Source: Barthelona sp. PCE (Eukaryota). Taken from it: 64,000 nucleotides of DNA. Where the stretch lies: the NCBI GenBank assembly GCA_040285745.1, contig JAUFOR010000002.1:434001-498000 (forward strand). Reading direction: 5' to 3'. Each line of letters begins with the position of its first letter. The first letter of the stretch is position 1. Below the pieces are notes generated by a model. The model worked only from the letters and a program-made list of their open reading frames with translations. It searched no databases and was not told the DNA's origin. The position numbers were made by a program, and so were the translations under genes. Below, one piece after another: positions 1 through 64,000 of the stretch.

Positions 1-37
1 TTGTCTGTTCTTCTTCGTTAGGATCGGTTGCAATCAT
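1..37 (-). CDS. Probable 5' end of a gene running off the window (MIATDPNEEEQT...)
   Basis: ATG at 37-35 in the only open minus frame, preceded by TTCAC...CTTTTCAA, a context like other starts in the window; only 12 codons visible. Confidence 0.4.
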   Translation of the reverse strand, partial: MIATDPNEEEQT

Positions 38-426
38 TTGAAAAGGGTGAGATTGTGAATTAACAGTTGAGTTGCAATTTGTTCATGTTCCCGACTTTTT
101 TTGTGATCAAAACAGTTTTATTCGTATGTTATCAGTGATCATCCAGTTAAAATTCATTTTGATGGTTATCCGAGTTATAGTTGCAATTCTGTCTTCTTTT
201 CAATTCCTTGGTTGAGAACATGCATTTGTGTGGGATTAATGGTCAGATAATCGGCACAGTTGACACAATAATATGATAAATGAGCATTTATAGATGCCCG
301 GCTGGCTTTCCTAGACTGTTGGTCTTATTTTTAGGATGAACATTCGGTTCTATTGATTAATGTGAACTAATAAGTCAATAGAAATGAGTAAAACTCTGCT
401 AAGATATTCATTTCGCTTGTCTTCCA

Positions 427-3145
427 ATGTCTACCCCTTTTCATCAGTACTCTCTTCCAAGAACTCCCAGGACTCCGAGAACCCCAAAGGCAGCGTTTCC
501 GAGATCCACACACTCAGAAAGGTCACTCAGAAGATCGTATGAAATGTATTTTACTAACGACACTAATTTTTAGTCAGAAGGATTCAAAGCCACGTTCAAA
601 AAGGGACGGAGGGGGCAAGTACAAGGGCAAGAATGTACAAAGTTCGCTGGGAGTCAGAAAACCGTTGGTTATCAACAAACCAATACTTTCTGAGGAATTC
701 ACACACAAAGCCATCCTCAGAGGAGCTGATTGGCACATGGAAAACGGTCAGTTATATATCTATGGTATTAAGGTTGGTGAAAAACTTCCAAAAGTTGCAT
801 TAAATGCAAGCAAGAAGGGGACACCACCACCACAACTTGAACCACGCACCCGGTTCGAGATCCCACCAATGAAACCTATACCGTATCGTGATATTAAGAG
901 GGCAGTTGTTCCAGAAGCCCAAAAATTGCACACTTTGTTGATGACCCGTCGACCTACTGGTAAATCAATCGAGCTTCCGTACTTTCAGGGCGTTGTTATT
1001 GACTATGAACAGTTCAAGTCTGTTACATATGAAGAAGAAAAGCCAGCTACTGAGGAGGAAACTGTTGAGAAGAAAAAGAAGGTTGAAATATTAAGCTTAG
1101 AAACGAATTCGGGCAATTTCATGGAGATTAGAGGTGAAGAAGCTGTTGATGACTTCTTAAAAGAAGTTTATGATCTTTTCAGTATGTTCGGTCCTGATTA
1201 TGCATTCTTAAAGGATGAAAAAACAGTTATACTTTATTTCTCAGCCGCAGAAAACGCAGGACTCATTGAAATATATAATTATTCGATGGTTGGTGCCACT
1301 ACAATAACGATTCATCCTTCAAATGATTATTCGCCCGATATTATATCACATTGCTCGATTTTGCCGATCGAGAAGGCAGCTGAGTTTGCCCCTACTGTCT
1401 CAAAGCAAGAGACACCACCACCGATCTCCGAAAAGAAACCTACCCCGAAGAAGGAAGTGCCAGAGGAGGAGATGATGCCAGTTGAAGTTGCCACAACACT
1501 CGACTTTAGCACAGATTCAACTCCACCCATTCTACCATCGCTGGACCTTGAGGATAATATGGCGGAGTTCGATGTACCGCAGATGCCATCATCGCAACTG
1601 TCAGTAACTCCACAATATACAGTTCCCGTACCTGAGGACATGGAAATGATGCCAACCGCTGAGATACCGAGATACTTGAACGATTTCAAGCTCAAGTGGC
1701 AGAAGGAGTATACCGTTAAGCAGCCTATCTTTGATGAACCGAAGAAAGCTGTTAATTTCTTTGGCGGAACGTGCCCTCCTGTGGTTTCCACAGAAGAGGT
1801 GTCTATGGACAAATACAGCGGTGTTGAAGAGGCCGTTCCCATCAAATCGATGGGTGATGAGCGCTTCCAGGTTGTATTTGATGTTGATGATACTGCACGT
1901 CATCGTTACTACAAGCAGCGTATTCTGCAGGAGCACAACTACGATATGCACGAGGTTATGGAGACGTCAAACGTCCCTGAGAAGTCGGCACTTGTCCCAA
2001 CACCGTCGCGGAAGAAGAAGCACCATGAGGTTGATACATACACAGGAGGTCGTAAGAAGCGCATCCGCAAGCGCAGAAGAAGACCTCGTAAACCGAATAA
2101 GACTGTTTTTATTAGAACAAATGTGCCCAATAAGCGCGGTAACGATGAATTCATATATGACATGGCGAAACCAAGCGATGAGGAGATCATGATCGCAGAA
2201 TACTTATTGGAGCGCACCACCCTGTCAGAGATCGAGCGGGCGACTGCTCTGAAGAGATACAGTGAGGGAAGTGCACCACAGGCATCGACTGAGTTTGAAC
2301 TCGCGCACATGCTGGGAAGCAAAGGACCAGGTCTGTACATGGCCTTGGATAGTTCTGATGTCAATATAGCGCCACTACTAGCCCGTCCATGGAATCAGAG
2401 ACAGTGTTCAAAAACCATTCCGTTTGAGAGATTGGCGCCAGAGACGAGAAATGGAAATTTTAACATTCAAAATACAAGTTATTCTACTTACCCACATTCT
2501 CATGTTCACTTTGAGAAGTTCTCTAACCTAGACGACGAGGTTAAGGAGGAGGACGACGATATGGTTTTTGCTCGAAAAAAGAATAGTATCAAGCGTTTGA
2601 GTAAGGCAATGCGTCGTTCTGATATTAACCCAAACATTGACGATCATGGTTGCTCAAAGAAACTCTCAGTCGTGCGTTCTTTAGTGCATGCTTGGGGTGT
2701 TGTCAGTGAGGAGCCCATCAGACGCGATGAATTTGTTTGCGAGTATTGTGGCGAAGTGATTCGTCATGTACACGCCAGTCGACGTGAGAAAGATTATCTT
2801 GCGGGTGGCCTGATGAGTTTTTATCTGTTCCGTCTGGATACGGATGTGATTATAGATCCAACTCGAAAGGGAAATATTGCAAGATACATTAACCACAGTT
2901 GTGAGCCTAATTGCACGGCAAAGATCTTTACGCACAATAACAACACAAGGATCGCCATATACGCGCTCAGAGACATTGCTCCAGGTGAAGAATTGTTTTA
3001 CGATTATCATTTACCTTGGGAAGGAGTGAAAAAAGCTATTCCCTGCTTATGTGGTTCGAAGAGTTGTAAGAAGTTTCTTAATATTGCAATGTGTCCCGAA
3101 AATGAGTATCTAGAAGCATTAGAAGTTTATTATCCAGATGAATAA
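427..3145 (+). CDS. SET1-like histone lysine methyltransferase; exons 427-536 and 574-3145
   Basis: C-terminal SET motifs (HAWGV, RYINHSCEPN, ELFYDY) and post-SET CLCGSKSC. Exon 427-536 (MSTPFHQYSLPRTPRTP...) joins in frame after removing intron 537-573; the ORF-track ATG 539 lies inside the intron. Confidence 0.85.
537..573 (+). other. Spliceosomal intron, 37 nt
   Basis: GTATGA...ACTAATTTTTAG; removal restores the frame (TC|T CAG). Confidence 0.8.
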
Positions 3146-3186
3146 AGTTAGTTTGTCTTTTTTAACTCCTTTTCATTAGTCACACA

Positions 3187-3906
3187 ATGAGCAGCAGAGT
3201 TCCAAACAGCAACGCACAGAGGAACAACGGGAATCGACAATCATCTCCTAATAGCAATAGGCAAAAAAGCGAAAGGTTTGGCAAAGAGTCCGAAGAGCCT
3301 TCTAGTCCTATAAAAACCATCAATCCAATCGGAAAATGCGCCAGCATTGGTGATTTCAAGATTCAAAACATCACAACCATCAGGACACGTGCTCAGTTGA
3401 AAAAAGACCAGAAGAAATGTGCTAGATTGCGGAGTGTATCGTTCAGCCCCAGGTCTCCTCGCAAATCCAAGTCACCGAGCGTGTCATCACGTTCAACTAC
3501 CATAAGGAGAAAACCTCCTGTTAATCCCAATGAAGGTATTGTTACAGATTTATTTGGTGCTAAGAAGGAGAGCACATCCCCTACTGCCCGTAGACCGTCA
3601 CAAAAGGATGAATTTGAATTGATAAAGAGCAATCCCCCACAGAGAACTGTTGTAACACCCAGGAAATTTACTCCAGTGAAGCCTACGCTCCCATCGCGCT
3701 CCACCCCGGTTCGAACAAACCCTCTGGCACCACCAATGAGAAAGATGAAGCAGGAAAAAACAGTCGAAAACAAGAGGCGAGCGACAACTACACCTGCAAA
3801 GCTTCAGCGAACGGATCAACGAATTGAAGTGGTTGATGCGTATGACATGGTCAACTACAGCACCCATAAGTTAGCAGCACACCACGTTGGTGACCATACT
3901 TTCTGA
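3187..3906 (+). CDS. Hypothetical Ser/Pro/Arg/Lys-rich, probably disordered protein
   Basis: 239-aa ORF filling the space between neighbours, typical start context, no recognisable domain. Confidence 0.7.
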   Translation: MSSRVPNSNAQRNNGNRQSSPNSNRQKSERFGKESEEPSSPIKTINPIGKCASIGDFKIQNITTIRTRAQLKKDQKKCARLRSVSFSPRSPRKSKSPSVSSRSTTIRRKPPVNPNEGIVTDLFGAKKESTSPTARRPSQKDEFELIKSNPPQRTVVTPRKFTPVKPTLPSRSTPVRTNPLAPPMRKMKQEKTVENKRRATTTPAKLQRTDQRIEVVDAYDMVNYSTHKLAAHHVGDHTF

Positions 3907-4506
3907 TTACGTTTGCGTAATAATTTTGTTCATGTATCGATCATTAGCTGTTCCATACTGCGTCTGATCGTTTTTAAAGGCGTATCGCACTGTTACAATG
4001 GTGTTGTTAATATATCCATTATTTAACTCGTCAATGACAGCATCAGCATCTACAAATGTTTTCATAATCACTAAAGCACTTTTTCCTTCGGTTTCTTGCT
4101 CTGATTCTTCGAATTCAATGTCTAGGACATCCCCAAAGTTACCACATAACTGTAATAGATAGGGAATAGTCGTTTCATTGGTTAAGTTGCTGATAACTAT
4201 TTTTGCACCGAATTCAACAGTCTTTTTCTTATTCCCACTAAGCCTGCTGACACGCACCCGTTTGCCAAATAAATGTACACCGTTCATAACGTTGGTTGCA
4301 TATTCTGCCTCCTCTTCAGATGCGAATTGCACAAATGCTATGTTCTTTTGCTCGTTCGTGAGATGGTTTTTAACCACATTACAACGTTCAACATGCCCAA
4401 CTTGCAAAAAAAGCTCATGCAGTAGTGCTTCCGTGACTTTCTCACCGTCAAACCCAAAAACGCGCACGCTGTGGTCCTGCTTCAACGTGTCCTCATAATC
4501 GTTCAT
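3907..4506 (-). CDS. SF3B4: Two-RRM splicing factor SF3B4/Hsh49-like
   Basis: EKVTEALLHELFLQVG, AFVQFASEEEAEYA, GAKIVISNL and TVRYAFK follow the SF3B4 pattern; first ATG at 4506. Confidence 0.8.
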   Translation of the reverse strand: MNDYEDTLKQDHSVRVFGFDGEKVTEALLHELFLQVGHVERCNVVKNHLTNEQKNIAFVQFASEEEAEYATNVMNGVHLFGKRVRVSRLSGNKKKTVEFGAKIVISNLTNETTIPYLLQLCGNFGDVLDIEFEESEQETEGKSALVIMKTFVDADAVIDELNNGYINNTIVTVRYAFKNDQTQYGTANDRYMNKIITQT

Positions 4507-4722
4507 GAGCAAAAATGGAAAGGAAGTATTATAAGCAAAAACACATCATTAAAGCACATTGTACTCAAACTGATATGTTTTTACGGTTTAAGCTTAATAT
4601 TAAAGTTACGAATGTAGACAAAGTTAGCTTTACATATTAAGAATCGAGTTGGTTGATGTAAAACTTTAAAACGTTGTACATTTTTCCCCCTTTTCACATC
4701 ACCCAACCAGCATTAGTCGCAC

Positions 4723-6087
4723 ATGGGCACACCTTCCTTTCTTTTAGAGTCATTTGAGGACAAGAGAGTATATCTTGAAAGAATTAACAGCAATTACTAT
4801 GAATACGTAAATAATTCTAGCAAAAGATCGGAGATCAAGGCGACTCTGACCCCCACACGGTTGCATGCTCTTTTCACAGATCTTGATCACCCAGATTTTT
4901 CAATACGTCATGCCAGTTGTCGTCTACTGGTTGAATATGTCGCTTTGGATAAGCACTTCCAGAAACTATGCTGTCATATCAACGGTTTCCTGAGCACGAA
5001 CTTCTATATTTTTTGTATTCCAAGCCGGTTTTACCAAGCGTTTGAGCAGTTGCATCCAGACAGCGAGGAGGAGGATTTCAGGCAATTCTTGAGCGATATC
5101 ATCGAGTTAGAATCAACCCCCTTTGATCTCACCAGTCCAAACGATCCAAGACTGTTTGTATATCCAAAGCCAAACGATAGTAATGTCATTGACCCTCAGA
5201 TGCATCTTCTTGCTGTCCGCAGGCGCTCAGGTGAACGCAGACGCTACAAGAGGCGTATCCTAGTGACAGAAGAGGAGATACAGGAGATGGAAATTCCTGA
5301 TGAGTATTCTTATACCACTACTGACTCACGTGTTTCATCTCGTCCTGCCTCTGCATTTTCTCGACAGAGAGGACCAGCTGCGTCTGTTATAGGGTATACT
5401 ACCCCCATTGGTGTACAAACATCACCACCTCGACCAAGCACTCATTCAGGCGTGCGGCCATCAAGTGCACTCTTCATGCACACAAGAGATACGATGCTTC
5501 CACCGTCCCCGCTTCTGCAGAAGACAAAAGGCATGCGTACACCGATTCCCAAGAAGAAGAAGCAGAAGAAGTTGCTGTATGGAAGTCACTCTGCAACCTT
5601 TTCAAAAAGTGTTCATTCACAAGCAGAGCAGAACACAAAGAGCTATCTGTTGCACCCTATGTTCCTCGAGCAGAAGTTTTCCAGTCAGAAACTCAAGCGA
5701 TCATTGTTAGGTATGAAAACATTGATGAAGGATAAATCTCGGCAGAAGAAGAAGCCTCAAAAGCGCAGGTCTCCCAAGGCCAAGACACTATCTATGCAGG
5801 ATTCCATGCCGCTGCACAGCCCCCGTGTCCCTAAGACACCACGTGCTAATGACAGTTATTCGAAGAGCACAAGGAGGAAGAGAACAAAGGGAACTGTTAA
5901 CACTGACATTATTTTCAGGTTCCAGAAGAGGCTGTTGGACGACCAGAGTTCATATAACGAGATACAGAAACAGGAGGAGCGTAAGAAGACAAGGGCAAAG
6001 AAGCAAAGGTTTAGAGAAATGAGAAAACCGGCCAATGCGCTCGATTTTAAGAGAAGTTGCGTCCCAACACACAATCTGACGTTGTAA
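4723..6087 (+). CDS. Hypothetical protein with helical N-terminus and basic low-complexity C-terminus
   Basis: 454-aa ORF; no family recognised. Confidence 0.7.
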   Translation: MGTPSFLLESFEDKRVYLERINSNYYEYVNNSSKRSEIKATLTPTRLHALFTDLDHPDFSIRHASCRLLVEYVALDKHFQKLCCHINGFLSTNFYIFCIPSRFYQAFEQLHPDSEEEDFRQFLSDIIELESTPFDLTSPNDPRLFVYPKPNDSNVIDPQMHLLAVRRRSGERRRYKRRILVTEEEIQEMEIPDEYSYTTTDSRVSSRPASAFSRQRGPAASVIGYTTPIGVQTSPPRPSTHSGVRPSSALFMHTRDTMLPPSPLLQKTKGMRTPIPKKKKQKKLLYGSHSATFSKSVHSQAEQNTKSYLLHPMFLEQKFSSQKLKRSLLGMKTLMKDKSRQKKKPQKRRSPKAKTLSMQDSMPLHSPRVPKTPRANDSYSKSTRRKRTKGTVNTDIIFRFQKRLLDDQSSYNEIQKQEERKKTRAKKQRFREMRKPANALDFKRSCVPTHNLTL

Positions 6088-6113
6088 TGAGGTTTATTTA
6101 AAAATAAAGATAA

Positions 6114-6893
6114 TTATTGTAGTTTTTGCTTCAATTTTTTCAACTTTTTCCGTTTGTATTTTGGCATCCTTGATCGCATCTTTGAGTTATACATCGTATT
6201 CTCATAGTGCTCGTTCCTGGAAGCAGCGCTTTCCCATTGCTTGCAGAACTTCAAAAAAATTTGCATAGATGATTTGGCATCCTCAACTGAACAATGTTCT
6301 CCAGTCTGAATTTTCTTATGAAGGTACTTTTCAGTGAGCGCCTTGAGGCTTTGCGGCCTTCCATTCCGTAAAAAAATAGAAAAAGCAGCTGAATCACGTT
6401 GTTGTGCACGAGGGTGACTCATTTTTAATGCTTTAAGATCTGAGGTTAACGAGTGTCCAACAATAACCTTATCCTTCATTATATCGTGGACCTGCTGCTG
6501 TATGTCTCTGTAGGATGGTGCTCCGTCAAGATCACCTGGATGAATTCCACTGACATGTGAACGGTAGTCTTTTATCTCGTCTAGTGGGCTTACAAAGCTG
6601 TCAAATACAACCTGGCACGTGCTGTCGACGATAGACACACGGGCAAGTTCAGATTTACGACCACTTGATCCGGTTCCAACAAACTCACAATCTATTGCAA
6701 TAAACTTTTCGAAGCCAGCTTTGTTCAGTCGTTCTTTGCGCGAAAGGCTGCGCTCAGATGGTGTACGTGCTCGAACTTTCTTTTTTGTTACCCTACGTAG
6801 ACGTTGTGCATTTAACTCATTGGGAGTTAAATGTAATGTGCTACTCTTACGCTGTTTAGCAGCTTGTTTCTTCTTGTGGCGTTCCCAATTCAT
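6114..6893 (-). CDS. REXO4: RNA exonuclease 4-like DEDDh exonuclease
   Basis: IAIDCEFVG, LARVSIVD, IVGHSLTSDL, HCSVEDA; start moved to ATG 6893 (MNW...) because the longer ORF overlaps the CEP164 stop. Confidence 0.85.
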   Translation of the reverse strand: MNWERHKKKQAAKQRKSSTLHLTPNELNAQRLRRVTKKKVRARTPSERSLSRKERLNKAGFEKFIAIDCEFVGTGSSGRKSELARVSIVDSTCQVVFDSFVSPLDEIKDYRSHVSGIHPGDLDGAPSYRDIQQQVHDIMKDKVIVGHSLTSDLKALKMSHPRAQQRDSAAFSIFLRNGRPQSLKALTEKYLHKKIQTGEHCSVEDAKSSMQIFLKFCKQWESAASRNEHYENTMYNSKMRSRMPKYKRKKLKKLKQKLQ

Positions 6894-6960
6894 AAAAATC
6901 CCATAAAAAAGTAAAGAAAAGGAGTGAATAACGAAAGGCAATTTACTAATGGTACGACAG

Positions 6961-9705
6961 CTATAATCTCTTTGCATCCCTGCTCAGTTGCCTTAGTATG
7001 TATGCGTGGTGTGACAGTGATGCTGCAGTCTTTCCTCGATCGAGAGCCCATGAGCATAAGTTGCGCTGAAAGACATTATCGTAGCTGGATACATTTTTGG
7101 GTAGATTGAGCATATATGAGTTTTGGTCGGTAGCAATGGGCTGTGTATCGTACGCAGAAGGTCTTTTAGTAGAATTATGCAAGTAATTTTTAATTACATC
7201 ATTATTACTCACCATTTCATTAATGTACTTATTTTTCTTTGCCTTTCTGGGTTGTCCAAGATCAATAGAAACTACCTCATCGATATCTGGAAAGAATAGA
7301 CCGTTCTGTGCATCAAATGGAGTAATAGTATCGTCTACTTCATCATTATCAAAGTCGAGTTGTGGGAACCGCTGCTCAAGGAACTCTGCGATGTTTGTGA
7401 GATTACTTTCACGATCAGTCAACCATGTCTTGTTAAAATTATGAATATCACACTGTTCATTATATTCATGCGTTCTTTTTGTTATTTCGTTCTTCAGGCC
7501 AATCAGGTATGAGCTCTGTGACTCATCCATAGTGGCACGCATTTGTCTCAGCTTCTTACGATAGATCTCTCTAGCCTTATTCAGCTCATCCCTCTCACGA
7601 CGAAGTAATCTTGAGTTCTGCTTCAAAAAGGCACGTGCATCCCTTATGCGCTGTGATTCGGCCTTGAGATCACTGCGGAGAATATCAGGCACTTCATTAT
7701 CAACACCGCTTGTACTTCTAACTTTCTCTTTCATCTGTCTTGCGATATTAGTGATTTTCTCATCAGCATCTATGTTTATGCGTGCCTCTGTTGTTACATT
7801 TGAGCGACGGGGGTTTATAGGACTGACAAATTGTTCTTCATCGCTATGTTCTGTTAGCATGGGTCTGTTCTTGGGCTCATCTACAACTTCAATACCTTTC
7901 TCCTCATTATGCTTTATAGTACTGTTAAGGAGGTTATCAACGTTGTGCATAAGAGACATCTGGTCCACTTTACCACGCAGTTTCTGCTGTTTTTCGTGTA
8001 AGTTTGCGTTTTCACCCTTCAATTCAAGAACAAGTGTGCTAAACCTTTGATTTTCGTCATTTAGCATTGTATGGCGTGTCTCTAGGGCATCTATGTCATT
8101 TTGAAGCCGTACAACTGTTCTTTCCAAAGCTTCTGTCTTTGATTGATATTTAAATGCTTTTTCCTTTTCCTCTTTCACCTCTTTCGTTAATTTGCTATTG
8201 TTTTCGTCAGAAGATTCCACCTCCTTCACAAAATTAGAAATCTTTTTCTCGTACATCTGTCTAATCGCACTGAGTTCTTCCTCATGACTCTGCTTTAGGT
8301 TGGCGACTTGCTTTGAATGTGCATCCTTGATCATATCCATCTCATTCTCAATATCGTTCACGCTGCTGTTTTTCTTTTGTATCTTCACATTAGCCTCATA
8401 CACTTCTTCTTCAAGACTCTTGATGGTGAACTCCTTACGCTTTATGGTATTCTTCATGACCTCAATCTCCTCTTCGTTTGACCGCAATTCCGCCTTCTTC
8501 TCCTTTAAGGAGGTTTCGTAGTTGCTAATGTCCTCGTTGAGGGCAGTTACAGTCTGGTTAAGCCCAAACAATTGACTCTTTTGAGAATCATTGAAAGCTT
8601 GGAGTTCTTCTAAACGTGTACTTAACGTCCTGTTCTTCTCCTGGAACTTGTTGCGCTCATCCTTGAGCATGTTCAGTTCATCGTTCGTATCTGAAATTGC
8701 ATTACTCTGCCTACTTTTGAGGATTTCCATTTCCCTTTTCAATTCTCTGATTTCCATCGTTTTCTGTTGAACAATACCCACAGTCGAGTCCAATTCGCGT
8801 TGTAGAGCATCGATTTCATGGTTTAAATCCTTAATTTGGCGGTTCTTTCTTCTTAACTCTTGCTCCTTCTCATGGGTTACCTGCTTCTGCTTCTGAGCTT
8901 GCTTCTGGCTTTGGCTGGATTCAACACTGCCAGCATCCACAGAATGGTCGCTGTACGCACCCAATCTGGACATATTGCGCTCTCTTTCCCTAATATCAGA
9001 AGCTCTCATTATACTATCTTCCTCGCTTGATCGCCTCTGCATGAACTCAGAGCTCTTTATGCTCTCCTGTGACAGAGATCGCTCCATCTGTAGTTTTTTC
9101 CTCGCGGATGTGGCGATTGGAGGTGTTTCTTGTCGTAACTTAATGGATTTCTGTGAAAGTGGTACAATTGGTGAGTTAGGGTTGCTCTTTGATGGGGAAT
9201 CCAGCGGTTTTAGGAGGCCGATGACTCCTTGGTGAGAAGAAATACTTTCAACTCCATCAGAATAGTCGTCGTTGTCATCATTAATAGCAAGCTTCATAGG
9301 TTTCAATGACTGAAGTGATGACTGGCTTGTGGCGTCGTCGTCATCGTGCAAGAATGAAAGTGCAGCAAGTTCTTTACGTTGAGCATCTCGTGATGGACCC
9401 AGATCACGTCTATTCTGCTGTTTTCTTACTTTTTCATCTTTCAATTTCTGTCGTTCTTGGGCAACTAAGTTGCGGAAATGCTCATCTAAAGGATGTTCCC
9501 ATTGCGATTTTCCCGTTTTCGTATTATGGAAAAATATTTCTTGCGTTTCTGGATTCGTTTGTTGAACGTATGGCTCCGGAACTGGAGCTGAAAGGCCCTC
9601 TCGAGCGATCCATAAGAGATCGCGTTCCTTGACCGTGTGTATACCCAGATAATCTGCGTAAGCCATCAATTCATCCATATCGACATCGGAATCTACAACA
9701 TTCAT
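6961..9705 (-). CDS. CEP164: CEP164-like basal-body distal appendage protein (WW domain + coiled coil)
   Basis: YADYLGI...LLWIAREGLSAPVP followed by a WW-like domain (IFFHNTKTGKSQWEHP), then long coiled coil. Confidence 0.75.
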   Translation of the reverse strand: MNVVDSDVDMDELMAYADYLGIHTVKERDLLWIAREGLSAPVPEPYVQQTNPETQEIFFHNTKTGKSQWEHPLDEHFRNLVAQERQKLKDEKVRKQQNRRDLGPSRDAQRKELAALSFLHDDDDATSQSSLQSLKPMKLAINDDNDDYSDGVESISSHQGVIGLLKPLDSPSKSNPNSPIVPLSQKSIKLRQETPPIATSARKKLQMERSLSQESIKSSEFMQRRSSEEDSIMRASDIRERERNMSRLGAYSDHSVDAGSVESSQSQKQAQKQKQVTHEKEQELRRKNRQIKDLNHEIDALQRELDSTVGIVQQKTMEIRELKREMEILKSRQSNAISDTNDELNMLKDERNKFQEKNRTLSTRLEELQAFNDSQKSQLFGLNQTVTALNEDISNYETSLKEKKAELRSNEEEIEVMKNTIKRKEFTIKSLEEEVYEANVKIQKKNSSVNDIENEMDMIKDAHSKQVANLKQSHEEELSAIRQMYEKKISNFVKEVESSDENNSKLTKEVKEEKEKAFKYQSKTEALERTVVRLQNDIDALETRHTMLNDENQRFSTLVLELKGENANLHEKQQKLRGKVDQMSLMHNVDNLLNSTIKHNEEKGIEVVDEPKNRPMLTEHSDEEQFVSPINPRRSNVTTEARINIDADEKITNIARQMKEKVRSTSGVDNEVPDILRSDLKAESQRIRDARAFLKQNSRLLRRERDELNKAREIYRKKLRQMRATMDESQSSYLIGLKNEITKRTHEYNEQCDIHNFNKTWLTDRESNLTNIAEFLEQRFPQLDFDNDEVDDTITPFDAQNGLFFPDIDEVVSIDLGQPRKAKKNKYINEMVSNNDVIKNYLHNSTKRPSAYDTQPIATDQNSYMLNLPKNVSSYDNVFQRNLCSWALDRGKTAASLSHHAYILRQLSRDAKRL

Positions 9706-9808
9706 GTATTAATAACCGCTTTAAGAGTAGCGCACTGCAAAAGTGATGTGTTAGGGGATATTATTGTAAAACGAAATTTCTACCTTATCAACTTTATAGT
9801 TCATTGTT

Positions 9809-11959
9809 ATGTCCACACGGGAACCATCGGCCAAGCACTGCCGGGTGGGTGATGTTGTAGAGATTCCAAAAACTGGTAAACGGGGCATACTGCGATATGT
9901 GGGACCTTTAAAAGGGCAGAGTGCAAGTAAGATATTCGCTGGTGTCGAGCTAGATACCCCAGATGGTAAGAATAACGGTTTATATATGGGAATTGAGTAC
10001 TTCAGCTGTCGACCTTTGTATGGTGTGTTTGTGCCTGCTCGTTTTGTTCAGCACATAAGCACACCCAACCTGGAGGAGCCAGTGACCCCGAAGCGTCCAG
10101 TATCACAGCCGAAGATGCGTCGTAGCTCATCGAAGACCAGTGTAGATTTATATTCCAAAGCAAAACAACTCCGCCCAACTGATCGAATTGTTCGTTCCAC
10201 TTCTCCTAACATGCCTCCAAAGTCTCCCGGACTGCGTGCACGTTCTCCAGCGTCACCGCAACCCATTGTAGTTAATATTGATGAAAAGCAGATGAAAACA
10301 GGTGATATTGGAAGGACTATGCACTCGATGGTTTACTTGGTAAATTTAATCCCTGATCAGCTTTCAGAGCTCAGCCAGGCATTCTCCAAGATCGTGCAGG
10401 CGCTAGGAATACACATAATTCATCAAGAACACACTATAAAGTCGACGGAAGTTGATAAATCAATTGCAGTAGCTGAGATTTCAGGTCAGTTGTTGCAGCA
10501 GAAAAGGGAAAGCAGCGAGCTCGTGGCTTTGGTGGAGGCCCTGAGTGCAGAGATTGTAGATCTTAGGGAATTCAGTAAGACCATTGAGATTTCTATGCGA
10601 CGCGGTGTCGAGAATGATGGTCTTGTCCAGGCGCACCTCGAGCTTGTCAACAAGGCCGCGCTCATGGGGAAGCTGTCGAGCGAGCTGAGTGAATTAGTCG
10701 GAGTTCAAACAGGCATTGAGATGACACTGTCGGATTCTGTCTCTAAGCTCTTGAAGAGAAACACAGAGCTAGAGAACGCCGTAGAGACACTCGCAGGCGC
10801 ATTGGGTATTGCACAAGAGAGAATAGGCGACTTACAGACGGATTTGGAGTTGATGGAGATGGAGAGCAGCAGATTGGTTGCGCAGACTCGTGCTCTTGGC
10901 GAAACTGCCACCGTATCAACTGCATCCACTGTTTTGGAAATGTCAGAAACTGTCGTTGAAGATCGATATTACCCATTGCTGAGGTCAACGACGACGCTCT
11001 TGGAAGAGGTGAGACAGGCAGGTGTCCTGACTGCAGATAACACACACCTTGCCGAGTGGTTGCACTGCTTCAAGCTATGTATGCATGCTTTGTTTGGTAA
11101 GCCTGCGTTGCATTCATTTTTATTGGAACAGGAGAAGAGCACGCTGCAGACACTGACCAATGCTTACGTTTCAGCAACAGTGGCATTTTTTGTGGTCGAT
11201 CACAGCCCCACAGGTCTCAAGGATGAATGGATTTCACCAACGTTGAATAGTTGCCGCTTACTTTTGGGTGAAATAACGGAATTTGATATGGTTTCTTCGC
11301 TTCCAAGCACGATCGTGGATGCAATTAATAATTGTATTGCTACATTTTCGGCTCCAGAAGGTGTCCAGCTTCGAATGGCCGTTGACGATACAGTGAGTAC
11401 CAGTGGGTTTTATGCCTCCAGTTCATCGCTTCTTTCCAATGTTCATCGCTCAAAGGCCGACCTGGATTCATTTCACGAACGTGTGTTTTCATCAGTGGAG
11501 CCGGATTTCTTTGTGCCCTCGTTCGTCAAGCATGCACAAGATCGGTTTTCTAACTCCCTATCTGACGCATATGCACACACAGAGGCGACAAAGAACGTCA
11601 GGATGGAGCTGGAGATTGCAAATGATGAGCTGAAGAAGGCCAATGAGCGTGACTTGAAAATGCGAGTTGAGTTGGAAGGATTACGTGTACAGCTTCAAAA
11701 AGCAAAGGAGTATGAGACATTACAGAGGAAGAAGTTCCAAAAGATGGCAACGAAAGCACAGCTATTAGAAACTCAGAACAAAAATTTGGAAACACAAATA
11801 CTTAATATGAGTGCAGTAATTGATGGCGAAACACCCTCTCCTTCACCGCTGCCATCTCCTTCACCTGCACTCAAGGAGGAGAAGGTCAGTAAGGCGTCAA
11901 AGAAAGCTGCTGCCAATGTTATGAGTTTGTTTGAGAACTTAAAACAAAGAAAAACATAA
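9809..11959 (+). CDS. CAP-Gly domain coiled-coil protein (dynactin p150/CLIP-170-like)
   Basis: GILRYVG...AGVELDTPDGKNNG...YFSC...GVFV CAP-Gly motif, then basic Ser/Pro-rich segment and coiled coils. Confidence 0.8.
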   Translation: MSTREPSAKHCRVGDVVEIPKTGKRGILRYVGPLKGQSASKIFAGVELDTPDGKNNGLYMGIEYFSCRPLYGVFVPARFVQHISTPNLEEPVTPKRPVSQPKMRRSSSKTSVDLYSKAKQLRPTDRIVRSTSPNMPPKSPGLRARSPASPQPIVVNIDEKQMKTGDIGRTMHSMVYLVNLIPDQLSELSQAFSKIVQALGIHIIHQEHTIKSTEVDKSIAVAEISGQLLQQKRESSELVALVEALSAEIVDLREFSKTIEISMRRGVENDGLVQAHLELVNKAALMGKLSSELSELVGVQTGIEMTLSDSVSKLLKRNTELENAVETLAGALGIAQERIGDLQTDLELMEMESSRLVAQTRALGETATVSTASTVLEMSETVVEDRYYPLLRSTTTLLEEVRQAGVLTADNTHLAEWLHCFKLCMHALFGKPALHSFLLEQEKSTLQTLTNAYVSATVAFFVVDHSPTGLKDEWISPTLNSCRLLLGEITEFDMVSSLPSTIVDAINNCIATFSAPEGVQLRMAVDDTVSTSGFYASSSSLLSNVHRSKADLDSFHERVFSSVEPDFFVPSFVKHAQDRFSNSLSDAYAHTEATKNVRMELEIANDELKKANERDLKMRVELEGLRVQLQKAKEYETLQRKKFQKMATKAQLLETQNKNLETQILNMSAVIDGETPSPSPLPSPSPALKEEKVSKASKKAAANVMSLFENLKQRKT

Positions 11960-11971
11960 CCTAATATCGTT

Positions 11972-14900
11972 TTATTGATCAGAAAGACCAAAGAAATGAG
12001 TCTTACGATGCTCAGGTGCGTAGAAATCCAACGGAATACTGGCGACAACCTCATATTCATCGTCTGCCGTGTGTCCAATTATTGTTTGCCTTGTAGATGT
12101 GAAGTTAGCGTTCCAGAACCCTTTAGAGAGCTGAGGAACCATGAAACAACATGAAAACTCGGTCGAAAGTAAAACCTTGCGTTCAAATGTGCTGTCTTGA
12201 GCTTCTGTGAATCGTTTATACTGTCTGTCAAACTCCAGAATGTCGTTGGTTGCCTTTGACACCTCGTCGAAGAAGTCCAAACACGTGGGGACGAAAGAAA
12301 AGCACGACACAATACAAGACGGTGATATAGATATTTGAACACTGTCGGCTGGCATTCGTCCGCTAACAATGAATTGACGATGTAGTAACATATCATGCAT
12401 GCTCGCCTCCTTGGTCTCGACTGTGGATGAGTGCATCCATCCCACACACTGCAGTTGCTCTAGAACGAAAGAGTTTGGTTTGGCCAGAGGTATAGTGACA
12501 CTGTCGCTGTCGCCCCACTGCAAAGGGAGCACAACAGCGTATACACGGATTATATCCTCAAAAATACGTCCGTAGAGCAGTGCGCCAATCTCAACACGTG
12601 AATCAAACAGTTTGATGAACTGCCGCAACGCAGGCATAGGGAGCTCAACAGCTGGATGATCCAGTGATGCAACGGCTTTTGTAGCACCTACCACGATGTT
12701 GTCGGCCTGCATCTTAAATCGATGACTTTCAGTCATTCTCTGCCTCCACTCAGCTCTGGAAACAGCCTTCTCCGTTTCATAGTTGGTTGTGACCTTGATG
12801 CCCAGAGTTTCTCCGGATTTGTTCACCGTCTCCATGATGCGTTCTTCTGTGCTCTCACGTTCTTCAGTCATCTCAGCCATTTTCGCTCTGATAGAATCTG
12901 GCGCCTCAATCTGCATACCCAGAACAATATCTCTAATATCACCTGCTGTGAACGCATCGCTACTGACATCCATTTTCTTCGCCACGTCATCCACAACAAT
13001 ATCCCTCAGCAGCTTTTCGAAATCAATCCATTCAGCGTCTGTAAGAGATGGCCAAACATGACCAGGTTTAACCTCGAGAGAGTGCGTTGTAAGATATGTC
13101 TGTACACTGCGTTGCGATGTCTTGATACCCCTCAAGAGAAGGCACAGACGGATAAAGCATATGTCCTGAGGCCACGATTCCAGCCAGTCATCGTACAGAT
13201 TGTAAACAGCAATATGACTCTCTGTTGCATCCTGGATCGTTGGCCCGATCATTGGATGCATCAGGAGCGCTGAAAACATCACCTGCATCTCGCTTCCTCG
13301 CAATTTGATGTTGGGGAAGTCAATGAGCCTGGTTTGCAGTGGAGATAGACCGGTTTTTGTCGTCGAGAAGATCTCCGTGGGGAGGTCATCACTCGGCAGC
13401 GCCTTTAGCAACGCAGACACCTCCTCAGCAGCTTTCCAACGTGCAATCTGGGAGAGCCTCTTCATGTTTGCCCATGCACTCTTGTGGATGGTTCTTATGT
13501 TGAGCTCACCTGTCGTTGGAATGAATACAAACAGCGCACCGTTCATCGGGTCGGAGTGTACGTTACCATTTTCGGTTCTAATAAGGGCCTTTCGATAGAC
13601 AATGGATTCGTCAACAAGCCATGGAAGCTTTTGGTTGAAAATCTCAATTAGGTTGTTGCTTGAGAGAAGCGTAGTGCTGTGATCGCGGTTATAAAGTGAT
13701 AGCTGGTTGCGAATACGCTCCCTGAACACAGAAAGCGCAGTATTAGACTCATGCATTATGCGCATGAGGGTGAGAAGCGCCTGCTGCAACCCAGGGAAAA
13801 AAGTACCATATATTGCATAACAGTCGTAACAAAGGTCGTATGCAATGACGATACCTGTGTAACTCGGGTACTTGGTAACACCATCATGTGTATAGCGTAG
13901 GAATTGCTGCTTGGCGAACAGTGATATGTCATGTGCATCGTAGTCGCCCCATCTGAGCTGTACATCAATCCAAAATTTGGATGACTCACATGTATCAAAT
14001 CGTGTAGAGACGACGTCAGACATCAGCATTGGTTCTGTGAAGGGCCATTTATATGTGGCGTTGAGCGTAATATCAGCCGCAGAAGCCTCATATCTGTATG
14101 ATTTACGTGGTTGGATGCTCTGCTGCACTACTTTTTCAATATCTAATGCCTCAAGCTTGTTGTTCAGGTACTGTGTGAGATCCATAACGAGAGATTCGTG
14201 TACTCGTTGCCAAAGATGACCGGCAAAGAGCTCGACCACTGCGACACGAAGACCTGCAATCTTACCATGTAGGAAGACGCCGCATAGGTCTAACTGTACC
14301 TTGAATCCAACGTAAACGTCTGCTCTGTTTATGGTTGGTGACCACCACAGAATGAATCTTCTATTGCTGAGCTGGTTAACACCTCTACGTTGAGCGTGTG
14401 TAAGGTTTCTGAAAACAGATGTCTTTTCAAAGGCACTCTGTTTTTCCCAGAAAAGACCCTCATGTTTACCAAAGTGGGTTGCACGGAACATTGTATGTGA
14501 GAGAATAACCTCAGGGCCGCCCAAGCTCGAGATAACGTCTGTACGGTATTGGTCAATGTCAAAAAGCCTGCCGTCATGGTTATAACTCGTCCAGTTGAAC
14601 GGGTCATATCGCATGTGTGTGTATCTGCTGAACAGCTGTCTCTTTCTCCAACCAAACTCGAATAGAAGTGTTGAACGTTGGCTGGAGAAGAGGGTCTTGA
14701 CACGAGGAACACCATAGTCAACGAGATCCTCCACATCATCGTATGTCAGCCTGCGTCTTTCCAACTCTGCCTCTCGACGACGGAGATCATGCTCATACCA
14801 CACACGGCGACTTTGAGTGATCTCATCCTGCCACGATGCGACGTATCTGTAAAGATTGGGAATCACACTATCTTGGTTCAAACCGCTCCTAAAGGCAACG

Positions 14901-17900
14901 ATACCAGCGTCTGTCTGCGATGCAAACCTGAAGTCTGAAACAGGAACGAGAACTGAGCCGATGCTGTACATGCCCAACCCACCGAACTCACGTGGGGCGT
15001 AAAAGACGACCGGCGGGAATCTGTTAGGCATCTTTGAGTTGAAGCCTTTTTTGATTATCAACTGAACACGGTTCTCGCACTTAATTAGCTTGTCGATAAG
15101 CTGCACTGTGTTGGGAATCGCTTCACGATAGTAAGAAACAAAACCCAACAGAGTTTGGTTCCACCGAGAAGCAATCTTCATAAACGTTGTTGCTGATGAC
15201 GTCATCAAAATCCGTCTGATCCTGTTCGTAAATCGAGCCTGCGCCTTCTCACTAACACGCAACCAGCCATACATCATAGACTCACCCGTTGAATGATCAT
15301 TGAAGGTCCACTGCGGGTTTGTATTGATATCAGTTGCCTGTACTTCATCAATGCGTGAAGCTGGTAGCAGTCTGATTTCAAACCCACCCATTTCAAAGTT
15401 GAAATGCGGGTTTTGGGGTGAGGAAACGCTGATGAATGATTTTTCGAATTCAATGGTTGCAATAGTCTTTGGCACCCTCTTGGAGAACACCTCAAACACA
15501 GCACGGCCAAGGAAGTCATCCACCCTGTTCATCATCATTCGCTGATCAACAGGCCATATGATTTTTGATTGATAGGAAGGAAGATTACGAAGTGTGTGTT
15601 CATCGCTGTTATGAATGAAAGAGTTGACAAGATAGGTCGCTTCCTGTGGTGTGAAGGAACATACAATGTAAACCTTGTCCAACGTACGGCGATAGTGCTG
15701 TACAATACCATAGCTCACAGCGGGTCTTCCTTCAATCGAGGCTGAGACAAACTCTTCACATGTGTGCCTGCCCAACAGGAGCAAATCTAGCACGAGACCG
15801 CATAATTCACCAATAAGTGCAGAAAATTCAAAACCTTTGAGGACACCAACGACGTTCAGATAAGAACTATCCTTGTGATCCACCTCCACGTTACATCTGC
15901 TTGTGATGTAGTCAGCAATTGCATCGTCCATGAAAAGACGAAGTATTTTGTTGAGTAGATTTAGGTCAATATTAGCGAAGAAATTTTCAACTGAAAGTTC
16001 ACATACACAACTGAATTGGCTCTTACTACTCATTAGTGAACGATTTCCTGCGATTTCGGCGCAGAATTCATGCACGCTGAGTGGCATTGGAACAGAGTCA
16101 ACAGGAAGAGAATACTTTGGCAAGAAACGACGAAGCTCATAGTTGAGATACATGGCTATATAAGCGTCTGTGATTTTCTCGAGAGGGTCAACGTTGTAGA
16201 CCACATCTACAGTATCAATGTGATCATGAACCGTGACATCGACTTTACGGAACGTTCGCTGAGTTAGCAGAAGGCGCTTGATTCTATTAAGAGTCTCGCT
16301 TGGGGATTCAAAAGCCCGGTCAATGAGTGCCAACTCCTCGCGTTCACGTTGATTTAGGACTGGTTTGACCACGAACTGCTCTTTAAGAGCCTCGATCGCG
16401 AGTACCAATATCTTGCTGTCATTGGTGTATGTGAGTGGCGGGAATGCAACTGGATCAACAAAACGAGTAACAATTGCGCTTATACCCTTGTAAATTGCAA
16501 GTGCCTGATCAATCGCAATAAATGGACCGCTCTCGAGATAAGCATTGCTGAGCTCCTGCTGAAATAAAAAATAGAGTCTAATGAGTCGTCCAGAATTCTT
16601 CTCGCTATCTTTCTTTCCATAAAGAAAACCCTTTGCGAGTTTCTTACGCTCAATAAGTGTGTTTCTCTGGTACCACTCCATTCTTTCCTCAAGGTATGCA
16701 TTCAGCAACTCGATGACTGGCTGAGGTAACTGGGGTCGGAAAACAACGCCTGCTCTCATGCAACGCCATGCTTCTGAGTAATGTGAAAGAACGTGCTTGA
16801 TCTTTGTAGCATGTAGTCTCGGTGGAAGGATATCTTTAAGTTCTCTTTCGAGCTGAAGTTTAAGCTCCAGGTCATAATGTGACTCTGATCTAGCCTTGGA
16901 GATGGTTTTAATGCGATAGTTGTCTCTTCCTTCGAACAGACGCGATAAGAAATTTGTAGCGTATACGGTCAGCATAGAATTGAAACCTCTCAGCATAAAC
17001 ACATATTCACGCAGGAACTCCACCCAGAAGCCGTTGCCCATGATTTCAAACGAACCCGTGTACTTCCTATCGTAGAACTCATCACTGAACATTCGACAAA
17101 TGATCTTATTGTAGTTCTTAAAGAGGGTAATCTGGCGCATTACACGATATTTGTATCGATACAGGCCAGTGTGCTTACCCATGTTGAGGAAAAGCGTGTA
17201 TATGGCATCATGCAACTGGAAACTATCAACCAAACCTAAACGAAATTGTATGTGTGCATCAACTATGAATTTTGTGAACTTCAGCAGCTCACGAATGATG
17301 TCGAACATATGACCTAGCCTACCTCGCTTGCGTTCCTTGGTGGTCAGTGTTTTGATAGCCTTTAAGTTAAAATTATAATCTAGATGCAAAAAATTTAGTT
17401 TTTTCTTATGAATAATCAAATTCAGAATGTTCCAACCCTGGTGGACCAACTGCATAGCTGCTTCAAGCCAATCCATCTCAACGTGTTTAAAGAACTTTGA
17501 TTGTGAGAAGAACTCCAATGTGGAAGGATCTTGCCTCAATTCTTCAGCTTTTCTTTTCTCTTTGGATAATGCTCTCTTGGCATCAACCTTGAGCACTCTT
17601 TGGTGTGCAACCTTTGTGGAAACGCCCACATTGGGAGAACAGTGTTGCTGATGGAGACGAACAATGCTCTGCTCCACTTGACGTTGGGTTTTCTTTTTAT
17701 GCTCCAAAGTGAGCAAGTTGAATTTCACAGGCTCAAGTTCTTCTTCAGCAAAAAGAGGAGCAAAGGGAAGTTTAGGCCCTTTAGGAACATTAGCTTTTCT
17801 TTGAGGATGTAAAGTAGTCTCAAAACCTAATTCATCTGTTTCGATATTAACGTGGAGACTGTGACGATATTGATCAACCATAAAGAAAGGATGCGTCCTC

Positions 17901-18721
17901 GAATTGGAATGAAGGTATGGATAAAGACAGCGGTACTCTATTCTACTATGACCTCTATTAATAACCTTTGTAACATCATTAAAATCATTAATGTTCTCAT
18001 ATATCGATTCTATATTATGCTTGAATGGATCAAAGCGGGGGCCACCACTCACTGAACCATTGATAACCTTGGCGTTGAGAAAAGCTGTTGTGTTGAACAA
18101 AAAATAAGAATTGGGATCTATGTTTGAAGAAATATTCTCACAAAGACCGTCGAGAATCTTTTTCTGCTCTAAACTCGTTGTATACTGCCTTTTGCCGTTG
18201 ACAGAACTTTCAGCTTCGTTGAAAAGACCCTCAACAAGCTCTCGATATTCGTCAGATAAACTGTCGTATATTGGTATAGCGCTTTGGACGTTAAAATTCT
18301 TCTCAATCTTATGGTAGAGTCTAATGCTGTCATCGTCGTCTGTTAGTGGGAATTCTAAACGAGTAAAATGTGTTCTATTGTGATATTCATTTTGCATCTC
18401 ACGCAGGGTCAGTGCCCATTTTGCTCGGTAGACTTCTGGTATACAGCGTGCCGTGTCATTAACAACGGTTAGACAACCAGCATTGTGATACAGTGTCTGA
18501 ACGGTCTTGCTTAATTCCCATGGCATCGGCATGTTTTCAAAAAGCTTTGTGATGGCCAGGGGGAAGTGTTTTAGAGCTCCCACGTAAGTCTTCCTAATAT
18601 CTTTGTAGCGATGTGCGCTTAAATTGCCCTTAGAATCCAGATCTCTACGGATATCTTGCAATAGTGCAGCCTTTGAAGGTCTCTTGGACCCGTGCTTACT
18701 ATTTCGATGGCGTTTAGTCAT
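11972..18721 (-). CDS. PRP8: Pre-mRNA splicing factor Prp8 (divergent, intronless)
   Basis: ENMPMPWE, LHLDYNFNLK..KTLTTKERK, NSKMPNRFPPVVFYAP, WWSPTINRA, FWIDVQLRWGDYD and a C-terminal MPN-like GWMHS. Confidence 0.97.
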   Translation of the reverse strand: MTKRHRNSKHGSKRPSKAALLQDIRRDLDSKGNLSAHRYKDIRKTYVGALKHFPLAITKLFENMPMPWELSKTVQTLYHNAGCLTVVNDTARCIPEVYRAKWALTLREMQNEYHNRTHFTRLEFPLTDDDDSIRLYHKIEKNFNVQSAIPIYDSLSDEYRELVEGLFNEAESSVNGKRQYTTSLEQKKILDGLCENISSNIDPNSYFLFNTTAFLNAKVINGSVSGGPRFDPFKHNIESIYENINDFNDVTKVINRGHSRIEYRCLYPYLHSNSRTHPFFMVDQYRHSLHVNIETDELGFETTLHPQRKANVPKGPKLPFAPLFAEEELEPVKFNLLTLEHKKKTQRQVEQSIVRLHQQHCSPNVGVSTKVAHQRVLKVDAKRALSKEKRKAEELRQDPSTLEFFSQSKFFKHVEMDWLEAAMQLVHQGWNILNLIIHKKKLNFLHLDYNFNLKAIKTLTTKERKRGRLGHMFDIIRELLKFTKFIVDAHIQFRLGLVDSFQLHDAIYTLFLNMGKHTGLYRYKYRVMRQITLFKNYNKIICRMFSDEFYDRKYTGSFEIMGNGFWVEFLREYVFMLRGFNSMLTVYATNFLSRLFEGRDNYRIKTISKARSESHYDLELKLQLERELKDILPPRLHATKIKHVLSHYSEAWRCMRAGVVFRPQLPQPVIELLNAYLEERMEWYQRNTLIERKKLAKGFLYGKKDSEKNSGRLIRLYFLFQQELSNAYLESGPFIAIDQALAIYKGISAIVTRFVDPVAFPPLTYTNDSKILVLAIEALKEQFVVKPVLNQREREELALIDRAFESPSETLNRIKRLLLTQRTFRKVDVTVHDHIDTVDVVYNVDPLEKITDAYIAMYLNYELRRFLPKYSLPVDSVPMPLSVHEFCAEIAGNRSLMSSKSQFSCVCELSVENFFANIDLNLLNKILRLFMDDAIADYITSRCNVEVDHKDSSYLNVVGVLKGFEFSALIGELCGLVLDLLLLGRHTCEEFVSASIEGRPAVSYGIVQHYRRTLDKVYIVCSFTPQEATYLVNSFIHNSDEHTLRNLPSYQSKIIWPVDQRMMMNRVDDFLGRAVFEVFSKRVPKTIATIEFEKSFISVSSPQNPHFNFEMGGFEIRLLPASRIDEVQATDINTNPQWTFNDHSTGESMMYGWLRVSEKAQARFTNRIRRILMTSSATTFMKIASRWNQTLLGFVSYYREAIPNTVQLIDKLIKCENRVQLIIKKGFNSKMPNRFPPVVFYAPREFGGLGMYSIGSVLVPVSDFRFASQTDAGIVAFRSGLNQDSVIPNLYRYVASWQDEITQSRRVWYEHDLRRREAELERRRLTYDDVEDLVDYGVPRVKTLFSSQRSTLLFEFGWRKRQLFSRYTHMRYDPFNWTSYNHDGRLFDIDQYRTDVISSLGGPEVILSHTMFRATHFGKHEGLFWEKQSAFEKTSVFRNLTHAQRRGVNQLSNRRFILWWSPTINRADVYVGFKVQLDLCGVFLHGKIAGLRVAVVELFAGHLWQRVHESLVMDLTQYLNNKLEALDIEKVVQQSIQPRKSYRYEASAADITLNATYKWPFTEPMLMSDVVSTRFDTCESSKFWIDVQLRWGDYDAHDISLFAKQQFLRYTHDGVTKYPSYTGIVIAYDLCYDCYAIYGTFFPGLQQALLTLMRIMHESNTALSVFRERIRNQLSLYNRDHSTTLLSSNNLIEIFNQKLPWLVDESIVYRKALIRTENGNVHSDPMNGALFVFIPTTGELNIRTIHKSAWANMKRLSQIARWKAAEEVSALLKALPSDDLPTEIFSTTKTGLSPLQTRLIDFPNIKLRGSEMQVMFSALLMHPMIGPTIQDATESHIAVYNLYDDWLESWPQDICFIRLCLLLRGIKTSQRSVQTYLTTHSLEVKPGHVWPSLTDAEWIDFEKLLRDIVVDDVAKKMDVSSDAFTAGDIRDIVLGMQIEAPDSIRAKMAEMTEERESTEERIMETVNKSGETLGIKVTTNYETEKAVSRAEWRQRMTESHRFKMQADNIVVGATKAVASLDHPAVELPMPALRQFIKLFDSRVEIGALLYGRIFEDIIRVYAVVLPLQWGDSDSVTIPLAKPNSFVLEQLQCVGWMHSSTVETKEASMHDMLLHRQFIVSGRMPADSVQISISPSCIVSCFSFVPTCLDFFDEVSKATNDILEFDRQYKRFTEAQDSTFERKVLLSTEFSCCFMVPQLSKGFWNANFTSTRQTIIGHTADDEYEVVASIPLDFYAPEHRKTHFFGLSDQ

Positions 18722-19006
18722 TGTTTAATGTGTGAAATGGCTGATAATAGTGTCAACAGTTTAGTCATCAGAATAAGGTTTTTTATTTTTGAAGTATGTG
18801 TCAAAGCTTGGTAACACCACACACATTAGGCGAAAGATGAAAGTAGTGATTGTATTTTGCAAACAGATGAATAAAGTATTGTCCGGCAGTTGCATCTTTC
18901 TATTCCTGCAATAATTTAACAATAATCATGCACAAATGGCTAGTTTTTGAACACACAATATAATGATGTAAGTTTAACATCACTTCCAATATTTTTATCC
19001 ATATCA

Positions 19007-19528
19007 ATGAATCTCAAAGAAGTGGGGATTAACAGCGATCGCGTGCGGCAGATGACCAAAGAGGAAATGGCCGATGCAACACACGTTGACAACGACGAAG
19101 AAGTTGAAGCTATTTTTGCTGAAAAAGCAGCCAAATATGCTGCTACATATGATAAGCTGTTGCTCAAACATGCCAACTTGTCCAGAATGCGTCTTTGTAA
19201 GTTGGATGATCAGATTTACACTCATTTCCGTGAAGAGTTCCCTGATATTTCCGTTGATAAAATGGAGGTTGAGCAATGGAAGGAACCCAAGAAGAAGTGG
19301 CACGATTTCATGATGCTTTACCATGAAGGAGAGTTCAAATTAGCAAATTTCTCCATGGGAACACTATTTAGACCTGATGCTAGTCGTCGAGTTGAAGTGG
19401 ACAACTGTGAGATTATGCCCCGTGTGCAGTTCTACGCGTTCGAGATTGCTCGTAACCGTGAGGGCATCAATGATCAGTATAAGGAGTCATGGGCAGAACA
19501 ACTCCCCCCATCATGGGCCAGGGAATAA
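19007..19528 (+). CDS. PBDC1: PBDC1/DUF757-like protein
   Basis: LDDQIYTHFREEFPD, FSMGTLFRPD, PRVQFYAFEIARNREGIND; first ATG at 19007. Confidence 0.85.
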   Translation: MNLKEVGINSDRVRQMTKEEMADATHVDNDEEVEAIFAEKAAKYAATYDKLLLKHANLSRMRLCKLDDQIYTHFREEFPDISVDKMEVEQWKEPKKKWHDFMMLYHEGEFKLANFSMGTLFRPDASRRVEVDNCEIMPRVQFYAFEIARNREGINDQYKESWAEQLPPSWARE

Positions 19529-19533
19529 ATTTA

Positions 19534-20538
19534 CTAGTTTTGCGTATTAAACAGAAGCCATTGTTGACTCTTGAATACATCTGCATCTTCAAACCAAGGA
19601 TGTTCTAATAAAATTTCTGGGTCAGGTCGATCACTGGGGTTTTTCTCCAATAATTTCTCTAATATATCAACCATCTCATTGCTCAATGATCCGTCTCTGG
19701 GGATAGGTGCTGGTTGGGTCTCTATGGCGTCTAACAAATCAAACAATGTTGGATGATTACTAAAAGGAATGACTTTCGTTATTAATTCAAGTAAAGTCAA
19801 ACCTAAACTCCACATATCTGTCTGCCAGTTATACTTCTGCGATGCAAGGCGCTCAGGGGACATATAAGATGCTGTTCCAACCCACGACATATTCATGGGC
19901 ATTGAGCTTTCAACGGCTGCAGCAACACCGAAATCAGTGAGTAGTACTTTACCTTGCTCATCAACTAGAATGTTATGTGGTTTAAGATCCCTGTGGATGA
20001 CATGGCACTGTTTTAAATATACAAAAGAATCAAGTAGTTGATATGCAATACCCTTAATAATTGATTCTGGGATGATTTTTTTCAAATCACCTAATGAACC
20101 TCTGCTACAATACTTAAGCGCAAAAAACACTTTTCCATCCATGAACCATGCACCAAAACAAGGTACAATACCGGAATGTTTGAGCGAATATAGGGTTCGA
20201 ATTTCTTTCTTGACCTGCGCCAACATTTGTTCGCTTGTGAGATCAATGCGGAATTCTTTGACGGCAACAGGCTGATTGGTGGGCATGTGATGCATCTTCA
20301 TCACACATCCTTGACCTCCTTCACCGAGTTTGCCCAAAACATGTAGTTCATTATGTCTAACCACAAACTCTGCAGATTCTGGGATAAGGTAGTTCTGTTC
20401 ATTACTGTTTGACTGCGAGACAGGATTCTTGAGTCCTTCACGGTTAATCAACAGACTTCCATCGCGTAGAGTTCCTGTTTGCGAAATAAATTCTTCTTCT
20501 GGTGCTGGAGTGATGTCAAGAGTAAGATTTGGTAACAT
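19534..20538 (-). CDS. MAP kinase kinase (STE7/MEK family)
   Basis: GEGGQG, VAVKE, HRDLKPHN, DFG, S-x5-S activation loop, VGTASYMSPER. Confidence 0.9.
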   Translation of the reverse strand: MLPNLTLDITPAPEEEFISQTGTLRDGSLLINREGLKNPVSQSNSNEQNYLIPESAEFVVRHNELHVLGKLGEGGQGCVMKMHHMPTNQPVAVKEFRIDLTSEQMLAQVKKEIRTLYSLKHSGIVPCFGAWFMDGKVFFALKYCSRGSLGDLKKIIPESIIKGIAYQLLDSFVYLKQCHVIHRDLKPHNILVDEQGKVLLTDFGVAAAVESSMPMNMSWVGTASYMSPERLASQKYNWQTDMWSLGLTLLELITKVIPFSNHPTLFDLLDAIETQPAPIPRDGSLSNEMVDILEKLLEKNPSDRPDPEILLEHPWFEDADVFKSQQWLLFNTQN

Positions 20539-20712
20539 TTTATGCTATAACGAACGTTTTAAAAAGCAGAAAAGCAGAAAAAAGTTTTAACATCGCATAA
20601 GCTCATTACAGTACTACATGCCTCTTTTTCAAACAGTAAATGATATTTTTGCTGGTTGAAGCAGAAAAAAATTGATTAATTCTTGTTTTCGCTTAACTTT
20701 CCTCAATTAAGT

Positions 20713-21714
20713 ATGAAATTCTTCGGGCTCCTCATTTTTCTTTTGATTTCCTCGAATTTTTTGTCTGCTAGAGCCACAATCCTAAGTGCAGAAGGTTGTA
20801 CTACTCTTGTTCGCTCAAGACTTCCACAATATGCAGCGTTCTGCAGATATCCTGCTTACCGTACGCATTTGGGAGCTGCAGTTGATCGTGTTTGTGGGGG
20901 AACCGTTAGTGAAGCATGTGTCAAGCGTATAATGAGCGCAAATGGTGGAGATTTAGATCGCGCCATCCCTAGAACAAATAGCATAAGTAATTCAAAGATT
21001 GCAATTGTTGACGGACAAAAGTATACCGAAATTATTACCGAGACAATTGATATTCCTGGGTTAGGTCTTCCCACCGAGGATATTCTTCCTACCAGTCCAA
21101 TTAGAGATGGAACAATGCGCGGCCAACCAGCCTCCATTAGTTTCGGATCAATTGGTCGACAAGCAACTGTTCTTTCAGGTGTTTTTGATCCAGAAACAGC
21201 ACAATTTTGGATGGATTCAGTTTCTCGTCCTCCTGTTCCTGTTTATTCAAATGTCCCCTTTACGTTAACGGAGCTCAACCCCCAAGCAGCATGTCACATG
21301 GACAGAGTCGGTTTCTTCGGGAAGCAAATGGAGGTTTGTCAACCATGGGTTACTTCTTCGGAGAACCCTTCGATTGAGGTTTACATTCCCAACGATGAAG
21401 AGTTTAAGGTATATGGCACTAGTTCAGTCGTGGAGCTTAAGCTAAGATTAGGTGACGTAAATCTTTTATATAGTAATGACAATCATCTTATTAAGTATGA
21501 AAATCCGTTTAAAAAGGTGGGTTTCTTTGGGAGATTCAGATCAATTGCTGTTCCCGCTCATGTACAGTTACATCATATTAATGGTTCAGGAGCTTTTAAA
21601 CATGGCGACATAATTTCATTTTGTCGTGATGGAGAGAGAAGGATTACTATACAAGGATTCTTCCATGCTCCCACGTCTATACAGTGCCCACGTTTCAGGA
21701 TATCTACTGAGTAA
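20713..21714 (+). CDS. Hypothetical secreted protein
   Basis: MKFFGLLIFLLISSNFLSA signal-peptide-like N-terminus; several Cys. Confidence 0.7.
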   Translation: MKFFGLLIFLLISSNFLSARATILSAEGCTTLVRSRLPQYAAFCRYPAYRTHLGAAVDRVCGGTVSEACVKRIMSANGGDLDRAIPRTNSISNSKIAIVDGQKYTEIITETIDIPGLGLPTEDILPTSPIRDGTMRGQPASISFGSIGRQATVLSGVFDPETAQFWMDSVSRPPVPVYSNVPFTLTELNPQAACHMDRVGFFGKQMEVCQPWVTSSENPSIEVYIPNDEEFKVYGTSSVVELKLRLGDVNLLYSNDNHLIKYENPFKKVGFFGRFRSIAVPAHVQLHHINGSGAFKHGDIISFCRDGERRITIQGFFHAPTSIQCPRFRISTE

Positions 21715-21859
21715 GTAAAGTGTTTTTTCGAATGCCTGCAAATTTTCGTTTTAAGTTCCATTTTTGTTTTTGATTTTTTATCTCACTGCAACGTGTATGC
21801 GGGGTCAAGATGCTATGAGTTGATTTGAGCGTTTGTTTTATTGTTTTTCACTTCTTTCA

Positions 21860-22036
21860 ATGCAATCTGTTAATACAAAGACTCCCATTAACGTAGAGGA
21901 CGGGAATTATTTCCAAAAGCACCCTGAAATCCAGGTGGTTCTTCAAGAGTTAATTGCACACATCCTTGATGTGAAACCCACAGATTTCGTCGCACAAGCT
22001 CAGCAGTTTTTAGCGGAGAACAGAGACCAATTTTGA
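21860..22036 (+). CDS. Small RIIa/Dpy-30-type docking domain protein (58 aa)
   Basis: YFQKHPEIQVVLQELIAHILDVKPTDFVAQAQQFL matches the RIIa/Dpy-30 helix pair pattern. Confidence 0.7.
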   Translation: MQSVNTKTPINVEDGNYFQKHPEIQVVLQELIAHILDVKPTDFVAQAQQFLAENRDQF

Positions 22037-22158
22037 GCTTAATTGCTGTACCAAATACACATAAATATAGTACAATCGCAGACCTTTATTCACAATTTTT
22101 GTAAAATTACACACACCCCTTTCACAAATTTCTTGTTGAGTTTTTGGCTGGATAGCAC

Positions 22159-25100
22159 ATGTCTCAGCCCCCCAAACCCAAGAGACAGGGCAAATACACC
22201 CCAGGGGATTTTTCTCATAAACTAGATATTTTGCCACGTTTGGAAGTTAAAGATACAGGGGAAAACGATGCGCAGCTCGATTTTGATTCACACCTTGTGG
22301 CTCAGCAGAATCCCAAATCAAAGAAACGCACTATTTTTGAAACAGAACCGCGCGTTGAAGTAACACGTTCTAGTTCACGACAAGCAGCGCGTATTGTCTC
22401 GGGACAGTCCGCGGAGATGCGCCGTTTGTCGGTAAACTCTAATGAATCGGCTAGACAACTGGTGCTCATCAATCGATCTGTTTGGATTGCCTGTCGTGAG
22501 CCAAGCATCCGTTTATTTGCTCCAAAAACTGGAAAGCAGAAGCACTTGCTTCCTCTACCTGAGGAACGTCTTTATGCGCGAACATTGTGTTCTCATAATG
22601 ATAGAGTAGTCGTTGGTGGTAGTAATGGGTCTGTATATGTCTTCCATCCGCGGACATACAAGCTCCTTGACAGCAGCTCCTTACATAACGCAGTCATTAA
22701 CACAATCTCATCAACACCTCATGGTCTTTTCACTGGATCTCAGGATTGGTCAGTGCGTCTCAGCGATCAGAGCCTCAGGCAGCTGAGAAAGTGGCAATTT
22801 CAGCAGGCTATTCGAGATATTGAGTATTTCGAAACAGATATTGGACCGATGCTTGCAGTTGCTACCAGTGATGGTGAGCTAGTTGTTCATCGAATTCTCA
22901 CACAGTCCTATCCGATTGATATGGAACCAGTGTGGAAGTTTGAGTTTCCTAATCGTAAGGCTGCAGATGTTCTTATGTTTAGGTTACTACGAGCACGTGG
23001 GGCTAATACTCGAAATTCGCTCAATCTTTTGTTTGCAGGAACAGAGTCTGGCAGAATTTATTCATTTGATGCAGTAACAGGTACGAAATTGGGCGATTTT
23101 CACGCTCATAAGGGTAGAGTATTAGTTCTATGTGGTGTCGGCCCGACTGTATGGTCAGGTGGTATGGATTCTGATATCAAGATATGGGATATTGTCACAA
23201 ATGAACTTATTGACACATGTTCAGCCCATAGCGGTTTTGTCTACTCGCTCTGTCGTGTAGGAAATTGTGTGTGGGCAGGTGCTTCGGATAAAACACTGTC
23301 TGTGTGGCGTATCGATAAGCTGTGGCAACCCATCAAGCGTATCTCACGCATGTGGCGTGTAGATGAAGACGTATCACAGTACAAGCTTGATGATGACGAT
23401 ATTTTAAGCATTATTAGTGGAATTTCTGATACAGAAGACGAGGAACCAGAACCACGCATGATAGTTACACCCGAGCCAGCCCCAAGCTCACCCACACTGG
23501 CATTGCCCTCACTAATGGCTCCATCCTCAATTGACGTTGAAGAGATGAAAAGAGTCAAGGATGAGTTGAAGGTAGCGGAAGAGAGGATTGTGGACTTATT
23601 GGAGGAATTAGAAGAAATGAACAAAATTGATCAATTTGAATCACTTTATAATGCAGTGAATGAGAAAATTAAAGATATTCTGCATAAGCTGTACACTCAG
23701 TCAACAATGTATCTTTCTAAATTGGATGATATTTCAACGAACATCGTTATGTCTCATACAGTAAGTGATTATATAGCTCAAATTGTTCAGATGTCTGAGT
23801 CAGCAAGCGAACAACCATTACAAAATTTGGCAAAGGTCCACTTTAGTATTGCATTATTGTTGCAACACGGTGCTTTGTTGCTGGATAAGATTATTAAAGA
23901 GTCGGGAACGGTGAAGGAGAACGAAGAGAAGAGTTTAGTTCAGATGGAAAAGATCGATGCACTCCAGAAATCAGTTGAAATGAATCACCGACTTGAGAAT
24001 GAATTTGCTACTTTAAAAGCGCATGTTGGTGAAGCAACAGAGGTGCTGCTGAACGTAGACACGATAGATGACGTAGACTCTTCCTTTTTGACCCGAGGCA
24101 ACCCCTTTATTGATGTTGTTGATTCGATCAATTCTTCATTCAGGAAGGTAAACACAAAGTATCAGCAGTTGGAGGCCGAAAAGCGTCTTGTCGAGCTTGA
24201 ACGTGACCAGCTTCGTGAGAACGTGTCACACCAGCAACATATAGTCAAGAACCAGCATGAACGCGTTGATGAATTGGAGAAGAAGCTATCTGCTGCTAGT
24301 TTAGAAGTTGCACAGCTCAGTAACGACGCATTACACGACGAAGAGGACCGTGAGTCCCTGTTGGTTGAGATGGCAGAGCTTCAGCTTAAACTCAAACACA
24401 GTAATTATGATGTTGAGACCACAGCCGCCTCAGTTCAGTATATGGCAAGTGAGATAACTACAATGGCCGAGTCTAATGTCTCTTTCATTGAGGAGATTGA
24501 AGATCTCAAGACAGAAATTGGAATGATGAGGAAACCAGTTCCTACGGAATCAATCGGTGTCTTACATGCAATTGAGACACTTGAGAGCTTCACACAGTAT
24601 CAGGCGGCTTCAATCACGCAACTTGAGATGCATGACACAGAGGAAGAGGAGGAGTCGGAAAACGAAGAAGATATGACTTTGATACAAACGCTGTTAGACG
24701 CTAAGGATGGAGAGATCAATTCACTGAGGGCAGAACTGGACAGTATTAAAGATGCTGTTCCGGAGATATCAGCAAAGGAAGTCAGGACACTACAGTTGGA
24801 GTACGATGACGCTTTGGATAGGCTGGCTGCAATGAAGGATAACAACGAACAGTTGAAGGCACAGGCAACTGATAAGAGGAAGCTAGAGAAGGAGGTCCGT
24901 CAGCTTAACAAGAAGGCAGCTTCGCAGAAGACTGTTCTGGATATCCTCAACGCCGAGATCGAGAAACTGCGCACAAGTAATGAGCAGCTACGCAACGACA
25001 AGGGCGGATTACAAACAGCTCAGCGACGTAACGAGGAGGAAATTGCAGTTTTGGAAAAACAACTGGAATTACTGCGCACTAACAGTGAAGTAGGAGAGCA

Positions 25101-28100
25101 GGCGCCGGATACCAACCACGGTGTTATCGGAGTTGATGAAGACGAGTCAATGGACTACGTTCGTGATCTTCTAGAAGCTAAGGATAGCGAGATTGCACAG
25201 CTACGTCAATCTGGAGAGGTTGCGGTTATGGATGGTACAATAGCAACAGTTCTTGGCGAACTTTCAGCCCAAGCTGCGTTATTACATGTTTTTGAGGAGA
25301 GATCACGTAGCGAAACAGATGAAACAGATAACACTGTTTTAGTAATGGAAAACAAACGACTCATGGACCAGCTTGAAGCAGAACGTGCGTTACACAACGA
25401 AACACTTGCGACGATGGATTCGATACACACAAACACTAAAACTGTTGATTTTGATAGTTTACCTCAATTGGTTGAGGCAAACAACATCATCAGCGAGAAG
25501 AACAGTCAGATAAGCGGAATGCATCGTGAGATAAACGCGTTGAAGACCAGATGTTCTCAACTAGAACAGTCCAGTGCGGTCCGTGATGATCAGCAGCGGA
25601 ACGAGGTTGAACATTTCCAAGGCCTCATTGCAAGTTTACGAGCGAACGTTGTTAAGCAAACACAGGATTGCAGCGCACTCAGAGAAGAGAACGGTCAGCT
25701 GAAGCGTGAGGTTGTGCAGCTGAAATCTGATATCTTGGTTAGTAAGATGCGAACTGATGTGTACATGGAGCCAGTTGTTGTAGAAACAAACTTTGTTTCG
25801 TGTCAGACCGACATTTCTTTTGCAGATGACATGGCTCGCGTTGATGCACTGGAGCGCACTGTTGCAATTTTGTCTGATGATTTGAATCGCGTAGAATCCA
25901 TGAGCAATGTACCCAATCAGGATCAAGAGCAACTGTCCACTCTGAAGAGCACACTTTCCGCGACAAAGAAGCTGTTGGAGGAGGCAGAAGACCAGCTGAA
26001 AGATCAGAAGAATATCAAAGCAGAAACAGTTGCGTTTGTCAATGATCGTTATGATGCGCTGCTTGAATCTTCAAAGAATTGCGAAAACACTCTTAGAAAC
26101 AGCCTAGACGATGCAAGACAGAAGAATGTTGATGTTGCATCTGAGCTTTCAAATACAAAGGTGAAGCTTGCTGAAGTTACAAGGGATCACGCACAGCTTG
26201 AGGCTGATCTTGTAGCTTTGAAGAAGAGGCACATGGACGAGCTTGAAGGAGAAGATAGTATCCTTCAGCAACGGCTCGCATCACTTGATTTGGAGTTATC
26301 ATGTGAGAAGAATAAGATTAAGCAATTGGAGTCAGAAAACAGCGAACTTAAAGAGTTGACGGTGCAGCAAATTCAGCAAATTGATGTGCTAAAGCAGCAG
26401 AATGATTCTATGTCTGAGGATATTAAAACATTAGATGAGAGTATAGTCACACTTGAGACCGAATGCAATGATAAAGATGAAATGTTACACACAGTAGACG
26501 ATGCTATGTCAGCAAATGAAAGAATTCGCAAGGATCTTGAAGACGCTTTGGCTGATGTGGGACATTACAAAGATGCATTTGAAAAATTGACTGTTGAGAA
26601 GAAGGAGCTTGAGACAGAGCTTGGTGAAAGTAGTGAGGCAAAGAATGAGCTTGAACTGAAAGTTATTAGATGTGAAGCCGAGATTGACACACTATTACTG
26701 CAGGCTTCCGATGTTCAGACTGATGAGGCCCTTCGTGTTGGAACTCTGGAACAGAGCATTGCCCAGATGCGCCAGGAAATGGACAAGAAACGTGACCGTA
26801 TTGATGAGTTGGTGAAGAGTATACAGGGTGTACAACAGGAGTTGCATGCAGCTGAAATGGCACATATGGTTGCTATTGAAGCACATGAAGCGAGTGTCAA
26901 TGACGCTCAACACGCTTTGCAGACACTTGAACTCGACAGAACTACTTTATCCCGTCAGTTAGCCGAAAAAAACAAGAGAATAGTGGATCTGAGCGAGAAA
27001 CATTCTCGTATTTTAGATGAAGTGAATGCCACAAAGTTCGCAAATGTTCAACGCATTGAAGAATTGGAGGAAGCCACTGAAGATATGAAGATGGAAAATC
27101 ATTCACTATCTCTTGAAAAACAAAGGTTATCAGCACATTTAGATCATTTACAAAAGCAAAATAATGATCTTAAGTCAGAAAACCGTAAAGCAAAGGCGGA
27201 AATTCACAATTGTAATGCTAACTCTGCATCAAAACTTGATGATTTGAATGGAAAGTTGCAAGATATGGAGTATGAATGTAAGGCATTAGAGCAATCAATG
27301 GAGTTTTCAAAGAAGCGAGTAGCAGAACTGGAGGACGGCATTTCACGTCTGAAGGCCTCAGAGTTGAAGAGCATGGGTGTGATTGAAGAACTGACAGCGG
27401 AAAAGTTGTTGTTATCAAGTGAATTGAGTGATGTTAAGGAGAAGTTGTCTTCCAATGAAGCTGATAACGTTGTTAAAACTGGTGAGTTGGAGAACAAATT
27501 GGCTGCTATGACTGCTGAGCTGGAAAAATTGAATGCTATTTTTGACGCAGCTGAGATTGAAAAGCAGAACGCGTGTGAGGCATTGGACAATACTCGCAAG
27601 TTGTTGAGTGCCTCCGATACAGAGGTAGCTCATATGAAAAAACAGAATGAAAAGTTGCAGAAACAGTGTGATACTATAGAATCTCAATGTAATGATCTAC
27701 AGGCTCAAAGTAACATGTTGGAGTTAGAGCGTGATAGTTTGAATACAAAACATGACCAGTTGGAGGTACAAATTGAAAAGTTAAGTGCAGAGCATGACGA
27801 ACTTGTATCAAGTAGCGATAATACTAAAGCAGAATATGAAGAAATATTAGCTAAGTATGATGAACTTCAGGTACTTTGTGACGTTCTTAAGTCTGAACGC
27901 GATGTCCTTCAATTTAACAGTGATAGTATGAAGTTAAAGCAAGATGAGCTGCACGTACAGTACAAAGATTTAATATCAAAACACACAAATCTTGTGGAAG
28001 AAAACAATGGTCTGAAGACACAGATTATGTTAATGAAGTCACAATACGACGAACTACAGATGCAACAAGACAACTTGATGGCAGAAGTAGCTGAAAAGGA

Positions 28101-29793
28101 GGCTGTATTGGAGGTTAACGATAGCAATCTTGTGAGTATGAATGACAAAATCAAGGTAAAGGATGATAGGATAATTGAGTTGCAGGATATGCTAGAACAA
28201 AGCACAATAGCGAGCAGAGATATGAGTGAAATCAATGAAAAGTTAAATGATCTCACTTCTGAAATTTCTGAACGCGATTCAATCATTGCAAATCTTAAGA
28301 GCGAAGCAGATGATGCTCTTTTGAAGTTAGAAGAACGTGACACTGCTATAGAAATTTTGAATAGAACTATTTCGGATCTTGACAAATGTATTGAGGATCT
28401 TAACAAAGATCTAGGCGTAGAGAAGGAACGATTCGAAACAGCCCAGAATGAAGCACAAAGTTCAATTACTTTACTGAAGAAAACGGTCGAAGAGCATAAG
28501 ATTGCTCGTACAGCCTTAGAAATGACAAATGGTACCCTGAATGAACGCAGCAATGATTCTATTGATCAACTAAATGATGCACAGAATATCGTTCGCGAGC
28601 TTGAAAACAGCGTCAAGGATTTGTCATTTCAATTGGAAAATGTTAGCAACGAGAAGTTTACTGATCTGAAGAAATGGGATGAAGAACGCATGAGGTATGT
28701 TGATCAACTGGCTGCATTTTCAGGTTTAATGGGGGAGTTTGAATTATCCATTGATAGCGTGATTTCTGCTACCAACGCACGTGTAGCACGCATAGGCGAA
28801 GGTTTCAGTTTAGCGCTTTCGAGACCTCTGGTTGACGAATCAGCGCTGGATGAGATTCATAAGCAGTTGATTGCAACAGAAGTCCGTGCAAACAGCGCAG
28901 AGCAGAGCAAAGAGGAGAACGATATATTACGGGATGAGCTACGTTTGCTACATTCAATGTACGATAAGAAAACAGATTATATCACTTGCATTGACACTCT
29001 CATGAATGATGTGGTTGGTCTTTTCAACCATCATCAACATATGAGTGCATCACCCTCACCAAAACCTGTTAAAAGAAGTGAAGTTTCGAAGAAAGATGAT
29101 AATGTGCTGCGGGAGTTGATGAAATTGAAGAGCTCAGCTATCAAGGCATTGGGTCCTAAGAGTATCACAAAATCTAGACGCGCACGCTCAGTTTCCCCAA
29201 AGGTTGAGGCTCATCCGCTTTCTAAGTCGCACACGGTCACACCAAGAGGTGAGAACGGTGGTCTCGTTACGCCAATAGAAATGCCATTGATATCGGACAG
29301 CATTGATATTTGTCCTCCTAGCCCCAATCCATCGGGCATGACCTCTCCTGGTAAAAAGACAAATTTGTCTTTTGAATCACCGATATTTGGTGATTTTAAA
29401 CCGTTCTGTGAGGAGGATGTTTCTTCCTTCCCACAGTACAGACAGAAGTTCATGGCTTATGTTAAGAATATGCTTGATAGTGCAGTTTTACATTTCGAAT
29501 CAAGCAGTGAAATTTTGAATCCTGAATATGTTGAAGAACGATTTACAAGAATTAAGAAGTGTCATAGCGAGAAGCAATCATTATTATTGGACGCCATCGA
29601 GCGAAGCAATCTGAAAATTAACAATATTCAGAAGATTACCAACCTCAAAGATGAAGAAATATGGAGACTTAAGAAGTTACTTAAAATAGTCTCAAAACCA
29701 GAAGTGATACATGAAAATAAGAATTCTATCCTACTTCGTGCACAGAACAAAGCTCTCAAGAAACAGATAGTTAACTTAAAATTGAATGAATAA
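22159..29793 (+). CDS. Giant WD40-repeat plus coiled-coil protein (2544 aa)
   Basis: WD repeats (WSGGMDSDIKIWD, WAGASDKTLSVWR) in the first ~390 aa, then ~1900 aa of heptad-rich E/K/L sequence. Confidence 0.85.
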   Translation: MSQPPKPKRQGKYTPGDFSHKLDILPRLEVKDTGENDAQLDFDSHLVAQQNPKSKKRTIFETEPRVEVTRSSSRQAARIVSGQSAEMRRLSVNSNESARQLVLINRSVWIACREPSIRLFAPKTGKQKHLLPLPEERLYARTLCSHNDRVVVGGSNGSVYVFHPRTYKLLDSSSLHNAVINTISSTPHGLFTGSQDWSVRLSDQSLRQLRKWQFQQAIRDIEYFETDIGPMLAVATSDGELVVHRILTQSYPIDMEPVWKFEFPNRKAADVLMFRLLRARGANTRNSLNLLFAGTESGRIYSFDAVTGTKLGDFHAHKGRVLVLCGVGPTVWSGGMDSDIKIWDIVTNELIDTCSAHSGFVYSLCRVGNCVWAGASDKTLSVWRIDKLWQPIKRISRMWRVDEDVSQYKLDDDDILSIISGISDTEDEEPEPRMIVTPEPAPSSPTLALPSLMAPSSIDVEEMKRVKDELKVAEERIVDLLEELEEMNKIDQFESLYNAVNEKIKDILHKLYTQSTMYLSKLDDISTNIVMSHTVSDYIAQIVQMSESASEQPLQNLAKVHFSIALLLQHGALLLDKIIKESGTVKENEEKSLVQMEKIDALQKSVEMNHRLENEFATLKAHVGEATEVLLNVDTIDDVDSSFLTRGNPFIDVVDSINSSFRKVNTKYQQLEAEKRLVELERDQLRENVSHQQHIVKNQHERVDELEKKLSAASLEVAQLSNDALHDEEDRESLLVEMAELQLKLKHSNYDVETTAASVQYMASEITTMAESNVSFIEEIEDLKTEIGMMRKPVPTESIGVLHAIETLESFTQYQAASITQLEMHDTEEEEESENEEDMTLIQTLLDAKDGEINSLRAELDSIKDAVPEISAKEVRTLQLEYDDALDRLAAMKDNNEQLKAQATDKRKLEKEVRQLNKKAASQKTVLDILNAEIEKLRTSNEQLRNDKGGLQTAQRRNEEEIAVLEKQLELLRTNSEVGEQAPDTNHGVIGVDEDESMDYVRDLLEAKDSEIAQLRQSGEVAVMDGTIATVLGELSAQAALLHVFEERSRSETDETDNTVLVMENKRLMDQLEAERALHNETLATMDSIHTNTKTVDFDSLPQLVEANNIISEKNSQISGMHREINALKTRCSQLEQSSAVRDDQQRNEVEHFQGLIASLRANVVKQTQDCSALREENGQLKREVVQLKSDILVSKMRTDVYMEPVVVETNFVSCQTDISFADDMARVDALERTVAILSDDLNRVESMSNVPNQDQEQLSTLKSTLSATKKLLEEAEDQLKDQKNIKAETVAFVNDRYDALLESSKNCENTLRNSLDDARQKNVDVASELSNTKVKLAEVTRDHAQLEADLVALKKRHMDELEGEDSILQQRLASLDLELSCEKNKIKQLESENSELKELTVQQIQQIDVLKQQNDSMSEDIKTLDESIVTLETECNDKDEMLHTVDDAMSANERIRKDLEDALADVGHYKDAFEKLTVEKKELETELGESSEAKNELELKVIRCEAEIDTLLLQASDVQTDEALRVGTLEQSIAQMRQEMDKKRDRIDELVKSIQGVQQELHAAEMAHMVAIEAHEASVNDAQHALQTLELDRTTLSRQLAEKNKRIVDLSEKHSRILDEVNATKFANVQRIEELEEATEDMKMENHSLSLEKQRLSAHLDHLQKQNNDLKSENRKAKAEIHNCNANSASKLDDLNGKLQDMEYECKALEQSMEFSKKRVAELEDGISRLKASELKSMGVIEELTAEKLLLSSELSDVKEKLSSNEADNVVKTGELENKLAAMTAELEKLNAIFDAAEIEKQNACEALDNTRKLLSASDTEVAHMKKQNEKLQKQCDTIESQCNDLQAQSNMLELERDSLNTKHDQLEVQIEKLSAEHDELVSSSDNTKAEYEEILAKYDELQVLCDVLKSERDVLQFNSDSMKLKQDELHVQYKDLISKHTNLVEENNGLKTQIMLMKSQYDELQMQQDNLMAEVAEKEAVLEVNDSNLVSMNDKIKVKDDRIIELQDMLEQSTIASRDMSEINEKLNDLTSEISERDSIIANLKSEADDALLKLEERDTAIEILNRTISDLDKCIEDLNKDLGVEKERFETAQNEAQSSITLLKKTVEEHKIARTALEMTNGTLNERSNDSIDQLNDAQNIVRELENSVKDLSFQLENVSNEKFTDLKKWDEERMRYVDQLAAFSGLMGEFELSIDSVISATNARVARIGEGFSLALSRPLVDESALDEIHKQLIATEVRANSAEQSKEENDILRDELRLLHSMYDKKTDYITCIDTLMNDVVGLFNHHQHMSASPSPKPVKRSEVSKKDDNVLRELMKLKSSAIKALGPKSITKSRRARSVSPKVEAHPLSKSHTVTPRGENGGLVTPIEMPLISDSIDICPPSPNPSGMTSPGKKTNLSFESPIFGDFKPFCEEDVSSFPQYRQKFMAYVKNMLDSAVLHFESSSEILNPEYVEERFTRIKKCHSEKQSLLLDAIERSNLKINNIQKITNLKDEEIWRLKKLLKIVSKPEVIHENKNSILLRAQNKALKKQIVNLKLNE

Positions 29794-29817
29794 ATTAAAT
29801 ATTAATTAGATAAAAGA

Positions 29818-30981
29818 TTACCTTTTTGCCTTGGCTTTTGCACGTCTCTTACCTTTACCTTTACCCTTACCCTTTGTTCGGCGTGCTACATCGTCTTGAT
29901 GTGCTTTAACAACTTCAAAAGGTAACTCATCCATAAAGTTAAACAATCTCCATTTTTCACCATAAATATTTCTTCTTGCCTTCTTGAATTCTTCATATTC
30001 CTTAACATACAGAGGCACCGTATTGGTCTGAGAAGCTTCCTTTCTGTACATATGCTTCATTGATTGCTGCTGTTGATAGACTTGGGCAAGTCCCAATTGT
30101 TTGAGTTCAAGTTTTTTGGTATTTTGCTCGACCAAATGCATATTTTTCTTTTTCTTCTTCTTTTGACTTTCCTGTTTATCTCTTTTTTGTTCTAAATTAT
30201 GCACATCAACACAATGTTGAAGGAATGCTTCGTCCATTTTCGTAAACTCTATGAACCTTTGGTATCCTGGCATCATTGATTGAACTTCCGAATAAGCCTC
30301 TTGTTTCAATTCTGACAGATCACTCAATAATTGTTCCATACGTTCAACTACACTATCCAATTCTCGCTCTTTTTCAGGGGTGAGATGAAACTTTGCCGGC
30401 ATCAGTTCATTAGGAAAAGAATGTTGTTTCTGTAACCAATTAAAATCATTATGATTCGGCATTCTCCAAAAGTCAGTTGTTGAAATTGAATTCCAAAAAT
30501 TTGTATACTTCTGATCCTTTTTAGGAGCCTGCTGCCGTACAGAAGCACGCGCTGAGTTGAATTTACGTTTCTTCATGATTATATCATCACAATCATCATT
30601 GATATTGATTAGTTGTGCTATTAATCTGTTCGAGACTTCTTCTTCTCGTTCTAATTTGGCTCTGAGCTTCTTCAGCTCGTCGACTGGCAGTAGATATTTG
30701 ACAGTCAGATCAGTGTTATCGTTAACAATTGGTTCCTCACTCAAACTGTGAATGTGTAACACCTGCTGAGAAATTGAGGTAATAGTTGTTATGGGGTTGA
30801 TCAAACTACCCAGGGTGAGGGATTCCCAGTCTGCATCATCTATAGAAGCCCTTTGTGGAATGCCCTTCTCTTTTTCGTCAAACGTACGGCTTCTGTTCTG
30901 TATCAAGGGTGTATCTGATGATGATAAATTAAGCTTACCCCGCCTACTACCGAAATTTAAAGGCGGCGTAGGTGTTTGCAT
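29818..30981 (-). CDS. Hypothetical nuclear coiled-coil protein (weak resemblance to ADA3/NGG1)
   Basis: 387-aa ORF with basic NLS-like tracts; NFWNSI...FW...DFNWL loosely recalls ADA3, which is speculative. Confidence 0.6.
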   Translation of the reverse strand: MQTPTPPLNFGSRRGKLNLSSSDTPLIQNRSRTFDEKEKGIPQRASIDDADWESLTLGSLINPITTITSISQQVLHIHSLSEEPIVNDNTDLTVKYLLPVDELKKLRAKLEREEEVSNRLIAQLININDDCDDIIMKKRKFNSARASVRQQAPKKDQKYTNFWNSISTTDFWRMPNHNDFNWLQKQHSFPNELMPAKFHLTPEKERELDSVVERMEQLLSDLSELKQEAYSEVQSMMPGYQRFIEFTKMDEAFLQHCVDVHNLEQKRDKQESQKKKKKKNMHLVEQNTKKLELKQLGLAQVYQQQQSMKHMYRKEASQTNTVPLYVKEYEEFKKARRNIYGEKWRLFNFMDELPFEVVKAHQDDVARRTKGKGKGKGKRRAKAKAKR

Positions 30982-31145
30982 TGAAAAAAGGCGATAATAC
31001 GCTAAACATATGTTTCTGATGTATTAAGTTGATGAATTGCTGTTATAATGCGTATTTGCCACCATATCGATGAGCATTCAGTGGCATAAACTTCTTCTGG
31101 TATTGTTTTGCTTTTTTCACTTCATATATTTTCTGTTTTTTGAGC

Positions 31146-31622
31146 ATGCAGGGATTTAGCATACGGGAATGTAGATACGAGGACCTCGACCGCATTCAGA
31201 ACTGTAATTTGTGGTGTCTTCCAGAGAACTACACCAACCATTTTTACGTATATGAGTTTTTGACATCAAAACCGACTATTTTTGTAGCAGAAGTTGGAGA
31301 AGAGATTGTGGGGTATTGTTTAGGTAAAATAGATTCACATGAAGCTACAAAAACCACACCACATCATTACAGCGGATTAATTACGAGTGTTTCCGTTAAA
31401 CCAACATTCAGGGGATTGGGTATTGCTAAGAACCTGATGATCTGCAGCATGAAGGCATTCAGAGAACTGCAATGTAGTTATATTCAGTTGCATGTTCGAG
31501 AAAGTAATGTAATTGCTCAAGATATGTACAAAAATCTTGGTTTTGTTATTCATCAAGTAGAAAACAAGTACTATCACGATAAGGAAACTGCCTACGAGAT
31601 GAGAATTGAGTTAACTGAGTAA
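31146..31622 (+). CDS. NAA10: N-terminal acetyltransferase catalytic subunit (NatA, ARD1)
   Basis: QNCNLWCLPENY, IVGYCLGKI, ITSVSV...RGLGIA, LHVRESN, YYHDKETAY. Confidence 0.88.
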   Translation: MQGFSIRECRYEDLDRIQNCNLWCLPENYTNHFYVYEFLTSKPTIFVAEVGEEIVGYCLGKIDSHEATKTTPHHYSGLITSVSVKPTFRGLGIAKNLMICSMKAFRELQCSYIQLHVRESNVIAQDMYKNLGFVIHQVENKYYHDKETAYEMRIELTE

Positions 31623-31699
31623 ATTGAATTGTTATTATTTTTTTATCCATTATCACATTTTAAGCGAATTGTTTTTATTCGCTTTATAATTGCATAAAT

Positions 31700-32875
31700 A
31701 TGACGAAAACCGCCATTTTTGTTGAGGTTTGTCAGACAAATTCATCAATATTATCTGAGGAGCAAATACATTCTGCAGTTGGTGTTTACATAACGAAATT
31801 CGTTCCAACATTCCGTCCTGGCATTCTTGTACTGGACGAGAGGCGTTTTGCACATTGTAATGATATTAGTTTTGTTCGTATTTCAGAAATGGAATTGGAT
31901 GTTTTACATTTTTGGGAAGTAGATGTCCATATACGTGTTTTCCAGTTAAATTCGGAAGAACACAACAATATGACTTTAGAAGATGATGATAAAATCCATG
32001 CAACTACACAATGGTTGTTACCTCACTGTAATTTCGAAAATGAATGGGAACAACTGCATTTTGATGGTGATATCAAAAAAACATGTTTGCAGTATTGTAG
32101 ATCAGCGTTAATATTTGCAGAGAAAGAAGTCTCATCAAGTTATGTGACATTTCAAAAAGTTTTGTTGGCTTATGGACCACCAGGAACTGGAAAGACAACA
32201 CTGATCAAAGGTCTAGCACAGAAATTAGCAATAAGAATGAATGATGTATTCCCCCACACACATTTTTTGGAAGTTAACGCACATTCACTGTTCAGTCGAT
32301 GGTTTTCAGAGAGCGGCAAACTCGTACAACGCCTTTTCTCGCATATACAGGAACTGACCAAGGATGAGAATACGCTTGTATGTGTCTTGATAGATGAAGT
32401 GGAGTCGCTTGTGTCTAGCAGAGAAGCTTCAGCAAATGGAACAGAACCAGGCGATGCCATTCGCGTAGTCAACGCGTGTTTGACACAATTAGACCAGTTA
32501 AGTCGCCAAAAGAACGTTTTTGTTTTTTGTACTTCAAATTATTCTAAAAGTTTAGATGTTGCTTTCATTGACAGAGCAGATCTTAAGCTTTTCATCGGAA
32601 ATCCCAGCATCAAGGCAAGATTTAATATTTTAAAGAGCGCAATTGATCATATGTATGATTGTGAAATTCTTTCTCACACTCTTGGTGGGGAATCATTGAA
32701 GAAATTGATGCAGATTTGTGAAAAAGGAGCCGATATCAGTGGAAGAACACTAAGGAAGCTTCCTTTTTTATCGTATGCGAAAACATATGCAAATCAAACA
32801 TCTTGCATAGTTGATTTGGAAAGCTTTTTAATTTCACTAGATTGTGCAATTCAGGATACCGTAGACTCACTTTAA
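31700..32875 (+). CDS. PCH2: Pch2/TRIP13 AAA+ ATPase
   Basis: GPPGTGKT, LAQKLAIR, NAHSLFSRWFSESGKLV, VLIDEVESL, EPGDAIRVVN, SGRTLRKLP. Confidence 0.95.
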   Translation: MTKTAIFVEVCQTNSSILSEEQIHSAVGVYITKFVPTFRPGILVLDERRFAHCNDISFVRISEMELDVLHFWEVDVHIRVFQLNSEEHNNMTLEDDDKIHATTQWLLPHCNFENEWEQLHFDGDIKKTCLQYCRSALIFAEKEVSSSYVTFQKVLLAYGPPGTGKTTLIKGLAQKLAIRMNDVFPHTHFLEVNAHSLFSRWFSESGKLVQRLFSHIQELTKDENTLVCVLIDEVESLVSSREASANGTEPGDAIRVVNACLTQLDQLSRQKNVFVFCTSNYSKSLDVAFIDRADLKLFIGNPSIKARFNILKSAIDHMYDCEILSHTLGGESLKKLMQICEKGADISGRTLRKLPFLSYAKTYANQTSCIVDLESFLISLDCAIQDTVDSL

Positions 32876-32994
32876 TGCTTCACGGCACTGCAAAAACATA
32901 CTTAGAATGTAAATATCTCCTTTAGATTGTTTTTTTTTTTCTATCCCGATTTGCTCGTTGAAAACACGCAAAAACCATCAATTTGTTCTTGAAG

Positions 32995-35900
32995 ATGTCA
33001 AACCCCCATAAAAATCATAAAAAAGGGTTTGAAAAGCGAAGGAAATCTGCTTTAATTGAATCTCCTGTTTCATCTTCAATGAAGGATTTTAAAAACTTGC
33101 GTGGCGGATCAACTGATTCGTGTGAAGCAATTCCTTACACTAGTACACCATTCAGCAATGAAGTTGAAGAATTTTCATTAAAAGCTGAAGATGGGTCCTT
33201 TGAAGATAAGTCCTTTGAAGTTCAAAAACACACAGATAAAAGTTACTATAACGTGTCAAAGTTTGCATCACATTACAGATTGTATTCAACAAGTTTGCGA
33301 ATTGCAGTCTTTTGTGGTTATTTACCTGTTTCAATGAAAGAAACCAAACTTTTTGCGCTCCTGAGCGAGAATCTTATGGTATCAGTTAAGAATGTCGAGA
33401 TCGGCCAGATTGATTATGCACCTAATGATATCCGAAAATATGCATATGTAACTTTTCAATCTTTAGATGAAGCACAATTAGCAATTGAGCACAAGTATAT
33501 CCACCATGGGAAGTGGATCATCAACATATGCCCCATTATCTTCCACCCCATTTTGGGAATGTGGGAGAACCGTGTTTACATGAGGGGAAGTTTTGTTATC
33601 CACAACAAACCAGCAGCAATGGAAGTCGCGCTGAAGGCAATGGGGATTGTAAGTATTGTGGCGATTTTTTTTCACAGTTCTTATCATGATATTGCTTATA
33701 TTCATCTTGGTAGCACAGAAGAAGCAAACAAATTATTCGATTTGGAACTTCCAGATACCATCACTGAGCGATTTAACACGGCCGAGCCATCCCCGATCGA
33801 CCTGAAGAACGTCTTACCGTCAATTGCACCATATAATTTCCCACTTGACGCAAATGGTAATGTTGATTATAAATTGAAACTGGCTGATATTGGCTACCTA
33901 TGCGCGTTAAGGGAGCCCATGAACCAGGTGCGCGACCAATACCATGTCCGCTTCAACTACAGGAAGTCATTCATTGCATCAATGGTTCAGCGTTTTGGAC
34001 TCACTGTTGACGTCATACCGTATCTTTCACTTGATGGATCTGTTACAATATTTTGTGAGGGCTATGATGTCATGTCATTTGTTGTGTATGAGGCTCTTCG
34101 AGGTGTTAATTCAAGACATGGAACTTACAATAGTGGGAATAGTTCAGCGCAATCTTCCGCACCATCTAGTCCTATTCTTTCTGGACAGAAACGCAAAGTG
34201 GACGACATGCTGTTTGTCGCACCGTGGCTGAGTCTAAAGCAATTGCTGAAGTATTTGATGTTTAATCCACCTGTACAGATGACGATAAAGTTAGGCTTTC
34301 AGTTCAGACGCCCGTACAACCTGCAACCTGAGGTGTTTATTAATAAGCTGTCCGTTAACCAGACTGATGTCAGCGAGCGATTTTCCGATTATCCAGTGTT
34401 TGATACACGTGAAATTGCTCACACTCTACAGATGCTTCTACTAAAATTTTTTTCAGATGACGCCTATGTTTGGGTATGTCCTGATAAGTTGACTGTTTAT
34501 ATTGTCACTGTTAAACAACGCATGTTAGCCGAATGGATGGTTGAATCGCATCTTATGAATCTACGGGACCCTGATCTGACAAAGCACTTTTTTAACTTCA
34601 GAATAGATGCTGTCCCATTTAATGTGCTTAACGTTTTCCCTGAATGGGATCCACTCACTGTCAGTGTATACACTGATAATCCCAATTTTTCTCATTCATA
34701 CAGTCGTTCTGTTGAATCGTATCGATTTTTGTTTATTCGTCTGAATTATGTACAGCCCACAGATCCACTGGATGTGGATATAATGAATGCGTGGGCAATA
34801 ACTTGTAGAGTTCGCAAGGAGGCTCAAAAACTTATTCGCATTCTTTCTATTCGTTATAACTATGAGCCTATTGAGTTATTTTCATTTTGTAAGCTGACCG
34901 TGTGGCTGAGCATCTCTGAAATCGCTGACTTATCCATTTTGAAGAACGTCAATGTTCGTATTTTTAATAACATAGACTATTATGAGATTCCAGTTGATTC
35001 CCCCTTAGGTAAGGATATTATGGATCGTGATTTTATTGTGTCCGGTCTATATCGTGATTTCTTAATGTTTAGAAAGAATTTTGACGTCTGTTTCAACATT
35101 TGTCAGAAGGTTTTTACAACTTCTTTCTTTATGAATTATGGTTCTAGCATCGGTAACTTTTCTGCTTTTAGCCGATCCTTGTCTGGTAAGTATGGTATCA
35201 CAGTCAAGTACAGAGTCCAACCTCATTTTGCCGAGTATTTTCTCTTTGGAAGTAAGAAATGTGTTAATGAAGCATTATCTGAGCTGAAAACGTTGTTTAA
35301 GTCACGCAGGGTTGTGTTTAAGTACCCAGCAACGTACAACAGCCGGGAATTATTGCTCAAGTACATGAGCATCCTTAGCAAATCTTATTTTGTGTCACGT
35401 ACACCTTTTATTGTCTTCAGTTCCTCTTTTTCTGGTACTCTGAATATCGATCTGCTTGAAAAATTACCGTATTCACACAATGAGAGCTATGTTCAAACTT
35501 TCCAATTAGTCACATACAGTGAGAGTTTCTTTAATGAAGAAAATTTGGAATCAATGATGGCAATCATCGAGGATGATAAAGGAAAAAAGGTTCCAACATG
35601 CGCTTTTAATCTATGTAATCAACATTATTTGACTCAAGCACTGCCCTCTTTTGTTAATACAATCAAGAATTATTTACTTGCGCGTATTGGAAAGTTTAGG
35701 GTATTCACCTTTAATTTCCATGGTAATTCAAGTAATTTTTTCACTTTTCTTTTGTATAAGGAGTCATTTGAAGAGATTAAAGACATGTATGAGTCTCTAA
35801 ATAGTTTGCATTGTTTTGCTGAAGTAATTAATCTTCCTGAAAAAGAAGAGTTAAACATAATTGACGGCAATTCAATCTTACATCAATTCTTTGGATCGAA

Positions 35901-36672
35901 ACAGGGGGAATTCCATTTGTCATCTTTCGTTGCAAACGGTCAACAAAATCACTATCTTGTTTGTGGTTTATACAACAGATGTTTAGAGTGTTTGCTGTAC
36001 ATGAACACATTTCCTGTTGTATTTCCTTTAGTAATTGACCGTGAACTGTATTCTTTTGTTCCGCAATTTGAATTTAACAGTGTAGTTTATTCAGAGGAAT
36101 CAACTTTTACCATAATTAATTCCAAACCAATAACTTCTAATCTTTTATTAGAAGAAAATGTATTTCAATTGTTTATTCAACATTTCAAACATATTTTTGA
36201 TGATAACGTATTTCTCCCCTGTGTACGTAAATATTTGATTGTTAACAGTGTGGATATTCTTCAAATGGTGTTTGATTGTTTCCCTATTGATATGCAGAAT
36301 CCCGAAATCTTGTTATTTGATTCGTTAACAGAATGTCTTACTGCATTACAACATGTTAAAGAAAAAGAGAATAATTGGGGTTATCATTTTAATCAATTGG
36401 ACTTATTGTGCCTTGATCAATTCTTACATTCTATTCCTGATGCGTTTTTCAGTGATTTTTTAACAGAGCATTTGGTTGTTTTAGAACTCTCAATCATTTT
36501 ATTTGATCCTTTAATGATATATAGAGGTGAATCAGCGCTTTTGAATGATGAGGATGATGAACGAGATTGTGATTGGGAATACAAATTGGATATGAACTTT
36601 TTGCGTCAACCTACTTGTAATCATCAAACAATAACCTGTAATGTCGATTCTGCATATATTTGTTGTTATTAA
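32995..36672 (+). CDS. Large hypothetical protein with N-terminal RRM-like domains
   Basis: RNP-like VFCGYLP...YAYVTFQSLDEAQLA and IAYIHLGSTEEA; the rest is unrecognised. Confidence 0.65.
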   Translation: MSNPHKNHKKGFEKRRKSALIESPVSSSMKDFKNLRGGSTDSCEAIPYTSTPFSNEVEEFSLKAEDGSFEDKSFEVQKHTDKSYYNVSKFASHYRLYSTSLRIAVFCGYLPVSMKETKLFALLSENLMVSVKNVEIGQIDYAPNDIRKYAYVTFQSLDEAQLAIEHKYIHHGKWIINICPIIFHPILGMWENRVYMRGSFVIHNKPAAMEVALKAMGIVSIVAIFFHSSYHDIAYIHLGSTEEANKLFDLELPDTITERFNTAEPSPIDLKNVLPSIAPYNFPLDANGNVDYKLKLADIGYLCALREPMNQVRDQYHVRFNYRKSFIASMVQRFGLTVDVIPYLSLDGSVTIFCEGYDVMSFVVYEALRGVNSRHGTYNSGNSSAQSSAPSSPILSGQKRKVDDMLFVAPWLSLKQLLKYLMFNPPVQMTIKLGFQFRRPYNLQPEVFINKLSVNQTDVSERFSDYPVFDTREIAHTLQMLLLKFFSDDAYVWVCPDKLTVYIVTVKQRMLAEWMVESHLMNLRDPDLTKHFFNFRIDAVPFNVLNVFPEWDPLTVSVYTDNPNFSHSYSRSVESYRFLFIRLNYVQPTDPLDVDIMNAWAITCRVRKEAQKLIRILSIRYNYEPIELFSFCKLTVWLSISEIADLSILKNVNVRIFNNIDYYEIPVDSPLGKDIMDRDFIVSGLYRDFLMFRKNFDVCFNICQKVFTTSFFMNYGSSIGNFSAFSRSLSGKYGITVKYRVQPHFAEYFLFGSKKCVNEALSELKTLFKSRRVVFKYPATYNSRELLLKYMSILSKSYFVSRTPFIVFSSSFSGTLNIDLLEKLPYSHNESYVQTFQLVTYSESFFNEENLESMMAIIEDDKGKKVPTCAFNLCNQHYLTQALPSFVNTIKNYLLARIGKFRVFTFNFHGNSSNFFTFLLYKESFEEIKDMYESLNSLHCFAEVINLPEKEELNIIDGNSILHQFFGSKQGEFHLSSFVANGQQNHYLVCGLYNRCLECLLYMNTFPVVFPLVIDRELYSFVPQFEFNSVVYSEESTFTIINSKPITSNLLLEENVFQLFIQHFKHIFDDNVFLPCVRKYLIVNSVDILQMVFDCFPIDMQNPEILLFDSLTECLTALQHVKEKENNWGYHFNQLDLLCLDQFLHSIPDAFFSDFLTEHLVVLELSIILFDPLMIYRGESALLNDEDDERDCDWEYKLDMNFLRQPTCNHQTITCNVDSAYICCY

Positions 36673-36732
36673 TAGAGTTTAATTTTTGTTTCTATTAATG
36701 TAAATTTTTTACTTTTATTGAGGAGGAAGTTT

Positions 36733-37368
36733 TCACATATAAGCATTGTAAACTTCATCTTCTGTAGCGTTTGTTGTTACAGCATCTTCTAACTTTGAAT
36801 CTTCCGGTTGCTGCACTTCTTTTTGTTGTGCTGCAGTGTTTTGTTCTGTTCCAAATTGATGCTGCTCCAAAAATGGTGTATAAGCATGTTCATTAACCTC
36901 TACGCCCAGATTCTCTCCGATTTCATTTTGTAATTTCTTGATTTGATCATTCAAATTGTAAATGTTCTTCTGTACAGTCTCGATATCAGTCATCAAAGTG
37001 GAAACGTCAGTGGCTTCAGGCATAGGGATACCATCGCTGTACACAAACGGGTTCTCACTGTGTCTTCTTGTGCTTGATTGTTTGCTTACAAGAGGAGTTG
37101 TTAATAAAACATTAATAATATCGTAAGCACGACGATAATCCAATCCAAGTTCGTTATGGATCTCCTTAAAGCTCACACGACCACTGGTCTGCATGATTGC
37201 AAGTATACGTTTAGTAATTTGTTCAAGGCCTACTGCCTTTTTTTTCCGACGAGGTCTACGTTTTGCAGAAGAGTTCTTTCTTGTCTTGGTGGTAGGCGGG
37301 GCATAGAAATCGAGGAAGTCCAGTTCAGAACTATTTGATTGCTTGTAGTTTGTGAGAGGTAGAGACAT
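36733..37368 (-). CDS. E2F/DP-family winged-helix transcription factor
   Basis: GLEQITKRIL...LGLDYRRAYDIINVL contains the RRxYD signature; short coiled coil follows. Confidence 0.8.
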   Translation of the reverse strand: MSLPLTNYKQSNSSELDFLDFYAPPTTKTRKNSSAKRRPRRKKKAVGLEQITKRILAIMQTSGRVSFKEIHNELGLDYRRAYDIINVLLTTPLVSKQSSTRRHSENPFVYSDGIPMPEATDVSTLMTDIETVQKNIYNLNDQIKKLQNEIGENLGVEVNEHAYTPFLEQHQFGTEQNTAAQQKEVQQPEDSKLEDAVTTNATEDEVYNAYM

Positions 37369-38031
37369 TTCAATGTGATTTATGGCTATTTAAGTCAAAA
37401 ATATTATGTTAATGATGGCTAATGGATGAAAATGCGGTCGTTAAACGAAAAACAAGTGCAAAAAATTATTGCAAGTGTAAATGAGAAGGTTAGTTAACCA
37501 ATAACAGGGTTTGAGATGTTTCACACAATGATAACTATAGTTTTATTCACCCAAATATGGGAAATGACGTACTAAAAGTGCATTCCACCTTAAGCAACAA
37601 ATGTTTCAAAAAATTTGTAGATTTGTGTGCATTATGACACTAAAAAAAGCTTCAGAAAGAATATGCTAGATATCTATTCATTTTATACCTGTTAAAGAAC
37701 TGTATACTGTTGTGTTTCAGTACAATACAATGGTGGTATACGTACTTTTTTTTAAATACATTTTCATGCTCGGCAAAACTGCTAAAATTTTTTAATTTCC
37801 GGCGATACATTGTTTAATGTTTGTAAATACAAGAACTATTCACAGATCAATGGCAGGTTTGCAATTTTCATTTTTCCACCTTTTGTTTGTCTCAGAATGT
37901 ATAATGTACACAAAATAAACTGTCTGAATCAGACATTAAGCATTTGTAAGTTGTACTTAACCTGCTGATTCATTTTCTTTCCTTTCTTCAATCTGGCTGT
38001 GTATTCCGACTGGATATTCACGTAGAATTGT

Positions 38032-38781
38032 TTATTCGTTGGTTGCAGTTATACCACCAGCCTCATCAGGGACCGTAGTTTCATGTTTCGAAGGAGCTTC
38101 AGGTTCTTCATCGATTTCATGTTTGGGAGCACGTGCAGGGGCTTCATCTTCAAAATAAAATTGTTCTTCGGGCGAAATTTGTGATGCTTTCAGGAATTCA
38201 ACAACAATTTGAATAACCGGTGCTGAGACGACAATTAAGTGATTAATCTGTTCGTGGAACGTGTCAACGCTGATGTTGGGTGCATATCGTTGATAAAGGT
38301 GAGCGAGGGAGGGCATACCACTGTTCACGGCAGATTTCCAGACCATGCGCATCATCGTATTGCAATGTGGTTTCATTGCAGTTTTGTACGCCTCCATCGC
38401 GGACTTTTTGGGCTTCTGGCCCTCAGGAGCGTCCTTAATGTGCTTTAGTTCAAGAAGTTTATACTGCATTAAGCGCAAGATCTTCTTCAATGACTGACTG
38501 GCACTCTTGTTGTCTTCGTTCTTCTGCTCACGGATCTCGTACTGCAGGAGAGACTGTATAGAGTTGCTGGGGTTGCGATGGTTCGAATCATTGATGTTGT
38601 CAATGTAATTGCTGAAGTCGGATTGGACAAAACCGAGTGCGTTGGAGTCAAGGCACGTGAACAGCGACTTGAATGTGAGCAGAGCACTGACAAAAGATTG
38701 CGTGTTGAGTCCAGTTTGCGTTCCATCTTGGAGTTCTTCGTATTGAATACTCTCCATGGCACTAATGACGTCAGGAAGCAT
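38032..38781 (-). CDS. GLTP-fold lipid transfer protein, paralog A
   Basis: LGFVQSDFSNYI, SASQSLKKILR and AYKTAMKPH follow the GLTP/ACD11 helical pattern. Confidence 0.75.
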   Translation of the reverse strand: MLPDVISAMESIQYEELQDGTQTGLNTQSFVSALLTFKSLFTCLDSNALGFVQSDFSNYIDNINDSNHRNPSNSIQSLLQYEIREQKNEDNKSASQSLKKILRLMQYKLLELKHIKDAPEGQKPKKSAMEAYKTAMKPHCNTMMRMVWKSAVNSGMPSLAHLYQRYAPNISVDTFHEQINHLIVVSAPVIQIVVEFLKASQISPEEQFYFEDEAPARAPKHEIDEEPEAPSKHETTVPDEAGGITATNE

Positions 38782-39453
38782 CTAAATGTAAGAATTATGA
38801 TGTTTTGGGGGGTGATACGTTTTGAATTCAGAAGAAAAATAATATGCAAGGTTTTTTGCTTCTGAGACCATATACTATCCAAACAGAGCATACATTCGCC
38901 CAACATGAAGGGTTTTAAGGGATTTGAGCTTCCATATGGATTGTATGAATAGGGAGGTTTTTGTAAGGGTTTACACTGCTTTTTTAAACAGTGATTTTGT
39001 GGCCCATCGGCAAGGTAAGTACTCCACAGCAATATTTGGAACTTTTATATTGTATTATGGTATCCCTGAAAAAAGTATCTGTCATGTGATGTTTTTCCGG
39101 CTTATTTTGCAGCACCTCAGCAGAGCAATACGTACCACCTTGCAGTGGAGCAGACAAATTGGTATGCAAAAAAAGTGATGCAATTACAATGGACCTTCTT
39201 TTATTCTTATTGAAAGTCTCAGTGAGGATGAACATGGGCTGTGTTCCGTCCAAAAATCGGCTCATCACCCAATTTTATACTTCTAAAGGGGAGAAAAATT
39301 TTATCTTGTTTTGTAGAACACCGTTCATTTTCAGAAGGTTGCTTTGCTCCCCTTCGCAGTTTTACTACCACAAGCATAAAGTCTAAAGTCTTGCACAGTG
39401 TAAAATCATTATTTTTCTCTTACATAAGAGTTTACAGATTTTAAATTTTTTTA

Positions 39454-40206
39454 ATGACCAACTTACTGAGTGTGATTGACTCCTTTAAGGCTGTTATAGT
39501 CGAGGAAGAGGAAGATGGGAGCATGACGGGTATTAACGTGCAAACTTTCCTTTCCGCAGCGTTAACGTTTCGCTCACTGTTTTCGCTAACACGTGTGCAG
39601 AGCACGGGCTTCATTTCTTCGGATTTTCATAATTACATAAACTTAATTACGAGTTGCTACAACAAGCATGCAGCATTAACGATCCAGGGCTTAATTCGTG
39701 ATGAAATAGGGAGAGGAAAGGGCGAAGACAGGAAGTCAGCCACAAGATCACTTCTTAAACTCAATCGTTTGCTTGAATATCAGCTAATCTTCCTTTTTAA
39801 CAGTCTTGCTGTTCCTAAGACTGGAAAGTTAAAAAGAGCAGCGACCAACGCGTACAGGGCGGCCATAAAGCCGCACATCCATGGGCTCATGCGCCTTTGT
39901 TGGAAGACTGCGATTGGGAACATGTGTTCAAAGGAGCATCTGATTCAACGATTGATGGGAGATGACGCAGCAACTGAAGATTCTTTTATTGATGCGGTTC
40001 ACGGGCTTATTGATGTTGTGGGTCCAATTACTTCCATATTTTCTCGTTTTCTGAAGGAATTAAACGTTTCAATAGAAGAACCTGATGTTTATTCTAATAT
40101 GGTTTTAAGGGGAGATGTTCTTCCTACAAATATGTTCCAACTTCCGAAGACAGAAACAGAACCCACCGAGGCAGCTGGAATTGCATCTGAAACAATTGAG
40201 AAATAA
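39454..40206 (+). CDS. GLTP-fold lipid transfer protein, paralog B
   Basis: GFISSDFHNYI, SATRSLLKLNRLL, AYRAAIKPH; colinear with paralog A over its full length. Confidence 0.75.
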   Translation: MTNLLSVIDSFKAVIVEEEEDGSMTGINVQTFLSAALTFRSLFSLTRVQSTGFISSDFHNYINLITSCYNKHAALTIQGLIRDEIGRGKGEDRKSATRSLLKLNRLLEYQLIFLFNSLAVPKTGKLKRAATNAYRAAIKPHIHGLMRLCWKTAIGNMCSKEHLIQRLMGDDAATEDSFIDAVHGLIDVVGPITSIFSRFLKELNVSIEEPDVYSNMVLRGDVLPTNMFQLPKTETEPTEAAGIASETIEK

Positions 40207-40207
40207 A

Positions 40208-43200
40208 CTAGTCGAGTTTGTTTTTCAGCTCTGCAATGTCAGATTCGACTGATCTTTTAAAGTCATGGTAGCTTGTTTGAATGCACGAATCACTGTTCTT
40301 TGATATGAAGTGTAGAATTGCATCCAACATAGGAACATGTTTTAGAATCGTTGAGTTCCCAATTATGATTAGCTTAACCCTGGAACGCGTTATGAGCACG
40401 TTGAGACGACGCCAGTCAAGAAGAAGCTTGCCGATATCGTACTTCTTCACCATAGAGATAACAGCAACGTCGACAGAACAACCCTGAGATGAATCAACAG
40501 TACCTGACTTGATAGCAATGTTATCAAAAACAGAGTTGCTGCGGACCAATTCATTGATCATGTTCAGCTGTGCACGGAAAGGGGTGAGTAACATGACATC
40601 GTTCGTCTCACATATGCTACCCGCATGCACAAGTAGTAGTTCAGCAACCAGTGCTGAAAGTCGTGCTTCGTGCTCACAAGTATTGGGAATATTCTCACTA
40701 AACTCGTTATCGCTCAATCCACAACAGTCCACAAAAACAATGGGTTTCTCATCAAACACGGAGGAATGGCTGTGCCGTAAAAAGGTGGGGCACTGCATCT
40801 TTTGGTTACTGACCTTATCGGAAGCACATCTCAGCATTCCTCTATACACAATCTGCGACACCATGTCACATATGCCCTTGCACATTCTATACTGTAGTGT
40901 GAGGAAAACTTCTGGTATCTGATGCATTTTAAAGTAAGAAAAAACAGAGGGTACAACAACAAACGGGTGATTCTCAGGTGGAGGTAATTGGTAAGAATCT
41001 CCCACTAAAACGATATGTTGCGCACACTGAATTGCATGTAGCGCGTCCGTTAGTGAAACCTGCGTTGTTTCATCCATGATGATGGACTTGGCACCAAGGA
41101 TATCAAGTAGATCATTATTAAGGGAGCTGAACGTTGATCCAATAACCTGTATTGTATCACTAGACACAGCACGCTGAATTTCCTTTAATGTACCGCTTTT
41201 TGGAAGCAGTAACTTACTGCCAAAATCTCTGTCATGGAGCAGAGTACTAGGATTACCGAAGCGGCACACAGTGACACCATCTTCGAGCAGAGGCAGGAGT
41301 AAATTATCAAGGGCTAGATTTGTCTGGCATACGACAAGAAGACGCATTGTGCGCCCAACACTTCTCTGATCGATAATGGTGTGTATGATACTCTTCACAG
41401 TGTGGCTCTTACCGGTTCCAGCAAGACCAACAACAAGAGAGGCGCGTTGAGTCATAGCAGATACGACAGCTTGTCTTTGGTTAGAATTGAGCTGTCTGAG
41501 ATGTTTTTCTATAACTTTATAGCTCCATACTGTCTTCTTGAGTTGGAATTTGGAAATAGGCAGCAGTAATGCGGCTGCACGGTTGTTGCGGTAATATGTT
41601 AACTTTGAATGCAACGCAACGACATTTCCAAGAAGACCAAAAATATTATCTTGCTGAAGTGAGGTTAACGATAGCTTCAAAACCAATGGGGCGGCGTTAG
41701 ATATGATGCCATCAACGCAGTGTGCAAGATGAGGCACAATAGCTTCACCTCTCGTTGCAGCAACCATGACGCGATCATTATCTTTCCACTTCTGATCAAC
41801 TGCGGCTTGACTCAATGGACTGAGGTGTAGTATGTGCTGACATCCGTGTGATTCTCGACGCGAGATGATGTAAAGAGGGTGTTTGCAAGTAAGATATTGT
41901 GCAAAGCACTGTAGTTGGTATCCTTCACTGAGGTTGATTGTGTGAGTTGTTTGGTTTACCATCGGGAACAGGCTGCTCTCTATAGTGTCAACCACTTCAT
42001 GATGCTTATAGTAAGAAGGTTGCTGTCCAGATATCTCCGACATCACAACACATTCAGACACAAAGTCACAGAAACGACACGTGAACTCACCAGCATCCTC
42101 ATGCACCAAATCCTCAATGTCATGAGTTAAATCATCAAACTGCATTGGTCGATCATAAACTGCACCGAAAATTGCATGTTTCTTGATAGGAGCGGTTAAT
42201 GTTGTGTGTAACTGTATTGCGATACTGTTTCTCAGTACCATAATTCGGCCCCACTCTCTCACATCAACCTTTACCTCAATAGGGACTCCCTCTTTTGTTC
42301 CGAATACAGCTGCATAGTTCACAAGACACCCGTAACGCTGCGCAATAAGAAGTGAATACGTGAGGAGCTGGACAGCGTGCTCTGGCTTTGGTTTTTCAAG
42401 CTTACCAGTTTTAATATCAACTATAGAGATAGCTCTATCAAAAGTGGTTGGCGCACGATCAATGGAACGACAACTTTGAACAGCATATTCATGCATCTCC
42501 GCAGGATCATCGTTTGTTGTAGATTCGAATAATGCATCGATTTGGCCGTTGAGACCAAGGCTATAATCGCTAATATTCTCTTCTATACTTAAAAGACGAC
42601 CAATAATTCTTGAGTTCTTTACGTATTTCATGAAATTGAATGAGTGGAGCTTGCAGACATCGCGTAGAGGCTCTGGATCTACATTATTTTTTATGAAAGC
42701 ATGCAAAAACTTATCGCAAACTTCAGTAAATAATTCTTTATGTAAAATAGGCTGCTTGGCATTATAAAGAGTAACAACTTGTTCGCAATACTCATGGATG
42801 AACTGACCAGCCAAGTTTGCGTAATTAGAATCAAGAATAGATCCTTTTGGCACATTAGGGTTGGGGGAAGGCATACATAAGTCACTAAACAGTTTGTTAA
42901 AAGCTCCCTGTCTGGAACACCTCAGTGCGCTGGATAAATTAGATGGTGAGATTAGTATATGTGGATGAAATACTATGAATGAAGGTGAGTCAGATACAAT
43001 ATCAATGATGATGACACCTTCGTCAAAAACTGGACACACTATTGTAACTCTTGTACCAATATCAACCTCCAGGCGGCCCCACTCTCCGTATAAATGCACT
43101 TCATATGTGCTAATACTGTCTTGCTTTTGCTCTAATACAATCATTTCCTTGAAATCAGAATTTGATTGAATACAATCAGTGACATGTCCAGATATATAGG

Positions 43201-44011
43201 GAAAGAACGTATCAACACTCTTGGGCGTGCTCTTTTCAGCTGCATCAAGTAAAAATTTTCGAGTAAATGGTGTTGTTGGTGATTGAGATTCAAAAAATTT
43301 CTTTTTCTTCTCTACCTTGGGAGTTTCCATCTCATTGAGCTCTGTGTCCATCTGAGTGAGGTGCAAGCGTTCATGTGGGATAACTGGAAACATACTCTGT
43401 GTTTGCTCAAAAATAGCACCTTTTTTCAGTGGGAGATCAAAAGAAATAGAGTCTTCATCATCACTGAACACAATTGTATTCGGTGGATTGATTACTGGTT
43501 TTTCGATTTTTAAAGGTAAAATATCATTTTGGGCTGAATCAACAACAACATATGCATCAGTACTTAAAGCACCTGCATCCGTACTGAATTCATGCTTCAT
43601 TGGATTAGCAATCACCTGTGATCCAATAGAAAGGTTCTGAGAACTGTTTGCTTGTTGAGATCTCTGAGAAATACGATTATTGTTTATCTCTTCCACTCTT
43701 TTATGAATTAAATCTCCCAAGAAGAACTCATCATCATCCATCTGCAACGACTCCTTCTGATCCTTCTGGAATTCCATATGTAGAGGTTCCAATTCGTGAT
43801 CATTGATGGATAGATGATCAAAAACGGGCATACCGTCTTGAGTCCATGCAATGGTATGACGTGGGAGAGTAGCTTTCTTTGCTGTCGACGGTGGGCTGTC
43901 GGAGTTACCCGGATTATGTGGTTGTGTGGTTGTCATTGTTGATTGGAAAACCCTCTCCGGCGGTGTTCCGATAATGAACCCCTGATCCTCATTATCGCTC
44001 GGTTCAAACAT
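40208..44011 (-). CDS. DNA2: DNA2 nuclease/helicase
   Basis: Fe-S cysteines (LRCSR, CRFCDFVSEC), nuclease GQIDAL/DIKTG/QLLTY, SF1 helicase GLAGTGKS, DETTQ, VGDSYQLPP, QYRM, RRLNVLITR. Confidence 0.88.
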   Translation of the reverse strand: MFEPSDNEDQGFIIGTPPERVFQSTMTTTQPHNPGNSDSPPSTAKKATLPRHTIAWTQDGMPVFDHLSINDHELEPLHMEFQKDQKESLQMDDDEFFLGDLIHKRVEEINNNRISQRSQQANSSQNLSIGSQVIANPMKHEFSTDAGALSTDAYVVVDSAQNDILPLKIEKPVINPPNTIVFSDDEDSISFDLPLKKGAIFEQTQSMFPVIPHERLHLTQMDTELNEMETPKVEKKKKFFESQSPTTPFTRKFLLDAAEKSTPKSVDTFFPYISGHVTDCIQSNSDFKEMIVLEQKQDSISTYEVHLYGEWGRLEVDIGTRVTIVCPVFDEGVIIIDIVSDSPSFIVFHPHILISPSNLSSALRCSRQGAFNKLFSDLCMPSPNPNVPKGSILDSNYANLAGQFIHEYCEQVVTLYNAKQPILHKELFTEVCDKFLHAFIKNNVDPEPLRDVCKLHSFNFMKYVKNSRIIGRLLSIEENISDYSLGLNGQIDALFESTTNDDPAEMHEYAVQSCRSIDRAPTTFDRAISIVDIKTGKLEKPKPEHAVQLLTYSLLIAQRYGCLVNYAAVFGTKEGVPIEVKVDVREWGRIMVLRNSIAIQLHTTLTAPIKKHAIFGAVYDRPMQFDDLTHDIEDLVHEDAGEFTCRFCDFVSECVVMSEISGQQPSYYKHHEVVDTIESSLFPMVNQTTHTINLSEGYQLQCFAQYLTCKHPLYIISRRESHGCQHILHLSPLSQAAVDQKWKDNDRVMVAATRGEAIVPHLAHCVDGIISNAAPLVLKLSLTSLQQDNIFGLLGNVVALHSKLTYYRNNRAAALLLPISKFQLKKTVWSYKVIEKHLRQLNSNQRQAVVSAMTQRASLVVGLAGTGKSHTVKSIIHTIIDQRSVGRTMRLLVVCQTNLALDNLLLPLLEDGVTVCRFGNPSTLLHDRDFGSKLLLPKSGTLKEIQRAVSSDTIQVIGSTFSSLNNDLLDILGAKSIIMDETTQVSLTDALHAIQCAQHIVLVGDSYQLPPPENHPFVVVPSVFSYFKMHQIPEVFLTLQYRMCKGICDMVSQIVYRGMLRCASDKVSNQKMQCPTFLRHSHSSVFDEKPIVFVDCCGLSDNEFSENIPNTCEHEARLSALVAELLLVHAGSICETNDVMLLTPFRAQLNMINELVRSNSVFDNIAIKSGTVDSSQGCSVDVAVISMVKKYDIGKLLLDWRRLNVLITRSRVKLIIIGNSTILKHVPMLDAILHFISKNSDSCIQTSYHDFKRSVESDIAELKNKLD

Positions 44012-44345
44012 TGAAGCCCATTATGCACCCAATCACTGCTAAAGAGATTAGAAAGAGGATGAAATGCGAAATGCAGATTCTTCTCAGTTTCGTTTTTTTG
44101 CATTGAAAGATGCTGCCTGAACTGATTGCTGAGGGTTTTTAATGCCACCAGTTGTCCACAATTTGAACGGTCCGTTTTACGTTTTGGATTTTCACACACA
44201 CATCAAAAGTATACATTTATGTTGATAAATTAACCTCATGTGTAGTAATTGCTCCGTTGTAACTGTATAAAACTGTAATATCAATTCTCAAAAACGTTAT
44301 TACTTTTTCTTCCTTTTCCAAAGCGTACTTTTGCTTATTTTATTA

Positions 44346-45957
44346 ATGACTGAGAGAACTGGATTTTTCAGACGTGTAGGGGACAAAATGTCCGCGGGTG
44401 TTAGAGATAGGCTACGTAAGTCGGTCTACAAAGCAACTAACCATGATATGGTCACCCCCAAGGAGAAACATGTTCAGCGTATGATGTAGTACGGTTAGTT
44501 TGAGAACCGTCAGAGTTTTTTTTTTTCTGGATTATCATTAACATTTAGTTATGCTTGAAACAACACGTGGAAACCTTGATAATTTCACATCCCAGAATGT
44601 TTACGAAGGTATATCCCAAAGGTTAACAGAAGATGAAGCCCTGTGTGTACTTAAGGCATTAATTTGTGTTCACAGATTGCTTAGAGAAGGTGACAGTTCA
44701 TTTGCTCGCATATTCAGCAACAATTTGCAGATTCTGGTAACATTATCCAAGTTTTCTGACACTTCAGATGAAGTTGCATTTGTTATGTCACCAATAATTC
44801 GATCTTTCTCTGAATATTTGGTTGTGAAGCTGACCACATTCAAGAAATTCAAGAAATTCTACGAAAACCAGACTGATAAAGATCATTACAGAAGAGCTGA
44901 TTTGATGGAATTGGTTAAAGAGATTCCAGTGTTACAATCTCAATTCCTTGCAGCGTGTGAGGTGAATATCAGTGAGGAATCATTAGAAAATCCCGTTATT
45001 TTATCACTTTTTAAATTTTTATTCAAAGATATTTTGAATTTGTTTTTAATGATATTGAGTGGTATTAAACGTATGTTAGATTCGTTCTTTACCTTTGATA
45101 TTTCGAGTGCTGAAAAGGCATTAGAGCTTTATGAAGGTTATGAGAAAGCTTTTAATCGATATGAAACATTTGTCAAAAAGGCAGAAATATATGATGAAGT
45201 TGAGATTAAAATCGATAGATTACCTCTTAATCTGTACGATACCCTCAAAGATCATGTTCAGAACTTGAAAGATGGAACAGTCCAACCACAAGTGTCGAAT
45301 TCACCCAAGCAAGATAACTTTTTTGAGCCTAAACCCAAAGAAGAAGTGAAGGGTACAGACGCAGACTTTTTTAACGTTGGCGCTGGTGCAGCAAAAGAAA
45401 ATGATTTGTTTTTTAATTCCACAGTGAATAGTGCTCCTGTAACTACAGTTAGTCCAGAAAAGGGTTCTTCCATTGATGATTTCTTCCAAACAAAAAAGAA
45501 ATCAGAGCCTGAAAACCATGAGGCCTCGGATTTCTTCAACCAACGTGTAAGATCGTCTTCAATCACATCAGGCACAACAGCACCCATTAGTTCATTCTTT
45601 GAATCGAAACCAAAGGTCGAGCCCATTCCTGAAGACGATTTCTTTGCTTCCACGCACGTATCCGCTGTACCTTCATCGGCTCCTCAACCTCAACCTCAAC
45701 CTCAACCTCAACCAGTGAAGAAAGATCTGAACTCAATTCTCGGTTTCTTAAACGAATCACCTGAGAAAGTCAAACCTCAGATTTCACTCCAACTGCATGA
45801 TACACCAACCTCTAAACCAGTTAAGAAATTTTCTCCTTTTATTGAGGCTACACCTGATTCTTCCAATAAGCAACGTAAGGAAAATTCACCACCACGCCCA
45901 CGTGCGTCATCAACTGGATTTAAAAAGACTCTTGATCTTAGTCAATTCGGTTTGTAA
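44346..45957 (+). CDS. ANTH-domain clathrin assembly protein (AP180/CALM-like); exons 44346-44478 and 44549-45957
   Basis: Exon 1 encodes the ANTH motif VYKATNHD...PKEKHV, which the ORF track misses; exon 2 has LKALICVHRLLREG and a tail with repeated D(x)FF motifs. Confidence 0.9.
44479..44548 (+). other. Spliceosomal intron, 70 nt
   Basis: GTATGA...ATTAACATTTAG; removal gives in-frame C|TT ATG and completes the ANTH domain. Confidence 0.9.
45682..45711 (+). repeat. (CCTCAA)5 coding microsatellite, poly-PQ
   Basis: Five perfect hexamer copies within the ANTH protein tail. Confidence 0.95.
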
Positions 45958-45987
45958 ATGTGTTTTTGTTTTTTGAAACCCATTCAA

Positions 45988-47232
45988 ATGACCAGTACTG
46001 AAAAAGCATTGGGAACGCTCACAGAAGCAGAGCTAGAAGCATTGGAATCTACTAAAGATTATTTAGCTGATCCATACGAGGCTTTAAGATTTTTTTTCCT
46101 CAGTTCAAAGGATGATTTTGAAACTGCCAAGGGCTACGAGCCAGACTTCGTTGAAACTATCTGGCCCGAGGAGAAAATTCCTGGGTATAAGAATTTGAGT
46201 GCCAAAATTTACGTAAATATGAAAACGTTGGATTACTATATTGATATGCAATATGATGACCGTATGTCTGGAAGCCCCCACTTAGAAACTGGAATGACGG
46301 ATCCTTTGAAAGATCGTGCATTTATCAATTTTCACAGCAGCAAAGAATCGTTTTTTGCAACATTTGATGAAAAACCAACGTTGTTGCCCGGACTGCACAA
46401 GGTACCTGTGCTCACACACTTCAAATTCATGCGTAGGCTGGATCTTTTGCTGCGCTTCTTTGTTGAAGACGTTATTCCAATCAATGTTGATGATTCTGAT
46501 TGGGAAATGTACACAGTCGCAAACGAAGAAGGCTATCTCATGGCTTACATGTGTGCTTATCGCTTTTATCAATTCCCCGATCGTTACAAGTTGCGATTGT
46601 CCCAGATATGGGTCTTGCCAATGTGTGAAGGAGAAGGTCACGCGTCAGCCCTGATGGACCAATTGATTTCGGAGTGGTCCACCAACAGTGGCGGTGTTGA
46701 GGTGGATGTCGAGTCACCTTGCGATGATATGCTCGCTTTCATAATTGGTTATCACATTCCACGTATCTTGAGACACCCTGAGCTGTCAGTGTTCTTAACT
46801 GAGGAGACGGTCAGCAAAGAACGTCTGCTTCAACTGCGTCATGAGTTAGGAATTCCGGTAGTCCATGCTCTTCATTGTTATGAGATGTACCATCTTGTTA
46901 TGGCGCTTTTTGCTATTGATTACGACACGTCCATTGTGATCGGAGACGATGAAATGGAAGAGGTTGATCGAACTCAACTGGTTATTAATCTTTTTGCTGG
47001 TGGTGAGGATTTATTGCGTCCTATCCGTTTAGCTTCAAAAAGAAGGTTCTTTTACATGTACCACAACGACCCAGACATGGAAGAGACGTTTCAGGATGAA
47101 GATGATCGGAAAAAGTTGTTGGAAAACTTGTGGTTGAGTGATTGCGCAATTTATCTTCGATATATTCCTCGTTTAGCTAAAAAAATCCGTGATTCTATGA
47201 TTTTGAAGGAGAAAAGAGGAGAACATCATTGA
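45988..47232 (+). CDS. HAT1: Histone acetyltransferase type B catalytic subunit
   Basis: PDFVETIWPEEKIPGYKNL, YRFYQFPD...RLSQIWVLP...GEGHAS, VESP. ATG 45988 preferred because ATG 45958 abuts the upstream stop. Confidence 0.8.
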   Translation: MTSTEKALGTLTEAELEALESTKDYLADPYEALRFFFLSSKDDFETAKGYEPDFVETIWPEEKIPGYKNLSAKIYVNMKTLDYYIDMQYDDRMSGSPHLETGMTDPLKDRAFINFHSSKESFFATFDEKPTLLPGLHKVPVLTHFKFMRRLDLLLRFFVEDVIPINVDDSDWEMYTVANEEGYLMAYMCAYRFYQFPDRYKLRLSQIWVLPMCEGEGHASALMDQLISEWSTNSGGVEVDVESPCDDMLAFIIGYHIPRILRHPELSVFLTEETVSKERLLQLRHELGIPVVHALHCYEMYHLVMALFAIDYDTSIVIGDDEMEEVDRTQLVINLFAGGEDLLRPIRLASKRRFFYMYHNDPDMEETFQDEDDRKKLLENLWLSDCAIYLRYIPRLAKKIRDSMILKEKRGEHH

Positions 47233-47924
47233 ATGCAACAGTTTTGATGACTTACATTGTTTTTTGTTTGTATTTCTCTTGTTATATGCTCATTAATCAT
47301 ATTTTCATATGTTAAAGTCATTAAATCTAGTTTCTCCAGAACGTTTTCATTACCGTGCAATCCTTGTAATTGAGTTTTCGAGACATCTTGGATTGTGGTT
47401 AAACAGTTAAGAAGTCGATTACTTATTTCATGCAATTTAATTTGTTCAATACTGCTAAATTGAAATCTTGTTTGTGTTGTACTGCACACCTTAGGTTTGT
47501 TCAGTCTTTTTTGTAAAGATACATTTTGTTTTGATAATTTGTGAATTTGTGAATTTTTTTGCTGAAGTTGGTCTTTCAACGCTGTTACTTGATCCTGGAG
47601 TATATCACAACGATTCTTTAGCACCGTAGAGTCCATGAAATCATCACAGTAGCGCATCTTGGCAGTTTTGCTCATGAAATCTTGTTCAAAAACTGCTTCT
47701 GTTGATTTTGCAGTATTTTGAGTCTCAAAGTCGTTCTTTATGGAGTCTAGCGAAGATTTGAGCTCAGTTTTCAATGAAGAAATACGCTGCTCCAAGTCAA
47801 ATGAAGGATTATTCTCTTGGTTTCTCTCATGATGCGATTTTGGTATAATTATCGGATTAGGGAGGTCACTGATGGAACTGCCTCTCTCTGAAAGTTGCCC
47901 TAATGTTGCAAAATGATGAAGCAT
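47226..47924 (-). CDS. Hypothetical coiled-coil protein
   Basis: ~232-aa ORF with heptad pattern; fills the gap between neighbours. Confidence 0.65.
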   Translation of the reverse strand: MLHHFATLGQLSERGSSISDLPNPIIIPKSHHERNQENNPSFDLEQRISSLKTELKSSLDSIKNDFETQNTAKSTEAVFEQDFMSKTAKMRYCDDFMDSTVLKNRCDILQDQVTALKDQLQQKNSQIHKLSKQNVSLQKRLNKPKVCSTTQTRFQFSSIEQIKLHEISNRLLNCLTTIQDVSKTQLQGLHGNENVLEKLDLMTLTYENMINEHITREIQTKNNVSHQNCCIQ

Positions 47925-47960
47925 CACATCACAAATTGAAAAGGGATATAATTTTACTAA

Positions 47961-49790
47961 CTAGTTCAAGTGGGATTTGGGATCAAAAGAATAGGGCTGG
48001 GGTTCGTAGCTTGTGTGAAGGAGATGATGTGCAATATGACTACCGGGTTCACCACCAAGACTTTCCTCATAAAGTTTCTGAATAGAAACATTCTCATGAC
48101 TCTGTCTCTTTGTAGCAGTCTTATCAATGTCATAGATTGCAGTCGCACGTGCATTTGACGAGTTAGGGTTAAGAGTGACTACATTACCACCACCACCAAT
48201 ACACCCTCCAGGGCAAGCCATTATCTCAATCATATGAAGACTTTCCTCAGGGATCTTTCCCGATTCTAAGTCCTTTAAGAAGTCAATAGCATTGCGGGCG
48301 CCGTTTACGACACCGACACCAACCTCTAGACCTTTAATATCAACAGTACATGTCTTGACACCGTCCATACCGCGAACGCTGTTGAAGTCCAGGTTAGGGG
48401 CGTCTTCACCAGTCAAGATATGATACGCTGTGCGAAGTGCAGCCTCCATAACACCACCGGTGTTACCGAATAACATTCCAGCGGATGAAGACTCGCCAAG
48501 TGGGTTGTCGAAATCGCTTTCTGGTAGTGATGGGAAAGAAAAGTCGTACTTATGAATCAATCTACCAAGTTCGCGAGTCGTCAAGACGAAATCGGTATCG
48601 TCCTCGAGTTGTGGGCGCTGAGCCTCGTCCTTCTTTGCAGTACACGGCATAAGACTAACTACAACAACGTCATCAGGATTAAAACCGTTCTTCTCTGACC
48701 ACACATGCTTGAGAACAGAGGACATCATGCCCTGTGGGGAGCGGCAGCTTGATAGGTGGGGAATAAGATGTGGGTAGTGCTTCTCAACTAAGTTGATCCA
48801 AGCAGGACAACATGAGGTAAACATCGGAAGGGGACCAATATGTTCATCACGTTCGTCCTCCGGTTTCATGTGGTTGACAACGCGCTGGACCAGTTCAGTT
48901 GCCTCTTCCATGATTGTTAGATCTGCTGTGAAATTAGTGTCAAAAACATAATCGAAACCCATTTCTCTTAAGGCAGTAACAAGCTTCTCAGTGGATACGG
49001 TACCCGATTCCAACCCGAGAGCCTCAGAGATGGTGATACGTGTGGATGGAGCGATTTGAGCAACAATAATTTTTCCCTCTTCATTCTTATTGCGTAAAAG
49101 TTTGTAAATTTCGTCCTCCTGAGGGTTTTCCATTAGAGCACCGCACGGACAACGAAGAGTGCACTGTCCACAATTAATACAACCAGTATCTGCAATGGGT
49201 CGACCGTTCTTAGTGTCTGCAAAGATTTCACCTGAGCGTTCAACCAACTGAACGATTCCTAGACCCTGGAGCACATCACACGCCTGGACACAACGGCCAC
49301 ACGCAACGCACTTGCTTGGATCACGGCGCAACGATGGTGAACTTTCATCAACTGATTTTTCATTCACTAAATCAGGGTTGAAGAGCTCAGGGGTCACCTT
49401 GACAACCTGGCTGAGATCCTGTAACTGACAGGAACCGCTTGCAGGACAAGACAGACACTTTTGGGGGTGTTTGCTAAGCAGTAATGCCAAATTGTCAGCA
49501 ACAGACTTGTTGACCTTCTGGGTAGCCGTTAATACCTTCATTCCATCCCATACAGGAGTATTACAGCTGGTCTTCATACCAGCACCCTCAACTTCAACTA
49601 AACAAAGTCTGCATTTGGCTGCTGGTGGCAGGTCAGGGTGATAGCAGAGCGTGGGAACAAAGATACCGTTCTTTTGACATACTTCAAGTATAGTTTCATC
49701 CTTCTTAGCTGTGTAAGAGTTGCCATTGATGTTCACAGCAACTAGACCCCGTGTCAGGATAGTGCGAACTCTGCTTGTAAGACTGTTCAT
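47961..49790 (-). CDS. hydA: Group A [FeFe]-hydrogenase with 2Fe-2S, His-ligated 4Fe-4S, two 4Fe-4S and H-cluster domains
   Basis: H-cluster motifs TSCCPAW, MPCTAKKDE, EIMACPGGCIGGGG; F-clusters CRLCLVE, HxxxCxxCxxxxxC and two CxxCxxCxxxC. Confidence 0.97.
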   Translation of the reverse strand: MNSLTSRVRTILTRGLVAVNINGNSYTAKKDETILEVCQKNGIFVPTLCYHPDLPPAAKCRLCLVEVEGAGMKTSCNTPVWDGMKVLTATQKVNKSVADNLALLLSKHPQKCLSCPASGSCQLQDLSQVVKVTPELFNPDLVNEKSVDESSPSLRRDPSKCVACGRCVQACDVLQGLGIVQLVERSGEIFADTKNGRPIADTGCINCGQCTLRCPCGALMENPQEDEIYKLLRNKNEEGKIIVAQIAPSTRITISEALGLESGTVSTEKLVTALREMGFDYVFDTNFTADLTIMEEATELVQRVVNHMKPEDERDEHIGPLPMFTSCCPAWINLVEKHYPHLIPHLSSCRSPQGMMSSVLKHVWSEKNGFNPDDVVVVSLMPCTAKKDEAQRPQLEDDTDFVLTTRELGRLIHKYDFSFPSLPESDFDNPLGESSSAGMLFGNTGGVMEAALRTAYHILTGEDAPNLDFNSVRGMDGVKTCTVDIKGLEVGVGVVNGARNAIDFLKDLESGKIPEESLHMIEIMACPGGCIGGGGNVVTLNPNSSNARATAIYDIDKTATKRQSHENVSIQKLYEESLGGEPGSHIAHHLLHTSYEPQPYSFDPKSHLN

Positions 49791-49992
49791 TGACTGTAAA
49801 CTAAGTCAGATCAGACGAAAAAGGTAGTATATAAAAAAACTACGTAGAAGTACTTTTCAAAGATAAGTTCAAATCAATGAGGATATAGTTGCACATTGGC
49901 CTTACTGATAAGATTAAGATATCTCTAAAAGATGTTTCTTGGTTTAAACCTCTTTTCTTATCTAAATTTCACGTTCTCACGCATAGGTTCAA

Positions 49993-50832
49993 ATGCAAGA
50001 CCATAACCCAGTGCAAGCCGACCAGACACAATACGACAAGGATAGTCGTAACTGTGAAGTTCATGGAGATCCGCTTACTTACTTTTGTTTAACCTGTAAT
50101 CTTCTTGTTTGTCCTGAATGTTGTATTCATGGTACCCACTTGGGCCATAACGTTCAAAAACTCACTATTGCTCATGATTATGTGTTGAAAGATTCTGCAT
50201 TATTGGCAGATAACCTTAAGGGAGAAGTTATTGAGTTGCAATCCCGTTTTGACATCCACGAGCAGAACAGGCGAAAGATAATTGAAAATACACGTAGTAT
50301 TAAGGGATCTATGTCGGAAGCTTTCAAGGAAATCAGAAAACATCTTGATGAAAAAGAATTTGAACTATTAAATGCCGCTGATGAATATATGCAAATCGAA
50401 ACATCCAAATTGGAAGTTGTTCTTACCGAATTACGTTCCAGTATTGATGATTTGGAATCTACTATTGATTTATTGCACATCCGTTCTGAGCACCCTGATA
50501 TCTTTGTATTGCTTAAGTTCTATGAGGTGCATAAGCCTCTTATGAGTTCCATCATTGAGAAGTACAGCGAACAAGGAGAGGTCGATGAAGCAGCCATGGC
50601 TACATGTGAGCTTGATGTTACTTTACTTACTTCTGCTATTTCAAAACTTCAAGGACTTCATGAATCAATCAATTCACTTCAGGGTTTGCAACGTAATATT
50701 AGAAATGTACCAAAATCAGTAACAAGAGATCTTAAAATGGATACTGTGAAGCAAACTCCTGCTGCTTATAGTAGTGAAGCTGCTATTGCTAACTTAAGAG
50801 CCAGAAGGAACCAGAGAATGACTGCCCGTTAA
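49993..50832 (+). CDS. B-box zinc finger plus coiled-coil protein
   Basis: CEVH...YFCLTC...VCPEC...HLGH, followed by coiled coil. Confidence 0.85.
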   Translation: MQDHNPVQADQTQYDKDSRNCEVHGDPLTYFCLTCNLLVCPECCIHGTHLGHNVQKLTIAHDYVLKDSALLADNLKGEVIELQSRFDIHEQNRRKIIENTRSIKGSMSEAFKEIRKHLDEKEFELLNAADEYMQIETSKLEVVLTELRSSIDDLESTIDLLHIRSEHPDIFVLLKFYEVHKPLMSSIIEKYSEQGEVDEAAMATCELDVTLLTSAISKLQGLHESINSLQGLQRNIRNVPKSVTRDLKMDTVKQTPAAYSSEAAIANLRARRNQRMTAR

Positions 50833-51197
50833 GTTTGCAATGATATTGATCTTATTTGCAATAAATCTTCTAGATTATCGTTTTTCTTGGATGGACAACA
50901 AAAGAATGATATTGTATCATTAACTTTCAGTACCATAGATCCAACAAAACGCGATAGATTCTTGTTAATGTGGACAAAGTGCGAAACTTCATCAAAGCTC
51001 TCCAAATTTGTTGATGATGCAGCGTCATAGTACTGAGAGCACTCAACCAGTAAAATGTTTCCCAAAGAGTCGACGTTAGTGAAGATACCTTCAAAAATCC
51101 GGTGATCTTTAACGATTGCTATGCACTGTTGACCATAAAAACCAACAAAATCTGTTGGGGTGACAATTTCACAAGAATTATGTTGTTCCTCGCTCAT
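50829..51197 (-). CDS. Sm/LSm-fold protein (possibly NAA38/Mak31-like)
   Basis: Sm1 motif KDHRIFEGIFTNVDSLGNILL and Sm2-like RFVGSMVL. Confidence 0.7.
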   Translation of the reverse strand: MSEEQHNSCEIVTPTDFVGFYGQQCIAIVKDHRIFEGIFTNVDSLGNILLVECSQYYDAASSTNLESFDEVSHFVHINKNLSRFVGSMVLKVNDTISFFCCPSKKNDNLEDLLQIRSISLQT

Positions 51198-51285
51198 ATG
51201 CTGCACTTTTATCGAAAATTAAGGATTAAAAACCTTCTAAAGTGGAAAGAGGATGTAATTTGATTTGCACGGTTTTTCACAACTG

Positions 51286-52431
51286 ATGGGTTTGAAAGGA
51301 GAGCTCACTGAGGTATTCTCAACGGACGCAAATGACTACGACTATTCAGCGATTGCTTTGAATGCTGAAGGAACAATTCTTGTTTGCGCTGATTTTGACA
51401 ACAATTTGTACTGCTTTAGTGTGAATTTTGATGACGATTCCTGTGAGCTGGAGCCCCAGGTTCAGGCAGAATTGGACGGAGGCATTGCATTGTGCATGTG
51501 TGGTTCAAGTGATGAGAACACCTTCTTTTTAGGTGATAATGAGGGTTGTATTTACATGTGGAACCCAGTGAAGGAGGAGCTTGAAGGAGTTACACAGTTG
51601 GAAGATGAGATTATTATGGATATTCAATTTTGTGATCATCCAGAAGTTGGAGAAATGCTTGTATTCACTGGAACAATGAACGAAATCTGCTACTGGAGTC
51701 TAAAGAAGGGAGAGGCAATTGCTAGTGTTGAATTGCCTGGTTGTGGTTATTGTTTATCTGTTCAAAATGAATATCTCATGTGTGGTGTCGAAGATGATAA
51801 CTATTGTATCATCGATTTGAACACACCTGACGAAATCATGGAAGGGAATGAGCAGAAAATGGCTGTTAAATCAACAGGTTCTTCAATATCATATATTTCA
51901 TGTTGTGCAGTTGATCCTAGTGGGGATTATTTCTATCTAGGTGGTGGTGGCTCCGGCTCAGGTAAGGGTGTCATTATTTACCCTGATGAAAAGCCTCATG
52001 CCTTCTTTGCACAGGGTTCAAGCAACCGTCCTGCCAGTTGTAATGACATGGCAGCATTTATGTTAGAAGATAATTCTGCTTTAGTTACAGTAGGATCATC
52101 AAAACAGTGCTTTATTTGGGGTGTGGAAGATCGTTCAAATATTGCAAAATTCCCCAAAAGCTCTTCCAGTCGTTATACTAGTAGTTCTACTGCATACACA
52201 AAGGTTTTAATCCACCCATGCAACGAGCTTGTTGTTGTTGTTGAAGGAGCAGATCCATCTTCAATGTTGAAAAACAAGAATTTTAGAACCCGTAAAGGAA
52301 AAATTGTCTTGTTGCGTCTAGAAGTTGGAAAGTCAAGAGGAGGAAGTTCTTTTAGCAGTGGTAAAAAATCATTTGGAAATAAGAAATCGGGTTCAAAATT
52401 CGGTAAGAATAAGAACAAACGTCGTTGGTAA
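51286..52431 (+). CDS. WD40-like beta-propeller protein with basic Gly/Lys tail
   Basis: Repeats such as FLGDNEGCIYMWN, FTGTMNEICYWS, TVGSSKQCFIWG. Confidence 0.75.
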   Translation: MGLKGELTEVFSTDANDYDYSAIALNAEGTILVCADFDNNLYCFSVNFDDDSCELEPQVQAELDGGIALCMCGSSDENTFFLGDNEGCIYMWNPVKEELEGVTQLEDEIIMDIQFCDHPEVGEMLVFTGTMNEICYWSLKKGEAIASVELPGCGYCLSVQNEYLMCGVEDDNYCIIDLNTPDEIMEGNEQKMAVKSTGSSISYISCCAVDPSGDYFYLGGGGSGSGKGVIIYPDEKPHAFFAQGSSNRPASCNDMAAFMLEDNSALVTVGSSKQCFIWGVEDRSNIAKFPKSSSSRYTSSSTAYTKVLIHPCNELVVVVEGADPSSMLKNKNFRTRKGKIVLLRLEVGKSRGGSSFSSGKKSFGNKKSGSKFGKNKNKRRW

Positions 52432-52463
52432 GTAAGTGCTAGATGTTTATTTAGGGAATAAAG

Positions 52464-54074
52464 TTATAATCGCATGGCTTGGCACGCAATAGAAGAATAA
52501 AATCGAACAACCGACTGTTGATCGATTTCACATTTAAATGGTTGAAAACCATCATTGAAAATATTGGTCAGAACTGTTAATTCATTAGTTTTAATATTAT
52601 ATATCAAACAGTCCTCAATTATGCTTATGCAGACCAGAAAATTTTCGTTTATACAGAATTGACAAGGCTTTAAGCTACTTCTAAAAAAATTACCGGATAG
52701 TACATCTTGAACCTTGATTTGATTCAGTTCTGTTTTTGAAATAATACTCAGTGTATTATTTTGGAATGAAAAAGAAATTACATTAAGATTGGAATTTGAA
52801 TAAACAGGATAAAATATAGAATTTTGAAGATCCAAATCATGAGCGAATATTAAAGTAATTGAAATTGGTGAAATTGAATAGGTTTGAAAAGAATTTTCTG
52901 AAGAAAGTATTAGAATATTATTAACAAAAGTACAATTATGACATTTTTGCTTCAAACGTTGATTTGTTATCACTTCTTGTGTTTTAACATCAAATAAGTG
53001 AATAACACTCCTATGTTTACGAATCATATTCGCTACTATTACTAATACATCTTCATTATAAAAAAAGAGATCTGATATATCAAATGAATAGTAATGATTG
53101 TCTAAAATACATGTATCATTGCGAAATACACTAAAGAAATTTTGACAGTAACAACAAATATACAAATCATTAGAATTATGTGGTTTTAACCATTGAATTC
53201 TTTCCAAAGCTAACATTTGTAGATTAATAGTATAATTATCATCATCATTTTTAACAAAAATTGTTGATCCCATTCGTGTTATCAATAAATCATCAGAAAA
53301 AACTAAAATTTTTGATATAGAAGGTATTACTTGCCCAAAAGGAAAAAAACTTTTTGAAAAGTATTTCAATTCTACATTAAGACCATTCATTCTCAGACAA
53401 TAATCAATTGGATTGGGATCTGAGAAATTTGGTGAAGAAAGATGATACATAATACAAGTTGAAGGAATTACTTTTGTGTGTAAAGGATAATCTAAGTAAT
53501 GAAGACTTAAAGAATCGAATTCTAATCTTTTGAAAGCGTTATCTGTGAACACTATAGCGCTTTCTTCTGATAAAAAAATTGAAAAAACATTTTTTAAGTG
53601 AAGTAGAATTCTATTTTCTGTCATGATGAGTAAATGAAGATCAAGCTTATCATAGAAAACAAATTTATCATCTATGAACCACAAATATATTGGGTTTTGT
53701 GAATTGAACTTAAAATTACATCTATAAGAAAGAAAACATTTGTTTTCAACATCAAAAACAGATATTTGATCCTTTGAGCCAACCGGTACCAGTCCGTTGT
53801 GTGGGACACCGACCTTTAAAACGTCTTTAGTTATTAGACATACAGTTTGACCATTTTGGTATTGATATAGTTTTTTTTTGCTCACGTAGTACACAGTGCC
53901 ACTGTCATCGACTGATACGCACATTGGGTCGACAACCGGTACTAAAGTTCGTTGCAAGTTTTGAGTATTGATTTTCACTACTGCTTCTACGCAACAAGAG
54001 CATAAATAATGACCAAAGAACGATTTGGAGCAATTCCCAAAGTGTGTAGACACAATGGGGCGCTCTAATGTCAT
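52464..54074 (-). CDS. Hypothetical AT-rich, beta-strand-rich protein
   Basis: 536-aa stop-free ORF in very AT-rich DNA, unlikely by chance; no family recognised. Confidence 0.65.
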   Translation of the reverse strand: MTLERPIVSTHFGNCSKSFFGHYLCSCCVEAVVKINTQNLQRTLVPVVDPMCVSVDDSGTVYYVSKKKLYQYQNGQTVCLITKDVLKVGVPHNGLVPVGSKDQISVFDVENKCFLSYRCNFKFNSQNPIYLWFIDDKFVFYDKLDLHLLIMTENRILLHLKNVFSIFLSEESAIVFTDNAFKRLEFDSLSLHYLDYPLHTKVIPSTCIMYHLSSPNFSDPNPIDYCLRMNGLNVELKYFSKSFFPFGQVIPSISKILVFSDDLLITRMGSTIFVKNDDDNYTINLQMLALERIQWLKPHNSNDLYICCYCQNFFSVFRNDTCILDNHYYSFDISDLFFYNEDVLVIVANMIRKHRSVIHLFDVKTQEVITNQRLKQKCHNCTFVNNILILSSENSFQTYSISPISITLIFAHDLDLQNSIFYPVYSNSNLNVISFSFQNNTLSIISKTELNQIKVQDVLSGNFFRSSLKPCQFCINENFLVCISIIEDCLIYNIKTNELTVLTNIFNDGFQPFKCEIDQQSVVRFYSSIACQAMRL

Positions 54075-54550
54075 GAAATGGGTAAGGAATTGTAGTTCAT
54101 GGTTTTTTATTTATCCTTCTGGTCATTGTTTGCTTTTTGCGGTACAACATGAGCTTGTAACACATATAGGATGACGAGCATAGCTTTTTACTATTGTTTG
54201 AGACTCTCTTTTTTTTTTTAAAGTCTATCGTCAAACCATTGGTAAAAAACTTGAGCATAATTTTTTTTCTTGTTGTTTTTGCTAAAAGCCAAATTATTTG
54301 GTTAGGATTTTTTTGATGAATATAATTATTATCATTTATTATCGGTCTATTGAGTGCTCGTGGTCATAACGCTGGAAGAAAGCTTTGATTAATAAGATTA
54401 CTTTTGTATTGAAATTCTATATTTTCTTTTTCACTATTCGTTAAATAACACAGATTATTGTGCTCTTTAGGGTGTTAATAATCTCTTTTGGGCCAGTCAA
54501 CAACATAAATGTAAGCTGTTCGTTGAAAACTGTTCAAAAAAATTATTTTA

Positions 54551-57500
54551 TTATTGGAATTCATTCATCCGCTCCTTAACTTGTCTGAGAGTAACACGCT
54601 GTATTTCATGAACATGACAACTTCCATGATGATCGCATCTCGCAGAAAGGCAAACAAAACAAAAACTGCGACTGCATGTGGGACACTTCATGCTCTTGCA
54701 ACCGCTACGATGCTCTACAGGAGTTAAGCAGTTCGGGCAAACACGCACAGATGGCACCCCATCAATTCGATTGAAATCGATGGTTTTGCGTGGTGCATTT
54801 TGAAGACGGTTGTTGAGATCGTCAACATCATCCTGCGTCCATTGCGAAAGTCGCTGTGTGATGAGTAACTTGAACTCCTTGGGCAGGATACCGCGAATAG
54901 CTAGTGGTAGTCCTTCGCGGATACGCAATATGTTGTTGGGCAATCTCAGAGAGTGATCACAGAGAGCGACAGTAGGTAGCATAGTGTCGTCCGGCTGTAG
55001 AATGACGGTGAATGAGTGTAGTTCCGGTGAGCCATTTAACCAGTAAACGAACTGGAGAATGTCCATTGAGTTGAAACCTTGTAGAACTTCTTCTAGTGCA
55101 TCACGCACGTTATTGGGTACCTTGTCATCATATTTAAAGGTAGCAAGCACCTGCTCGGTGGTGAAACGAGGCGGTCCGCACATCATAGATTTGACTTCAG
55201 AGAAAGTGAGAGTAACGCCAAGCTGGGCAGTGAGTTCATGAGCGTTAAACACTGCGTTAACCTTCTTAGACAGCTCCACCCATGGTTCGGATGCGGATTC
55301 ACGGGCGAACTGCAGGAATTCATCAATATTGTCAGCTGTAACCAACCTGTCATCTCCTAAAAGGGAGTTGAAGTTCAGACCCTCTTGATTCAGCATGTTA
55401 AGGATGTACGCCGATTCGGTTGGGAACACCTTGCCAAAGACTTTTCTATCAGAAAGCTTATCGTGATCTTCACTGAGTGCGTTTATCAAAAACTGACCAA
55501 CCTGCAAGTCATCAATTGGTGATTGGAACACAAAGCAGCAGTACAGGAAGCCGCACATGGCTATCAAGGCATCATCTGATGTTTCGGTATTGATTTGAGG
55601 CAAAGAATGATGCTCGAAAATGTAATCAATGAATTGGGGAATTGAGAGTTGTTCCATACCGTATAATGTAATTGAGGCATCGAAGTATTCGGTTCCACTC
55701 ATAAACGAGTTGATATCGCTGAACACAGTCACGAAAAATTCGTCAAAGGTCTGCTCCACTTGTTCAAACTTCATGGTGCTTCCCTCACGATCGTTATCGC
55801 GTAACAGAGCCTGCTTTGTGACAATAAACTGGTTGATCTGACGGCGGATGAGTGTGAGGCGGTCCTGAGCTGCGGGTACATTAGTGTGCCATTCATGACA
55901 GTTAAGCTCGTAAATGGACGGTCTTAGCTGAGGATCTTGGGCTTGGCAGCGCTGGATGATTTCAGAATGCATGCAGTCTTCAGGTAAAACAAGCTGAGCA
56001 ACGTTTGTTCTGTCTTGTGCATAAATGTAGGCAACAGTTTTTCCAAGTGCATAAATATCGCTCAGTAAAGTGTGCGGTTGGCCCATCATAACTTCTTGGG
56101 CCATATAACCAAACGTTCCAACCATAGTGTTACCTCCAATAGTTTGTGAGTTGTCGATGCTTACACCAAAGTCGCATAATTTCAACTTGGGATTTGTTCC
56201 GTCTTTGTTACAATAAACCAGGATGTTCTGTGGCTTTATATCACGCAGAGTGATGCCCTTTGCGTGTATAGAGAAGATACACATCACAAGCTGATGAGCA
56301 AGAGAGTTCTTCGTCTCCTGGTTAACATCAGGAAATGATTCAAGATACTTCTCAAGATCGAACGGTGCACGCTCCAGCTCAATACACACAAACATCATGG
56401 TAGCAGTTCCACGTGACATCTTTGGTACAAACACTACGTTCTTAAGAGTTACTGTGCAAGGGTCTAGCTTGGTCAGAACGCGCAGTTCGCGTCTTATTGC
56501 TTTTATATTATCATCCAGACCGCGCTTCATCCTCTTTGAGACGCAAATACACTTGATAAACAGATCATCCGTGTTCAACGTGCCGTTACCTAATCCAAAA
56601 TCTTGAAGCCCACCATTCAAATAGCTGTCATAACTAATGATCTTAGGAATCGAAGGGAACCTTATTGCTTTAAGATCCAACTCCTCAATTGTCTTGGAAA
56701 GGTCAACTGCTAGTGCCAGTTCACATATAGTTTTTTTGAGCGTTTTGATGTTCTGAGTAACCAGACGAGTCATATATCCCTTTGCTTTTTCAAAATTGAC
56801 ACATTCAGCTTCACTGATCTCCGACGCATGGCGTTCCATTCTCTGTTGCAATGTGTAAAGTCGATCAAAATTCACTGGATGATCAAGAGAATCAAGCTCT
56901 TGCTCTTCCCGAGATTCCTCCAAATCCTTAGCGATACCTTTGATTTGCTTGGAAGATCGCGTAAGAGTGTTGAGTTTGTCAATGAATAAATTCATTACAA
57001 CATGTGAATTTTTCAGATCTTGATCCGAAAGTAAGTGAAAAAGTTCAAAGCTGAAATCAAACGATGTTAACTCTCTAAGTTTTTCGGCAAAAGCTCTCTC
57101 ATTAAGCACCTTTGCGATGGGAAACCGGGAAACAAGCTTGTCAAAGCGAGATGAAAAGGTTGAAGCCAACGTTTCATTAATCTCAAACGCTACAATGATG
57201 TTTCTGAAATCCCTGACGTATGATATGGCCATTTCCAGTTCATCTAAGTGCTTCTCCATTGTCTGCACAGTTGGATCTGAAGATATCCAGTCCAAGAAAG
57301 ACTGCGATGGAACATAGAGTTGTTGGATAACTTCTGCACATTTTTTGCTATACGCAATCAGTTCACCGAACTCCTTGTTGCCTGAATTGGGTACCAATTG
57401 ACTTAATGTATCGAATGTAACCTGGAACTTCACATCCATTTCGGAGAACTTCGCTTGAGTTTTTTTTTCTTGAGCAGTGAGTTTTTCTTGAAAAAATATT

Positions 57501-58762
57501 TTCTGTTCAGCAAGTTTCGAGCGTAAATCATTAATCTTTAGGTTTGCATCAATGATATTGAACCTAGATTCATCATTACACATCATTGTACGACCAAAAC
57601 CAGTGTCGTTATTCCATTCAAGAAGAAGAATTTTTCCACTCTCAAACACTACGTTGAACACAGATTCTGATTCCTTCTCAAATCCAACAACAACACCGCT
57701 GTGTGATTCGTACTCTTTGGTAACTGAATTGGTTTTTGTAACATGAGTCACCTTGGTTGCAAAAAACAATAGATACCCGCTTGAAACTTTAGCAACAAAA
57801 CACTGCCGATCACAAGGAATAACAAATTTCTGATACTTAATATACGAACCTAGAGGTGTATCCAGCCTAAACAAATCCTCTTCCAAGATTTTGATGGTTG
57901 TTGAATATCCAAAACAGTTATTAGCAATAGTTGTAATATGTTTTTGTGACAGAATACTAAATATTTGTGAATCTCCACATTCCATATTGACTGAAAAATA
58001 CTTTTCGTCATGTGAAATATAAATGGACTGCTTTTCACCCTCTACGTTGAATGAACCGCATCCTTGTTTCGTGTTTCTGTTGAACAATTGAACCACAGAA
58101 TTATTAGCAAGGACCATATAATTAGCAGAAATGTCACCTAGAAGCATGGTGCTTCTGTTTAAATTTGGATATCTCTCTTCAGCAGTAGAACCTTGCTCAA
58201 TAAGATCATGAAAGTTTTTTTGTACAGTTCGACAGGAATATCTGTCTATAGTAGTATAAGTAGTAGCTTCTTTAACTAAAAATAATGGGTCATGTAGGAC
58301 GAATTCTCCAAAAACCCTATTACTAGCTGAACTACCATGTTTTAATCTAATATGACCTGAATTATCCTTAATAATGAGACATTGAGCATCAGCCCAGCAT
58401 TTAGTACCAGCAGGAAAAGAAAAGCTTGAAATGCTATTACCCTCCACATCATTCACATTGTATTGATCATTCACTTTGTAAGCAACAACCTGACCATCAA
58501 AGCTGAGGCAACCATGTTTAACCTCACCTTCCACATCAATTGAATTTAATAAACTTAAAGATGGAACACTGAAAAGTTTGATAATTGAGGAACCAGAATT
58601 AGAAGGGTTTGTATGCACAGTGGCCAGAACCTTTTCGTTCTTTGAAACCCAAAACAGATTTAAATATTCCTCTATTGCGATAGTAATTGGTTCAAGACCA
58701 TCAGATTCGTTTTGACGTATAATAGTCGCCTTTCCGCCTTCATTAGCAAATACTTTAATCAT
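54551..58762 (-). CDS. Multidomain protein: propeller-like region, coiled coil, Ser/Thr kinase, HECT domain, RBR-type RING2/Rcat
   Basis: Kinase LRDIKPQN/DFG/GTFGYMAQE/SDIYALG; HECT VTADN, EVKSMMCG, FVYWLNGS, LPTVALC..LRLP; C-terminal CPNC...SGCKSMKCPTC...FCFVC. Confidence 0.85.
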   Translation of the reverse strand: MIKVFANEGGKATIIRQNESDGLEPITIAIEEYLNLFWVSKNEKVLATVHTNPSNSGSSIIKLFSVPSLSLLNSIDVEGEVKHGCLSFDGQVVAYKVNDQYNVNDVEGNSISSFSFPAGTKCWADAQCLIIKDNSGHIRLKHGSSASNRVFGEFVLHDPLFLVKEATTYTTIDRYSCRTVQKNFHDLIEQGSTAEERYPNLNRSTMLLGDISANYMVLANNSVVQLFNRNTKQGCGSFNVEGEKQSIYISHDEKYFSVNMECGDSQIFSILSQKHITTIANNCFGYSTTIKILEEDLFRLDTPLGSYIKYQKFVIPCDRQCFVAKVSSGYLLFFATKVTHVTKTNSVTKEYESHSGVVVGFEKESESVFNVVFESGKILLLEWNNDTGFGRTMMCNDESRFNIIDANLKINDLRSKLAEQKIFFQEKLTAQEKKTQAKFSEMDVKFQVTFDTLSQLVPNSGNKEFGELIAYSKKCAEVIQQLYVPSQSFLDWISSDPTVQTMEKHLDELEMAISYVRDFRNIIVAFEINETLASTFSSRFDKLVSRFPIAKVLNERAFAEKLRELTSFDFSFELFHLLSDQDLKNSHVVMNLFIDKLNTLTRSSKQIKGIAKDLEESREEQELDSLDHPVNFDRLYTLQQRMERHASEISEAECVNFEKAKGYMTRLVTQNIKTLKKTICELALAVDLSKTIEELDLKAIRFPSIPKIISYDSYLNGGLQDFGLGNGTLNTDDLFIKCICVSKRMKRGLDDNIKAIRRELRVLTKLDPCTVTLKNVVFVPKMSRGTATMMFVCIELERAPFDLEKYLESFPDVNQETKNSLAHQLVMCIFSIHAKGITLRDIKPQNILVYCNKDGTNPKLKLCDFGVSIDNSQTIGGNTMVGTFGYMAQEVMMGQPHTLLSDIYALGKTVAYIYAQDRTNVAQLVLPEDCMHSEIIQRCQAQDPQLRPSIYELNCHEWHTNVPAAQDRLTLIRRQINQFIVTKQALLRDNDREGSTMKFEQVEQTFDEFFVTVFSDINSFMSGTEYFDASITLYGMEQLSIPQFIDYIFEHHSLPQINTETSDDALIAMCGFLYCCFVFQSPIDDLQVGQFLINALSEDHDKLSDRKVFGKVFPTESAYILNMLNQEGLNFNSLLGDDRLVTADNIDEFLQFARESASEPWVELSKKVNAVFNAHELTAQLGVTLTFSEVKSMMCGPPRFTTEQVLATFKYDDKVPNNVRDALEEVLQGFNSMDILQFVYWLNGSPELHSFTVILQPDDTMLPTVALCDHSLRLPNNILRIREGLPLAIRGILPKEFKLLITQRLSQWTQDDVDDLNNRLQNAPRKTIDFNRIDGVPSVRVCPNCLTPVEHRSGCKSMKCPTCSRSFCFVCLSARCDHHGSCHVHEIQRVTLRQVKERMNEFQ

Positions 58763-59323
58763 TTTACCAAGAAATATTGTTTGTAATATTAGTGATAAAA
58801 AAGAAAATTGAAAAAAACACAAATTTCCATTATTCCAGTATTTTCGTTGGCTGGTAAGGTGTTATATATATATTTGAGGTGATTTCTGTGTTTACAATAA
58901 GAATAATTGACAAAAAAAAAAATACACTTTTCAATCAGTCATTTTTGCTTTCACTTTCAAGCTACTGGGTTTAAAGTGTGCTCAAAAAATAAAATTACCA
59001 TAAAAAATAGTTCATTCTTTAAAATAGTGTAAAAAAAATTTCTAACTGTGAGTTGTAATTCATTCCTGCAAAAATAAGTAATAAATAAGAAATATGAGCC
59101 AATTAATCAAAGATTAAGCGAAAAAAAAATATGCCTGAAATGCGGTAAAGATGTTATAAATGCAAAGCAAGTTTTTTTAGAATTTCATAATCATATCCAA
59201 AACGCTATGTGGGAAAATAATCTACAATATTGTAATCTTCATCACAAATAAGCATAGGTTATTGAATGTAGTGAATAAAAATTTATTTTGCATTTTCTCC
59301 TTTTTTTCTCCGCATAAAATCCA

Positions 59324-61213
59324 ATGAGCGAGTCATCCATTACAAGACTGGTGACATCGTTGGACCAAAATAGTGATGGGAAGTACGGGCATAGATTTAA
59401 ATCACTTATGAAGTTCGCAAGTGATGAGCAGATCATCTCAATGTATCACGAGTATCGGGTGCAGATCCCAGTGCATCATAGATTTGTTAACTTAGCTCGT
59501 AGGTGGTCACAAGCCGATTTAAACCAGCATTATGACGAAGAGTGTGTTGATCGCAAATCTCTACTCTTCCTTGATGCTCTTTATCAGTATTTTGTCGATC
59601 TCGAACTGAGTGATCTCAATGTGTGGAAATTCAATGATCGTTTCTTGAATACAATTTCTGTGCTCATCAAAAAGCATTTTTCTCATCAGTTAGACTTCTT
59701 TTTCAACTGTATTCCATGCATTGCCCCCCTCTCCACTTTAATTGAGTTTATTAACGATCGTATTGAGATGGAACTTGATAAAATGTTTAATTTTGATTCT
59801 TTAGACAGTGAATTCATCGCTATTAAGAAGGTGGTTACAGTTTCCATCCAGACAATCTCTTCAAATCTTTGGGGAGTTAAGATTCCTGCTGGTTTTCCAC
59901 CATTTAAAACAGGACGTCATTCCCTTCGTGAAACTCTTGTGTCACACGTTGCTGATGTCAAGAGTCAGATCATCAAACCCGGTGACTTCATTGTCACATA
60001 CGGATATTCATCATTATTGATGGATATCATTTCTGTTTATTCATCATTATATTTGACACCAAAAGAAGAAGGGAAAAAGAAGGACACAGACGGTTCTGCA
60101 TCTATCCCGCTCCCACCCAAACCCAAACAGCTCATTTATCAGCATAAATCAAAGATAAATGAAACACCAAACGCCGGCACTTCGCCAAAACTTGCCTTGT
60201 TGAGGAATCGTGCTTTCATGACTAGCACAGTGAACAGTGCAGTGGGCACGGCCGCCCACGAGGCGCTCATATCAGCTACTCCTTCTATCGAGGCTGATTT
60301 ACATGAAATACATAAGAGACACAGTGGTGCCGAAGATAATAATAATGAAAATAACATGAGTTTGACTCTTCTTCTTGTTGACTCGAGAGTTGGTGGACCT
60401 GCTACTCAGATGCTCAAGCATTTAACTGATTTGGGTACCTTTATTCAATCTAACTTGCATATCAATGCTCAAGGACAGTCATATACCAGCGCCTGTGGTC
60501 GCATTACAATCATATATACACTTTTGAGCTCTGTTAACTACTTTTTTGTCCGATCTCAAGTTGAAAAGAAGTGTATTCTTGAAGCTAATTGGTTTTTAAA
60601 CAACGGAAATGCAGTACTGGATCAAGGAGCAGAGGTACTTGCCATGCGTTGCGAACAAAACGCTACTCCTGTAATTGTTTTATCCCAAAGTTATCGTTAT
60701 GATAAAGATACGCTTACAATAGATCCAACTGCAACAAATATCGTTAAATTACCCCGTGATGTATTGCTTTCTGTCAAGGATAACGAAGCAGCTAATCGAT
60801 CGATCAAAGAAATGCGTGAAATGGGCAAGCAGAAGAAAAAAATTGTTGCTTTGCCTGGACCACAAGCTGTTAGTGGTAGTGCATCTGCTAAAAGCAAAGA
60901 TTTTGAGATTAACGAGTATCTGAGTGCTGTATCATTTCAGTACAGTGTTTTGGAATCAAAGTACATTACTTCAGTTGTTGTACCTTCAGTTGATGATGTT
61001 ATGATGATTCCTGTTTGTAGTGTCAGGAGATTCATGTCTGCATTTATGACAAATCTCAAGCAGCAGTGTGAAATGTGTTGGAAAAATGGTATCGAGACGA
61101 GCAGGATCGGCTGTTCAGAGGGTACTACTGATACACCTATTGATAGTGCTTACAGTGACGAAGAGGGCGAGTTGGTGCACGTTCGCTCTTCAAGAGTCGG
61201 TCGATTCGACTGA
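59324..61213 (+). CDS. eIF2B regulatory subunit, delta-like (divergent, with insertions)
   Basis: IVTYGYSSLL, VDSR, FLNNGNAV..QG..LAM...PVIVLSQSYRY follow the IF-2B family pattern. Confidence 0.7.
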   Translation: MSESSITRLVTSLDQNSDGKYGHRFKSLMKFASDEQIISMYHEYRVQIPVHHRFVNLARRWSQADLNQHYDEECVDRKSLLFLDALYQYFVDLELSDLNVWKFNDRFLNTISVLIKKHFSHQLDFFFNCIPCIAPLSTLIEFINDRIEMELDKMFNFDSLDSEFIAIKKVVTVSIQTISSNLWGVKIPAGFPPFKTGRHSLRETLVSHVADVKSQIIKPGDFIVTYGYSSLLMDIISVYSSLYLTPKEEGKKKDTDGSASIPLPPKPKQLIYQHKSKINETPNAGTSPKLALLRNRAFMTSTVNSAVGTAAHEALISATPSIEADLHEIHKRHSGAEDNNNENNMSLTLLLVDSRVGGPATQMLKHLTDLGTFIQSNLHINAQGQSYTSACGRITIIYTLLSSVNYFFVRSQVEKKCILEANWFLNNGNAVLDQGAEVLAMRCEQNATPVIVLSQSYRYDKDTLTIDPTATNIVKLPRDVLLSVKDNEAANRSIKEMREMGKQKKKIVALPGPQAVSGSASAKSKDFEINEYLSAVSFQYSVLESKYITSVVVPSVDDVMMIPVCSVRRFMSAFMTNLKQQCEMCWKNGIETSRIGCSEGTTDTPIDSAYSDEEGELVHVRSSRVGRFD

Positions 61214-61252
61214 TAATAAAAGTTAGAAGTTTTTGCAAATATAACCTTTTCA

Positions 61253-62515
61253 ATGAATAAGTTTCACTTGTCAAAGACCATCCCGGATGCAGAGGACATA
61301 GCTTATCGTCTCAAAACAGCAATGGAAGCTCATCAACCTTCAACCCTTCGACCAGATGCTACTAGTTCACAGTCACAACGATTTTATTATCAGAAAGTTG
61401 AGTTTGGCTCCAAATTGATAGTTGATCAACTGTCTGAAATTCTGGAGAGTTTTCCTACACCTTCAGACATTCATCCCTTTTACCAAGCTTGGATTTCACA
61501 AAATTATGGGCTTTCTGAATTTCAGGGTGCATATGATACGACATATCACTTTATTAACCAGTTGAAAGCGGATTCAGAATCATGTATAGATACTATTGAA
61601 CGTACTTTGATGAGAAGAGATTGTCATAACCTAAAGTTTACGTTTTTTAAGCGTCTTATCGTCAAAATCAAATCAGAATTAGAGGAACCATTGTTTATTT
61701 TAGAAGAAACTAGAATGCAATTAAAAACTTTACCTAATATCGATCCCACGGATAGCGCATTGGTTTTATTCGGTTACCCCAACGTGTCTAAGTCATCTTT
61801 TGTTAACATAGCTTCAAATGTTGATGTTGATGTTCAACCATATGCCTTTACTACGAAAACTCTTCAACTCGGTTTTTTTGAGTTTGAAGGCAGACGTTTC
61901 CAAATTCTGGACACCCCCGGTATCCTTAACAGAGACATTGAAGAGCGTAATGTTATTGAAATGCAAGCTATTGTGGCCATTGCGTACTTAAACTGTTCAG
62001 TTTTGTTTTTGGTCGACGCAAGTGAGGAATGTGGTTATAAGTTATCCGAGCAGCTCGATTTATTTGATTCCCTTCATTCAATTTTTGCTAACAAACCAAG
62101 CTACATGCTCTTTACGAAAACTGATCTTTTAAAGTATGACGATATAAGTGAAGAAGGCAAGAAGCGTATTGAAGAATCGCTTGCAAAGGTTCCCACTTGT
62201 CAGAAGTTGGAGTATTGTAGTTTTGAAACAGAAACAGTTGATGCTGTGAAGGAAGTTGTTTGCACCAGTTTGTTAAAGACTGCTTATCAAAAATCACCAA
62301 AAATTTACAGCGCAGTTCCGGAGGAAACTATCGAATCCAGGAAACCTGTTGAACCAATCAGTACATTGCAAAAACAACAAGAAGCTACACCGTTGACAGC
62401 TGAAACTACTGCTAAGAAGAGTGAAATACGTATATCTACAGTTAGCGCTGAACAAAAACCTAAAAAAAGAATTGTTAAGAGAGTAGTGCGAAGAGGCAGA
62501 AAGAAAAAGCAATAA
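61253..62515 (+). CDS. NOG1/GTPBP4-family GTPase, short and with variant G1/G4 motifs
   Basis: FP...DIHPFY, LPNIDP, VDVQPYAFTTK, DTPGIL, RNVIEMQA, SEECG. Confidence 0.85.
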   Translation: MNKFHLSKTIPDAEDIAYRLKTAMEAHQPSTLRPDATSSQSQRFYYQKVEFGSKLIVDQLSEILESFPTPSDIHPFYQAWISQNYGLSEFQGAYDTTYHFINQLKADSESCIDTIERTLMRRDCHNLKFTFFKRLIVKIKSELEEPLFILEETRMQLKTLPNIDPTDSALVLFGYPNVSKSSFVNIASNVDVDVQPYAFTTKTLQLGFFEFEGRRFQILDTPGILNRDIEERNVIEMQAIVAIAYLNCSVLFLVDASEECGYKLSEQLDLFDSLHSIFANKPSYMLFTKTDLLKYDDISEEGKKRIEESLAKVPTCQKLEYCSFETETVDAVKEVVCTSLLKTAYQKSPKIYSAVPEETIESRKPVEPISTLQKQQEATPLTAETTAKKSEIRISTVSAEQKPKKRIVKRVVRRGRKKKQ

Positions 62516-62527
62516 ATCACTGTTTAC

Positions 62528-63970
62528 CTATGATTTGCGACGACGAGTGCTCGGTGGACGTCTCTTTTTCTTTGAATTCTTTGCACTAACTGTTTTTGGC
62601 ACAGGTGTATCACTTTTACGTGCTTCAGCGGCTTGTTTCTCCAACCTTTTAATATTTGTTGTATCAATATTGCAACCAAACGTGCTATGGAACAAAGGCA
62701 ACGGGTCAACTGATATGGGGTCGTGCCCATGAAGTGAAGCGAATACTTCTGGCTGAACATCTTCTCCGTCGCACACAAGATCGAATGAACCAACTTGTCT
62801 TAACGCTGGGTCGTGTCGCAGTGGATGTCTCCTTGTCTTAAGCATGGACGGGAGATACAAGCGTCGTTCCATATCGACTACACTAAGCATGTCATGCAAT
62901 AAGCGCATTTTCATTTCTTTATCTGATTGTGTTTCAGCACTCAGTGAAGGCGACGCATTGACTTCAATGAGCCAGGGGTTCATATCACCGTCAATAAGAA
63001 TATCGTAACCATATAACTCAAAACAATGTGGATCGTGGATAACAGAGTTTTGTACTGATTTTAGTGACAAAAGAACAAGTTGCTGCATTTGAGCGAATAA
63101 AATGTCAGTCTCTTCGATGCTATGTTTTGCATTTAAATATCTTCTTAATGAATCAAGTCCCCATTTCGCACCAATACTTTCATCGTAATTTGATGATCCT
63201 TTTTGAAGTGATACATTCGTTAAATGAACATACGCGTTGTCAATGTCGTCCATAGAGTATGGTGTGAAACTGAAACGAGCAAAACCTTCACGATATATAT
63301 ATACAACAAGTGGCCGATAAGAAACAACAAGAACATACAACCTCAAATCAAATTTTTTGCCGCCTACAAGATAGGGGTGGTCAAGGTACATCTGTACAAC
63401 ATAGTTCTCAACACGATGCTCTTCTGTACTTTGACTTTTCCACTGCTCAATGTCTCTAAGTTTCTCAAATAAAAATATACCTTTACCCTGTGCCCTGCCA
63501 ATGGGTTTCATGATCCACACACCCCCTGGCGTCCGCTTAAATTCCTCAACAAACAAAGAGTAATCAGCAGGCAAAACATATGTGGAAGGAAAGAATGTGG
63601 GCATTACAATACCGTTCTTTCGCAATGTACGTCTGTATTTCTTCAGATTCTTTGCGAGTAAATCCTTACGAGTAAGTTCAAAGCTACGCTTGAAATGATT
63701 CAGTTTACGATATCCAATAAGTGGTGTAGATTCGTAATTCTCTCGCATCCACTCGATATTGGCCCATATGATATCCCAGTCATCCTCTTCAACCTCAACA
63801 AATCCACGTTCTTTAAATGTGTTCAGAATTAGTGATCGAATGCAGGTTTTGAATTTGATTCTCTCAGAAGGAACTGGTGTGCTTCCACTGCTTGAATTGT
63901 TTGTCGACCCGCTGTACCTTCGTCGAGTGCTACTGATACGTGTATCGCGAGTACTGGAAGAAGAATTCAT
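62528..63970 (-). CDS. TTLL9: Tubulin polyglutamylase, TTLL9-like
   Basis: ELTRKDLLAKNLK, WIMKPIGRAQGKGIFLF, KFDLRLYV, HLTN, FELYGYDILID, WLIEVNASPS. Confidence 0.85.
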   Translation of the reverse strand: MNSSSSTRDTRISSTRRRYSGSTNNSSSGSTPVPSERIKFKTCIRSLILNTFKERGFVEVEEDDWDIIWANIEWMRENYESTPLIGYRKLNHFKRSFELTRKDLLAKNLKKYRRTLRKNGIVMPTFFPSTYVLPADYSLFVEEFKRTPGGVWIMKPIGRAQGKGIFLFEKLRDIEQWKSQSTEEHRVENYVVQMYLDHPYLVGGKKFDLRLYVLVVSYRPLVVYIYREGFARFSFTPYSMDDIDNAYVHLTNVSLQKGSSNYDESIGAKWGLDSLRRYLNAKHSIEETDILFAQMQQLVLLSLKSVQNSVIHDPHCFELYGYDILIDGDMNPWLIEVNASPSLSAETQSDKEMKMRLLHDMLSVVDMERRLYLPSMLKTRRHPLRHDPALRQVGSFDLVCDGEDVQPEVFASLHGHDPISVDPLPLFHSTFGCNIDTTNIKRLEKQAAEARKSDTPVPKTVSAKNSKKKRRPPSTRRRKS

Positions 63971-64000
63971 GCGGTTCCTTGATGGATCAGATTTTGGTCG

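Follow-up and report, generated by a model that had tools for sequence, protein, structure and literature searches.

HECT and RBR ubiquitin ligases are treated as separate solutions to passing ubiquitin via an E3 cysteine, and their catalytic modules, the HECT domain and the Rcat (RING2) finger, are normally never found together in one protein. HECT domains normally occupy the extreme C-terminus, and to our knowledge all HECT E3s examined to date pass ubiquitin to the target straight from their own cysteine; we likewise know of no way in which a lone Rcat, given the RBR mechanism, could receive ubiquitin on its own. The RCR ligase MYCBP2/PHR1 recruits its E2 through a RING and carries both relay cysteines in a single tandem-cysteine domain. 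PINK1, a kinase, and parkin, a full RBR, are two distinct proteins. A protein kinase domain combined with a divergent HECT ('GL-Bikonta') was described in Naegleria gruberi and Ectocarpus siliculosus (Grau-Bove et al. 2013, PMC3673628), in a survey that covers neither Barthelona nor Kipferlia.

The window analyzed here is a stretch of 64,000 nucleotides of Barthelona sp. PCE (contig JAUFOR010000002.1). It contains a genuine, single, uninterrupted kinase-HECT-Rcat gene, whose product has the domain order possible beta-propeller, helical region, kinase, divergent HECT, helical linker, lone Rcat. The features are listed below in window coordinates, with residues numbered along the ORF.

54551..58822, minus strand: whole ORF, 1423 codons from TTG (stop codon 54551-54553)
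57563..58762, minus strand: N-terminal region, residues 21-420, possible WD40-like beta-propeller (sub-threshold Pfam)
56603..57562, minus strand: helical charged middle region, residues ~421-740 (composition; no Pfam family)
55871..56590, minus strand: protein kinase domain, residues ~745-984 (Pfam Pkinase and motifs)
55175..55870, minus strand: predicted HECT N-lobe, residues 985-1216 (model alignment to E6AP)
54887..55168, minus strand: predicted HECT C-lobe, residues 1219-1312 (model against E6AP C-lobe; profile against HUWE1)
54959..54961, minus strand: Cys1288, HECT catalytic-cysteine position, LPTVALC (profile alignment, codon position)
54749..54883, minus strand: linker, residues 1314-1358, hinge then two helices (AF2 pLDDT)
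54608..54748, minus strand: lone RBR-type Rcat (RING2) zinc finger, residues 1359-1405 (Pfam IBR, PDB RING2)
54698..54700, minus strand: Cys1375, Rcat catalytic-cysteine position, SGCKSMKC (alignment to ARIH1 RING2)
54554..54607, minus strand: C-terminal helix, residues 1406-1423 (AF2 helix, model residues 428-438)

The probable start is the ATG at 58760-58762, giving a protein of 1403 amino acids; the database protein P0002 begins there and is 100% identical. A preliminary description of this DNA had recognized a kinase, a HECT and a lone Rcat within one ORF, and the Pfam, profile and AF2/fold results bear this out. Of the span that it assigned, 54551..56620, the kinase-HECT-Rcat part stands, and the upper limit does not, the ORF extending about 2.2 kb further. 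It had also allowed that the fusion might be an assembly chimera. That explanation is rejected, because the same design is present in 27 proteins of two organisms sequenced in separate genome projects, on seven Barthelona contigs and on separate Kipferlia contigs.

The HECT domain of the window copy is divergent: Pfam HECT (PF00632) gives no match to it at E<=1. The paralogs P0008 (28.5 bits), P0157 (24.8) and P0160 (24.2) pass the Pfam cut-off of 23.9 bits, and the scores of other paralogs lie just below it. Kinases dominated the PDB matches to a profile of the whole protein, and the search was repeated with a HECT-only alignment. The resulting 10-sequence family profile found 25 PDB matches at E<=10, of which 23, including the whole of the top 22, are HECT E3s; HUWE1 is the best (5e-5), and in the alignment to HUWE1 the family's LPSVALC lies over LPSAHTC, which places Cys1288 at the catalytic position. 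An alignment-based AF2 model of residues 985-1423 reached a mean pLDDT of 85.3 and was used in place of a single-sequence model of the same residues, which was unusable (pLDDT 38). Searched with this model, Foldseek returned HECT E3 structures in all the matches listed (best 8.7e-10), and VIA-align matched model residues 2..329 (ORF 986-1313) to NEDD4L with Z 13.6 over 306 residues. Taken separately, the N-lobe (model 1..232) aligns with E6AP 477..761 (8gcr_R) at Z 11.6 and rmsd 4.2 over 221 residues, and the C-lobe (model 235..328) with E6AP 7qpb_A at Z 12.9 and rmsd 2.1 over 94 residues. The Atlas model of a Kipferlia homolog matched ten clusters, all ten HECT.

The window copy is accordingly modeled with a complete, two-lobed but divergent HECT domain. 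The preliminary description had called it complete-looking and had reckoned with the absence of any HECT profile or fold match. The Foldseek and VIA-align scores exclude that absence, and the two-lobed fold holds; Pfam is negative for the window copy and the family profile positive against the PDB. The start of the HECT lies near 55870, some 120 nt upstream of that first given, and the codon proposed for the cysteine of LPTVALC, 54959-54961, was exact.

About 110 residues (linker, Rcat and helix) follow the C-lobe, so that the HECT is internal here. Over model residues 321-340 the AF2 pLDDT drops to 65 and 60, and it is 84-94 for the linker helices (model residues 332-342 and 346-357) and the start of the Rcat finger, a pattern that fits a tethered, movable Rcat unit. 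Pfam IBR matches residues 1356-1398, the sole IBR-type stretch of the protein, with E 4e-5, slightly below cut-off. A phmmer search of the Rcat against PDB sequences gave 38 matches at E<=1, of which 34 are to ARIH1, ARIH2, parkin, Cullin-9 or HOIL-1, in every case to the last (RING2) finger and not to the IBR. ARIH1 RING2 (1wd2) was matched at E 1.4e-4, with Cys1375 over the Cys of GGCNHMVC. The preliminary description had given the codon of this cysteine correctly (54698-54700) and had rightly pointed to a serine, Ser1377, two residues further on, where RBRs have His. Among the best 150 of 308 database matches, 135 cover the Rcat finger only (query residues 332 onward), and those sampled contain IBR-type domains or bear the names RNF217-like or RNF19B-like. 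In the ESM Atlas, a feature search started from the window fragment produced only weak IBR leads (0.75-0.77).

The earlier view that RING1 and IBR are missing also agrees with our results: no RING family is found in Pfam at E<=1, and, because the CxxC motifs of the whole protein are limited to positions 1362, 1380 and 1388, with none outside 1362-1391, we place no RING1 or separate IBR elsewhere in the chain. When HECT (1-335) and Rcat (362-439) were supplied as separate chains and without a family alignment, complex prediction gave a score of 0.00, which speaks neither for nor against an association.

The kinase, placed at ~56620-55900 in the preliminary description, coincides with a Pfam Pkinase match to residues 760-937 (E 2.4e-23; 83.3 bits against a cut-off of 31.7). 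Lys757, Asp861, Asn866 and the DFG of residues 884-886 are present, the HRD motif reads LRD (His to Leu), and the domain is predicted to be of the Ser/Thr type. The top PDB kinase matches of the whole-protein profile were StkP, TTK, RAD53 and PLK1, and no PINK1 likeness was seen among the best of them. The preceding middle region, in which E, K, Q, R and L make up 34-43% per 100 residues, is conserved among paralogs and is probably a coiled coil. For the N-terminal region, Pfam propeller families score E 0.0013-0.067, far below their cut-offs, and residues 21-441 have no match among PDB sequences. We therefore do not assert the beta-propeller of the preliminary description, at which the sub-threshold matches faintly hint; propeller matches are clearer in the paralog P0015.

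Compared with the HECT E3s (NEDD4, WWP, HUWE1, E6AP, UBR5, HECTD3), the window protein shares the two-lobed fold (~305 aligned residues, Z 11-13.6), a C-lobe that superposes at an rmsd of 2.0-2.3 Å and the cysteine at the LPxAHTC position. It differs in having Ala-Leu instead of His-Thr before that cysteine and in that its HECT is not C-terminal, with the kinase directly before it and the linker and Rcat after it. With the RBR E3s (ARIH1/HHARI, ARIH2, parkin, Cullin-9, HOIL-1, RNF217/RNF19-like), the likeness is confined to the last ~60 residues, which have the same Rcat cysteine spacing and a cysteine at the catalytic position; RBR E3s possess RING1 and IBR, whereas the window protein has neither, and their His after the cysteine is Ser in the window copy, although it is present in five of six Kipferlia fingers. 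The resemblance to MYCBP2 lies in the idea of two cysteines acting in series before discharge. Here the cysteines belong to two unrelated modules and there is no RING, so the protein is not an RCR member, and the likeness is one of functional analogy and not of homology. As in PINK1-parkin, a kinase is coupled to an Rcat-bearing ligase, here in one chain. A very divergent protist HECT joined to a protein kinase domain is shared with GL-Bikonta, a comparison made by description only; IBR has no occurrence in the main text of that paper, whose supplementary tables may list architectures (PMC3673628). The preliminary description had known of no earlier account of the whole architecture: for the HECT-Rcat fusion no description was found in the literature searched, and for the kinase with a divergent HECT this survey came earlier.

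Kinase, HECT, linker and Rcat form a conserved core common to the Barthelona and Kipferlia proteins, at least 20 in Barthelona sp. PCE, on seven contigs, and seven in Kipferlia bialata; both organisms are anaerobic flagellates, and they are distant from one another. Judged by the best 150 of 308 matches, the family is specific to metamonad flagellates, and the Naegleria and Ectocarpus kinase-HECT proteins are absent from these 150. A word-indexed profile search for longer proteins found Barthelona paralogs only; metagenome scans with the single protein (111 pattern matches) and with a 5-sequence alignment (286 pattern matches) found no relative. A quick ML tree places the Barthelona and Kipferlia sets in two clades, with a branch of 3.1 changes per site between them. 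The best-conserved stretch of the family, by consensus, is the C-terminal 439 residues.

The conservation of both cysteines in homologs, on which the preliminary description had made its proposal depend, extends across this branch: 19 of 26 members retain both. The HECT cysteine is kept in 21 of the 26 members that have a C-lobe, including all seven Kipferlia proteins, and where retained it sits in a recognizable LPxxxxC motif; the Rcat cysteine is kept in 20 of the 22 members that carry the finger. The Rcat catalytic cysteine binds no zinc, so that its persistence speaks for a catalytic role. The Kipferlia motifs are near-canonical in the HECT, LPTAH(A/T)C, and read GCNH(M/I)xC, with the RBR His, in five of six Rcat fingers. 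The Barthelona proteins have Ser, Asn or Met in place of the Rcat His, and Ala in place of the His in the HECT motif LPxAHTC. The window copy retains both cysteines and all zinc ligands.

Several paralogs are degenerate in HECT, Rcat or kinase. Where activity looks lost, the two cysteines usually go together: both are missing in two separate clades, P0017 with P0018 and P0019 with P0033, and the P0019 finger keeps its zinc-binding cysteines while its catalytic Cys is gone. P0014, which lies on a long branch (0.91 in the quick ML tree), has Val for the HECT Cys and a complete Rcat with its cysteine; P0012 and P0160 have the HECT Cys and end before any Rcat. Neither cysteine therefore strictly needs the other in every member, and P0014 shows that not all members can work by a strict relay. 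In P0007 and P0016 the kinase is dead and both cysteines remain, which points to selection acting on the ligase part independently of the kinase.

The most economical reading of the fusion, to which we give a probability of about 40%, is a putative ubiquitin relay from HECT to Rcat, already proposed in the preliminary description, in which the kinase and propeller were seen as a possible sensor or regulator. The protein would then be an E3 that forms thioesters on two catalytic cysteines acting one after the other. E2~ubiquitin would dock on the HECT N-lobe, a role assigned to this lobe because the protein has no RING1; ubiquitin would pass to Cys1288 on the mobile C-lobe and be handed on in cis to the tethered Rcat, at Cys1375; the Rcat would discharge it onto the target. 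The HECT would thus take over the role of RING1-IBR, the choice of targets or location would fall to the variable N-terminal part (the propeller or, in paralogs, other modules), and the kinase would gate or mark targets. Members without the Rcat His, such as those of Barthelona, might discharge ubiquitin by non-canonical chemistry. Somewhat more tentatively, the protein may be a natural HECT/RBR chimera and the first known HECT-initiated two-cysteine relay, controlled by a built-in kinase.

The alignments favor the relay in that both ligase modules carry a cysteine where the catalytic one is expected, conserved in either case over a very long evolutionary distance, and in that no E2-recruiting module is recognizable besides the HECT, RING and IBR being absent and CxxC motifs occurring only in the Rcat. 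The internal position of the HECT bears on the same question. In Rsp5, according to PMC3738095, the -4 Phe and a free C-terminus are needed for ligation and not for thioester formation, and C-terminal tags are reported there to hinder HECT activity. By analogy, a HECT with ~110 residues after it may load ubiquitin yet need another exit route. Against the relay, the lost Rcat and HECT His in Barthelona could mark decaying rather than altered chemistry, the window HECT lies below Pfam detection, and P0014 and P0012/P0160 hold one cysteine site each.

The same C-terminal extension bears on an unlikely but serious competitor of the relay, in which Cys1288 does all catalysis and the Rcat-like finger, a zinc module without catalytic function, serves, for example, in autoinhibition, ubiquitin or substrate binding, or dimerization. 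All characterized HECTs work in this direct way, P0012 and P0160 have the HECT Cys without a finger, and the Barthelona fingers lack the RBR His, the window copy scoring just below the Pfam IBR cut-off. However, the extension is expected to hinder direct HECT ligation, going by the passages on C-terminal tags in PMC3738095; the Rcat cysteine, though no zinc ligand, persists in most fingers over 3.1 changes per site; five of six Kipferlia fingers hold the full GCNH motif; and P0012 and P0160 may be truncated gene models, the other Kipferlia records P0159, P0162 and P0163 being marked partial. It is improbable that both cysteines accept ubiquitin in parallel and not in series, for instance from different E2s, for different linkage types or for different acceptors (lysine as against hydroxyl or other nucleophiles). 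The conservation of both would suit this arrangement as well, P0014 on one side and P0012/P0160 on the other suggest that each site can persist alone, and the missing His of the Barthelona Rcat hints at unusual discharge chemistry. Yet an Rcat without RING1 or a recognizable E2 dock would still depend on an E2 bound to the N-lobe, and the two clades in which both cysteines have been lost together are better explained by coupled than by independent sites.

P0014, with its intact Rcat and no HECT Cys, would also be accommodated if the HECT were an E2-docking scaffold in place of RING1-IBR and Cys1288 were unneeded. We consider this very unlikely, as 21 of 26 members, among them all seven Kipferlia proteins, retain the HECT Cys within LPxxxxC, and P0014, on its 0.91 branch, could be inactive. 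The extreme divergence of the HECT, unmatched by Pfam in the window copy, and the clear degeneration of several paralogs recall human G2E3, cited in the text of PMC3673628 as a non-functional divergent HECT. They would be compatible with a kinase scaffold in which the E3 modules of the window copy are dead and provide interaction surfaces only. We give this reading the least credence, since neither the two cysteines nor any zinc ligand has been lost from the window copy, conservation in the family is highest in the C-terminal 439 residues, and P0007 and P0016, with dead kinases, still keep both cysteines.

The presence of both modules in one conserved chain without RING1 raises the question of whether a HECT can feed an Rcat. 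If the relay is real, it would be a second kind of cysteine relay beside that of MYCBP2, the Rcat would be a portable 'exit' module, and ~440 residues would offer a compact natural system in which to study thioester hand-over. The fused kinase would make the protein a one-chain analogue of kinase-gated ligases. The genome of Barthelona sp. PCE, at 10.2 Mb, is reportedly the smallest of any free-living eukaryote (PMC11316075); that it holds at least 20 copies of a protein of ~1400 residues suggests that the family is probably important to this organism.

A kinase, a HECT domain and an Rcat (RING2) finger are encoded by a single ORF at 54551-58822 of the window (minus strand, 1423 codons from TTG, which sets the residue numbering used here). 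The identical database protein (1403 residues) begins with the ATG at 58760-58762. Its nearest database relatives are all annotated 'hypothetical protein, Barthelona sp. PCE', which assigns the window to this barthelonid metamonad. The preliminary description had placed the fusion in one ORF spanning 54551..56620; domain, fold and family evidence confirm the fusion in a single ORF, which reaches ~2.2 kb beyond that upper limit.

The family has at least 20 members in Barthelona sp. PCE, on seven contigs (the window protein and its paralogs P0003-P0019, P0033 and P0157), and 7 in Kipferlia bialata (P0070, P0158-P0163); in all 27, a kinase is followed by a HECT-like region. The Barthelona paralogs are mostly 1300-1600 residues long (range 762-1613), and six lie on a single 767-kb contig. 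The Barthelona genome, reported as 10.2 Mb and as the smallest of any known free-living eukaryote (PMC11316075), devotes ~0.8% of that size to the at least 20 paralogs of this one family. An assembly chimera was rejected, since the same fusion occurs many times in two independent genome projects. A quick maximum-likelihood tree, computed on 27 rows from the kinase to the end, separates the Kipferlia and Barthelona proteins into two clades, each with 100% SH-aLRT, with 3.1 changes per site on the branch between them. The simplest reading of these sequences would be one ancestral fused gene, followed by separate expansion in each lineage. The N-terminal parts vary between the lineages and also within Barthelona; the conserved core consists of the helical region, kinase, HECT and Rcat. 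Both lineages, which are free-living metamonads, have kept and expanded the family. The coiled-coil region of P0005 contains an in-frame tandem repeat (~30-residue unit, ~4 copies), which makes its helical region longer than in the near-twin P0006.

The kinase, as had been claimed, belongs to the same ORF (Pfam Pkinase, residues 760-937, E 2.4e-23). It retains Lys757, Asp861, Asn866 and the DFG at 884-886, with LRD in place of HRD. The helical, charged region preceding it (residues 421-740) was assigned no Pfam family. The previously suggested propeller is weakly supported at the N-terminus: three propeller families match in Pfam at E 0.0013-0.067, far below their cut-offs, and no match to this region was found among PDB sequences. 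Four of the seven Kipferlia paralogs (P0070, P0158-P0160) have DFD, an unusual form of the kinase magnesium-binding motif, in place of DFG; their catalytic loop is otherwise canonical, HRD/HKD included.

The HECT domain directly follows the kinase, and its start lies a little upstream of the earlier estimate. Pfam HECT gave no match on the window copy even at E<=1; its cut-off of 23.9 bits is passed by P0008 (28.5), P0157 (24.8) and P0160 (24.2), and several further relatives fall just below it. A profile built from the HECT region only of ten diverse family members and searched against all PDB sequences gave 25 matches at E<=10, 23 of them, including the top 22, to HECT E3s (HUWE1, the best at 5e-5, HECTD3, AREL1, UBR5, WWP1, HERC6, SMURF1 and Tom1). 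In the profile alignment, the family LPSVALC lines up with LPSAHTC of HUWE1, in agreement with the catalytic position proposed for Cys1288 (codon 54959-54961). With 19 family sequences as input, AlphaFold2 modeled residues 985-1423 at a mean pLDDT of 85.3 (38 from the single sequence), and every Foldseek match listed for this model in the PDB was a HECT E3 structure (best 8.7e-10). With VIA-align, the whole domain aligned with NEDD4L (model residues 2..329, 306 residues aligned, Z 13.6), the N-lobe alone with E6AP (model residues 1..232, 221 residues, rmsd 4.2), and the C-lobe alone over 94 residues (Z 12.9, rmsd 2.1). An ESM Atlas model of a Kipferlia homolog, independent of the AlphaFold2 model, matched HECT clusters over residues 332-725 in all ten rows. 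Based on the paralog Pfam scores, the PDB profile matches and the modeled folds, the HECT of the window copy is two-lobed and complete (residues 985-1313), complete-looking as it had been in the preliminary description.

In the AlphaFold2 model, the C-lobe leads into a hinge of low confidence (pLDDT 60-65) and then into two confident helices before the finger. The finger matches Pfam IBR slightly below the cut-off (residues 1356-1398, E 4e-5). Against PDB sequences it gave 38 matches at E<=1, 34 of which are to ARIH1, ARIH2, parkin, Cullin-9 or HOIL-1, in every case to the final finger (RING2/Rcat). Cys1375 (codon 54698-54700), the proposed Rcat catalytic position, lines up with the GGCNHMVC Cys of ARIH1 RING2, and the parkin-type His two residues later is indeed replaced by Ser (Ser1377). 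Because CxxC motifs occur only at 1362, 1380 and 1388 in the entire 1423-residue protein and Pfam found no RING in it, RING1 and IBR are absent, as first noted. When 1.8 billion representatives were searched exhaustively, 308 proteins matched at E<=0.001; among the best 150 of the 308, the HECT part was covered by 15, all family members, and the other 135 matched the finger alone (query residues 332 onward), those sampled having IBR-type domains or bearing RNF217-like or RNF19B-like names.

Cysteines at the HECT and Rcat catalytic positions in 26 of the 27 proteins, those reaching the C-lobe (P0013 stops earlier)
Both cysteines: 19 (window copy, P0003-P0011, P0015, P0016, P0157, six Kipferlia proteins)
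HECT Cys, chain stopping before any finger: 2 (P0012, P0160)
Rcat Cys, HECT Cys replaced by Val: 1 (P0014)
Neither Cys: 4 (P0017, P0018, P0019, P0033)

P0017 and P0018 have no finger, P0019 has kept the zinc cysteines of the finger and lost the catalytic one, and the finger of P0033 is degenerate. These four proteins fall into two separate clades of the tree, so both cysteines were lost jointly at least twice. Three Kipferlia proteins have a near-canonical LPTAH(A/T)C, and five of six Kipferlia fingers have GCNH(M/I)xC; Barthelona has lost the His of the Rcat and that of the HECT motif. Since the Rcat Cys does not bind zinc, its retention over such a distance speaks for a catalytic role. Kinase activity looks uncoupled from the ligase part: P0007 and P0016 lack the kinase catalytic Asp and keep both ligase cysteines, and in P0017 and P0018 the kinase motifs persist while the HECT Cys and finger are gone. 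P0007, which also lacks DFG, has in its N-terminal ~280 residues a long hydrophobic stretch replacing the N-terminal region of other paralogs; by eye it resembles several membrane-spanning helices, and P0007 may represent a form of the predicted ligase that is anchored in a membrane.

From the observed architecture, folds, and cysteine positions and conservation, we infer a mechanism. RBRs use RING1 to hold the E2, and a lone Rcat therefore has, to our knowledge, no route of its own for receiving ubiquitin. The HECT N-lobe would be the chain's only E2-docking element and the C-lobe Cys the only possible donor in cis. In Rsp5, the -4 Phe and a free C-terminus are required for ligation and not for thioester formation, and C-terminal tags impair activity (PMC3738095); by analogy, an internal HECT may therefore load ubiquitin well and discharge it poorly, and an Rcat tethered by a flexible hinge could plausibly serve as the way out. 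For these reasons, the single most likely mechanism (probability roughly 0.4) is a relay in which E2~ubiquitin would dock at the N-lobe, ubiquitin would pass to Cys1288 and then in cis to Cys1375, and the Rcat would hand it to the target.

Counting against a strict relay are P0012 and P0160, with a HECT Cys and no finger, P0014, with the Rcat Cys only, and the loss of both histidines in Barthelona. Catalysis by the HECT alone, beside a non-catalytic finger, is rather unlikely; it would leave discharge to an internal HECT and the retained Rcat Cys without a catalytic role. Two active sites working in parallel, for which 19 proteins have the cysteines, are less probable again. P0014 prompted a further reading, in which the Rcat alone is catalytic and the HECT serves as a scaffold, and which we consider very improbable. 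Relic domains devoid of ligase activity have the slimmest chance.

The window protein shares the fold and the cysteine of HECT E3s, but their domain is C-terminal and its own is not, and the window copy is below the Pfam threshold. With neither RING1 nor IBR, and the Rcat as its one RBR module, the protein does not count as an RBR, and the proposed relay resembles MYCBP2 in principle only. The open-access and bioRxiv literature yielded no description of a HECT-Rcat fusion, consistent with the novelty first suggested, and no paper on Kipferlia together with HECT. Grau-Bove et al. (PMC3673628) had noted very divergent HECTs combined with protein kinase domains in Naegleria gruberi and Ectocarpus siliculosus. 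'IBR' is absent from the main text of that paper, as are HECT, ubiquitin and kinase from that of the Barthelona genome paper (PMC11316075). The architecture, which combines a kinase with two E3 catalytic modules of known type in one protein, appears undescribed in the literature covered. The preliminary description is partly supported: this architecture and its conservation hold, and the relay is what we infer from them.

The surrounding window is compact eukaryotic DNA with few introns and long ORFs nearly end to end, including a tubulin-tyrosine-ligase-like protein, NOG1, Dna2 and the following.

Other ORFs in the window
11972-18721 (-): full-length Prp8, uninterrupted single ORF
22159-29793 (+): giant WD40/beta-propeller protein, 2544 residues
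47961-49790 (-): long-form [FeFe]-hydrogenase, 2Fe-2S and 4Fe-4S domains at its N-terminus, uninterrupted single ORF
49993-50832 (+): 279-residue protein, single B-box zinc finger (Pfam E 1.7e-9), then an apparent coiled coil
51265-52431 (+): WD40/beta-propeller protein, 388 residues, Lys/Ser/Gly-rich tail
52464-54074 (-): 536-residue ORF directly downstream of the kinase-HECT-Rcat gene

The B-box protein, in which no RING was detected, resembles a TRIM protein without its RING. The 536-residue ORF matched no Pfam family and lies in the lowest-GC part of the window (0.31 vs ~0.40 elsewhere). The uninterrupted hydrogenase and Prp8 ORFs are consistent with an anaerobic, intron-poor eukaryote that retains a spliceosome.
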